From: Sphaerodactylus townsendi
Lineage: Eukaryota
NCBI RefSeq assembly: GCF_021028975.2
Contig: NC_059432.1
Span: 63,736,001 to 63,800,000, forward strand
Direction: 5' to 3'
Length of the DNA stretch: 64,000 nt
Under the pieces are notes generated by a model that did not search any database, was not told where the DNA came from, and saw only the letters and a program-made list of their open reading frames with translations. Positions 1 to 64,000 of this stretch are shown piece by piece. Numbering within the stretch: position 1 is the first letter of the stretch; every line of letters begins with the position of its first letter. Made by a program: the position numbers and the translations under genes.

Positions 1-239
1 ATTACATTTTGCATATACCTGTATGCTAAATGCTTACTGTGAGCGGTTTGGGGAGCCAATCCTTTCACTGCAAAGTAAGGTAAGCTAAAATGAAGGAACA
101 GAAGGCAGAGTTGTTGAAAAGAATAAGCACAGTGAGGGTGTCTAAAGGTGGCAGATTTGAAGAAATAGAAGCCCATGGCAAGAATATAACAAGAAACAAA
201 AACAGAAAGAAGTCTGAAAAAACATGGCTTACTTTAATT

Positions 240-380
240 AATTTATTTATTTACTTCATTCATATTCTACTTTTCTCCTTGACAGGGACCTGAAGCGGCT
301 TACATTGTTCTCCTTTCCTCCATTTTATCCTCACAACAACCCTATGAGACATGTTAGTCATTCAGCCAACTTCCATGAAA
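240..380 (-). mobile_element. Squamate tRNA-derived SINE
   Basis: Shares TTTATCCTCACAACAAC body and ACTCTAACCACTACAC head with other copies in the window. Confidence 0.7.
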
Positions 381-1586
381 GACTTGGGATTTGAAGCAGA
401 GTCTCCAAGATTCTACTCTAGGACTCTAACCACTACACAACAGTTGCTTTCTTTAAAGGGAGGGGCAGCCTGCTAATGGTGGAGGAAGCAGGGAATTAGA
501 AGGCAGCGCAGGCATTTAAAGAAGGGCAGCCTGTGAAATGAAGAATTAAAAACTGAAATTCCTCTGCTGAAACACCTGAGATGTGATGAGGAAAGGCCAG
601 AGAGAAGATATTTGCAGAAAAGAATGGTGCCCACCATATGCTTTGATCATGTAGCTCCTTAACAAAATATATAGTTTCTACTATGAGACCCTGCTGTGTT
701 GCAGTAGAAAACTGACCTGTAAAAGAAAAGGAAAACTCTAGAAAAGTATTTCTATCTCAGTTTCTTACTTGCAGTTTCTGCTTTATCTAGCCAGAGACTT
801 TTGTCTTTTTGGCCAGCTCTGTCAACATACGAATGGACAGCTGCCTCCTGCTGCCTGGAATTTAAGAGGAATGTATGAGAACAGATACTGGTTCCTCAGT
901 CTTCTGACTACCTGGCTAAGGGATTTTATGTCCGCCTTTGAGGATTCAGACTGCAAATTCAACATCATCTCACAGAGATGAAAAATGTTTACACTGATAC
1001 CTAAGATGAAATGTCATTTCACCATAAGCACATTCATCTATATCGAAGGCCAGAAAAACACAGGGTGCTGAATCCCACTCCTCTGGCCACTTGGCCATTC
1101 GGGTACTCATTGGGTAGCCCACTTCTTATTCCAAAAGTCAGCCAGCTGGCAGAAAATAGAATGGGCAGATGGCTTCTGAGGGGGAACACCAAGGTGGGGG
1201 AACAGATCAGCACCCCATTGCCCATTTGAACTATACCCTGATCTACATGTTTGGAGCATCCTACTGAACCACTAGAATGGGACTGTAGACTTGTGCCCCA
1301 AAGTCTAGTCCAAATGGTGCCTCTGGCTGTAGGTATTTCCTCAAGTGGAAGAAATGTTCTCTAAATAACGATCTTGTTTCAATGACATATCAGAATAAGG
1401 AGTAATAGTCTTCCTCCCAGCTAATGTTGCCAACTTACCAGGTAAGAAGTGTCCAGTCCCTTTCACACAGGTTTAACATGCATAAATGCAGCTAAGTAAC
1501 ATCAACTTATAACTGCTGTAGATCAAACTGATATTATGAGACCAGCTAAAGGAACCAGTTTAAAAGATGGCAACCCTCCTTCCAGC

Positions 1587-1603
1587 TGAGTGAGTGAGTG
1601 AGT

Positions 1604-1637
<34 letters not shown>
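1587..1637. repeat. Compound (GAGT)n(GA)n microsatellite
   Basis: Read directly. Confidence 0.95.
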
Positions 1638-1638
<1 letters not shown>

Positions 1639-2439
1639 CAGACCACAGTGCACTCTCTCATCCCAAGGAAATAAAGCTTGGGTAGCATTTTCCCTTGGAA
1701 CTTCCTGTTGCTGGGGAGAGCAGATCACTACAAAATAGCATGTTAACCATATTGATGGGGTCTTTATCCCTTGATGCACTTTGAGAGCCAAGGAGGGTGA
1801 AGGAAGGGAGTAGACAGAATGCCAACGGTACTCAGCTAGCGCTTAAGCCCACTGGTTACAGCACAGATTGCTTTTAAAGGGCTATTCAATGGCAGTAGCA
1901 ATGAATTCTCTGCTTCTGTTGCACTGCCTCCACAAATTGTCATCCACCAGAGATGCTCCAAGATGGATGAACGCCATATTGTCCTGTTTAGTGAACCTAG
2001 GCCGAGTCAGCACCAGGTTGCTGTCATGAGTCTAGCATATTATTTGCAGAAAAAGTTGTTCATATTCAGGGGTTGATGTAATACCCTAATATACTGTCAG
2101 GGTTTAAAATATCAGAACTCCTATTTTGTCTATTTGCAGAACTTTAAATTGATGTCACTCAACTTCATCTATTGTTAATTAGTTTGCTGTTAACGATAAA
2201 CCTCTATGGATTTTATTGCATTATGTCACCTCTATTAATGATAAAACATAAAAGTATTTTTAGATGTTTCATTCAATAACTTGGAATCTACCTACAATTT
2301 TCATGGGTGCAATTTTCAGGAAGTGGAGCAATTTTTGCTGATTCCCCACTCCTCACAACAGTCCCAAACTATGCTCAAAATAACTTCCATGGTGGATGGT
2401 AGAACCCCAGGAGTAGCTTAGGTGGAATTTTTTTCATTA

Positions 2440-3385
2440 CGTGGCCAAAGCTCTGCCTCCGTTTGGGTTTTTTTTGTATTTTTAAAAGTTTTTTCAGTTT
2501 TTGGCCTGCAGGGGGTGCAGTTTTTAGGCTAGCAGCACCAAAATTTCGGGGATTGGTTGGGAGACGCTCCTGATAATACCACCCAGATTTGGTGAGGTTT
2601 GGCTCACAGGGTCCAAAGTTATGAACTCCCAAAGGTGGTGCCCCATCCCCCATTATTTCCAATGGAAGCTAATAGAAGATGGGGGCTACACCTTTGAGGG
2701 TCCATAACTTTGGACCCCCTAAACCAAACTTCACCAAACCTGGGTGGTATCATCAAGAAAGTCTCCTAAAGATACTCTGAAAGTTTGGTGCTGCTAGCTT
2801 AACAATTGCAACCCTGACAGCAGGCACTCCCCAAATTTCCCCAGGTTCTCCTTTTAAGTCCACCCCCTTCGGCATGGATTTAAAGGGAGAATCTGAGGTC
2901 CCCAGTTTAAACATTGAAAGTGATGCTGTTTCAGGGTGGGGGATAATCCACCCCAAAACAGCATCACTTTCAATGTTGTTTTAACTGGGGACCCCAGATT
3001 CTCCCTTTAAGGTAGATTTAAAAGGAGAATCTGGGCTCCCTAGTTTAAACACCATTGAAAGTGATGCTGTTTGGGGGTGGATTCCAGCATCACAGCAGCC
3101 GCCCATTGGGGGAGCACAAAACTCAGATTTTGCACTGGGCTCCATTTTCCCTAGCTACACCTCTGCCCAGAGGGGAGGGCAGAAGGGACTGCTGGCTGCC
3201 AGCTAGAAGCCCAGCCGGGGGCGGGGAGGGCAGGGGGGCAGGGGAGTCTGCCGTCCTTGGCCTCGCAGAGCTGTTTTTATAAGCATTGAGGCCGGGGCGG
3301 GGCTTGAGAGGCATAGTCCCACCCCCAGGGGGTGGGGGTGTGCCCCCCGAAACACCCCCCCCATAAAAATCTATACCTACGTCAT
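2440..3385. mobile_element. Unclassified gecko-type interspersed repeat with internal direct and inverted repeats
   Basis: Internal duplication (CATTGAAAGTGATGCTGTTT twice), palindromic CCCAGATTCTCC...GGAGAATCTGGG, GC-rich end; family recognised by eye only. Confidence 0.55.
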
Positions 3386-4319
3386 TGGGATGGGAGGAGA
3401 TGAAAGGAAACCCAAACAGCTGCACAGAAGTAATATGCTACATCAGTTCTAAGATTTATAATACTGGGCTTAAGGCTCAACCAACCTTCCAACATGATTA
3501 CTTGACTTAGCATTCCTCCTTGCAGGTCACCAACTTCTGCTGCTGGAATTGCCACCTTGTAAAGAACATTGTTTCCCAAATATAGCCATATTTTTCAAGT
3601 TTAACTGTTAGTAACCCCAGAAATCTGTGCTATGTCTCAGTTGTCTAACAAGATTTACTGTGTCTGTGTGTACCTTATGTACCTTATGCTTCAGAATTAA
3701 AAAAAATCTATGAAGATGAACCACATTTTCTTCCAAGGAAAGTTGAATGGAGAAATTTGTACACACTATGTAAATTAGCTAATTGTTTACTTCTATTTAC
3801 TTCTGATTCATCCAGTCTTGGGGAGGAGAACATGGAACTAAGCACTGAAGTGCCACCCACTATAAACCCTATAAAACTTCTCTTGGGCTTCACAGTTTTC
3901 ACCTGCTACTCTTTTCACACTGTTCAGTTTGTATTGCTGATCCTACATATTGAAACTAGGCATGTTCCAATTCCAAATGCTGTGCTTTTTTCTAAATTTG
4001 TTTGTACAGAATTGCAAATTACCCCAATCCTGTTTTTAAGTCATCCTAAGTAACATCACATTCTTTGTCTTGTTCTTAATGAGAAATTCCCCTTGAAAGC
4101 ATGCTTATGAACAAAATTTGCAAGCAAAGAAAACTGACCGGGAAAAATGTAGGAGGACAGAGGAAAAATGTAGTTCTGTCTGGAATAGATAAAGGAAATT
4201 TAATTTGTCCCTAACACTATCTTGTCTTAGCAGTAGCATTGAGTGAGCATCAGAAAGAGTGATACTAAAGACCAAGGTAGGTATTGAGGAGGTTTCTAAT
4301 TAGTAACCACAGTGAGCAA

Positions 4320-4745
4320 TCCAGCTGCTTTGGTACTAAGATGATATCATACGATCACAGTCAACAACTCAGAAACATGAACAAACTCTTCATGTGATGG
4401 AAATGAAGATGCTCCAGTGGATGCTTGGCCTGACTCTTTACGATCCTGTTAACAAACAAAGACATATGACAAAGACTTGGAATTACACCAATAACAAAGA
4501 AAATGAGGGAAGCACGGCTCTGGTGGTATGGGCATATTATGCAACTGGAGGAGACTTCTGTTGCAAAAACGGCCTTAAACTTTGACCCTGGAGGCCACCG
4601 CCCACATGGAAGACCAAAGAAAAGGTGGATAGACAGCATTGCTGAAGACGTGTGTGCTGTCAACCTTACCCCTGGAAATGCCCAAAATCCAGCTATTTGG
4701 CGAAGAAAATGTCAATCCCCTCAAGGGGAATATAACAAGAAGACT
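4320..4745 (+). mobile_element. RTE-clade LINE 3' fragment
   Basis: EMKMLQWMLG and REARLWWYGHI...RPHGRPKKRWID are typical of the RTE ORF C-terminus. Confidence 0.8.
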
Positions 4746-7079
4746 GAAAGCCAGACATACCAATAAGGATTTAGCCTTGTGGTCACTGCAATTAGGTTTT
4801 AAAAAAGCATCACTGATAGTGATATTATAAATGCAAGTAAATTGCATTCATGTTGAGCCATGTGGACATAACTTTTTTGGCAAAGAAGCAGTATCTATAA
4901 GCCTAATTCTGCCCATTTAGAGAAGCAGCTCTGGCTGCACTGCGCCTTGTATTTCTTTATTTTTAATTTGTGAAAAACAGTTCACAGAGCTGAGGTGCCC
5001 CAAGGTCACTACCATAGTAAGAGAAAGCCACCTGGCTTCCTGCTCCCACAAGATAACGGATACAACTCCATTTCTCATGGGATCAGAGTGTCAGGGGAAA
5101 GCCTAGTTATCAACAAAGCATGTGAAGCCATAAAGCAAAGATCAAGGAAAGAATGCCCCAGATGGCAGTGGTAACATATAGCAGGCTGGTTGCATATATC
5201 TTTTAAACCGTTTGATTTGTAGCTTTAAGCAGTTACAATGAAGTAGGAATGCATCTCAATCACATAGATACAATCCCCCTGATAGCTGGCTGGAGCAAAG
5301 AACAGTTCTGGGTCCTTGGCTGTTGTCTATTGACCAGCTTTTACTCCACAGGTCTCTAGTGCCCACCACTGCACTGTAGTTTGTATGGAATTGGCATTTG
5401 CAAAAGTCCATTCTCCATAATCTTCAATCCAGTTGTGTCAATAAATATTCCTAGGCTGTAGTCCAATTATGTTCCTTTCCAGAGCATAGGTAAAACAGAA
5501 TCAGCTTAAGTGAGAGTACTGGAGAACTGTACATTTATGTATTTTTAACCACTCTTTTTCAAACAGAAACACTCCCAAAGGTCTTTTACCTAAAATAAAA
5601 TGTAAAAAAAGTGAAATACAATCAAATTGGAGCTGCTCATCCGCTTTAACACTAGCACTACTCCAAGATAGCAACTATCCTGTCCCAAAGAAAAAGCCCC
5701 AAAGCTCATGGGATTAGTATGATCTTTCTAGTGCTTGTTCCACATAATTATACCCAAACAAAGGCCTTGTCTTTTCCCGATTGCCACATATCTGTATTTT
5801 AAATGAACAAACACCAAAAACTACATGTGTATGTACTCAACTGATAATGGAACATGTATGCATCTCTAGCCATTACACCTTGGTTATTCCTCCAAAAAAT
5901 CTCATATGATCCCAGCCCCCACCCCACCCCCCGTCCAGGTAGTAGACAGGTCAGTAGACCACCATCACTGAAATCCACAGCAGCACCAACACAGAAATCC
6001 ACAATGTGTACGCTGCTGATCTCCAAATCTCAGCTCACACCCCTCTCATGCTGCTGACCTGCAGGTCAGCCTTTATTAGTACACATCAGGCAAAGTGCAA
6101 GGTCACTGCAGATTGGCACCGATGCAATAAATCACTTGCATGCAGACAAGGGAATGAATCTGGGGTAGGGAAAAAGAAAGGTCACAGGGAGATGCAAAAA
6201 GGACATGGGTTGCCATGGGATGCAAGTTCATTGCAGATGTAGAGGGTGCGAGATGGTTACAGTTCATTGCAATTTATCATCTTGTAGAAAGGGAGTGAAT
6301 CCCAAGGTCTCAAACAGGAAGAACCTCTTATCTTCTTGTAAATCATTGTCCCCACTGTCACAATCTGGGCTTGAACTGAAAATGTGCACCAGATCCAAAA
6401 ACATTACAATGTTATCCCTTATTTCCGTTGTCCCTTGGTGCATCTGCCAATAACTCATCCCATAATAATAGTCTAGGTCTACAGCACTAAACCTGAAACA
6501 CGGGGGAGTATAAATTACAGGTATAAACTGCCTTTGTCCTTCCTTCTCCCTAGGGAAGCGGAGTTCTTTGAAGGAAGTCATGATGACAGTTAGACTAATC
6601 TACATGTGTAGCATGGTACAGGCACAGCTGTTTCCTGAAAAAACAGAATTTTTTGGCTATGCTGGGATTATCTAACCTGGATGTAGTGCAGTCAGGCAAG
6701 AGACCAGAAGGAGCCCAAGCAGCTCAGCACTGTATTATTGACGACACTGAAATTGTATGCCTGACCCTCATAAAAATGCCAACTAAGCAAATCTTAATCT
6801 GGGACAGGAATCTGGCAGCTCAAAGTCAGCGACTGTGCTGCTGTTTTGGCTACTCCATCAGACTTGGAATATAAGGAGGCTGTGAGAAGGATGGGTCTGT
6901 CTTTTGTCTGCTGCTTTTAAGGAGCTTCAGAAAGACTAGAATTGCATCATCTTCAGTCATATTGTCTGCTTTTGCTGCAAGGCATTTCTGCTGTTGCTAA
7001 AGGTAAAGGAAGAAACGGACAGGGATATTCTGCTCTCCTTAGACTTGAGCCACGTGATGTAACTAGATGAGAAGAAGCA

Positions 7080-7315
7080 GTGTTTGGATTCATACCCTAC
7101 CTTTCTCCCCTGTAAGGTGTCTCAAAACAGCTTACAAACTCCTTCCCTTCCTCTTCCCACAACAGACCCCTTGTGAGGTACGTGGAACTGAGAGCGTTCT
7201 GAGAGAACTGTGACTAGCCCAAGGTCACCCAGAAGGCTTTATGTGTAGGAGCAGAGAAAGAGACCTGGTTCACCAGATTAGAGTTCACCTGCTCTTAACC
7301 ACTAAACCACACTGG
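7080..7315 (-). mobile_element. Squamate tRNA-derived SINE
   Basis: Reverse complement of the copies at about 20600, 22165 and 61135. Confidence 0.75.
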
Positions 7316-7997
7316 ATCTCTAGTGTGATAATACAGTGTGGTTGCACAGTATGAACAAGCGAATATATGGCCTTCTAAGTCAGAAAAGTGCCATAGGGTA
7401 AAATAATCCATAGTTTTTCTGGACTATTCACAATACCTCACCTTAAAAGTTTGGCATGCAGCAAGAAGAGAAGGTCTGGCTGCTTTTTCCTGTTATTTCA
7501 GCATGGCTGTAACCCTTAATGTTCTTTAACAAGTGACATTTGGATTGCAGGAATATGACATCACAAAGGCACAGATTTCTGACATGGCTGCTGGCTCAGC
7601 CTTACATTATCCTCTAGTTCCCTCTGGTGGCCAATGAGGCTGTAGGAGGTTTCTTTTTGACATCATTTCTGGGCAGAGTTTATAAAGATTAAAAAGAACT
7701 GAAGGTTTCGGTTGTGAGTGGAGGAAACAGGCGCCATCACTGGTTCCAATCAGCCAGGAACCCTTTGGCTTAGTCTCACTCCCTACCCCAAGCATCATGG
7801 CAAACAGTGCCCAGAGAGAATGGCCCTTTTTGCACAAACTTTTAAAAATACTTTGAGGCTGGAAATAAAATGTTTCCTCCATGGAGTTCCGCATTGTTTT
7901 TTCCCCTGTTTATATTCTGAAAACATTTTATTTCCAGCCTGGAAACGTTTTATCTGAAAACCCTTTTACAACTATTTTCTTGTGTGGAACATTTTCA

Positions 7998-10981
7998 GAA
8001 TGAGGAGAACCAGTGGGATGCTGTTATACCAGGCTACAGGCTCTATAGGAAGGATAGGACAGGGCGCATTGGGGGTGGAGTTGCCCTTTACATCAAAGAG
8101 AGCATAGTATCACATAAAATAGACAATGCAAGGGGAGCTGGTTCCCCTTCAGAATCACTGTGGATATCAATACCAGGTGTGAAGGACAGTTTAATATTAG
8201 GAATATATTATCGTCCCCCTGACCAAAGTGCACAAGAGGATTCTGAGATGGAAAAAGAAATTAGAGAGGCCAACAAAAACAAAAATGTAGTGGTAATGGG
8301 TGATTTTTAACTATCCCCATATAAACTGGAAAAATGCATGTTCAGGTCATAGTAAGGAGAGAGCATTCCTGGATATGCTAAATGACTGTGGCTTAGAGCT
8401 GATGGTTGTGGAACCAACCAGGGGAGAGGTGATCCTAGATCTAATTCTATGTGGGACCCAGGACCTGCTGCAGGAAGTCAGTGTTGTTGAGCCGATAGGG
8501 AACAGCGACCACAATGCTGTCAGATTCAGTATCTCAGCATGCGAACAAGTGGCAACTACTAATGTAGTTACATTCGCCTTCAGAAAGGGAAATTTCTCAA
8601 AGATGAGGGGGAAGCTGAAAGGGAAAATCAAGAGAGTCAAAACTGTCCAGGATGCTTGGAGGTTATTTAAAAACACAGTAATAAAAGCTCAGCTGGAATG
8701 TGTTCCACAGGTTAGAAAAGGCAGCACCCAGTCCAAAAGAAAGCCACCATGGTTAACAAGAGAGGTTGAGGAAATTATCAGAAAAAAGAAAATGTCTTTT
8801 AGAAAATGGAAGTCCAGTTTGGCTGATGAAGAATATGAGAGGGAACACAAATGGTGGCAAAAGAGAAGCAAGTTAGCTGTAAGGGAGGCAAAAAAGGATT
8901 ATGAGGAACGCATGGCTATGAACATCAAGACCAGCAACAAACAGTTCTTCAAGTACATCAAAAGCAGGAAGCCAGCAAGGGAAGCGGTAGGCCCGTTAGA
9001 TGACAAAGGAACAAAGGGCGTGCTAAAAGATGGCAGGGAGATTGCAGAGAAGCTGAATGAATTCTTTGCATCTGTCTTCACCCAAGAGGAGGTGAGGAAC
9101 ATTCCTGCACCTGGAAACCAAGCTTCTTAGGAGGCTTTTAATCGCCTCGAGGAACTAGCTGTAAGATAGTGGTAGACAAGGAAGAAGTTCTGGCAGCCAT
9201 TGATAAACTAAATGTTACCAAACTCCTCTTGGCCCAGATTGCATTCACCCAAGAGTTCTTAAAGAGCTAAAGCATGAAATTGCTGATCTTCTGACTTTAA
9301 TATGCAACTTATCCCCTGAAATCAGGCTCCATCCCTGAAAAGACTGGAAGATGGCCAATGTCACACCAATCTTTAAGAAAGGATCTAGGGGACCCGGGAA
9401 ATTACATAGGCCAGTCAGTTTGACATCTGTTCCTGGTGTAAGTTAGTAGAATCTATCACCTATTAAAGATAAAATTATAAAACATGTAGAAAAGCAAGGC
9501 CTGCTGAGAAAGAGTCAGCATGGCTTTTGCAGAGGCAAAATCCTGTCTTACAAACTTTTACTAGAGTTCTTTGAGAGGTGTAAACAGGCATGTGGACAGG
9601 GAGTGAACCGGTGGACATTGTCTACTTGGATTTCCAAAAAAGGCTTTTTGACAAAGTTCCTCACCTCAGAGACTGTTGAGAAAAACTCAGCAATGAAAGG
9701 AATGGAAGAGGGAAGTCCTCCTCATGGATTGGGCCATTAAAAAACTGAGTTTGAGAAACAGGAAACAAAGTGTGGGTGTAAAATGGGAAGTTCTCACAAT
9801 GGAGAGATGTCGGGAGTGGTGTCCCCAAGGATCCGCTTTTGGGGACCAGTGCTCTTTTAACCTATTCATAAAATGACCTGCTGGAAGTAGCAGGGTGCCA
9901 GGTAGCGTGGTGGCCAAGTTCTGCCAGATGAGATACTCAAATTATGTAGGGTTGGTGAGAACCGCAAAGCGATTGGCGTAAAAGAGCTCCAAGCGGACCT
10001 TGATAAATTAGATGAGTGGGCTCCAGAAATGGCAAATGCAGTTCAATGTAGCAAAATGAAAAGTGATGCACATAGGGGGGCAAAAAAATCCCAAACTTCA
10101 CATACACGGCCACAGAGGGTCAGGTGCTGTATCAGTCACAAGACCAGGAAAGGGATTTAGGCGTCTTAGTTGATAGTTCCATGGGAATGTCAACTCAATG
10201 TATGGCAGCTGTGAAAAAGGCAAACTCTATGCTGGGGATCATTAGAAAAGGAATTGATAATAAAAACTGCAAAGATTGTCATGCCCTTATATAAAGCAGT
10301 GGTGCGACCAAGCACTTTGGGAGTACTGTGGTCCAGTTCTGAGTGCCCGCATCTCAAAAAAGGATATTGAGGAGATAGAAAAAAGTGCAGAGAAAGGGAC
10401 AACAAGGATGATTTGAGGGACTGGAGCACCTTCCCTATGAGGAGAGGCTGGGCTGCAGCGTTTGGGACTCTTTAGTTTGGAGAGGAGGCGGCTGAGGGGG
10501 GGATATTAAGTGATTGAAGTCTACAAAATTATGCATGGGGTAGAAAATGTTGACAGAGAGACATTTTTCTCTCTTTCTCACAATACTAGAACCAGGGACA
10601 TTCATTGAAAATGCTGGGGGGAAGAATTAGGACTAATAAAAGGAAACACTTCTTCACGCAATGTGTGATTGGTGTTTGGAATATGCTGCCACAGGAGGTG
10701 GTGATGGCCACTAACCTGGATAGCTTTAAAAGGGGCTTGGACAGATTTATGGAGGAGAAGTCGATTTATGGCTACCAATCTTGATCCTCTTCTTGATCTG
10801 AGATTGCAAATGCCTTAACAGACCAGGTGATCGGGAGCAACAGCCGCAGAAGGCCATTGCGTTCACATCCTACATGTGAGCTCCCAAAGGCACCTGGTGG
10901 GCCACTGCGAGTAGCAGAGAGCTGGACTAGATGGACCTTGGTCTGATCCAGCTGGCTTGTTCTTATGTTCTTATGTTCTTA
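7998..10981 (+). mobile_element. 5'-truncated CR1 LINE (APE endonuclease + RT, frameshifted)
   Basis: GYRLYRKDR..GGGVALY, GIYYRPP, MGDFNYP, SDHN endonuclease motifs; RT remnants; 3' terminal (TGTTCTTA)x3 at 10958-10981. Confidence 0.93.
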
Positions 10982-11819
10982 ATGTTTTCCCTTGCTGCGC
11001 AGGCATATTTAAAATGTTTTATCTTTCTCACTGTGTTTTCCATACCTCTGTGCGATCCCTGAACGTCTCCTGTGGTGTCATTTTATTGCATTCCTGAGCT
11101 CACTTCATTCCCTCTCCTCTTTACTTTTGTTAGTTCTGTGTGTTTTTTACATTTTTGGTTAAATCTTTGAAGCATCCATTACCCACAGCTACACAGAATC
11201 CATGCATCAAGTTTTCAAAGTATTGATTCTAGAAATAGCCAAAAAAGAGAGAAAACCCCTCACTGCGACCATGAATGTTTTGAGGGAGGGAGTGCAAACA
11301 AACAGGGATGAGGGGATAACAAACATTCTGCAAACATTTTAGATGACCTGTGCGAAAAGGGCCAATGCCTTTGTGTTTTTGCTGCCTATCTGGGAAAAGA
11401 CAGGGTATCAAGCACCTAGCAAGCCAAATGCAAACCTGTACAAGTATGTGCACTTCCAGGGCTGTTTTGGCCTTTGAGGGAGGACTCATAGGGATCAGGC
11501 CTGACTAAAGTTTCCAGTTCCAGGTTGGGAAATTTTGTGAAGTTGGAGTACGGCAACGTTTGGGGAGGTGAGGGGCCCCAGCAGGATATAATACCATAGA
11601 GTCTACCCTCTAAAACGGCCACTTTTGCCAGGTAAACGGATCTCTGCTGTCTAAAGACCAGCTGTTATTCTGAGAGACCTCCAGGTCACACCTGGAGCTT
11701 AGCAATCCTAGGTCTGGCAGCAGCTACTGAATTACTTGATACCACCCAATCTACATGGCTCAACCAGGCCTAGTTGCTTGCTACTGATCAACACCCTATG
11801 AAAGTCAGTATGGTATAAA

Positions 11820-12050
11820 GCCAGTGTGGTGTATCGGTTACAGCTTCAGAGTAGGATCTGGAGACTCAGGTTGAATCCCCATTTTCCTGTAGAAGCTCAT
11901 TGGGTGATGCTAGGTTAGTCACTTACTTTCAGCATAATCTAATTTCATGGGTTGTTGTGAGGACTGAACAGGAGGAGAGGAGAATAATGTAAGTCAGTTT
12001 AGTCCTCACTGTGGGAAAAGGTGGAGTAGGAATGAAGTAAATAAATAGTA
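11820..12050 (+). mobile_element. Squamate tRNA-derived SINE
   Basis: Pol III A/B-box-like head and TAAA-repeat tail. Confidence 0.7.
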
Positions 12051-13050
12051 AATATAACTGAAGGTGGGAGCCGGATAAAAGGTAGGCTGGTGAATGGCGG
12101 AAAAGGCAAGAATGAGGGGAGGGATAGGGAAAGAGGAGAAAATATTGGGTTTGCCAGGAAGATGGAAAGATGAAATAGTGTGAGGATGGAGATACAGGGG
12201 AAAGGGGGTGCTCCTTCACAAGTCCTTGAGGGTTCCATATCTTGCAAGTGGGCCTGATCCAGTGGCCACTACCACACACATGGGCCACATTTTTCTGAGG
12301 CAGAGGCTGCTGGGGCAGGGGAAAAGGGAAACCTGGAAACAAAGGGCAGAAAAATAATGTAGGTTGGCTATTGGTTGGGAAGGGGAGAAGGAAGCAGGAG
12401 AATGACAGAGGCCAGGCAACTTCCAAGAAAGGAAAGAGGAAATAGCTGGGGAGGGGGGAAATAAGATGCCTCCCACAAATCCTTGTGGGTTCCCATTGTT
12501 AGCTATATTGATGATGATAGGCACCTCTATACCAGTGTCCAAGGCAGCAAATTGTTACATGGACAAAACAGTTAACATTAAGATTTTATGCACATTCACA
12601 CATCCACCAGTATCTTCCATGTTTGTTTGACGCTACTGGGTCTCAGTCTTGCAAAGGATTACAGAGGTCACAAAAGAGTGTACATGCCCTCAATGAGGCT
12701 AACAGGCCTGTGGGAATGATTTCAGGAAAGATTCTCTTACGTCTCCAAAATATAGGTGGGCGATAGCTGCCAGTGTCTGCTGTTCTTGTTCAGAAAGCTC
12801 ATTCAAAAACATTAGCATTTGCAAATTGCCTCTTGTTTCAATGAATCCACAATGAATTCCAATCTTTCATTAAATTGATTCAGATGCATTTAAGTGTACT
12901 AAGTGAGGGGCTGCCCTGATAAGATACTTGCTCACATATCTCTATGCCATTACATTACTGACCTATATACAGGTCTTGGGGTTTCACGGAATGCCTGTTT
13001 TTCCAAAGCAAAAAAATAGGATGGTTGCCCTTGGCATCTTCCTTCTAGGG

Positions 13051-13169
13051 CAGGGGTCTACAACCTGCGGCTCTCCAGATGTTCATGGACTACAATTGGC
13101 CATGCTGGCAGGGGCTGATGGGATTTGTAGTCCATGAACATCTGGAGAGTCACAGGTTGCAGGCCCCTG
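13051..13169. mobile_element. Hairpin hAT-type MITE with 8-bp TSD
   Basis: Long TIRs CAGGGGTCTACAACCTG...CAGGTTGCAGGCCCCTG; TSD TTCTAGGG at 13043-13050 and 13170-13177. Confidence 0.9.
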
Positions 13170-16059
13170 TTCTAGGGAAATATGGCTGCTAAGTGCCCCT
13201 ATTGGAAGCACTGCTCCTGGCAATGTCTGCCATGTTACTGGGCAGGATAAGAAGAAAATAGATCCCTGGTTCCTAAGAAATGCAAGTGTTAATGCCTTGT
13301 CTGAGACGTCCGTCTGGCTTTTAAGATCCAGTTTTGGTTTCCCCAAAAGAAAATAAAGTACTAAAATAAAAGAGAGGGGAAAAAACTAACATGATGAATT
13401 GGTAATGTTTCAGAGTTTTAGTAGAAACAAACCTTGATTCATTAATCAAAAAGGCCTCATTCATTTCAGCTTTCTTTCACATCCAATCTTCTCAGATCAG
13501 GTGTTATTTTTTTCGGGAAGCTATAAACACGTTGGAATAACAAGGCAGTTGATTCTGTTGATGAACTCGACCAGAAAAAGGGAAGAAACTGCACTCAACA
13601 GTTGATATTTAGGGGGCAGGGGACATTGCTAGTTGCAGATCCTTCCAGACATATGATAGACACACACACGTGATGTCAGCAGATGCGTAAAGCTGTTCAG
13701 GTTTATTATTGAGCTGAGGCCTAAACAGGTAAATTATACCCCAGTAACATATTTGCTGCGAGACGGGGGAGCCATCGGAAATATTGCTGCAGCCATCACT
13801 GTTGCCTTTGCTATAGCTCCCATTTCCTGTGATGACAAAGCGCAGAGTTATTGTCCTGACTGGAAAAGCTACGAGTTTGTAAGCTCTGCTGTTTGTGCCA
13901 CTTTCTGCAAAATGAGAAATCATTGATCACTAGGTGGGTATGCTGTCAGAGACAGGAAAGGGAAACAAAAGGGGGCCAGAAAGACAGAGAGAGGCAATGG
14001 GCCCTGTTGAGAGTCAAAAGCAGCTGAGTTGGGCCAAAGAAACTGCAGAGCTCAGGGATTAGACACACCTGTGTGTCAAGGAAATCAAACTTGCAGCCAC
14101 CTCCTCAAGAACGCTGACCCTCAGATTAGGGTTACGAATCTTCATCAGGTGGCTCAGCTCAAAATGATGTCACAAAGTTTGAACGGAAAAGGCTTGCCCT
14201 ACATAGTTTCTCTGCATGGAGTATTCATTTTAATTTCAAGTCGAGTCTCCTTGTCCTGAAACTGCTTAGTTTGTAATTAAACCAATCTCTTTAGAACTTA
14301 TATGGCGCTTTTGCATCTGCACAGTTGGTACAGGTTAAGTGAGGCAGCTGAGGCTACCATTGCTGCCACCTCCTCCCTGGCAAAGGGACCCATTTTGGCT
14401 CTTATGGGACAAAAAAGGGGAGTGTTACACAGGTGCCTAGGACTGTCCTCACTCCTGCACTACATGCATGCCCAAAAGAGGGGGATCCCGTATGAATTCT
14501 TGATAAAGTGTTCCCAGACCTCACTCATAACTAGCAAGCCAATTGTGATTCAGGCTGCTGAGGGCAATTTGCTCACCACTACTCATAACGGGGCTTGACT
14601 TGAAATTAACATGAATATTCTGAGCACAGAAAATGAACTGTATGATAACGTCCCTAGAGTCCCAATTGCAACCTTAGAATCACCAATGAGACTAATTATA
14701 CTGACATGTATCCTCCATAATACTGTATATTTTAGGGCATGTCTTATTTAAAACAAATCTAAAAAAGATGAAAAAGGAGCACCTTCGCAATGTTACCGTG
14801 GCTTGTCATGTGCAAAAACTTCTGCAAAACTTCTGCAAAAACAGGCAGACTATGTAAAGCATCTTGTTTATGAATGCTAGCTCGAGCCATGGGGTGTGGG
14901 TACTTAACCTTCAGTTTGATCCCAGAAGCTAAGCAAGGGATTAGAGGAGAGAGTCAAGGATTGAAGTTGAGCAGGTGAGGGATTGTAGTTATTGGTTAAT
15001 CGATACAAACAGGAGTTGTTAAGCATCGTCATCCAATGGAGATTACACATGTCAGAGCATACAAGTGCAAGGAAACGGAAGGTAAATGATACAATGGATA
15101 GTGTTCACATACACTACTATAAAATTGCACCTGCCATCACACTTATAGCTTAATGCGCAAGTGCTACCATATGTGTCTCACTTTTTAAAGAACATATGAA
15201 TTGTTGTTGCTAGATCAAATAATCTAAGTCCAACCTGCTCAGCAGTGGTCAGCCAGATTTACTGGGAAGTCTAGAAGAACATCTTTGGCTCAGTGGTAGA
15301 ATATTTGCTCTGTAATCAGGGATCCCATGTTCAACTCCCAGCATCACCAGCTACAGGGATTGTGGGGTAGATGATGTAAAAGATCTCTGCCTGAGACCAT
15401 GTAGCACAGCTTCCAGAACAATTATTTTGATAGGCCAATGGTCTGACACCATTTAAATTGTGTTTATATATTAAAGTTCCTGTTGTTTGTCCTCAGCATC
15501 TTATAATCAGAAGTTTTCTACCTCTGAGAGGTTCCATTTAGGTATTATGGCAGCTGGCCATTGATAAACCTCTCTTCTTCAGTTTGTCTAATCCTTTACA
15601 AAGTTATCTAAGCTAGTAACAAAATATGATGATGAATTTTCTACAGTACTTTCATAAAATACCGTACAAGCCTACTAATCCATGTTTTGCTCTGCACCCT
15701 TGCCTTCAGAGATAAAGTGATTGCTAGGGCACGGACCCCATTTTGTGAGAATGCTCCTTCATGATTTCCTTTCTAATACATGTTGAAGAATAATTTTACT
15801 TTTTTTATTTTCAGATTTGAAATTCAGAGATTTGAAAGTGGTGCTAGCAAGTGCAAGAGAAACAACTTGAAAATGAAAAATAAAACATTATTCCATCTTC
15901 CTCTAGTCATGAGGGTGGGGGTTGGGAGGGCCTCACAAGTGGAATAGCCAAGCACTGGTCTTGATGCACAGGGAGATGAATGTGAGTTTATCACTGCACA
16001 TACAAGCAGCGAAGAATGACTGATAATTAGGGTTGCCACTTTTCATTCTGGCAAATTAA

Positions 16060-16700
16060 GTAATCCAGCTATTCGTCATGGCAACTTTTGATACCATTGA
16101 TCAGAGTTAACTGGGATTAGTATTGGAGATACCATATTCCAGTGATTCTGTTCCAAAATGGCTGGTCATTCCATAAAGTAGTGAAATAGAATTACTGCCT
16201 GGCTCAATGGCACTTATGGCATGTTGTTTTATCTACACAGTGTCGCCTCACATTGTTTAATATTTTCATACAGCCACTGTAGAAGCCATTCAGAGATTTG
16301 AAACTGTTATAATTACGCTGATGATACACAGATGTATTTGTCTGAACAGAGTCAGGTCAGGCAGAAGATGTTCTAAACAGATGCTTGGAGTTGGTAATGG
16401 GCTGGTTGGCATCTAATAAACTGAAATAAGGAATGAAAAGCAGTCTGTTATGGAAGTGTTTGTATTCTTTCTGAAATACTGTGTTTACAAATTGGGGATA
16501 CTTTAGGTCTGTTTCTTCCAATGGGCATTCAAGTCTTATCTCTAGTGCATAACATCTGTCACATCCAGAGTTGCGATTGCTACAACACATTCCATACAGA
16601 ACTACCTTTGAAGACAGTTTGGAAGATTCAAAGATTGCAAAATACCGTTGCTAAACTTCAGAGAAATGTATCTCATCGTTTTTTAAATAAGTTCATTGCT
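16060..16700 (+). mobile_element. Degenerate L2-type LINE fragment
   Basis: YADDTQMY RT motif at 16314-16337; LPLKTVWKIQRLQNTVA C-terminal motif. Confidence 0.7.
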
Positions 16701-16719
16701 TGCCAGTTCCTGAAACAAA

Positions 16720-16950
16720 TTTATTTATTTACTTCACTTATACCCACATTTCTCTCCAATGGGGATCCAAGGTGGTTTACACACTTGTCTTCTCCTCCAC
16801 TTAATCCTCACAACAACAACTCTGCAAGGTAGTTTAGGCTGAGAATATGTGACTGGTCCAAGGACACCCAGCAAGCTTCCACTGCAGAATGGAGATTGGA
16901 TCCTGGTTCCTAGATCCTAGTCTGACACTCTAACCGCTACACCACACTGG
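16720..16950 (-). mobile_element. Squamate tRNA-derived SINE
   Basis: Same family as 240-380 and 41025-41225. Confidence 0.75.
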
Positions 16951-18074
16951 TCGTCCAGTACCAGCGCTGACATTGAAACCCCTCAAAGTTACTTTAATGT
17001 CTCCCAACTGAGCTGATCTCAGAACTACAATGTACGAAGGTCTTGTGTATGTGTCCTGGTTCATTGAGGTACTGCTGGTGCCAATGGGAGACATGGTCTT
17101 TCTTGCACTAGCACATTATTTAGGAACTCCCATCCCACCACTATCCACTACTAAATTTTATGTGCTAGATAAAAACACTTTTATCTATCAAAGCAGGCAG
17201 CCTTTTGCACTTGCTCACTTGCTAAAGTATACTGGATTTACTCTTTTATGTTTTCCCTTATTGCACTGTTTTTAGAAAAACACAAAATGGTGCTTATTTT
17301 TATTGTTATCCCGTTGATTAAAAAAGTAGTTTTAATTATTTGACTGATTCGCAACGTTTCCCCCTTCCCATTCACGCCCATGCTGTATTTCATCTTTGCA
17401 CACCCGGTTAAGTGCCTCAGGCCTGGGAGGCAATCTATAAAACAGACCAAATAAAAGCATTCTGCTTTCTCGCCTTAGGCAATGACTTGAGCTTTTAAAG
17501 TGGGCAAAACAAACAATTAACAACACATGACCCTTTCTAATATCTTTTGCTTTTGGCCTGTCCTAGAATGCCTCTGCCATTCCCCCCAAGTATAGTTCTG
17601 AACCAGAAGAAATGTTGTTTTGATGCATAATTCTTCCTTGGAAGAAGATGGAGAGGCTTGGTTCATAACAATTGCCCTACTTACAGTGAGCCTCTCTCCG
17701 AAAATAACAACACCCACCCCGGAGCTGGCAGCTTTAACCGCTTTACATCAATCTACGAGCACTGATGTGTACATGTTGCAAAGCGCTGATATGTTAACGT
17801 TTTCACATTTTTCAATAACAGATATGGTGCAACCCTTAGCCCCACGGCCTCCATTTACCTAGACCTGGGGGCTGAAAGCATGGCCCAGCCAGCCCTTGGG
17901 ATGCTAACCTGAGAGAACCGCCCCCCGCCCCGAGGGAGGGGGGGGTCCTAGTGGCCAGCCCCTGCCAGCCCGCGCCTGGCGACTCCTGGCTACCTGGGAA
18001 CGCAGGTGAGCGCAGGCCCCCGGACTCGCTCAGTTTTTAATTACCAGTGCTCCGCCAGGCAGAAGGGATGGCGT

Positions 18075-18435
18075 CGGCCGCTTTTGCATGTTAATGAGGG
18101 TGCTTAATATTCATGAGTCAATATTTCAAGGCAGCGAATGGCTGTGCAGTAGGTGCACATATGAATGGGAGTTTATCATGATTAGGCAAATCAGGAGGGA
18201 GCGCGAGCGGCAGGGGAAGGGAAGATGGATCTCTCCAATAAAATTAACTAAGGCCGCCGCCGCGGCGCGCTGCTCCCCCTTCCCCTTGTGCTTTGCTGAG
18301 CTCTTTCTTTCCTCAAATTTATGAGGCCAATTACAGAGACGAGCTTGGAAGTTTCTGGGAACTTCACTAAGTGCAAACGGCGCTCCCCGCTGTTCCCATC
18401 AAATTAATTAACCGAGCGCTATTGATGGCTGTCCG
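18075..18435. promoter_or_regulatory. Candidate developmental enhancer / conserved non-coding element in an orphan CpG-rich island
   Basis: Dense homeodomain, POU and AP-1-type motifs in non-repetitive sequence flanked by CpG-rich DNA (about 17900-18600); conservation not verified. Confidence 0.6.
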
Positions 18436-20599
18436 GCTCCGGCGAGAGATTCAGCTGCGGGGAAATGCCGCTTTCGGAGCCATGGGGAACCAACCGGGCC
18501 GTCGGAAGTGAAAAGCGGCCTCGCTCGCTGTGGGGCTGCGGGACCAAATAGATCTAGGGGAGGGGAGGCCGGGAAAGAAGCGGATCTGTATCTGACTGTT
18601 GCCAACCTCCAGGTGGGGGACAGGAGATCTTTCGGAATTACACCTGATCACCAGACAACAGATATCAATTGATCTGGAGAAAATGGCTGTTACCTCTTTA
18701 TGGAGAGACAGGATTAGTTCTGGAGCCAGTAGTGGGTGAGAACTGTGTTTATTGAAATACAACAGCCAACTAACTAACCAGGCCACTGCTCGCCTTCAGT
18801 AACTGGGATGCCTCCTCCAGTTGTGATCGCAAGACCTGAGCCTCTCCATTATAGAGGGCCTCCAGGAGCTGTCCTTAAAACAACACCACCACCGGTGTAC
18901 CACAATGGCTGCCTCAAAGGGTGTACTCTAGGGTACTGTTTGACCCTGAGGTCCTGTCCCTCTCAGCCTGCCTTCCCCAGGATCCACCCCCTTCCCAAAT
19001 CTCCAGGCATTTCTCAGCCTGAAGTTGGCAACCTTTCTTGTAACCACAGACACGACTCCAAGCCTTGCCTGTCCAGGGCAGCACTCCTGGCCCCGGGGAA
19101 GTCTTGTTTATTGTCCTCACTCAGACTGCTCAATGAGGGAAGGGACCCTTTCTCAGAGTGTGGCAGGGTAGCCGAGGGGAAGGACGGCAGTAGCCATGAT
19201 GGTTGCCTACAGTGTTTTCCATGTGCAGTTGCCCAATCCCCGTTGATGGACCAGGACATCCGTGCGGCAAATTTCCCTGTCCCAGTCCCTGACAGTGACA
19301 CACACACCCTGCCCCTAAAGGCCTGGGCTTTCCAGGTTAATTTTCTTTTCAAATCAGTAATTGGACTGAACACTCGAAGGAATGATAGTCTTTTTTGTGT
19401 GGAACATTCCACAGGGACTGTGGAACATTATGTGGAACATTCCATAGTAATTGACACTTGTTATACTGTGTGTAACAATATCTGCTGGAAGCACCTGTTG
19501 AGCAGTATGAGGAGACCTACAAGGAAATAAGCAGCCAGGCTCTGCAGAGGCCCCAAACCCTACCCCACATTGTACAAGAAGCTTGCACACACTCACTGTT
19601 GCTATCATTTAACAAGCAAGCTAGCAACCGTTCCTTGTGATATAGTAAATGTAATTTTATTTGGAGTGGGGCTTGTTTTGTCAAAAGTTGCAGAGCTGGG
19701 TACTTAAAATGAAAGCAGTATCTATGGGAGGGACATAGAGGCAAGGGTGCAGTTTTCTGCAGATGCAAAATCCCAAGAACTGTTAATCCACCCCAGGAAG
19801 CTCCAGTCTACATTTGCAGTAGAATCCTTCTCCCATTAATCCGCTACAACATTTAGCTGAATTTTTAATTTTCAGGATCATCAGACTCACAGTCTATAAG
19901 CAGAAGTAAAAGCTTCCTAGACAAAGAACAGCAGCCCATCATTGAAGGCCACCTAATGAGCTGCTTAAACCCATCTTAATTTCTGAAAACACACACACAC
20001 ACACAGCATAATTCAAACTTGCACCTAATTCCAAGGATCAATGACTCTTCAGTTTTATGCTCCTTCACTTAGGAGGTCCAGAATAATCAGGGAGACGCAC
20101 TTCCACATGCATTTACAAATGGTCTCCTCAGTTTCTTCAGAAGAATCTGGCCACCTGTGCCTACCACTCTTTCATAGTTGACCTGCATGGGATCCTCTGC
20201 TATCTCACTCCTTGTTGGGAGCCCATTTCATAACAAGGCCCACAGTCCCTATGGAATGTTCCACAAAAAACTATTGTTCCTTAAGTGTTCAGTCCAACAC
20301 CTTCTCTCTCATATTAGTTAGCATTGATCTCTGCCTCAGATACACGTTCTTCTGAATCCTTCCTTAGCTGAGTTCCACTTGATCTGCTTTGACCCTAGAA
20401 GATTTCCAGTGATGCAGGGCTCCACATCCTCCATAACAGGAGAGGTTCTAAGGCAACCTGACACACCTGACTTGATCTCTTCAGGAAGGCATTGCCGGCT
20501 TACCTTCCTTCAACTTCATATTATTTATCATAGGTATATCCTATTGATGGCTTAGAGGCCTTGAACAGAATACATTCCTTCCTCCTCACGGTTCCAATG

Positions 20600-20810
20600 T
20601 CATGTAGTGGTTAAGTTTCGTGGACTCTAATCTGGAGAACCGGGTTTGATTCCCCACTCCTATAAATGAAGCCTGCTGGATGACCTTGGACTAGCAACAA
20701 TTCTGTCAGAATTCTCTCAGGCCTGCCTAACCACACAAAGTGTCTGGTGTGTGTGTGTGTGTGTGTGTAAGCTGCTTTGAGACTCCTTAAAGGTTAAGTG
20801 GGGTATAAAG
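20600..20810 (+). mobile_element. Squamate tRNA-derived SINE containing (GT)n
   Basis: GTAGTGGTTAAG...TCTAATCTGGAGAACCGGGTTTGATTCCC head. Confidence 0.75.
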
Positions 20811-22162
20811 AGCACCCATCTTTGTCTTCTCCTTCCCCTGTGAATAGTATAATCAGGCAATAAGGACTAGCACAGTTCCTCTTTCTACAATGTAGGAAAC
20901 CTCTTCAAAACTGAAATTTCCAGGACCATAGTGTTCTTGTTGCTTATTATTACTTCTGGATATGTCAGAATCAAGGGATGAAACAGTACTGAAGAACATC
21001 TCGCACCTTCTTGCTGCAGGCAGTTTCAATTGGTCAGGTGCCTCCTTGGAGAAAAAAAACAATATTCATTCTAAAACTGAAAGCCCAAGTGGATAAAATG
21101 AAATACTTTGGAATGGGTAATAAAGTCAGAGTTTGCCCCAGAGAAATCCCATATTAAGAAGATAGACATTGTAAAGAGAGGATGCAGCCTGTGCAGTGTA
21201 GTTGTTACAGACAGTGCTGAACTAAGGATCTGAGACACCCAAGTTCAAAACCCAACTCTGCCATGAAAATTGTGGGGTGACTTTGGGGCCGTCTTCCTTG
21301 CTGGCAGGGTTGCTGTGGGGATAAAATGGAGACAACCATTTTCTCTGCCCTGAATTCCTTGGAAGATGCAGGATAAAAATGTAACTGACAGATGGCTCAT
21401 CGTTCAGGTTGTTAACTGGATTGTGCTGGTAAAGAGGGTTCTATGTTCTTCCAAGAAGAAAAGATACTCTCTGACAGGGAGAACATTAACTTACAGTTCT
21501 TTGGCTATCCCTGTAAGATATAAATGCTCCTCTTGCACGTTCTGCCCAGCATAGCTGTGAACAAGAAGTATCTATCTTGGAGAGAACATAGAGAGCTCAG
21601 GAGTCACTTCCAGCCATATGCCACATCATTTTTTCAAAATGGAGATTCATCTGCATGTGAATCACAAGGACCTCCGAAATTCAGTCCAGCATTTTCTTTG
21701 GTGAACAGGAGCACTAATGTATACACCAAACTCTCACGTACAAAGGCATCCTCCTTGACAATTTGAGATTTTTGTTGTGATTTCTAAGAATACATAGAAT
21801 GATGAAGATGAATATGTTTCCTAGGTCCTTTCCAAATGAATGATGTGCTTTTTAATATTTTAACTCTGGAATGCTATTTGTGATCATTAAATTACTTTAA
21901 TGCAGCGCAAATCCATTTGCCACATTTTCTTTTTATTACATTTGCTTTGAATCATTTGTTTTCATAAAGCATCATGGAACTGTATGGAACTATCAGTTCG
22001 ATCCTACAACTCTGTCCTGCTAATGGTGGAACTTCCCTACAGTGGAAGGAGCCTACTGCTGGCAGAAGAATATCTTCCACTAGTGGATGGTTCCTTGTAT
22101 GGGAGGAGAGTTCCCCCATTCATGGAGCAGTCACAAAACCCAATAACTGGAGGACACATGGA

Positions 22163-22455
22163 GAGCCAGCATGGTGTAATGGTTAAGAGCAGGTAGATTC
22201 TAATCTGGAGAACGGAGTTTGATTCCCCACTCCTCCACCTGTGCAGAGGCTTATCTGGTGAACCAGATGTGTTTCTGCACTCCTACATTCCTGCTGGGTG
22301 ACCTTGGGCGAGTCACAGTTCTTTGGAACTCTCTCAGCCCCACTTACCTCACAAGGTGTCTGTTGTGGGGAGAGGAAGAGAAAGGAGCTTGTAAGCTACC
22401 TTGAGTCTCCCTCAGGAGAGAGTGGGGTATAAATTAAAAAAACTCTTCTTCTTCC
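22163..22455 (+). mobile_element. Squamate tRNA-derived SINE
   Basis: GAGCCAGCATGGTGTAATGGTTAAG head; CTCTTCTTCTTC tail. Confidence 0.75.
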
Positions 22456-23156
22456 CCTGTTACATGGCAAACAATGGTCCATTCCTGCCAAACCCTCCTG
22501 ACAGTTCAGGTGCTTCTCATATTTTGTGCATGTAATCTTATTGCAGCCAAAGGGTGTTATACAAAATAAACTGGTTAGTGCAAGGGGCAGGGAAGCCAGG
22601 GGCTACTGAAAGCTGGAAAGCGAGTCAGCAAGACAAAGCAGAAGGGCAAATACTGTTTAGGAAGATAAATATGGGACTGTAAGAAGCAATATGGGACTGA
22701 AGACTAAGGAAGTAATAGTATTGCTTTTTCGAACTCTGGGTCTTTCATATAAAAAGCCATCCAATTTTGACTGTTGTATTGATGCAGTGGAATGAATTCA
22801 GAAGTAAAAGAGACACAATACAAGTTATGTGTGAAGAGACTAAAGTGACTAGTATATATTTATTAAAGGCTAAAGCAAATTAAGTTGGAAGAGAACTGCG
22901 CTTCAATACTCCCTCTAGCAGAGATAGTATAACACATCTCCAGTACATTGGAAGATAGGACAAAATATAGTGGTGGTTGTTTATGGTCAGTATTTGCCTG
23001 TCTCTAGTGAGAGGAGTGTAAAAAGCAGCCACTGATATTGTTCTAGGAACGCCTCCTTTAGATCAGCAGAGTAGAGCAGCCAAACTTGAGTGTGGGTAAT
23101 ATTCCAGAACCATGGCCAAACACAATATTGAGCACAGGATTCAGTTTTCTGAGAAT

Positions 23157-23200
23157 GTTCAGTTCGTTCGTTCGTTCGTTCGTTCCTTCCTTCCTTCCTT
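23157..23200. repeat. (GTTC)n-(CTTC)n microsatellite
   Basis: Read directly. Confidence 0.9.
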
Positions 23201-24850
23201 GCCCTTACAGCTAGAATGATATACTTGGAAGCTTATGGGTAATGTATGGTGGCTGGATAAGAATTGCAAGAGCACGATTTCTGTGGAAAGCCAGAATAAA
23301 TTATACGAAACAACAAACGCTGTTGAATGTTATGCAAACAAATTATACAGATTATGGTGTCCTGAATTTACTGCACATTCACTTTGTCATGCACTGTACT
23401 GATAGGCTAGTGGACAGTGCAAGCTAGTAGTCATGGTATATCTTGGAAACAACAATATGGGACAATGTAGTTGCATGGTGCTCACTTGCAGTTCCAACTG
23501 GGCAGACTGAGCTGCAGGATTTCAATGCTTGGAAGAGATGGTGGCGTCAGAAAAGTTTATGTATCAGGGAACCCTGTAGGACACTCTGAGCCTGTACAGA
23601 AGACATGTGCCCCATTTGAACTGCATAAGAACCAGGCTCCAGTGCTGACTATCCGAAAGTTCACACAGTGATTCTTGGTGGAAAGCCAGCAGGACCCAAT
23701 AACATTCAATTAGGGATGCATGTAAATATTTCAGATCTTCAAAGCAGGGCTAAGACAATGCCTGGTAATAGTTTACAGAAAGAAAATACAGCTGTTTTGA
23801 TCGGGTGGAGTTTCTCCAGTCTAGGTTTACTAAAATCAAGCACCTTGGCAGCTCTTGTAAGGGCAGAAAGGAAGGGTATGTCTTTTAGCTACATAAATAA
23901 ATAGGCTTAGACTGGAGTGGCTTTGCCTAGGATTAGCATTGTAAAGGACCAGAGTAGAGGAATGCTGTACTCAGATTCCAACTCTGAAAAACCAGGAAAG
24001 CTGAATCTATCAGCAGTGGATCTATACTCGACCTGCAAGTGAGGCAGGCAGAATTATCTCCAGCACCACAAACTACATTTTCCCGCATTGTTGCTCCCAA
24101 GATATACTCTTATCATTCCCTCTCCCCATCAGATCACCAAGACCATTGTGTCCCATTCAGGTTTGATCAGTTGACCTCGGGCAGTTTTTTAACTGAAAGC
24201 ATCAGAACTGCAAGAGGAACAGCAGATAAAAATGAGAACCAGAGTGGGTGACATCAGCACACTTGAGATACTTTTGCTGAGCTCTGTACATTCTCATTCA
24301 AAGGCTGCTTCACATACAGACTAAACGGGAGGATGTGGAACCAGAATTTCATGGAATGGCTCCAGTAAAATAATGAGTAATTAGTAAGCGTTGTCTTTTA
24401 AGATATACAAACAAAGAATGCCTGGAAGTTCCAAAGAAGGTTGTAGGAAGAGCCAGTGGATCCCACTCTCAGATCAAGAGAATGCACATTTGTCATATCA
24501 TTACAAATACTGACCACAAGAGGTCTTCCTTTCACTGCACACGACACACTTGGTGCTGTTGCAATGAGGTTCACACCAGCTTGTGCCACCTGACAAAGGA
24601 GAGTGTTGGTGTGCCACAGTAGTTACAATAGTGGATCAGGACTATAAAAACCCAGGTTCAAATAGCCACTCTCTGGCAGAATGAAAGGGAGGGCAGAGTT
24701 CCTGCACATTTAATAGCTCTGCAGAAAGGGAATTGTTTCCAGGTTCAGCTTGTTGGGCACAGATGAAAAAGGTTATATCTGTTTTATTCCACTATTTAAA
24801 TGTACAAAAAGCCGCCCCCAGAAGCATCCACCATATATTCTTACCCCCTC

Positions 24851-24865
24851 CACACACACACACAA

Positions 24866-24898
<33 letters not shown>

Positions 24899-24904
24899 CA
24901 CACA
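24851..24904. repeat. Interrupted (CA)n microsatellite
   Basis: Read directly. Confidence 0.95.
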
Positions 24905-27240
24905 GACTAATTCTCATGCAGTCTGCATTTCTGTAGATGTCTCATTCTTCAGTAATTAGATTTAAATTACTCAGAAGTCCTTACATTTCTGCACTGTACT
25001 CCTGCTTTGTTGTCCTTATCACAGTGTATTTTTACTGATCTCTCCAACTTTGTTGGTTGTACCAAAGTAAAACAGAAATCAGGCAGTACCTGTAAGACTG
25101 ACCAAGTTTATTTTAGTATAAGCTTTGGTGAATCAGACCCCACTTCTTCAGATGCAGTGGATGAGACCATTCGTGCTGCATTGCTGTCAGCTGCAATCCA
25201 CTTTGAGTCCCAGGAAGAAAGATGAAGCACACATATCATTAAATACAGGGCATCAAGGTTCTATGTGGACACAAAGCATTCACTGGAGCTTAATTATGTT
25301 GACTTGCCAACATCCCTTCACACTATTACTTGGGAGTAAGTTCCACTGAACTGACTATGACTTGATTTCAAGCTACGGATCCTACAATTAAAACATTTAA
25401 GCACATTGTTTAAAGAAAACACTAAGATCAGAGACCAGCTAACTGACTTCTTGCATATCATCAAGCATGACTGCCAACCAGATTCTCAAGACAAATATAC
25501 TCATCAACCACAGCCAGGCACACGAGCATCACAGAACACAGCACAAAGACTCTGGCCCAGTCTAGCCAATACATGTGCAGATGCTTGGAGGCTTTGAATC
25601 TGCGAAGGGTGCTGCAGGATGACTTTTAATCACACATTTCAAAAGTGGCCTGTTAGACCCAGGAACCTTTATCTGGTTATTGAAAACATTTTTACATCAC
25701 CTTCCTACACCCCTAAAACGGCAGACATTAAAAGGAAAATGGGTGCTTAATTGCTGAAAACTCTTTGTTGGAGAGGCTTTGGACACTTTTAGAAATCCCA
25801 GTTTCAGAATACTTGGAGCTCTTTAAGGAGCAGTGACAATAAATCATGACTGAACACCTTGAGAAGCACAGCGCTCTGCAGAGGTCAACATTCTGTAAGA
25901 GTGGCTGACAGTGAATGTTGTGGGGAAAGGAAGTGTAAATGTGGGCTCTGCCCTGTGGTTTTGGGGTGCATCCTTTGGTAACAGAGGAGTCCATGTTCTT
26001 CTTGGCTTCAGCAATACTCATGTAACATGTGCAGCCACTAAAGCATCCTTGGACCTCACTGCTGTAATGTGTGAAGGAGCAACTCCTTGAAGAGGTGGTG
26101 AGGAGAGGCCTATGATGCACAGAAAATACAACCAGTGGCTAATGGCTTTGACAACTATGTGTGATCTTGCAGTGTGAATTTTCTCACAGAGGCAAGATCG
26201 CTACTGCCACCCCTCACCCTAGGCCAAATCTCTTGGAAGCAAAAATCCATTATAAAAGAAGATTACACCCATCAGGAATTAACTGAAGCCCCTCATAAAA
26301 TACAACGCAAAGGCTCCATTGAGGTTTGGGAAAACTGTGAGCATGCCACTGCCCACCCCCCTAATTCCCTTCACTTGACTTGCCACTTGGTTGCCCAACT
26401 GCCCATCCCAGTCACTTGTAAAAACCCTTTTCAATGCAAGAGCTGGAGACTTTGATGACTGAGGGACAGAGTTAGTGCCTGGGTGTGAATTGTGGCTCCC
26501 TGCCACCAGCACAGAGTTACTGACAAAGGACCGGGGAAAGAGTTATCCCTTCTGAACTCTGATCAAGGAGACTGAGGGGGAGGGCTAATAGGAATATAAT
26601 CAACAGAACCATCTAGAAAGGAACCTTACCTTTGGGAAGGCTAGAAATTACCTTCCAGTTTCCACAGCTTGCCATGTATTAAACTGAGCTCATTTTCTTA
26701 CAAGCAAACGAGGCCACAGAATCCAATTGCAAACAAGGACCAGTCTTCATTGGTCTATCTTCAGTATATAGACTCTTGTTCTGCATTTCCCTGATACATC
26801 AAAGAGTCTCTTAGCTCTTCAATATTCTCCTCCCTGGGACAAAGGTTTCTTCTTTTACAACCAGATCAAGCCAATCTTTCAGTCTGTTTGTTAACTGAAA
26901 TGGGTTGTATTCCTTTTGTCAGGTTTTCCTCCTGAAGTTCTGCTCTTAAATCTTTCATTCAATGCTTTCCAAAAATCTGGGAGAAGGGGAGCAGGGAAAG
27001 GAATATGCAGCTAGTAGCCAGTCAGTGCTCACATTAAACACCTGTACTGATTTAGAATGTCATTCCAACTACATCATTATCCCAAAGAAAAAATATCATT
27101 CATTACAGGACACAAAAACATGGAAAGAGATTTTTTATTGCTTTTCAGAACCCATAGCACTATTTGTTTCCAACTATAGTTAGTATAAAGGATCACTAGT
27201 GATACACTGGAGAGTTATGACACATTCAGGGAAGCCTAGA

Positions 27241-27530
27241 GACTTAAGAATATAAGAACAGCTCCACTGGATCGAGGTTCTGCCTACCCTTTTTCTCACT
27301 AGTGGCCCACCTGATTGCCCTGGGAAGGCCACACACAGGACCAGAAGGCAATTGCCCTCCATTTAGCCATCACATTGCAAGACTGACCCTCCACAAATCC
27401 AATTCCCTCTCACCTTTAAAAGTCAGGGGCCATCCGTAGATCTTATGATAGCAAATTGCATAGATTAATGACACATATTGCGTGAAGACATACTTTTTTT
27501 GTCTGCCCTGAAGCTACTTCTAACCATGGG
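27241..27530 (-). mobile_element. Old CR1 3'-end fragment
   Basis: TAAGAATATAAGAAC...CTGGATC resembles the reverse complement of the CR1 tail at about 10940-10981. Confidence 0.5.
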
Positions 27531-27934
27531 TGACACCAAGAGCTTGTTGTGGGAGAAGAAGACAGAGCTCACTGTCACTTTCTCCAGCTTTTGATCAGGA
27601 ATCAGAGAGTTGTATCCCTCACCCCCCACCCCTCAGAATTCCAGTTCTCATTGCTTTTTTAAAAAACAACAACAACTATTTCTCATGTTTGTAGAGGAAA
27701 GCATTGGAACAATCCTTAAAATGCCCAGATACAAGAGGCAACCAGTGTAGCACTCTCAATGATCAAAGGACAGTCCCCAGAAAGCCGGAACTGGGAGATA
27801 CTACAAGGGTTATCTAGTGAATCCAAACATATGTCCATAACATAGGACATTCTCAGTAGTGCAAGGACATGTCTGAGCAGCATTTCTGGTGGTTCAGGGT
27901 ATGAAGCTGAGCCCTGCTAATTTAATCAGAGTTA

Positions 27935-28140
27935 GAAAGTGCCATCAAGTCACAGCTGACTTCAGGGACCTGAATAGGGTTTTCAAGGCAAGGGATGTTC
28001 AGAGGTGATTTGCCATGGCCTGTCTCTGCATTGCAGCCCTGGACTTTCTTGGTGATTTCCTATCCAAGTAAAAACCACGGCCAAACCTGTTCACCTTCCA
28101 AGATATGCTGAGACTGGGCTAGTCTGGGCAATCCAGGCTG
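27935..28140 (-). mobile_element. SINE with a degenerate 5S-rRNA-derived head
   Basis: 28051-28120 resembles the reverse complement of 5S rRNA (TCC.ATCCAAGTA..AACCA.GGCC..ACC.TG.T.A.CTTCC.AGAT); the body resembles the fragment at about 47565-47655. Confidence 0.6.
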
Positions 28141-28981
28141 GGGGTGCTAATTTAAACAATTATAATATTGTGTAGAATATTGTTCACCTGAGCACAGAAT
28201 GCTTCTCTTTTAGCCTATTCTAAAGCATTCCTGAAGGATGCTCATCCAGCCTCCTTTTAAAAGCCAGAGAAGCAGAATCTCCCAACATCTCCCACTGCTA
28301 ATTCTTCTTAGCACTAAGAAAGCATCTTCCTAATTACTTTGACTTGATCTGCCCAGTTGCAGAGTGTATGGAGTGTTTTCACTCCATACAGCAATCTGTT
28401 TTTACCCTCCTCATGGAGGTAGTGATAAAACTGTTCCAAATCCTAGTATGATATCAGTTTCTATGGCCAGTAAATATTATGCAAATGAACGTATCTACAC
28501 CAATAGTGGAACAATATTACCATCTGGCCAGTCTTCAGTTGTCGGAGTTCTTTAAAACTCCATTTGATTGTGGCAGAATATAGTCTCCAGCTAAAAAAAA
28601 GAAGGAAATATGTTGACAACAAGTCCTAAGGGGAGCATGCTTCAAAAGGAAAGCTCTCTTAGTAGGAGATCCTAGCAGCCTTCACAATAACGACAACACT
28701 TCTGCTAATATATTATTTAAAATCTATGTGCTCCTCCCTTTTTCCTACTAGACCCTTTAAATAGCGTTGTCAAGTGTGCAAAATACTTTGCAATCTTTGT
28801 TTCATTCATTTGCATACCAGTCTATGAGACTGACATTAGTGACCTCCCTCAGTACAATCTATCAAAGCTAGTTAAATACACTCAGAACCCTGGACTTTTC
28901 CCAGAGAAGGGTCCATTGTTTGGCTTCAGCACATATAAGAATTTGCAGAGAACAGATGAGGAAGCCCCCCACTTCCTTCCA

Positions 28982-29346
28982 TCACCAGTCCCTCTCGTGT
29001 GGTTTCCGGTAAGGCAGTCCCAAATGCACGAACACGTCCTTCTCAGTGAGAGTAGGCAGAATAACGCCAGGCGCTACTTTGAGGCCACCAGGTCCTCGCA
29101 CCACGCCACGGCTGAGGCCGTGCTCAGACAGACTCATGCCCCTCGTCTTGGCCAGGGCCCGCATGGAGCGGTTGAAGTGGGCCGATCCTGTGAAGTACAG
29201 CAGGGCACAAGCAAACTCACTGTAGGGCACCACAATGATGTCAAGACGTCGGTGGCAACGGCCTGGGCCTGGAAGACGGCAGACTCCCAGGTACTTCTTC
29301 TGGTTGCCATTGTCCTCTTGACTCACCAAGTCATCTGTGAGAAACC
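28982..29346 (-). CDS. POLL: Pol lambda last exon (D490, YFTGS, thumb) with TGA stop
   Basis: FLTDDLVS...[31 protein letters not shown]...[13 protein letters not shown]; the total CDS sums to 1728 nt = 575 aa. Confidence 0.97.
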
Positions 29347-30141
29347 CTAAGAAGAAAGGCATGAATCACAGAGGAGATTACCGGTTGCCTGGATGACGAC
29401 AAAGAGCTATAACCCTTCTCTACAAGTAAACTTGTGCCAGGGTTCCTTGCTTGCTAGCACTAGTACTGGGCTTTGCCTGACCAGAGTCATTTCTGACATG
29501 ATCCTGGGAGATACAATGTCATGACGGTTCATGGTGTCCTACATGGCACCCAAAACTACACTGTCAGAGTTACTAGCATCCTTGTCCCTTTGGGGACCTC
29601 TCTAGGCCAATACCTAGGAGATGGGCAATTTTTAAATGACTAGATGGAGAGACAGCTCAGTTGCCTATGTGGTCTCAGCACAGAGAGACAAGGAAGCTAA
29701 CCAAGTCATTTTCTGGTCACAGTGGGTCTCATGTTAATAGAATGATAGAGACGAAAAACAGATGACACTGAACATCCCTAAACAGAAAAATTCCCAAAAA
29801 GGAATAAAATATACTATTAAAATTATGGCAAACCATATAAAGCTGCTCTGTATATGATCATATAGCACTTCATCGTGAACTGCCATACCAATAGCTACAT
29901 ATCTGTTCCAGCTGCCTACAAAAGGGGGAAAAAGGTCTCTCCACCTAATGAAATGTCAGTACTGTTCATTACTGTAGCAGCACTACAATTAGTGATCAGA
30001 ACAACTCAACACGGCAGCACCAATGGCAGATCTGGATTCGTATCCTTGCTATTTCAAAGGGACTCTTGGGTACAGGAGAATGTGGCAGCACATCCCAATT
30101 CTTCTAACCATTTTACAGCCCGAGCAGATATCTCCCCGTAC

Positions 30142-30310
30142 CAGTTCTCCGGAGACTGTCAAGCAGCTTGTTGAATACTCCTTGATGAGAGTGCCCATCT
30201 GGGTGGGTCACTAACACATCCACATCGCCACAGGTGGGCTTGCCCCGTCGGAATGAGCCACAGGCCATGCACACCAGTCCAGGCACGACAGACTGGGCAG
30301 TTTCTCTGAC
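30142..30310 (-). CDS. POLL: Pol lambda exon 8, catalytic palm (D427, D429)
   Basis: Read by hand because the ORF track shows another frame: [56 protein letters not shown]; PolX GS.RRG...GDxD motif; 169 nt; GAG acceptor, G|GTACG donor. Confidence 0.95.
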
Positions 30311-32329
30311 CTCCAGGAAAATAAGAGAGATTAGAGGATTTACCAGGACACATTTCTACTTATTCAGCTTCATTACTGTTCAGTACTGGTGGTCCTGCCT
30401 TGTCCAATCTCAAGATAGTGGTCTACAGGACACAGCACAAGACTCTGGAAAATAGCTTCCGCAGTCACAGAAAAAGTTTACACCCTGGAAGCAGCCTACT
30501 TAGGATTCAGCTATCTGGCCTTCCAGGCAAGCAACAACAATAATTTGTGCCACCATAATCCAAATCCCATGGCAAGAAAGCTGAATTCATGCATACATTA
30601 TTCAAATCCATTAAAAGTATACTTAATTTCTTATTCTGAATCATTTATTTTACTTTTGCAAGACATGGGGTAAGGCTGAGACACTGCCCCAGATCTTTGC
30701 TCCTGGACCACAGAAAACTCTGTTGAGTCTCACTCTGATTTCAAGGTAGTCACCACAATTTTCCCCAAAGCTCACAAGGATATCTTCAAAACTGTAAGGG
30801 ATATACCTCAATTTTCCTTTCAAAACAAAAAATTTCAGTATGCTGAAACCTCGGAATCAAAAAACTCTTCAACTATGTTATTTTCCTGTCTTGCAGCCCG
30901 ATATCAAAAGTCCTTCCAAATAAGGTATGTTATCCTGGCTCAGTGGTATAGCGCCAAGGGGATGGGTGGCATGACACACCGGGCACGCGCCCCTGTGGAA
31001 ACAAGGAAGGGGCATTTCGGGGCAGGGGCGTGGCAGGGGCGCAGGGTGCACACGTACCCCAGGCGCAATTCCCCCTCGCTCCGCCCCTGTCCTGGCTGTA
31101 TAGCTGAACAAGCAAATTCCAACGTGTTCTGCCAAAATTATAACAAGCAGTCATAGAAGAAACAGGTGAACAAGAGACAAGAAGAATTTTGCAGCTGTTA
31201 TTACACAGGATAAGAAAACAAGAGCAGAAGCAAGATGTGTGTGGTATAGGGATCACACCTCAGTTTCAAAGTCACCTAGGCAGGCCAAAATGACAACCTG
31301 GATGACTTTGACCCTATCTTTCTGCAGGGCTTTTCAGCAGCCCTGCCAATGGGAAGTTCTAGAGCTTCAGAGCAGTGGACACCATCTAGAGCAGGCAAAG
31401 TGCTGGCACTCTCAAGCTTTGCGCTCCTAACAGAGGGGCCACCATCACCACCACGTCCAGTAGATTCCCTTTATCGACACAGCTCTGATGGCTTCATCAA
31501 GGAGACATTGGAAGGTGATCTCAGTACACAGGATTATGGGTATTAGGATGCCAATCACACCAGCAGCTGCCAATCATCCATCTTATTAAACAGAGACATG
31601 ATTGCCAGTTCAGAACATAGCAGATAAAATGGGGGGTTGGGGGGGAGATGCCAAGTGCCCCTTGTCGGTGTCCAGGATCATCCTTCATTAGTGAGGGATA
31701 AACCCATTAACCTTCGCCCCACGACATTTGGAATAGCCTCATGGCTTTTCTAATGCAGATATCTTCCCTCTGCCTGCTTTACATCATCAATGAGGTTTTC
31801 TTGAAAGCAAGCCAGCCACCACACTGGTGCATCCCACCACCTTGGAACTCCACAGACAGCAGCTAATCCTCTCATTCACTCCTCTCTGAGGGGGAGGGGG
31901 GGATAAAGAGATAGGTAATCCCATCAAACCCACAATAGGTCAATTCCCAAGGGCCAAAGCTCTCCAAAGAAATTTAATCCTGGGCAATGCCCAGCCTGGC
32001 AACTACGTATTCTTCAGGAGCAAGCACTGTGACTGAATGACAGGATCATGCTGCCCAGCACTGCCATGGTAATTCTGGTAGACAGGTGGAGCAAAGGGGA
32101 AAGCCCCCTGTGGTCTAGGTCCAAAGCTTGCATCTTCATTTTATTTATTTATTATTAGATTTATTTAGTGCCCTTCCCTGGAAGGCCCAGGGTGGTTTAC
32201 AACAGTCTTGCAGTGCAAACATCTTTATTATTCGCCAAAACGTCTTCTATGAGGCCAGGGCTCAATCCCAGCTGAATCCTCAAAGAGAAGGAAAAGGGAC
32301 AGTGCTTGCAAAACCTATACTCTCCGACC

Positions 32330-32820
32330 TGAACAAAAGAGCATAAATATAGCCAGCTACATCAGACCAGTGGTCTATCCAGTCCAGCGTCATGTTTTGT
32401 GCAATGGCCAACCAGCTGTCCTGCGGGGTCAACAGACAGAGCCTTCCTCTGAGGCTGGGTCCCAGCACTGGTTTGCTCCTTTTACTCACCATGATTAGCA
32501 GCAATTGGAAAACATCTTCTAGATGGTACTGTCTTTTTAAAACGATCGATGCTTTTGGCCATCAGTACTTCCACGGGCAGGGAACCCCAGTTTAATTGTT
32601 CATTGGATACAGATGCTTTTGCCTGCCCTGAACCTACTTCCCCAGCACTCAGTGGTGCCCCTGAGTCCTAGTATTACAGCCCATTGATGAGATTCACTAC
32701 AGGAATTCACAAGATGCTCCTGAGGTACTGCCTTCCCATGAGGCCCTCTGTGTCTGGTTTTAAACAGGAAGAACTTATCTACGTGCTCAGTCATCTCATT
32801 TAAACTGTCCTATGGTGTGT
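32330..32820 (-). mobile_element. Old CR1 3'-end fragment
   Basis: ATCAGACCAGTGGTCTATCCAGTCCAGC closely matches the reverse complement of the CR1 3' region at 10921-10947. Confidence 0.5.
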
Positions 32821-33919
32821 GCACCATTAGCAAGCCAGTATGCCATGACTGCCCACTTTATGGACCTCGGTGGTGCTAAAGATGCTCACAAAACATCTGG
32901 GAGTCCAGGGTGGACAAAATGCTGAACGTGTGAAAGATCATATAGGTAACATCTCACTTGCCAGAATCATGTTTAAACTACATCTGAAAATCCCTTAATA
33001 GGGCGTAACAAGTCAAGGGTTTACGAAGACTGGGGGAAGAGCTGCTAGTTTACCACCGCAAGATTAGGAAAGGGAAACATGGCTGAAATAAAGCAAGTTT
33101 TGGGCTAGTTCAAAAGAATGTTACAAGTCTGCATAGAAAAGAATGCTGAAAGTCATTAGCTGAGAGGAAGAAGAAGAAGAGGGCGTAGCTTTCTCCTTTC
33201 GTCTAACAGGAAATTTAGCCATAAGGAACTTCACTTTAACTACTGCCCATGTAAAAACACTAAGCTGCAGGATCCAGCATGTTCCAACAGTTGTCGTTCC
33301 TGACGAATGCTGCCATAGTGGCTTCCGTAGGGAAATGATCTCTTGTAGTCACTATGAAACTGGGGGCTCATGGAGATCTTAGTTCCTCTTGTTCACTCTC
33401 GTAACATTAGGAAATTATCCTGCCTTGGTAAGAATTATCCTGCCTTTGGTAAAGAGTAGAGGTTCCAGGCTTAGAGGCAGAGTACCCTGCAGCAGTGAGG
33501 GCAATACCTAACAGCCAGGATGATTAGGTGCAAGACAAGAATTGGTCCAAGCCCTATGCCAAATACTCAAGCTCCTATTTCAAGAAGCTGGCCTGATCCA
33601 TCCTTTCCATTTCACACAGCCTCTATGCCTCCAAAGGTACAGAGCAGATGTGCACACACCCACTGCCCAAAGCTGTTCGAGAACAGAAATGCAGGCCAAA
33701 CAGGCAAACAATTTCCATGCAAAAGTCATCCCGTCACTTAAAAAACCCAGAAGACAGTTTTTTTGGGGGGTTTACCAAACTGGAAAGTAGAAGACATTAG
33801 GAAAGTTAATGTCTCCAAGTCATCAACATAAAGATATATGTGAATCAAGCCCCACTCAACAATGACAATATGATCACGTGATCCTGTTCAAAGTCGTCCT
33901 ATGCAAAAGAGGTACTCAC

Positions 33920-34048
33920 AGTCTGCTCAATTTCTGCAGCTTCTTCCCGTGTCATGCGTCCCAAAAAGTCATTGTAGTGCTTCAAGCCAATGGCTTGTTG
34001 GCTAGTGAGAGAGGCCTTCGTGCGAATGTCATCCAGACTGCGAAAACC
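33920..34048 (-). CDS. POLL: Pol lambda exon 7
   Basis: [43 protein letters not shown]; CAG acceptor, GTGAGT donor; 129 nt. Confidence 0.96.
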
Positions 34049-35310
34049 CTGCCCAAAGAACATGGGACATTCAGACAAAGGAAGCATGCCTATAATAATT
34101 CCTCCTCCACAAGATGCTGTTTGCTTCTATATAGACCTGAGCATTGCCTTGTAAGGCTGGGAGTAAGGAATCATAACAGCCTTCCTTATTTCATCACCAT
34201 ATCTTCAGTGCACTGTTTACAGGCCACTTATAGCCCTGACAGAGGTCTGTGAGTTACTCCCCATCTTTGAGACACTGTCAAACTAAGGCAATACCAACAA
34301 CTAATAAAAGCCAACAAAAAATGGAGACAGTGTTCCTAGGGAAGAAAGGCAAAAAAATTAATCACACAGTTCTGCAATATTTAGGAGACTCAACAGTGAC
34401 ACAATGTCGCTACCGATTGCAAAGAAATAAAGACTGATGCGAATAAGGACCAAGTATCCCCACATGAACTTACCCAACAATTATCGGTCATGTTACCAAA
34501 ACTTTTACCTCCCTCCACAGGGAGATTCATCTCTCTCTCTTTGTCATGGTCTTCTGCTAGTGGGTGTTTTGTTTGGCATTCCCCCACTAACTGTTAATGG
34601 CTCTTTCCCTAGTTGTGGTGTTATGTGCATTTATGTTTTATTGAGTTGTTTAAATGTTTTATACATACTCGCATTCTAAACGTTGTTTCAATTTTGATGT
34701 TTGTTGCCCTGGGGACCCTATTTAGGTGAAAAAAACATCATGGAACTGTTTTTAATACATAAGTAAATGTTGATGTTGTAACATTATCATGGATGGTTCA
34801 TTATTACTGTTTCTGATCATAAATCCCACTACAAATCCCAGCCCAACTTTGCAAATACATCATGCAGCAGATTTTCTTAAAAGGAATTTGTTTTGAGCAC
34901 TCTAAGACTTCCCAGCCTCACCTCACTTTCAATCTGAATGATAGCAAAGATGGACACGAGGAAGATTTGTGGCTTAATCCACTAAACTGCAAATCTCCAC
35001 TCTTCCTAGCAAGACAACCATCACAGGTAAAATGCCAATTCCCATACAGTTCCTAGAAGAGGCCTAACCTTGGTCCCAAAATATGGGTAACAAGTATATG
35101 ACAGGCAAACAACATGTTGTGTTTATGTGCAGATGGTCAGGGACCTCTGACAGGGCCTGCTCCCTTTAAGTATGTTTGTATGTTTTAAGGGGACTTTTAA
35201 CCCTATTATACAAGTTGCCCTGAGACTTTGGCGTAGGCCAAGGTATAAATAAATAAATAAAACAAGTGAAAAAACTGTAGTAGTGCCTGTTATTGTTGAG
35301 AGAAAATTAC

Positions 35311-35484
35311 CCACTGGTACCAAAGCTGAGCCGTCTTGACTCCTGCTCCCCAGATGTTGGAAAATATTTCCAGTACTGACACGCTCTCATTTATGTGATC
35401 CAGCTTGCGTAAGTGCCCACTTTCCAGAATCTCCACGATCTTCTCTGCCATCTGCTTCCCAATCCCAGGGATCTGACAGGCTTC
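35311..35484 (-). CDS. POLL: Pol lambda exon 6, dRP-lyase HhH region
   Basis: [28 protein letters not shown]...[18 protein letters not shown]; lyase Lys at reconstructed position 312; canonical AG/GT; 174 nt. Confidence 0.96.
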
Positions 35485-36980
35485 CTGGAAAACAAAAAAA
35501 TGTTGTCCAGAAGGAAGGCTGAAATCCTGATCCACGAGAAAAATCTAACTTGTTTTTAGCTTATTAAGTTTCAGTTTCCAAATAAGCGAGTCCTTTACAG
35601 GTGCTGCTGTGTCCCCAGGCCCCTACAGGAGCCTTGTTCCTGAATGGGCATTTAGAGATCACAGAACCCACACAGGTAAAATGCACTTGTTTTATTCCCC
35701 CTCTGGCAATAGACCTTTTATCTTCCCAGTAAAGCCGTCTCAAGGCTTCTCTGTATTTTTTTGGTAGTTGGGGTGCGGGTAAAATTCCAGCAGTTTTAAT
35801 TTTAAAACCGTAGGATATGGCATAGCACAAAATTGTTTCTCAGGGAGAAGTAAAGGTCTGGAAAAAAAATCAGGAAAAGCCTGTTTTTGCCTAGGGACAA
35901 ATTTTCAGTTCTTCCCAAGGAAAATTTGAAATTCTGTGTGGAATACTAAGAGCGCCGAAGGGGGGGGGGGGGCGGACACGACGACATCCTGCCTGTCATG
36001 TTTCTGCAGACGCACCTTTGTGCTTCTATCAGGGGTTGTCCCCAGACTGACATGGATTAAGGAACAGACTAACACTGGCCACAGCCCACCATCCGCCCAT
36101 GACAGCAGTGCAGAGTCCTGAGGATGAATTGCGCTAGTATGCAGCTACTGCGGAATTGCACTGGCACCTGAGAGCAGCTCAGTGGCCCTGGGGTCCTGCA
36201 CTGGGGCACGTGCTCCTTCAGGTGGCATATTTCTGAGATATGCCAATATAAAGGTCAGTCTGCTCCCTAAGCCCCTTTACACACACCCCTTAGGATTGCA
36301 CTGTGAGGATTTTTTTGTTCAAATTGTACCTTTTTCTGCTTATTACAAAATCTGTGATTTCTATTTTCAACTTTCAGTTTTTCCTGCCTCTCAGATGACA
36401 AAAACTAAGGTACATGTGCTAAGGTAGCATGGTATGCAGCACTGTGCAGCTCCCCCTTTTCAGCAGCGGGTATATCAGCAATTTTGGTTGCACAAAATTA
36501 AGGCATTTGTACTTTTAAAGTTCATAAACGTGCCAAATACTACTTTTATATTTTAACTAGGTTATATTTTGCATATTTTATAGCAGTAAAATAAATATAG
36601 ATTTGAAAAAATACTTCATATATTCCAATTTTTCTTCACCACTCCATTTTCCCCCAGAAAGCAAAAACATTTCCAATGACTGCAAAACATTCAACATTTT
36701 TATATTTCAACAGACAAAGCAGTAACTGACCAGCAGCGGTGAGCAACCGGGGGCAGGCCATATGCTTCTTTACTCTTGCAGTGTAACATAACTCCTAGCC
36801 CGTTGCTACAAATGCAAAGTGCAACTTGGATATACTCATGTGATGCAGGACAGAAAGAAGCCAGCTACGCCACAAACTCAGCGGCTACTCCTTTTGTACT
36901 GCACAACAATAGCAAATGAAAGAAAAGTAGAATTCTACATGAAAAAAAAATCATTTAGCCCTTGCTCTTATCCCAGTTAC

Positions 36981-37289
36981 CTGGTAGGAAGAGACTGGCT
37001 TGGGGTAGCTCTTGAGTGCATTAATGGCTTTGGAGTAACCCAGAGCTCGCCATTTGTCCCCCTGGACTGAGTAGGCTTTTGCCAGTGCCTCCAGCTTCTC
37101 TGTAATGCATTGATTCTGATTAGTCTTCTTATGTTCAGAAGACTGAGCACAAACCCACTTGCCAGAGGGAAGTCCTACTGAAGAGTCTCCAGAAGAAACC
37201 TTCAGGTCTCGGCCTGACCTCAATGCCTCCAGCTCTCCTTGAGTGATGTCAGGGTCTTCCCCCTCACTTCCCTCATCAACGGAGGCCCT
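36981..37289 (-). CDS. POLL: Pol lambda exon 5, linker and start of the 8-kDa lyase domain
   Basis: KWVCAQSS...[42 protein letters not shown]; AAG acceptor; donor CAG|GTAAC; 309 nt. Confidence 0.93.
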
Positions 37290-38324
37290 CTTTAGAGAGA
37301 CACAACACAGAAAGCAATTAAAAACGGTCATTGCAATCGGCTCACAATGCTCAAAGGTGGAGGAAACTAAAGGATAGGAAGTGTTCGGTCCTAAAAGAGC
37401 CATACCAATACTTAGGTACAACCACAGGGAAAGGCAATTAACATCAGCCAAGCTAACATGTGCACATTCCCATTTTCTTCCCTCAATTATAACAAGCATT
37501 TTCATGAATAATAAGCTGCTTTAAGCAGGTTTGTGGAGAGGCAGCACATATAAATGTTCAAAATAAATAAATAAAGCAGGGAAACACAACTGGCCCTTGG
37601 CTGTGGCTGCTGTTAGTTAATGAAGTTGAGCACGCACATGAAAATTCATGAGGCATGATGTTCCAGCTAGCAGTGGCAACCACAGAAGAAGCCTCCATCT
37701 TCTGCATCCTGCAGCCACTAGAGGGCAACAACATTCCATAGTGAACAAACAGGCTATCCCATTAGCAAGGGAACGTAAAGGATGCAATAGTAGTTAGGAA
37801 GCCAAGGGAGACCATACTCCTTAAGGTCTAGTCCAAATGGTTTACACTTTAGTTATGTAGCAGTTATATACCACAATCATATGAGTCTATTAACTGATTT
37901 TAATGTTGTATTAAAATCAGCAAAATTAATATATAGGTCTCTTAGACCATAATGGAAAGAGACTGATATTAGGTTGTTAAGAGGACTGCCTCAGTAGACT
38001 GACAAACCCAAACAACAGGCCATGCATCTTAAGCACAAAAACAGCTTGCTAAATATTCCTTAGACAATTTCCTATAATCCTTGAAATTTAGGTAGACACA
38101 ACCAAGCTTGACAAAGATCCACACCCAGAATAATTCATATGATGGGCTTTCAGGGGAAGGCCCACCAAAAAGTTACCAGGGTAAGATCCACCTTCTACAA
38201 GGACACCCAGAGCTCATTTCAATCATCCCATTCAGAAGAAAAAAAGTGCCTGTGTCTGTCCAGTAAATCAGTTGAGTTTGTAATCATCAGACCCAAGCTC
38301 TGAGAGCATCCCCTTACTCTAGCT

Positions 38325-38507
38325 TAGTGGTTCTCAGCCTTCCTAATGTCGTGACCCTTTAATATAGGTCCTCATGTTGTGGTGACCCCCAACCCTGACA
38401 TTTATCCATTTTACAGATGGAGAACACTGATGCAGAGAGTCCTAGGCGACCCCTGTGAAAGGGTCATTCGACCCCCAAAGGGGTCGTGACCCACAGGTTG
38501 AGAACTG
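38325..38507 (-). mobile_element. SPIN/URR1-like non-autonomous hAT element in POLL intron 4
   Basis: Termini resemble SPIN/URR1 (GGTTCTCAACCTGTGGGTC.CGACCCCTTTGGGGGTCGAA...); 8-bp TSD CTCTAGCT at 38317-38324 and 38508-38515. Confidence 0.8.
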
Positions 38508-38625
38508 CTCTAGCTGCTCTAGCTGAAGCCTGACGTTGGTTTATTAGGAAATCTTTGGCCTAACCTATAAAAATATTTCAAAACACAAATGTTGGATGGC
38601 CACTGACTAGCGTATAAAGGCCTAC

Positions 38626-38794
38626 CCTTTCAGCTCCCCACTGTCCTGTGGAATTGGCTGCACTGCAAGAAGAGGTGAGCTCCGTCTGTGGTTCAGCCTT
38701 TAGTTCCAGGACTGCACAAACCATTTGGGGCTGGATCTTCTCCTCATCCAGAACCTGTGGTTGCCTCTTCGAAAGGTCTGCCACATCCAGATAC
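38626..38794 (-). CDS. POLL: Pol lambda exon 4, linker region
   Basis: Acceptor TTCCTGGCAG|G and donor AGG|GTAGG; 169 nt converts phase 2 to phase 0 and keeps the frame; RYLDVADL...GAER. Confidence 0.85.
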
Positions 38795-39375
38795 CTGCCA
38801 GGAAACAATATACAGCATAACTCAGTCACTGGATCCGAAGACATCCAAAGGCCCAGGAAAGCAGAAAAATAGGGAGTTTGTGCACTATCTATGTGGCTGG
38901 ATGTCAACCCCTGCATGCTGCTAGCAATGCTAACCCACCCTAGCTTCCTTTATGCATACAGCGCTGTCAATGCACCAAAACTGTAACATACAGCCATCTG
39001 AAAGTTTATGAACTTTTCATTATTGTGGGTTCTGCCTTGCAATAACCCAAGTTATGGTTTCTTCTTATGAATCTGACACACTGTTCGCTGCAAGTAAAAA
39101 ATATATTCAATTGCAGATATGATTGAATAACGTAACTATATTTCACTGACCCATTAGATTTTGGATAAAAGTATCATCATAGATGATGGCATTGTATTTT
39201 ATACATCTGTTTTTGGAGGGTTTTTCAGGCACCAAACTTTTTCACAAATGACACAAAAGCAAAACAACTCCTGTCAGTGAGGCACAAGACAACTTTGTTC
39301 CGTGCATTCCCAAGAGAAGAATTCAATTTCTATTTACAACTTGGAAAGGAGAAGGTATACAGGAAGGACTCCTAC

Positions 39376-39673
39376 CTGTCTGGGATGAAGAGACTATAGC
39401 CAGTCGTGCTCAACATCTTCTGCTCAGCAACACATGAACTCAGCCAGGAAGCCTTCACCAGTTGCAGTCCGGGAGGTAACTTGGCTAGTTTGAGGAGTCG
39501 GAAGGCCCTGTCGCAATCCATGCCTTCATCTAATATAACATGAGTTACATCTGATGAAAGATGGCTGCAAACATGACCCCCATTATGAACGATCTGCTTG
39601 CGGAAGATCTCAGCCCTGGCCTGGCCCATTCCTGCTTGCACTACATATGCTGTGACAGGCTCCAACCACCCTG
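39376..39673 (-). CDS. POLL: Pol lambda exon 3, BRCT domain
   Basis: WLEPVTAYVVQAGMGQARAEIFRKQIVHNGG...VTHVILDEGMD...LVKASWLSSCV; CAGCAG acceptor (start 39673 or 39670); donor AG|GTAGG. Confidence 0.95.
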
Positions 39674-39959
39674 CTGAGGAAAGCCAGAGAGAAAAAGACT
39701 TATTGAAGAAAAGACTGTTTTCATGCCTTGTGTGAATCTGGCAGTTTGAATCCATAATCAACATATATATACAGGAGCCAATATATAGGAGGCTAACTGC
39801 ACTTTGGGCCATAACCAATATGTTAGTGCCCTCTTCAGATGTTAAGTAGCTTCTTCCAAAGCGAATTATTTGTCCACATTAATCTATGACACAGCAGGGG
39901 CAGGTTCTCACATAACGTAAGCTCCAGGCCAAAGCAGGACAAGAAAACAGAGGACTTAC

Positions 39960-40074
39960 AATTAACATTTCTGATTTCTTCTCCTTTCAAGACTTTTGCA
40001 GGGCCTGCCTTCTGTGAACCATCTGTGATTTTCTTCCGTTTAGGGAAAGCTTTGACAATTCCTTGAAGCTCCAT
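39960..40074 (-). CDS. POLL: DNA polymerase lambda, first coding exon (exon 2; the exon starts at 40116 including 5'UTR)
   Basis: ATG at 40074; MELQGIVKAFPKRKKI resembles the Pol lambda N-terminus/NLS; donor T|GTAAGT at 39959; 115 nt, phase 1. Confidence 0.93.
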
Positions 40075-41024
40075 AAGCACGGATCTCTCTCTCCCAAAGC
40101 AGAGTAAGCAGGCTCACTGGGGAAAATCATTAAGTTTGGTTACTAAGATTATATATGTATGCTAAAGGAATTTTCATCGCTGAAAATCCAGTCACTTTGT
40201 GACTCATGACTACAAGTCTATCATAAAGCACTATTGGCAGCTTAAAAGTCAGAAGTAGAAAATAATTAATTGGAAGGCTACAGCATGTCTACATGAATGG
40301 GATAACTTCATACTGCAATGGTCTCAGTTTACGATCAACTCCAAAGGCAAACAACCAGCCAGCAGAATGGGTAACTGCTGCAAATCCAGTTCAGCCAAGT
40401 GTTTAGAGGGTGCTACATACATTCTGCAGCAGATTAAAATCTTTTTTTTTTTTTTTGGGGGGGGGGGGGGGCTCCAATCTGAGATCCAACACATTAAGCT
40501 TAAAATGTAGTAGATCCAAAGATCAGTTGGTATGATTCTTCATTTTTCATTTACATTAACAGGGGTGTTATCATAGGAAAATGGGGTTTGATGTCATTGA
40601 ACATTCCAACAACAATGGTGGCTGAAAAGAAGAAGAAAAATAAATTAACCCTACATCACCAATACTCAGTGACTCAGGAACCACATATGGCTCTTTGGCA
40701 TGCCATCTGCAGCTCTTCTGAGCACCATTCCTCAATGATGCATCAGTCCCATGTTCCAGGAAAGGGAGAAGGTCATTGCCCTGTAGAAGGCAAGTGATCC
40801 TCACTTTCAAACAGGGACTGGAAGATGGCTAAACTGTGAGCAAACTGGTCACCAGGGCTTGTGAAGATATTACTCCCTTTTCTCCTCTGGGCACACTGGC
40901 AATCTCACTCTGCCTTGACTTGCTCAGTGCTTCATGCTGGGAACAAGAAGCCAGAGAGGAAAGCCCTTCTCTTCACTCCAGATACAGATGTAATCTGTAA
41001 TTTAAATGGCTAGAGTTATATACA

Positions 41025-41225
41025 TCTATTTATTTACTTTATTTCTATCCCGCCTTTCTCCCCAATGAGCTTACATCATTCTCTTCGCCTTCATTTTATC
41101 CCCAATACAACTCTGTAAGGTAGGTTAGGGTGAGAGAGTGTGACTGGCCCAAGGTCACCCAGCAAGCTTCCATGGCAGTGGGGATTTGAAGCTGGATTTC
41201 CCAATAGTTTAACCACTATATCATG
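41025..41225 (-). mobile_element. Squamate tRNA-derived SINE in POLL intron 1
   Basis: Same family as 16720-16950. Confidence 0.7.
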
Positions 41226-42499
41226 GTGGCTTGTTTGCCCTCTCTCTCTCTCTCTAATATATATATTAGAATGGCACAGTCGAATGGCCGAATGGCACAG
41301 TCACAACAGTTTTCACATACACCGTAGTTCTGTGTAGGACAAAGTACAGCAGCCCTAAGTGCAAACTTTCTGAAATGTGTGCTATCTGCCTCTTAACAAC
41401 AGAACTGGCCAGAATTGCATTTTCATAAAGGGAAGAAGGACCTGGTAAACAATGGTGTGCCAGAGGGAACTTTCTGTAAAAGTGATGAAGTGATACTGTG
41501 GCCACTTAAATTAGGTGCAAAAATCTTAGCTCTTCCCCTCCATTTTCATGTTGCATTGTTCATTAGATGTATTATACCATCTTTAACTCATTGTTTTGTG
41601 AAATCCACTGGATCTGTGATTTATGTGATTTCTGGAATTCAGGCTCTTGTATGTATTATACCATTTTTTCCATTGTTCTTTAACTGTGTAAGCCAATATT
41701 ATTGCATTATTCACCGAATGTCTTTTCCGTCTCATCGTTCTTGTAAGGCGCTGGGCTCCTAATACCAGAGCCTCTGACCTGGAAGCCTTCTCCCTACTCC
41801 CAGGTCTTGGTTGTGCGAGGGCAGACTCAGAGAAACTGGTTGGTAGCACCATAGGCCTGGTTTACACACTCAGGACCGGATGGGATAGCAGAATGCACTG
41901 CACCACTTCAAACTGCAGGTGGAGAATCACGTTTTGATTTGTTCCTCTACAAACCTCTTTGCAAACAACAAAATCAAAGCAGCAAGCGGAAGGGGTGTGT
42001 GTGTGTGCGTTAATCTGCCCCTTGCTCGGCATTTTTTAATGCAAAGAAACATTCAAAGCTAGAATTCACCAGTCCGAAACGTATGTGTTTTAAGGGCTAA
42101 CGCTTCTAATTTACGGCGACCCCATAAATGTACGACCTTCAAAACCGTATCGACAAACAGCCTTGCTCAGGTCTTGCAAACGAAGGCTTCCTTTACTGAG
42201 ACAGCCCCAAATAACTGTTATCCTTTCTTCCATCCCGTTCATTCTCCTGCGCGCGTGGCTCAATCCCTGGTTCTTTTCAGCCAGTTTCCCAGCCAATGCC
42301 ACGCCGTGGGCCTGCTTTCGGGGAAAGGACCAACTGACCATTGTGAGCATTGCAGAGAAGCCGGGAGGAGACTCCTGCACCACCACAGTGCCTCTGCCAG
42401 CCGTTGCAACAAGAGAGTAGGGAACCGCTGAAACACCCAAGGAGGGAAACCTGCACGATAAGAGCCCGCAGGAACCCAGTCTCATTGTCTCTCACTTAC

Positions 42500-42560
42500 C
42501 GAGGGAGGGATGGGGGAGAGGAAGAGTTGGCGTCCGGCATTCTCTTCCGGGCGAGGTCAA
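42500..42560 (-). other. POLL: Probable non-coding exon 1 of POLL (3' boundary 42500; TSS and 5' end uncertain)
   Basis: Strong minus-strand donor TCG|GTAAGTGAG at 42499 inside the CpG-rich promoter; matching acceptor TTTTCCCCAG before 40116. Confidence 0.65.
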
Positions 42561-42611
42561 AGGGAGCGGAAGTGGAGGCAGGTTTCCCTGGAGATGCTTC
42601 CCTCTGCGGTA
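42500..42611. promoter_or_regulatory. Bidirectional CpG-rich POLL/DPCD promoter
   Basis: CpG-rich about 42100-42850; oppositely oriented ETS/GABP-type motifs CTTCCGG (42544-42550) and GCGGAAGTG (42566-42574); no TATA box seen. Confidence 0.75.
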
Positions 42612-42674
42612 TGGCTGAGGCCAACTGGTTGGCGCAGTTGCGCTCGGCGCGCAAGACCGCCTTACTCGGGGACG
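42611..42674 (+). CDS. DPCD: DPCD exon 1
   Basis: GGTATGG Kozak context; MAEANWLAQLRSARKTALLGD resembles the DPCD N-terminus; donor G|GTAAT; 64 nt. Confidence 0.93.
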
Positions 42675-43021
42675 GTAATTGGGATCGGGACCTGCAGGAG
42701 TAGACCCTGCAAAGGGGGCGGGGAGGGCTTTCCTGGGACAGCGAAAAGCCGGTCACCAAGAGTGTGCGGGTAACGGGGGAGGCGGCTGCCCTTGCAAATA
42801 GAGGAGGCGTCGATGTGTGAGGAGGGGGCAGTGCAGCCGCCCTGATTTTGCACCCTCAACTTGGAATCCTACCTTGTGCTTACCTGGAACCAAGATCCGT
42901 TGAACACATGGGGCTGATTGTGGTGGGTTTTCCGGGCTGTGTGGCCGTGGTCTGGTGGATCTTGTTCCTAACATGGGACTGACTTCTGCAGAAGCCTATT
43001 GGGCTTCCTTGGAAGACATAA

Positions 43022-43435
<414 letters not shown>

Positions 43436-44107
43436 GGGCAGGAGGTTGAGCAACAGTAGCAATTTAGCATTTTGTCATCATTGTGCATAACACAGGTTTG
43501 CAGGGATTTGATGTTAATGGCAAACACAGATCTCCATCCAAATATACATTTTATTTGACCTGTTATAACCCACCTTTTTTAAAATGAAGGTGGTTTAGAA
43601 GTGCTAAAATATCAATACCTTTACCGTAAAAATTGCAGTAATCATATCACATAATGTAAGAATAATACATTGTTTACGCTCTTCCTTCAAAAGATGTCTT
43701 CTCAGCAGGTGCATGACACTTTCTGCCCAGTCTATGAAGCCTTACAGGAAATATCTCCATTTCTACATCATGCGAGAAAAGTAGTGTGACTTATTGTACT
43801 GTTTTCCTAAAACAGCAATATCTCAAGTTTGGAAGACACAGTAGAATTATCCTTAATATTAGGATGAAATTAATAGTTTGTATCATGGGAATGGTGTATA
43901 TATTCTCCAAGGCAAGGGTCGTCTTCTGCCAGGTGCTTGTGCTTTGTCTGAGTCCTTCATCAGATGATTTTGTCTAGATTTCAAAATTCCTGCTCAAGTA
44001 GAATCTCTAGCCTTAAAGCATCAAAAGAACTCCAGTAGATAGAGTTGGCTTTTGCTGAAAATCCACTTAAAGCCTCCCCCTCCCCCCCTTGCTTTCATCC
44101 TCTGCAG

Positions 44108-44232
44108 TGAGGAAATGGAGAGAGAAAAATACTCTGGGGGCTTATGGCAGTTGGCAGGTCGAGGTGGGAGAGCCAACCCTGCCTGCAATGGGAATCCTGG
44201 ATCGGGAGCTCATAATGGAGAGTAGTGCCAAT
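44108..44232 (+). CDS. DPCD: DPCD exon 3
   Basis: RKWREKNTLGAYGSWQVEVGEP...ELIMESSAN; CAG acceptor, GTATGT donor; 125 nt. Confidence 0.95.
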
Positions 44233-44722
44233 GTATGTATACCATACTTCTATGTATATCACTGTAATATCTCCGTGATATCTCAGAGTGGTTTTATCAT
44301 GGGAAGTTTCTAAGGTGATATTTTTAGAGGTGAAACATAAGTTTCAAGATGGCATTGTGTATGTAGCCCAACTGTGCTAGTAGAGTGGAGTGGGTGGGAT
44401 TTCTTGTCTCGTACAAGTTGACCTCTTGTCAGACTCTATAATTTATGCATCCGGAAGAGGCCCTAGATCTTTGAAATTATGGCAGAGCACCAAGAGTGGA
44501 AACCATCCCACATTCATGCTGTTTGCAACCAATAAATAAGCACACCGTTGTGGCCCATTGGGGCTCAAACTTTAATATTGCTGTTTGGATCTAAGGAAAA
44601 GGACTAACCGTGTAACTATACAAAGGTAGAGATCCCCAGGTGTCCCATCTCAAGGGAAGCTTAGATTACTGTTCATTCCCTTTGAGCAGCAAGAGGCTAA
44701 CCTGCCTGTCCTTTTTCTGTAG

Positions 44723-44875
<153 letters not shown>

Positions 44876-45489
44876 TGAGTTAACTGAGGGTAGGATGGAG
44901 CTGGTACAGACTGCCAGCTCAGATGAGTCCTGAGGACTGGAAGCAACAGTCTGCTTTCTTTATTGTAGAACTCTACCTTCCTGATAGTGTAACTGAAGCC
45001 AATTCAATTCTGCCCCTTCTCCTAATTTTTGATAAAGAACACAGAAACTTGGGAACGATCCATTGTTTTGCCTTTCTGATGCCTTACCTGTTTTTGTGCT
45101 GCCCCAATAATTACCTCGAGGTGGTGCTGTTAACAAAGAGCTCCTAATTTTTGTTTAACCAGCTATCACATACAGTAATTTAAAGTTGTTCTGAGAGCAA
45201 AAAGACAAGGATAAGGATTACTATTAATGAGGACCAGAGAAAGACCAAGGATGTCGCCAGGAGCGATCAGAGTCTTTCTTCACATTGATGGGCTGGAACA
45301 GATTAACTCTTTGGGCTCTCTAGCAGTGTCCTGGTTCTCTGGTTATCTGCAGGTTCCTGATGCCCTGTTTCTTCTTGACGCTGCAGTACTTGTTGATTTG
45401 AATAACTGATGAGTCTCCTAACCTTTCTGCAGAATCACATACTGCCATTTTAGGTTAAAGGAATGGTTCAAAAAGTAGGTTCAGAATGC

Positions 45490-45775
45490 TCAGAAAAGTA
45501 TTTCCTCACATAATGTGTGGAATTTGCTGCCATACAATATGGCCGTAGCCTTAAAATGGGATTAGATAAATTCATGGAGGGTAGGTTTTTCAATATGTTT
45601 GGCATGAAAGCTAAAACCTCCACATTATCTTTGAATATCAGTTGGTGAGAGATTGATGATGGGGGCATCACCTTCATTCCATGTATGCAAGCTTTCCTAA
45701 TGTGTCTTGCTCTCCCTATTGGAAACAGAATGTGGGGCTAGTTGGATCCTTGTTCTGATCTTGCACGTTCTTAAG
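45490..45775 (+). mobile_element. Old CR1 3'-end fragment in DPCD intron 4
   Basis: TTAGATAAATTCATGGAGG...GTTCTGATC...GTTCTTA parallels 10739-10981. Confidence 0.55.
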
Positions 45776-47437
45776 AAAATATTTTAATCCCTATGAAGCC
45801 CCACTAGGCTAAATTAGACCCTGCAGCTTTCTACAATTTTTTCCAGAAAGCTTTTGGGTACAGCTGCTTATCAATTTTGTATTGCTGGATTCTCTTTTTA
45901 GTTTATAAGTCACCTGGCTATGCTGTGGTTATTGTTGTACATTACAATGTTATGATCTATCTTAATTTTTAAAATCTATCTTGGAGGCAAGAAAGTAAAA
46001 GTAACTGAATTTGTTCCAAAAGCGCCTGACCATTGGACTAATGGTATAAATTTTTACAGCAAGGGACAGAAATAGTGTCAAGCTAGTTTTGGTCTTCCTT
46101 ACAATTATTCTACTCGGTACTTTTTTTGAAACCAGGCTTTTGTTTACAACAAATACAGACTTGCAATCCATAGAAGTTCTTGTTAAGTAATAGTTCCTTT
46201 CTTGCACTGAAGAGACCAAAGATGCATTTTTTTCAGTGAAGATGAAGCTTTTCATAACTTTGTGACAGACAACTCAATAGATAATTCTGTTCTTGGCATG
46301 GAGATGTGATATGAGAAAACACTGAACATCTACTTTGCAGCTATTAAAGGCACAGAGGTCCAGCCAGAAAACAGTTGCCCTAAGAGTCCTCCAAAAAGAG
46401 AATGCTGCCACCCACTTTAAGGCATTCATTGTTTTCCCCTCCAGCCACAGCAAAGGGCTACTCAAGTGGGATTTGCTCCAGCCCTTTTACAGTAAAACAA
46501 ATCCATTAAACCAAACTTTTCTAAACAGGCAAAACTTTCTTGGCCGCAGCAGAATCAATTATTGCAGGGCGAGGTAGCAGTTAGTGTTATACTGGAAGCA
46601 GCAGATCTTTTTTTTCCTTTGATCTTTCACAGATTTTAGTTGGAAGCCAGACCAGGTATTTTTACCTTCCTGGGGGCGAGGGGGAAGCAAAGTTGGTGTT
46701 CCCAAGGATGGCTCCCTAGGCTCTTTGAAACATTGGGCTCCTCATAGGATCTGCTTTTTATTGTCTCAATCAGTAAGAAGTTAACACTTCCTTAACATGT
46801 CTTTGTGTTCATCTAATCTTTGCTGTTTAACCTTTGACACCACCATTATTATCCATGTCTGCCACCTTTCCAAATACACGCAGAAGGCTCGGAGCCCTGC
46901 GGTAACATTCCTCCCAAGCCAGCAAAGCAGCCAGGGCTGTTTGGCCTTTGTATGCATTCTCGTTAAGGCCTGGACAATAAAGGGTTCATAGTAGTTCAAG
47001 CAGTCAACCTCTAAGCAAAACTGGCTTAAGAGAAAAGCCTGACCTCAGCAAAGAAGTTCTGTTCAGCACACCAGAAACATCTTGATATGAGAAAAGTTCA
47101 TACAGAAAAATCAGAGGGACCAAATGGAAACAATATTGCAAGATGGAATAAAACAAAAGTTGCTTATGGTTTATAGATGGCAAGGGTGTTTAGGAAACGT
47201 ACACACACCAGTGAAGCAAAGATAAAGGAATAAGCTGACATTCCAGCTCAAAGGGTTCTCTTGCTGCCCAACTTTTCTGTTCAGTTCGCTGTCTTTGCCA
47301 TGTACCCAACATTTGACAATCATATTTGGGAGGTACTCAAACATTAATCTTTGCTTGCCTGAGATGAAATGAATAAAATGTACATTTATCATCCTCTGTA
47401 TGTAAAAATATAATTCAGGTTGTGCAAGGAAATAATG

Positions 47438-47560
47438 AGAGCCAGTGGTGTAGTGGTTAGGAGCAGTGGACTCTAATCTGGAGAACTAGGTTCAATTATT
47501 CATTCCTCCACATGAAGCCTGCTGGGTGACCTTGGGCCAGTCAGTTTTTTTCAGAACTCT
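47438..47560 (+). mobile_element. 5' part of a squamate SINE
   Basis: Head closely similar to the 22163 copy. Confidence 0.7.
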
Positions 47561-47693
47561 GTCAACCCATGCAGAGGCAGACAACGGCAAACGTGCTGCG
47601 AATGTCTCTTGCCTTGAAAAAACTATGGGGTTGCTTTAAGTCAGCTGTGACTTTACAGCACTTTATACACACACACACAGAAGGAAGTAAATA

Positions 47694-47879
47694 CAGCGGA
47701 ACCTTGGTTTTCGTCAGCAATTCGTCCGGGAAGCTGAGGCTCTCATTGGCAAGCAAAGGAGCAGAGGGGTCGCCAGTTTTCATTGCAAAATTAGTGCACG
47801 ACACCGACGAAAACCGAGGCAACTTTTCATTGAAAAAACCTGACGAAAACCAACAGCAACGATAACCAAGGTTCCAGTG
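47694..47879. mobile_element. Tc1/mariner (Tigger-like) MITE
   Basis: TIRs CAGCGGAACCTTGGTTTTCGT / ACGATAACCAAGGTTCCAGTG flanked by TA. Confidence 0.8.
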
Positions 47880-47964
47880 TATTTAAATTGTTGTCATTGC
47901 TGAAGACTGGCAGAATAGTAAAAATTTGCCTTACCCTCACATTCTCTCCTATGTTTGCCTTCAG

Positions 47965-48067
47965 GTATTACAAGAAGTTCTCTATTCCTGACCTAGACAG
48001 ATTCCAGCTGCCTTTGGACTGCACTGCTGTGAGCTTCACACATGCCAGCAATACACTGATTATCACA
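47965..48067 (+). CDS. DPCD: DPCD exon 5
   Basis: YYKKFSIPDLDRFQLPLDCTAVSFTHASNTLIIT; CAG acceptor, GTAAGT donor; 103 nt. Confidence 0.95.
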
Positions 48068-48692
48068 GTAAGTATCAGTAAGGCTGATATTTTAGCATCC
48101 AACCTCCTGACAACTGTTTTTCCAGCCAAACACAAAACTTATTTTAGCCTTCCTTTTTGGCACCAGTTCATTAGTAAAAGTGGGGTAGCAGGCATATAGC
48201 AAGGGAAAAGTATTATTCATGTGTCTGCGTCAGAGGTCAAGGAATAATACCTCAGGAACTAAATATATTTTCTTCTGACCACCAGTAACCACCATTTAAA
48301 ACGTATTCCCTCCTTCAGATGTGCTGTTTAGTACAGAAACCATTTGAATTTATGAAGGTGTTGATGGACATTAAATCTGAGTTGAAGTGTAGTTTGTCAT
48401 GAGGTGCTTCAAAGAATACTAATCTAACCAGGATTAAAAGTAAAGCAAATTTCCAAAGACAAAAACTGATAATGAATATTAGACAGGATAGATCTGAGGT
48501 ATCTACTCAGTTTGTGATGAAATCTCAGGTGGTTTTAAGAAACATGAAGAGAAGTATAGGTATATTTCTGGGCAGCCTTACATCTCCACACATATGCACA
48601 CCGTGTTTAACACCCCTTAGTAAAAATCGTTTGCTGAGTTAATGGCAGTTGCATTTAGGCTGTGATAGATTCAAGTCATTTCTCTTCCACAG

Positions 48693-48797
48693 TATCAGAA
48701 ACCACCAGAGATTCTGGCTGCAGAGAAGGAACTACAAAAGGAGCTTGAAAAGATCCAGGCAGCTAATACTGGAGAGGGAGAGTGCAAGACCCAATAG
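48693..48797 (+). CDS. DPCD: DPCD exon 6 with TAG stop
   Basis: YQKPPEILAAEKELQKELEKIQAANTGEGECKTQ*; total CDS 612 nt = 203 aa. Confidence 0.95.
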   Translation, partial: YQKPPEILAAEKELQKELEKIQAANTGEGECKTQ

Positions 48798-48842
48798 CTG
48801 CAAAACGTCCTACGTGTATATATTTTGCTACTTTTCTTTACA

Positions 48843-48848
48843 AATAAA
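48843..48848 (+). terminator. Probable DPCD polyadenylation signal
   Basis: AATAAA 45 nt after the stop codon, with ATTAAA shortly downstream. Confidence 0.65.
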
Positions 48849-49230
48849 TATATTGACTGGCAATTAAATAATCTGAGGATAAATGGGTGATCTTAGATCC
48901 GTGTACTTGGAAAGAGGAATTCATCAAAAATGGTTAACTCTCCTCAGCCGCTTCCTGGCACCAAGCCAAGGTGTGAAGCCAGCATCTGAAGTGCCAGCCT
49001 CATTATAAGTGTGTTCGGTGGGCTTCTTGGTAGCCAAAAGCCATGTTTAGATCAGCAGTGTTTCCAGGCTCAAGATTATTCCGTCTCCTCTCTCCCTCAA
49101 GAACATTTCGAGTTGTTTCAGAGATAATAGCCAAGTATTTGATATGTGGCAGAGTTCCTTTTGATTTTTCAGGGGGGGGGTTCACTAAATACTCTCAGCT
49201 GATGAATTTTCTCTATCTTGTTTGCCCTGT

Positions 49231-49305
49231 ATTGGCCATGCTGGCAGGGGCTGATGGGAATTGTAATCCATGAACATCTGGAGAGCCATAGGTTGCAGAC
49301 CCCTG
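49231..49305. mobile_element. Half copy of the same hAT MITE family
   Basis: Near-identical to the right part of the 13051-13169 element. Confidence 0.85.
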
Positions 49306-50050
49306 ATCTATAGCATGAGGCCTGCAGCTCAGGGGAACTCAAAGCTGATGGATTTTCCAGCATGCTTCTGTTTCAAAACAGAGAACCATGTGCTAATTAT
49401 AAGCCCCATCAAGCAATGGCCTTGCCCACTTTCCAGGAACGTGTGGTGGGTGCCACATAGGAGAGCCATACTCAAAAGAGCAACTGGTGGCTGCTGAGCC
49501 AGTGAATGAGCATCAATGCTGTAGGAGGAAATACTTTATTAGTGGATAAGCAGTTCAAACAATGTGATCATAGACATCAATACAACCCCACCACCAGCCA
49601 TATATGAATTTTGAACTGGAAGGTTCATCAGAACAGATTTCTTGCGTTCTTTTAACAATCTATTCAGTACAGTGAGCTGACAGCATAATTTTAATGAAGT
49701 ACTCCTTGTATGTACTCAGACATCAATGATTAAATCTGGTACAATTCATCTAGCTATGGCTTCAAGCCTACAGCCCTATGGTTATTTAAGGGGAAGGGAT
49801 GTATGTGAGTAAAGCAGCAGGAAATAGCTATTTCACAGTCTTCGGCGCTTTAATGTCCAGGTTAAGCACTTTCCTGCCAATGTAAATCCAGCATGAGATT
49901 TGACCCCTGTAGGTCTGAACTTAAAGCCAGCAGAAGCCCATACTGGATACACAGAAACCAGCATGCATATCTCCAAACAAGTTTTCATTAGAAATTCCTT
50001 TAAAAACACAAAAGATGTACAAAATAAGAAGCTGGAAAGAGACATTAGCC

Positions 50051-50056
50051 TTTATT
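50051..50056 (-). terminator. Probable FBXW4 polyadenylation signal
   Basis: AATAAA on the minus strand about 150 nt after the stop, followed by a U/GU-rich tract; a second AATAAA lies at 49535-49540. Confidence 0.55.
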
Positions 50057-50205
50057 GAATCCAAAAGGCGGATCAACTCTTCTGTGAGTTCTCCTCAGCA
50101 CTCAGGATGACATTTAGGCTGCTTCTTGTCTCACAAACATTCCCCCTTCTTGGTGCTCTTCACAAAGGGGGTCAGTTCTGCAGTCCACCCCAATCCTTGG
50201 CTATG

Positions 50206-50319
50206 TCAGGTGGTGAAATCAAGGACATGCAGTGCAGATGCCAGGGTGGCATAGAGATGGTTGGTGCTGAAGCGTAGGCAGTACACTGGACTGCTGATTG
50301 GTGATGACAAAGAAAAGCT
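50206..50319 (-). CDS. FBXW4: F-box/WD repeat protein 4 (dactylin), last coding exon
   Basis: SFSLSSPISSPVYCLRFSTNHLYATLASALHVLDFTT*, read by hand; acceptor TTTGCAG. Confidence 0.93.
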   Translation of the reverse strand, partial: SFSLSSPISSPVYCLRFSTNHLYATLASALHVLDFTT

Positions 50320-51121
50320 CTGCAAAGTAATGACAGATTTTTCTAGATAAGAGATTTAAAGTGATATGCATTAACCGCTAGTGAGAAAAAAGCAACCCTC
50401 TGGCTCCCACAGGACTATACCTCGGCTGCATTGCCTCCTTGCTGTCATTACAAGGGGACTGCTACTGTGGCAGGAGGCTAATGCAACTGAACTGAGGCAG
50501 CAAAATTCACTACCAAGTAGAAGCGGGGCCAGCCTGCCCCTGTGGATCTTACTCTATGGAGACAGAGGGAACTGTCTGACTTCTTTCTGAACAAACTAGC
50601 TTCAGGCAGGAACAATAGCTTGAAAAATAACCACTAAGGAAACATATCTGGATGCCTTTGGAATTTGACTAAGAGCCTGAAGACCCCTGTCACTTCCAAG
50701 TGATCCCCAGCAATAATTACTTGCTGCACCTGCTTGCATGGAGTTCAACAGAGAAAGAATTCTCTGTTCTAGGAGCTTAAGAACCAGCTCAGAGGGCTGC
50801 TCTAGCCCTGTAAGACAGGGCCATGCTTGTAGGGGCTGCATTTCTATTCCATTGCTCCTCCAAGGAACTCAAAGTGACATGCCTGTTCCTCTCCCAAGCT
50901 GAAGCACGTTAAACTGACAAATAGTGAGGCTGACCCAAGGCTGCCTAGAGAGGTTATGGCTGAGCAGGTATCTGAGCTGAGGTCTTCCTTATCCATGCAT
51001 TTTGCCACAAGGGCTTCAAGAAGCGATCTGATGAAGTAAGATCCCTCACTGTTCTTGTGAGGCTCCTCCATAAACCTCAATTCCCAACCCACTTCTGGGA
51101 ACATACTTGCCAGAGCCTTAC

Positions 51122-51263
51122 CTGTAAGCACCTGCTTTGCCTTTTATCCCAAAGGCGGACCACGCCATAATAAGAAGAGCCACTTGCAATCATGTGATTC
51201 CCATTGCTCCTTATACAGTACAGGGCACTATCGTGAGGCTCTTCCCATTTTTTGACACAGTCC
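51122..51263 (-). CDS. FBXW4: FBXW4 penultimate exon (WD40)
   Basis: DCVKKWEEPHDSALYCIRSNGNHMIASGSSYYGVVRLWDKRQSRCLQ; TAG acceptor, GTAAGG donor; 142 nt. Confidence 0.94.
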
Positions 51264-51414
51264 CTAGGGGGGAAAAATACAATCCTGTAAGATGGAGGTT
51301 TACAGTACTCCTCACCAAGCCCTTGTTCTCCAGTTCTTCCACAGGTAGTATAGAAAACCGTTTACAATAGTCTTTTCAACCAGCTCAGAAAACCAGGTAA
51401 ATCCACATACTAAC

Positions 51415-51555
51415 CTTGTGCTTGTCCTTAAATCCCAGTACCGAATGTAGGTATCATACCCGCAAGTAAGCAAAGTGAAAGGCGTTTCATAAAAAATATC
51501 CAAGACTCCAGCACCTCGGTGGAAGTCTGTTCCAAGGCATGTGACCAGCTGTCCA
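51415..51555 (-). CDS. FBXW4: FBXW4 third-last exon (WD40); upstream exons were not found in the window
   Basis: GQLVTCLGTDFHRGAGVLDIFYETPFTLLTCGYDTYIRYWDLRTST; CAG acceptor, GTTAGT donor; 141 nt, phase 2-2. Confidence 0.94.
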
Positions 51556-54500
51556 CTGAAACAAGAACCCAACAAATAATAAATTAAGGTGCATGACAGG
51601 CTTTTGTTTAAATACAGCTTTTCTCTTGGTGCAGATTTAATGAAAAAGTTAAATGATCAACCAAACTTGATGAAAGTTCAGATTAGATTTTGGCTAGTAC
51701 AAGAAATCACACAATGCATGAGAGTATTATCAATACAAAGAAGAATCAGCTGTTCTTTCTCTGAAAATGTAAAAACTCACCATTATTTAGCTCTGTATGT
51801 ACTAATTAGAACATATGGGAAGGCAGAGAACAGAAGAGAAATGAGTAATCATTATAGCAAAAGTAGAAATTAATTTTCAGCAACGTGCTAGGTATTATTA
51901 TTTTTACAAAAAATATATCCAGCCTTCTGCAGCCATTCTTAGGGCAGATATTTATGTGTATGTGAACACATGAAACTCTATGAATATGACAAATGTTTGA
52001 AAATATTTATCAGGCCCATGCATATGCCAAAGAACCAGGACTGACCATGGTGAAATCTGGTCAACCATCATGTATGAAGAGTGTGAAGCCGCTCTTGGTT
52101 TCCATTCTATCTGCTTCTAAATGATTCAAGAGATATGGTTCCTAAGAAGCATTTCCCAGCTTACTACACTTCGGGCAGTTTTTTCCAAAACTTGGAAGTC
52201 TATTCCTGAGGTTTCCTATTACTTCAAGACTGGTTAACTTTCCTTTGAATTCACTCTCCAGAGACAGTTCATGCATTCAGAAAACCCTTCCTTCTGGTTG
52301 ACACCAACGAATTATTTTCTTCCACCAACCTCTTGCATGTTAATGTTGGTTCTAAAAAGATAAGGTCACCCTCATCCCAATTCTTCTCAGTGGTGAGATC
52401 TTCCTGTGCTTGCCAAGAAATCAAATTCAAGGGAATTACTTGAATGTTTGCTAAGACACCGAAGCCTTGGCCTTGTATGAAGGGAAAGGGAGTCTGGAGG
52501 ACATTCCCATCATCTGAACCAGATTTTAATCAAGCAGTTTTACTATTGAAGAACTATCCAGTGCTGTGTCAAAGACACCCAGTCTCAAAGCTGAGATAGG
52601 TTGCTAGGTTTTTCTGGAGCTGTGAGAATAACCCAATTGATAATTGCATAATTGGAAAAACAGCAAAGGCTTCTGGAAACATCTGAATGGGGCTGCCCCA
52701 TTCATGGAAGTGCTCTTAGCAGGGCAGCCATGTGGCCTCCTTCGTTCCCTTCAGCTACAGGCTCTGTTCAATACAGACAAGCATAACCTAATCCAGAAAG
52801 GTGGAGGTGCTCCACATTGGATATTAGGCAGTTGTGAGAACAAGTGTGCAGCCTGCCTGGAAAAAGTCCTGAAGGAGCATGTGTGATGTGATCTGGGATG
52901 CCTTTCAGTCCCTGCAAAAACAGCAGAGGTCTGTTCTTTAAGTTTAGGCTGGTTTGTGAGCTGTGGCAATTTCTGCAAAAAACTGATCTCTGGTCCCAGA
53001 ATGCCTAACCTGGTAGCGTCCAGATCTGACTACTGCGACATTCTCTTTGTGAGGCAGCGCTTTGAGACAGTTCAAAACACAGTTGCTAACTGGCTTCAGG
53101 TCCTAATTCAGGTATCTCTGATCTTTGATGCACAAAACAAATTTTGGTCTACAGTACCAAAAGGAATATCTTCTCCTACAATGACCTGCCTGAACAATGA
53201 AATCAATAAACAAGTCTCTCTCCCCCTCTCCTATAAAAAGATGAAAACATCTGGATTAACTGATAGAGGACAGCATATTGTGCCTTAATATTTTAAATTT
53301 CTTGAAAATTTTTGTGAGCCTTCTTGGGGGTCCTGAGAAGACATAAAGGCACACACAAATAAATCATAATCAATAAATCTAATGAATATATATTCCATAA
53401 TTGAGGGCCAATAAGCCCCGTCCATCTTCCCTGCCCAACAAGAGAAAGCCCGCTTCTCACTCAGACAGCAGCATCCAATGAGGCCCATTCAGCCACTAAA
53501 GACCCACATGTTCCCAGCCCTCTCTCCTCCTCCTCCTCCCTAACGGTCTAATCAGAACTGGACACAAAGCACTGAAGGCCAGCTTTTCAGCCTGCAGCAC
53601 TGGCTCTGCTTCATGGGACAATGCAGCCTCCACTCCCTAAAGTAACAGCACCTCCCCCTTCTTCCAGTTATTTTGTTACTTTCTGCTCCTTGATCCTGTA
53701 TCAGTCTATTGGGGCACCCGAGCCGAGGCCTTAATTCCATCTGTAATCTGGGCTAAAGCCCCTTTGGGGGTGGAGGGGGGGATAAAGACCATACAATGGG
53801 CAAAATAGAGTCCTGGGAGATGTTAAAACAAGTAAACATCGTTGTGTCAAGAGGAGCAAAATTGCTGAGAAAGCAGATTAGTCGCTGCAGCATTGGTGTC
53901 CCCCAGATCAGAAGGTGAGCCCTGATCCACTCCGCAGAGCCAACACGCTTCCATGATCACAGTACTGGCGGCATGCTGGGGCCGGCCCATCTCCCCCAGT
54001 CACTTTCCAAAGACCAGATTATGGAGAATAACAATTTCTTTGTGGCTGTGTAATTCCCTCCGTGACCGTGACTGTGGGCCACTCCATCGGGCTGCAATGC
54101 CAGGGCCTTAGCAACCATTTAACAAGACCAGTTGGCCCTAGCAATGCTCCCCTGAAGGCAAACCTCTCGGACAAGCTTTAACATCAAGTGCAAGAATTAA
54201 TCCTCATCCCTCCCCACCCCTAAAACCTGAGTCCAGGGGTGCTGTGTTATTGCGCTTACTTTGTGTTTCTCAAGACAGGGAATTGCTGGAAAAGTTCTTA
54301 AGACATTAACCCTTGGAGAGAAAGGAGGCAATTTGTCTGTATCTAGAGGTAGGTCAGGAGGTGAAGGCATTTACAGGATCAGGGCAGGAATGAGAGGCAG
54401 GATTCCTACAGAAAGGAAATTATGCTAATGCCTAGAAACTTAGAAAGGGAGAAAATGCAATTGGGGTAGGTATAAACGACAGGTGCCAGGCCTAGCAGTG

Positions 54501-54619
54501 GTAGCCAGCTAAATTTAGGTATTACTTTTTAGAAAACTACACTGCCTTTCCATCCAATCAGGGCCCACAAGGCAGCAAACATAAAAAACAGTCAAACATT
54601 TAAAAAAGTAAAATACTGT

Positions 54620-55330
54620 TAAAATTATAACATTCAATTAAAACCACATAAGCACCACTAGTAGGAGGGCCAATAACAGTTACTGGGGTTCGCCAGATGA
54701 AACAAAGTCTTCTGGCAAAAGACACCAACAAAGGGAGACATACAAATCTCCCTGAGGAGCAAATGCCAATGTTTTGGTGCCACAATGGAGAAGATCCTTT
54801 CTCAGGTTGCAACCCATCTAGCTTCAGATTGTGGGGGAAACTAAAGCAGGCTCTGCGAGGATGACCAGAGTGAATTGGTATATTCATATAGGAGAAGGCT
54901 GTCCTTAAGGTGTGTTGGTCCCAGGTCATACAGAGCTTTAAAGGTCTATAACAGCACTTTGAATGAGTCTGAAAGCAAACTGGAAGCCAGTGTGCTTGGA
55001 ACAAGATGGGAGAGGGTCCTTATGGCCCATTCCAGTCAACACTTTTGCCACAGTATTCTGTACCAAATATAGCACCCAGCAAGTCCCACATAGAGCACAC
55101 TGCAATAATCTAATCTAGGTGTTACTAGGACATACACTACAGTGACAAGATATTTTCTGCTCACGGAGAGGTGCAGTTGGCTCATGAACAGAAGCTGCTG
55201 AAAGGCACTGCTGCCACCTGTTTGTCCAGGAGCACCCTCAGGCTATGAACCTACTCCTTTAGGGGTTGCGACCCCATCCAGAACTGAGGATAGGCCACTT
55301 CCCAAGTCAGACCTTTCCTTGCCACCCGCA
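54620..55330 (-). mobile_element. L2-type LINE 3' fragment
   Basis: HWLPVCF and related L2 C-terminal remnants on the minus strand. Confidence 0.7.
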
Positions 55331-56220
55331 CACTTCACCATCAGCACAAACTCCAAATGGGAGTTATAATTCTTGTGAGATGTGCGACAGAGACTTAACA
55401 GTTTTGCCCCATTCCTCAGTCAAATAACTAAACAATTAGACCTCAGTTTCCTACTTTTGAGATGTGAAGAATGCATCCTTCCCTAAATAGGAGGAACACT
55501 TGACAGGGTGATTCTTAAACTGCAGGACAAAGCAGTTCAAACATTTAGATAAGGTGAGGATGGTTTCCTGCTGGTTTCCTCTAACCAAAACACAGAAGTT
55601 ATGCTGTCGCTGTCAGTCTGAAAAAGTTGTCTAAAAATGTTTGCAAAGCAGCAACTGCTCAAGTGATGATACTTTCCTCAAAACATTCACCCACTTGATC
55701 TGGGTGGGCTACATGTTAGCTTCCTACCCCTACAGTGTAAACGAGATCACTATCTACTCAAAAACTTCCCAAGCTGCAAACACTGCTGATAAATGCTAAT
55801 CGCAGACCTGGTAGCTACTTGACCAATGGAAACACTTCAAAACTGAAGATCAGTGGAGTGGAGTAGGAACCTCAGCAAATGCTACCTAGACAAGAGCAAG
55901 CTTGTTTCTACAAGCTTCTCTACAAGTTTCTACTCAATACAATCTCATTTTCCAGCTGGAACTGTTCCCAACTGGGACCACCCATAAAGTATATCAAATG
56001 TGCAAGGGTACCAAGATGGCACCTAGGTTTAACACTAGCTAACATGGAGTAGATGATAGCGGGGGGGGGGGGGGTTTACAAGTGTGTCATACTTAAGGAT
56101 GGCCCCACACCACAAATGAATCTCATGAAAGCAGCTTCTTCTGACATTGGTGTGAATTCTCACTTGAAAACGTGGTATAAAACCACATGGTCAGGCCTTC
56201 CTAATTTGTAGAAGGATTTA

Positions 56221-56697
56221 CCATATATACTCGCGTATAAGTCGAGTTTTTCAGCCTTTTTTTAGGCTGAAAAATGCCCCCCTCGACTTATACGCGGGTC
56301 CCACTTACTGGTAATTCTTGTGTGGTGTTCCCCCTGTCCCGCCTTTGCTCTCTCTTGCCTTCTTCTCTGCCGCCCCCCTTTCAGCCACTTTCTCTGTTCA
56401 TTCTCCTCTGTCTTCTCCTCCACCACCTCCCATCCCTTTCACCCTCTATGGCTCCCAGCTTCTTCCCTCTCCCTGGACCCAAGTGCTGGCCTCGCCCCTC
56501 CTTAAAAAGCCTTCCAAAGGCTTCTGGGGTGCTCCTTTCCCCCAACTGTGGCTCCTTTGCTGGCTCAGTGCCCCACCTCCCCATGGACCTTTCCCACCCT
56601 CGACTTATACTCGAGTCAATAAGGTTTCCCAGTTCTTCAAGGCAAAATTAGGTGCCTCGACTTATATGCGGATCGACTTATACGTGAGTATATACGG
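56221..56697. mobile_element. Tc1/mariner-superfamily (pogo/Tc2-like) MITE
   Basis: 25-bp TIRs matching 23/25 (CCRTATATACTCRCGTATAAGTCGA); TA TSD; internal repeated CTCGACTTATA. Confidence 0.85.
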
Positions 56698-59600
56698 TAC
56701 CTTTAATTGCCTATATACTAGTCAATTAATGGGTAAGAAGAGCTTGTCTAGGACTGCTCTTCCACATCCTGTGCCTGGGCAACTAAGCCGTGCAGGCTCA
56801 TGATAAAAGAGGGCACTTCTGTCACAAATTCTTAAGAGCTGTGAATTTTACAAGAACTTGGAGGAATGGAGTCCAGTTACTTCAAACCTTTACGCTTTCT
56901 AGCCCTCTTCTATATGCGTTTTCACTCAAAGAAGCAATTGTATGATGGCTGTCCTGGGAAAATACGGTTAACGATCCATTTGTGTGTGTCACATTTCAGT
57001 GGGAATGCATGTGGTGAATGGAGGTATGCAAACAGCTCACCGTTGACGTTCAGTTCTCAATGCATGTAATCATGGCAAAAGATTGCAAAATGCCAGCACG
57101 TCTATCATACACAAAAGCATGCATCTTTTTTGCTTCATGGAAACTCTAAAAAAGTATAATGTCAAACAGTTCTTACAGTCGCTGTAGAGGTAGAAAAACA
57201 AAGCAGTCACCAAACTAACTGGCAAGTACTAGAAGGGAACAACACATTCAGACAGAAGAAATGAACATGGGTCATGGACAGGCTTGGCAGCATTTGTGGC
57301 AGCAGCTGCTAGGCATTTGGACGGGCTGCTGGATATCACAGTCAGCCAGGAGTGCAAGTAGAGGGGATGAACCAAAATGAATGACAAGATTGTTGATTGG
57401 GAACAATGGAAGATGCTGGAATACCTACTGGATGTACTGGGAGCCAAGAATGCCAAATGACTTCCATGGACACCGTGAAAATACATTGCTAAACACAAAA
57501 GTAGTGCAGAATGGTCTCTGGGCACAGAGAGATGGCACAAGGACTGGAATAACAGCAGCAAGAGTGGAGACATGATCGTTCCAGTACCAAAACACTTCTG
57601 CTCCACTGAGGACACTATTGAGGGATCTATTGGCAGTGCTACATGCCCCCACATCTGAGCCAACAACTGTGGCCCCCTCTCTTGCTCCGCTGCTGGTGGC
57701 GATGGGGGTGGGAGGTTGGGCAGCTGAGGGCGTTTTCAGCAGCATGGCTGGGGTGTCAGGAGGAGCCCCATAGGTGAGTGGCACTCTCTTCCACAACTCC
57801 CCACGCCCCTTCTGAGGTGAGGTGACCCTTTGCCTTATGTGGGTCAAGGGCCTGCTTGAGGTCCCCATGGGAGACCTCTGCTGTCTGCAGACTTGTAGCA
57901 GGACTCAGTCCCTTTAAGGGTGGAGGGTATGTGTGCTGCAGGCACATAGCCAGCATCCTTACCCATGCTCCTTTCCAGACCTGGGTGTGATGAGCATTAT
58001 GTTTACAATCCTGCCAGATTCTGGTTGCCCTGTCCACCATGGCCCAGCCATTGCAACACATCTGGATGGGATGCTAGAGCACAGTTGCTGGGGATGCTGA
58101 TGTGGTTGAAGCCACAAAAACCCAACTACATATTTTTGCCTGCTCACTAACTCCTTAAGGAGCAGACTTGTGGCATCACAGACAAGCCACCAGCCAGCCA
58201 TTAAGACTGAATTGTCCATCTGACTACTGCACAGTATTGATGCTGTCGCCGTGGTTTCTTCATCCACTTGCTGGAGCTGCTGCTGCCTACTACAACCCGA
58301 TTCGCTTTAATATTTTTGACTCATTGAACATTGGTGATACTGACTCTTTCAATTTACTGGAACGCAATATGAATGTTACAGGTTTCTTGCCTTATGTACA
58401 ATGTTTATGAGAATTTGTTACTAAGTACTGTCCCATTACGCTTCTTAGGTTGCCTAAGTGCCCTCATTGTAATTTATGTTATTACATTTATATCCAGTTG
58501 CATATTACTTATAATATAATCACAATATATCTTTATGAATGGTGTATGACTTATCTATTGACTTTATACTCGAATTAATTGCATATACCAATTAGTTCAT
58601 TGCCTTGTGTTACTATATATACAGTCCATGCTTCTTAGGCTTGGCTGGCCTCAGATTTTCTAGTATTGGTTTGACTGTATATATTTGCTGATCTGTTCAG
58701 TATTGATGACGTACAGGAGGTTTAGATTATCCTAATATCATAACTTATCACCATACAACTCAGTTCTCTTGGTTAATCAAATGGATATCACTGAAAGAGA
58801 ATTCTTTAGCCCATAATGAACAAATGTATGATAAAGTTCAATCAATTGTCTGGATTTTTATGGCTTCACCCCCTAACTGTGCTTCACCTCCTTTGTCATC
58901 ATGACAGAAGTAGAAGATTTTTTATATTCTTGTTTTATATTTCTCAAGGGTGAAGATTTTTTTTATATTCTTGTTCCTCAAACTTTCAAGCAGGAGGAGG
59001 AAGAGGAAGAAGAAGTGGAAGAAGAGTTTGGATATGTTGTAACTCCAATTATTCTGTTTAAAAATAAATTATTTTGGTCTTAAGATAGCTTAAAGCTTTA
59101 AAGACCACTTTAGATGTCAACAGAGAACTGATAAGCAAACTGTTCCAACAATCAGAATTTAATTCATGGCCTTTTAAAACAAAAAGAAAGAAAACCACCA
59201 AATTTAGAAACAGTGATGCCCCAAAATATTAAATAAAAGTTAAACTGGGATTCCCAGGATTCCAACAAAAGACTGTATGCATAACCACCTACAGCCATAT
59301 TTCTCTGATCTCCTAGGGAAATCTCTCCACCTTGATACGTTCCAGTACGTTGGGGGGGTGGGGGGAGTGCACCAGAGGAACACAACTCATACGCACAAAT
59401 GAACCTCCACAATCAGTGATAAAAAGTTGTGTTTTTATTTGAGGAAACTGGCTTTCAGAATGAGCAAGCAGTCTATTTCTTTGATGAACTCTCTTTATTA
59501 ATAAACTCTTACCTGTGAATCAGCAAGTATTTCTCGGCCATTTACAAATGAACCAGTGTGAAAAGCACTCTGGGGTGTAAGAATAACTAGCTGTCTGTGA

Positions 59601-61134
59601 CCAGCTTTTTTAAAAAGAAAAGTTAACTCTGGACACTACCTTGCCTCTCACACTCCCTGCGGCAGCTGGAGGCATGTGTGTGCCTTCGGTTTCAGCAGGG
59701 GTGGCAATGATAGTGGCAGCAGCGGGGACCGAGAAAGCTTTCCCCTCTTTTCTTCTGGTGACTCTGAATTGGCCCACACACACTTTAAAGGGTCCAATAA
59801 AGAGATACAATTTCTTTTACCTTTCCTGGCTCTGGGACCCTGGACGTTTTTTGTTGTCCGGGTTGTCATAAGGTTAAGTTCAGAGGATAAACTGACATGC
59901 TAGCTATGGGAAAAAGCCAGTTTCCTCAAATAAAGCCACAACGGTGCAAAAGAGACCCCTCTGGGGCTTTTATTTGGGAAAACAAACAGAAATGGCACCA
60001 AGCCCTTCTGCTTTACGGGCCAATTTAACTATCAAACTAACTCTCTCCCTTCCAGAGGCAAAGAGGGGAGAGAGACACAGCAATATGACAATAGTAAGAA
60101 ACATTCAGGGGAGAAACAGACAAAGCAAGCTGTCTGTCTCCTTGTCTTTCTTGTCCAGAGTTCTTTTTCTGAGCACACGTGTGTTCTTGTAAAAACGATT
60201 AGATTGCAATTTGTATAACATGGTGACCCCCAAATTCAGACGTTTAACCCCTTTTCTCTGCAAAGAATGTGAAGAATGTCTCGAAGGTGGGGGAAATTCT
60301 CTCAGATTGGGAGGGGGCAGCATGAAGAACCACGGGGAGTTGTGTGGGAATAAGCCACTGTATAGCTTCTTTTTGAACAGGCAGCACTTTGGAGGTCTCC
60401 TTCGGCTGGCAGACAACAAAAAAAGGAAAGAAAAAGAAAAATGGAGATTCGAAATCAAAACAAAGCCATCTGTTTAAATGAGCCAGCCCAAACTAAAGGT
60501 GGGGGGCATTGGGGTGTTTATGTATTCCCACATTTAAGCAATCTTATTCTTTACAGTTTGTCAATTCTTTTGCAGCCTAAGGGGGAGACTGTCTTGGATT
60601 TATGAGAACAAAACTGATTGGAGCCGAGAATTCTGACTACCGATACTGGAAGTTTCTGTTATAAGTATTGCAAAGATGCTGTGAAGAAATGCATATAAGG
60701 GCCAGAATTTGAGGCAAAAGTAGATGTTGCTTCCTTACCTGTACATCAGAACCTTTCAAGGTTGCAAGGAAAGGCTAAAGTAGCTCAGTCCACATTTAAC
60801 TCGTTAAAATTAAGGTTCCAAGCAATTTACTTCCAAATTTCAGATGAAAGTGACAAAGACTAAGGCACTGAGAAGTAGTGTGGTCCAGTGAATAGAATAT
60901 TGGACTGAGACCAGGAGGCCTAGGTTTGAATCCCTGCTTGATCCATGAAGCAAACAGAATAATCACACATCATCAGCTGTGTTTACCTGAAAGGCGATCT
61001 ATCCATGCCTCACAGTTATAAAGAAAGCCTTCAAGTCAAGGCTCAGAGATGCCAAAAGAGGACATTAGGCAGAGTTTCTAATAGTCAAGGAACAGGGCTT
61101 GTACGTGTTACAATTCTTAATTCACCACCATCAT

Positions 61135-61360
61135 CAGCATGGTGTGGTGGTTAAGGGCAGTGGGACTCTAATATGATTCTCCAGGTTGGATTCCCCTCTC
61201 CTCCACATGAAGTCTGCTGGGTGACTTTGAGCTGAGTAGGTGCCCCACCTCAACCCCACCTACCTCACAAGGAGCCTGTTGCTGGAGGCAGAAAAAGAGG
61301 CAATTGTAAGTTGCTTTGAGATTTCTTACGGTAGAGAAAGGCAAGGTATAAAAACCAATT
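61135..61360 (+). mobile_element. Squamate tRNA-derived SINE
   Basis: Same head and body as the 22163 copy. Confidence 0.7.
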
Positions 61361-61969
61361 ATGCTTCTTATTTCCTCTGACCACTACTATCAATTAATCC
61401 TTCTATATTCCTTCCTTTCAATGTTCTCAGATCTTGTCAAACATTTCTAAATACACTGGCCATATAATCCCAAATAAGCTTGCAAAAACAGGCATTTAAG
61501 CACATGTGCACAGTTTGTTTTAAGAATATAATTAATTTCTGGGGGCAAAGAGAGATTAGGCATGTATTATATCAAGTCTTGGACATCAATACTGGTGATT
61601 AGTATTGGTGATGCCTATATGATTATTACTGACGGAGTTGACTTAACTCTACTTAAGTCTACTTAACTAATGCATTTATACAATGTTCTCAGAATGTAAA
61701 AATGGTACCAACTTTTGATTCATCAACCTCTACAAAATTTGTTCAACAAAATAACACACTTTGTAAAAACGCTTGAGAACCCTCTTAATGGGATTCAGAT
61801 TACCGCTGAATACAACAGCCCCACAAATCAAAACTTTTATTGTCTTTTATCTTTAAAATGTATTGTTTGAAATTCAACCCCTCTGAAGAACGTGTGTGTC
61901 AATGCCTCTAAAGAACTGTAGTCCATATTTAAGAGGGAATATTAATTTTGAATAATACTATTCTAAACT

Positions 61970-62790
61970 ATTCACCCACTGGCAGAAGATGGCAACAAAA
62001 GGGGACAGGGGAGTTGTCCTGGGGAGAGAGTTCCAGAGTTTGGGTATCATAACGAAGAAGGCCTTCTCAGGGTTACCACCCTCCTGATCCGCGAAGGAGA
62101 GGGCATCTGAAGTAATGCTTGGAATATAACCATGGTGATCAGGGAGTAGGTAGTCTTTCATGTACGTTTGTTCCAAACCACATAGAGCTGTAAAGGTTAA
62201 CACCAAGACTTTATGCTTGCGAGCCAGTATAGATGGGCCAAAACTCCAGTCAGCATCCTGACTGCAGTATTCTGTACCCATTAAAATTTCTGAATGAGGA
62301 AGCCCCATTGCAGTAATCTAAATATAACCAGGGCATGCATCACAGTGGCCAAACATTTCCTCCCAGGAAAGGCTGTAACTGGCTTACCAGTCAAAGCTGC
62401 TAAAAGATGCTCCTGGCCCTCAGCTGCCATCTGCTTATCTCCCAACAGGCTTAGACCCAAGAACACCCTCAGACTACAAACTTTTTCTTTCAAGGGAAGT
62501 ACAATCCCATCTAGAATGGGTCACTTCTTAAATCTTGGCTCAAAAGGATCAGAACTTCTGCTAACTGGTAGTATTTCTGTCTTGTTGGTATTAAGCTCCA
62601 GTGTATTCACCTATATCTAATCCAAAACTGCTTCCAAACACTGGTTCTTGATTTCTACAGCCTCTCTGACATCAACTGGAAGCATAAGACAGAGCATATT
62701 GGTAGCAACCCAGCCCAAATATGTCTGACCACTGGTTTCATGTAGACATAACACAGCACAGGAGACAAGATGGAACCTAGCAAGACCCAT
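61970..62790 (-). mobile_element. L2-type LINE fragment
   Basis: KVLVLTFTALCGL...AFFVMIPKLWNSLP. Confidence 0.7.
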
Positions 62791-63139
62791 TTGCCACCAC
62801 TGTTGTTTATGATGTACTGTATGTTAATGATTTAACATATTTATTTATTAGATTTATAGGCCACCCATTTTTGTCAGGACAGACTCAGGGTGGCTCACAA
62901 CAGCAATTTCTGCAGTGTAAAATCAGATTAATATTACTATATAATTCAACCCCAATTTTTAAGATTCTGCAGTTTTCCAGCATCCTGAAACGAATAGTAA
63001 ACTAATCAAAGGGAAGGAGCACATTACGACAAACGATCATAAAGAAATGCCTAAAGAAACACAGGAAAGGGATAAGGGAAATACAAAGAGAAAAGGAAAA
63101 GGAAAAAAGGAAAGGGAGGGAGGGGAGGGGAAGAGGTCA

Positions 63140-63520
63140 GTTAAGAGGCACACTGTCACTCCTCTCAACCCACAGGCCTGGCAGAATATCTCCAACTTAT
63201 AGGCTCTGCAAAACTGATAAGAGCCCCACAGGGCCCATGTCCCATTTGACAGAGTGTTTCACCAAGCTTGGGCCAGGGCCAAAAAGAATCTTCTTCTAGT
63301 TGAAGACAGCTGGACATTTTTCGGGCCAGGGACCACCAGTAAGTTGTTATTCACTGAGCACAGTGTTCTTTGGGAGGTGTATTGGGAGACGTGGTCCCAC
63401 CGATATGAAAGTTCCACAGCATTTAAGGCTTTAAAAGTTAATACCCAAACCTTGAACCTGGTCCAGTACTCCACCTGGATCTAGTGAACCCGACAGAGCA
63501 CTGGTTGAATATGCTCCCAC
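63140..63520 (-). mobile_element. L2-type LINE 3' fragment
   Basis: FKVWVLTFKALN...LLVVP...RRFF..A..AW. Confidence 0.7.
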
Positions 63521-63819
63521 ATACTAATTTTAGTATTTTGGATTATTAATTAAAGTTGATTTTTTTGTGTTTTTCTAGTGTTGTTACACACCTTCGGTCC
63601 TCGCAGTATTGAGAGAAAGGTGGTATATATAACTATTTCAAATAAATAAAATATTATGTGTGCATTTAAATATCTCATGAATTTGCAGTTTTTTGTACCT
63701 GTACTGCTCAAACGCAGTACATAACATATACACAAAAAGCCATCTTGAATGTCTCCCTGTAGCTTTATTCAGTGCACACCTGCATGTACTCAAAGCATGC
63801 ACACGTGTACACACCTTTG

Positions 63820-64000
63820 CACTGGGAGTGAGTGGTGTAGATGTAAAAAGAGTGTGCATGCACACTGGGAGTGTGTAGATGTAAAAAGGACCTGCCCTAA
63901 GAATCTGAAGGACGAAAAATAGTCAAGGAACAGGAAACGCAAATGGATGAGAAATACAGGTCTGTGGCACTGGGAGTGAGTGGTGTAGATGTAAAAAGAG
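63820..64000. repeat. Three copies of an approximately 33-bp unit, running off the window edge
   Basis: GCACTGGGAGTGAGTGGTGTAGATGTAAAAAGAG at 63820 and 63967, with a shortened copy at about 63863. Confidence 0.85.

What the first reader, a model, noticed from the sequence alone, without database searches (positions are those of the whole stretch)
59426..59983. Long-range RNA duplex candidate enclosing a putative poison exon in an FBXW4 intron, with a competing third arm
Seen: 59426-59455 and 59913-59942 are reverse complements at 28/30 nt, including a perfect 22-bp core (TTTATTTGAGGAAACTGGCTTT), and weaker complementarity continues about 35 nt inward. Between them, on the FBXW4 (minus) strand, is a 57-nt segment (59569-59513) with acceptor TTATTCTTACACCCCAG and strong donor CAG|GTAAGA. 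The host intron is phase 2, so inclusion reads xVLFTLVHL then TAA (59544-59542). That is a premature stop with later exon junctions well downstream, so the transcript would be NMD-competent. A third degenerate copy (59965-59983) is transcribed first and can pair locally with the 59913-59942 arm (about 17 bp with one G-U, one mismatch and one bulge on the minus strand). Inference: mutually exclusive pairings could loop out or expose a poison exon and tune FBXW4 dosage. Alternatives are the TIRs of an ancient palindromic repeat, or a repeated TF site in an enhancer.
Basis: partly seen in the sequence, partly recalled or inferred. Interest (0 to 1): 0.7.

Follow-up and report, generated by a model that had tools for sequence, protein, structure and literature searches.

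The report
RNA clamp over cryptic FBXW4 exons
A single-copy pair of complementary 30-base stretches in an intron of a lizard's FBXW4 gene is predicted to fold back as RNA and likely hides a stop-containing candidate exon that has look-alikes in a snake and a bird gene model, but neither splicing nor conservation of the paired stretches could be shown.

Summary
The inverted repeat is real (28/30, 22 perfect pairs, -42 kcal/mol), single-copy in G000 and not a multi-copy transposon end. It lies in FBXW4 intron 6 (21 kb), among the introns that carry Fgf8 enhancers in mouse; it is not the CE59 ortholog. New here: the 5' arm covers the predicted branch point and pyrimidine tract of a second candidate exon (A, 59903/59899-59821, 83/79 nt, stop-containing). 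A cobra and a swallow gene model both contain this segment joined to exon 7. Best reading (0.40): a BRD2/BRD3-like duplex that masks exon A and loops out exon B. Rivals: enhancer with an old inverted duplicate (0.30); neutral or lineage-specific duplicate (0.22). The three-arm switch is not favoured: folding keeps the long duplex, and both pairings cover the same bases. No reads could be laid, so junctions, editing and arm conservation remain untested. The scan noted similar intronic duplexes in other genes, none at this locus.

The parts
59913..59942 (-). 5' arm (transcribed first). Holds a candidate branch point (CUUUAUU, A at 59931) and the start of the pyrimidine tract of candidate exon A
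   Evidence: positions -30..-1 of exon A have mean unpaired probability 0.20; branch point inferred from a recalled consensus
59426..59455 (-). 3' arm, reverse complement of the 5' arm, 58 nt after the exon B donor
   Evidence: 28/30, duplex -42.0 kcal/mol; core pair probabilities 0.98-1.0
59868..59912 (-). Weak inward extension of the stem, predicted to pair with 59456-59500; covers both AG acceptors of exon A
   Evidence: p 0.007-0.04 for 40-50 nt windows, not significant for 30 nt
59821..59903 (-). Candidate exon A: acceptor TTTTTCCCATAG (59903) or CTAG (59899), donor AAG|GTAAAA; 83 or 79 nt; after exon 6 reads S* or SMSVYPLNLTL*
   Evidence: segment 59896-59823 matched by cobra model P0023 (E 2e-9) and 59896-59849 by swallow model P0070 (E 6e-6), both followed by exon 7
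59513..59569 (-).
   Evidence: no protein or read support
59965..59983 (-). Third, degenerate copy of the arm core; can form a local hairpin with the 5' arm but is absent from the predicted equilibrium fold
51415..51555 (-). FBXW4 exon 7 (downstream exon). Exon 6 lies outside the window at L004:8821-8886, so the host intron 6 is about 21.3 kb

Best explanation
The two arms are single-copy reverse complements in FBXW4 intron 6 and are predicted to pair in the pre-mRNA, likely hiding the 3' splice site of a stop-containing candidate exon (A) and looping out a second one (B). Shown: the complementarity, uniqueness, gene structure, the splice-site-like sequences and the in-frame stops. Shown only at amino-acid level: exon A sequence in a snake and a bird gene model. 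Inferred: the branch point sits in the 5' arm; the duplex forms once the 3' arm is made about 460 nt later; the local third-copy hairpin would cover the same bases in the meantime; opening the duplex would allow inclusion and nonsense-mediated decay, as shown for BRD2 exon 3b and BRD3 exon 5b. The default job would be to keep cryptic exons in a conserved element silent, with dosage control as a possible further use.
For: Duplex -42.0 kcal/mol, z -4.3 for the region, stronger than the tested BRD2 (-29.1) and BRD3 (-34.3) pairs (PMC10789245). The 22-mer occurs at only these 2 places with up to 1 mismatch; region and exon A 25-mer are single-copy. Complementarity is concentrated in 30 nt and weak inward, unlike an old inverted pair elsewhere in G000 that is 83% identical over 105 nt with a longest run of 19. 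The 5' arm ends 9 nt before an acceptor AG. 2 of 277 FBXW4-like proteins match intron 5/6 DNA at E below 1e-5; both match exon A, start within 8 nt of its predicted acceptors and run into exon 7 at its donor, in different frames, which argues against coding constraint. A donor as strong as exon B's occurs 2 times in about 51 kb of sense intron, about a 2% chance for a 457-nt loop. [quoted passage not shown]
Against: No junction read, editing site or orthologous arm sequence was seen. No strand signature: the duplex is -42.0 on the transcribed strand and -41.4 on the other, 4 G-U pairs on each in the long stem, and the non-transcribed strand folds better overall (-186.9 vs -174.1). The two gene models are predictions and contain other non-canonical segments; they show sequence conservation, not splicing, and cover neither arm. 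Exon A's donor is middling (4.2 bits; 27 sense and 22 antisense sites score 4.5 or more in about 51 kb; weights recalled). The strong-donor count is the same on the antisense strand (2 vs 2). Human PCCRs overlap branch points 20% less than expected. The two annotated isoforms in P0002's cluster include neither exon. Mouse Fbxw4 introns are known for Fgf8 enhancers, which explain conservation without any RNA role.
Confidence: 0.4

Rival explanations
1. The element is a conserved DNA enhancer of the Fgf8 landscape (CE58-like or unnamed). The arms and third copy are an old inverted duplicate of a transcription-factor site cluster, and the splice-like sites are by-products.
For: CE58, CE59, CE61 and CE66 lie in Fbxw4 introns and drive Fgf8 in the limb ridge; CE58 and CE59 reach back to gar and bowfin. 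The CE59 edge maps about 4.4 kb away, and this element lies on the side where CE58 is expected. Three copies of one motif; no strand asymmetry. Four small 7-9 Mb DNA runs from three studies hold the stretch at share 0.37, which suggests, by inference, a targeted conserved locus.
Against: Factor binding alone rarely keeps 22 of 22 bases identical between copies (own knowledge). The six CE58 oligos could not be placed. CE58 has a CTCF site and no match to a recalled CTCF consensus with up to 2 mismatches was found in the scanned part of the element (a short stretch around the third copy was not scanned). Not exclusive of the best explanation.
Confidence: 0.3
2. The 3' arm is a neutral leftover: a lineage-specific templated inverted copy, or the decayed end of an ancient low-copy hairpin repeat, beside a conserved element. 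Pairing is incidental.
For: Perfect inverted repeats are common here (36 in 284 kb), and a decayed low-copy pair elsewhere keeps a 19-bp perfect run. Cross-species evidence covers only the loop near the 5' arm. Ancient low-frequency repeats such as Eulor and UCON are hard to classify (PMC5753468 passages) and would escape the genome searches used.
Against: No family: 48 hits at up to 3 mismatches against 75 expected by a Markov model; of 10 such loci fetched, 1 had an inverted partner and it belongs to an unrelated family; no target-site duplication. Identity drops sharply at the arm edges.
Confidence: 0.22
3. One reading: the third copy and the 3' arm compete for the 5' arm, and this switch sets inclusion of exon B.
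For: The third copy is made first and can form 17 pairs; exon B has a rare strong donor; competing structures control ATE1 (PMC7797038, search listing only).
Against: MFE and centroid keep the long duplex. The third copy leaves the 3' part of the 5' arm free as a toehold for displacement (read). No protein support for exon B.
Confidence: 0.08

Closest known systems
BRD2 exon 3b / BRD3 exon 5b: conserved complementary regions controlling poison exons (Petrova 2024, PMC10789245; abstract and first part of Results read)
   Same: Stable intronic duplex enclosing a short cryptic stop-inducing exon (BRD3 5b is 82 nt; exon A is 83/79 nt).
   Different: There conservation, inclusion and compensatory rescue were shown; here none. 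Here one arm is itself the 3' splice region, the duplex is stronger, two candidate exons lie inside, and the host intron is enhancer territory for another gene.
PCCR catalog of human introns (Kalmykova 2021, PMC8052449; passages and 5 supplementary files searched)
   Same: At least 10 nt, below -15 kcal/mol, under 10 kb apart, in one gene; overlaps a cryptic acceptor.
   Different: Median PCCR is 13 nt and -17.2 kcal/mol; this is 30 nt and -42. FBXW4 was not found in the held supplementary files, which may not include the full catalog.
Fgf8 limb enhancers CE58/CE59 in Fbxw4 introns (PMC7815712 passages and supplement 1 part 2; PMC10020157 passages)
   Same: Conserved non-coding DNA in an Fbxw4 intron, within a few kb of the CE59 ortholog.
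   Different: Not CE59 by oligo mapping; CE58 identity unresolved; no inverted repeat or exon is mentioned in the passages seen.
MITEs / ancient low-copy repeats (Eulor, UCON; PMC5753468 passages)
   Same: Terminal complementary arms around about 460 nt of unique sequence.
   Different: No second copy, no target-site duplication, no excess of arm matches.

Membership tests
PCCR-controlled poison exon (BRD2/BRD3 type) | Stable complementary pair (10 nt or more, below -15 kcal/mol, within 10 kb, same gene) | tested here: met
   30 nt, -42.0 kcal/mol, 457 nt apart in intron 6
PCCR-controlled poison exon (BRD2/BRD3 type) | Both arms evolutionarily conserved, with compensatory changes | tested here: inconclusive
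   No orthologous arm sequence obtained; metagenome hits were chance 20-25-mers; an open frame over the 3' arm gave 3 hits, long proteins with several matched stretches that look repetitive; only word shares of 0.37-0.71 in 5 other organism labels
PCCR-controlled poison exon (BRD2/BRD3 type) | Enclosed segment with AG/GT sites whose inclusion creates a premature stop over 50 nt before a later junction | tested here: met
   All five candidate forms stop 170-528 nt before the exon 7/8 junction
PCCR-controlled poison exon (BRD2/BRD3 type) | Exon actually included in RNA, more so when NMD is blocked | tested here: inconclusive
   No reads could be laid; two gene models contain exon A, none exon B
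PCCR-controlled poison exon (BRD2/BRD3 type) | Inclusion rises when pairing is broken and is rescued by compensatory mutation | not testable with these tools
   needs minigene or antisense assay
Multi-copy MITE / DNA transposon | Dispersed copies of the terminal repeat and interior | tested here: not met
Multi-copy MITE / DNA transposon | Target-site duplication | tested here: not met
   flanks AAAAA / GGTGC
Ancient low-copy repeat (Eulor/UCON) | Match to a Dfam/Repbase consensus | not testable with these tools
   no repeat library available
Fgf8 enhancer CE59 | Orthologous position and sequence | tested here: not met
   primer 1F, guide 1 and primer 1R map collinearly at L004:254-370, about 4.4 kb away; primer 1F alone also resembles 60168-60190; the other three CE59 oligos were not placed
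Fgf8 enhancer CE58 | Orthologous position, CTCF site, limb-ridge activity | tested here: inconclusive
   0 of 6 oligos placed convincingly; no CTCF-like match in the scanned part; activity untestable
Rfam structured RNA | Match above gathering threshold | tested here: not met
   4 matches in 58000-62000, all E above 2

The most novel reading that the evidence does not exclude
A dual-use element kept across lizards, snakes and birds: as DNA it serves as an enhancer in the Fgf8 landscape, and as RNA its own inverted arms clamp the branch point of a poison exon in the host gene FBXW4, so that one conserved sequence is read by two codes and point variants could hit limb patterning and FBXW4 splicing together.
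Probability: 0.12. Interest if true: 0.72.

Novelty: new member of a known kind. Interest (0 to 1): 0.4.

Why it matters
Conserved DNA in FBXW4 introns is read as Fgf8 enhancers in the split-hand/foot locus papers seen here. If one element also needs RNA pairing, it would give a testable reason for extreme conservation and a second way for non-coding variants here to act (one intron 6 variant in a radial-ray patient is cited in PMC5003447; its position relative to this element is unknown). If the arms are lineage-specific, it is an ordinary inverted repeat.

Tried and rejected
Laying RNA and DNA runs gave no data, so junctions, A-to-I editing and cross-species letters are open. Metagenome scan with the 20-mer: 4 loci, 0 of 4 homologous beyond the word. 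Protein searches with open frames over exon B (no candidate) and over the 3' arm (3 repetitive-looking hits): blanks that say nothing about conservation. L026 (G000:C1, 28.399 Mb) shares a 19-nt word and has its own inverted repeat 448 nt wide, but the core faces the other way, it is a 105-nt 83% pair with a third relative, and its profile does not recognise this element: treated as coincidence. A resemblance of the core to the MIR/CORE-SINE motif is recalled only; a profile of 10 local SINE-like copies gave no hit. 30 of the 41 exact 14-mer sites were fetched; none resembles the element outside the word. Recursive splice site at 59512 (CAG|GTAAGA): weak pyrimidine tract (2.6 bits), short intron; not pursued. 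Literature: no paper holds FBXW4 with 'poison exon'; none of the listed papers mentions FBXW4; one search gave 4 papers, 2 read as passages, neither about this element; arm words found in no full text. Marinic 2013 and the radial-ray CNE study (PMID 22995989) are not held; supplements of PMC10573301 could not be read; picture-only files in PMC8423624 and PMC10020157 were not searched. These may hold CE58 coordinates or FBXW4 PCCRs.

Full report
Observation. The arms 59426-59455 and 59913-59942 are reverse complements at 28 of 30 positions with a 22-bp perfect core. None of 100 Markov-resampled 9.8-kb sequences held a perfect inverted repeat longer than 15 bp within 1 kb. The inward extension is weak: p 0.04 against shuffles and 0.007-0.014 against intron windows for 40-50 nt, not significant for 30 nt. 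The transcribed strand of 59400-60000 folds at -192.6 kcal/mol, z -4.3 against 20 shuffles, with the long stem in both MFE and centroid. The 57-nt segment, its sites and its stop are as described. As a base rate, 36 perfect inverted repeats of 18 bp or more lie in 284 kb of fetched DNA, most from one young MITE-like family, so an inverted repeat alone is not unusual in this genome.

Setting. The exon at 51555 matches P0002, which its source names as a gecko FBXW4, at 100%. Mapping P0001 and P0002 on the window plus 160 kb of adjacent G000 DNA gives nine exons on the minus strand; the element lies in intron 6, between exon 6 (L004:8886-8821) and exon 7 (51555-51415), phase 2. In mouse, Fbxw4 introns hold the Fgf8 limb enhancers CE58, CE59, CE61 and CE66 (PMC7815712 and PMC10020157, passages). 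Three of six CE59 oligos from the PMC7815712 supplement map collinearly about 4.4 kb from the element; the six CE58 oligos could not be placed. So this is not CE59 and may or may not be CE58.

Not a transposon family. The 641-nt region has one match in G000. The 22-mer with up to one mismatch occurs only at the two arms. With three mismatches there are 48 hits against 75 expected from a Markov model; the tool's reversed control (15 hits) is low because it contains a CpG (22.5 expected). A 25-mer from the loop is unique at three mismatches. There is no target-site duplication. One of ten fetched near-matches has its own inverted partner but belongs to an unrelated low-copy pair. These searches would miss a very old, highly diverged family.

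A second candidate exon. Of 277 FBXW4-like proteins collected, two match intron 5/6 DNA at E below 1e-5, and both match this element: cobra model P0023 at 59895-59823 (E 2e-9) and swallow model P0070 at 59896-59849 (E 6e-6), each followed by exon 7. The window has acceptors at 59903 and 59899 and a donor AAG|GTAAAA at 59821 that bracket these matches. This exon A is 83 or 79 nt and, after exon 6, stops at once or after 11 codons. The models use different frames and differ from the window by indels, which argues against protein constraint; they are predictions and do not show splicing. The 5' arm ends 9 nt before the first AG and holds a branch-like CUUUAUU 27-31 nt upstream of the acceptors (recalled consensus). 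In the fold, positions -30 to -1 of exon A are unpaired with mean probability 0.20, against 0.61 for the exon B acceptor region. Exon B has the better donor (7.5 bits; 2 such sites in about 51 kb on each strand; weights recalled), but 0 of 232 proteins carrying exon 6 continue into it, weak evidence since decay isoforms are seldom listed as proteins.

Conservation. Runs of five other organism labels hold 37-71% of the sampled 31-mers of 59300-60200; four are DNA runs of only 7-9 Mb from three studies, which suggests a captured conserved locus (inference). Which part is shared is unknown, and close relatives would give similar shares. No reads could be laid. A metagenome scan and two protein-level searches gave no orthologous arm. 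Conservation of the pairing itself, the key test, is therefore open.

Mechanism. Most likely (0.40) the arms pair in the pre-mRNA, mask exon A's branch point, pyrimidine tract and acceptors, and loop out exon B; the third copy would cover the same bases until the far arm is made. This works like the BRD2 and BRD3 structures, where breaking the pair raised poison-exon inclusion (PMC10789245, Results part 1), and fits the enrichment of human PCCRs on cryptic sites, though PCCRs avoid branch points by 20% (PMC8052449, passages). Against it, there is no strand asymmetry (-42.0 vs -41.4 kcal/mol). An enhancer with an old inverted duplicate (0.30) and a neutral or lineage-specific copy (0.22) remain; the three-arm switch on exon B is least favoured (0.08).

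Novelty. It works like a PCCR around a poison exon; membership is unproven because arm conservation and inclusion are untested. No report of this element was found in the searches made (supplements), with Marinic 2013, PMID 22995989 and some supplements unavailable. Interest 0.40; 0.72 if the element proves to act as both Fgf8 enhancer and RNA clamp (probability 0.12).

Noticed in passing
L004:8821-8886 (FBXW4 exon 6, just outside the window): The 66-nt exon 6 is skipped in frame in annotated isoforms from many lizards, turtles, birds and amphibians (for example P0002, P0034, P0050, P0059), removing 22 residues inside the WD40 region; a recurring alternative event next to the studied intron.
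   Followed up: partly
L004:254-370: Likely ortholog of one edge of mouse Fgf8 enhancer CE59: primer 1F, guide 1 and primer 1R map collinearly.
   Followed up: partly
L064:1586-2091 (G000:C1 28,399,254-28,399,759): Old inverted pair, 105 nt at 83%, with a third relative at C1 158.17 Mb; an unnamed low-copy repeat.
   Followed up: partly
window 13071-13149, 49231-49310 and many sites in L004-L019: Abundant young hairpin-shaped MITE-like repeat of about 80-150 nt, making up most perfect inverted repeats in the region.
   Followed up: no
window 55211 and 62424 (minus strand): Two-mismatch matches to a recalled CTCF consensus in intron 6; mouse CE58 carries a CTCF site, so 55211 is a lead for the CE58 ortholog.
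   Followed up: no
window 63819-64000 and L004:1-116: A 150-nt near-perfect tandem duplication (99%) spanning the window end.
   Followed up: no
window 2880-3072: Cluster of short nested inverted repeats (20-22 bp perfect arms).
   Followed up: no
window 7921-9740: Broken LINE-like endonuclease/reverse-transcriptase reading frames, named from recalled similarity.
   Followed up: no
window 28982-42700 (minus) and from about 43000 (plus): Exon-like frames that look like POLL and DPCD, recognised from recall, giving the POLL-DPCD-FBXW4 order of the split-hand/foot locus.
   Followed up: no
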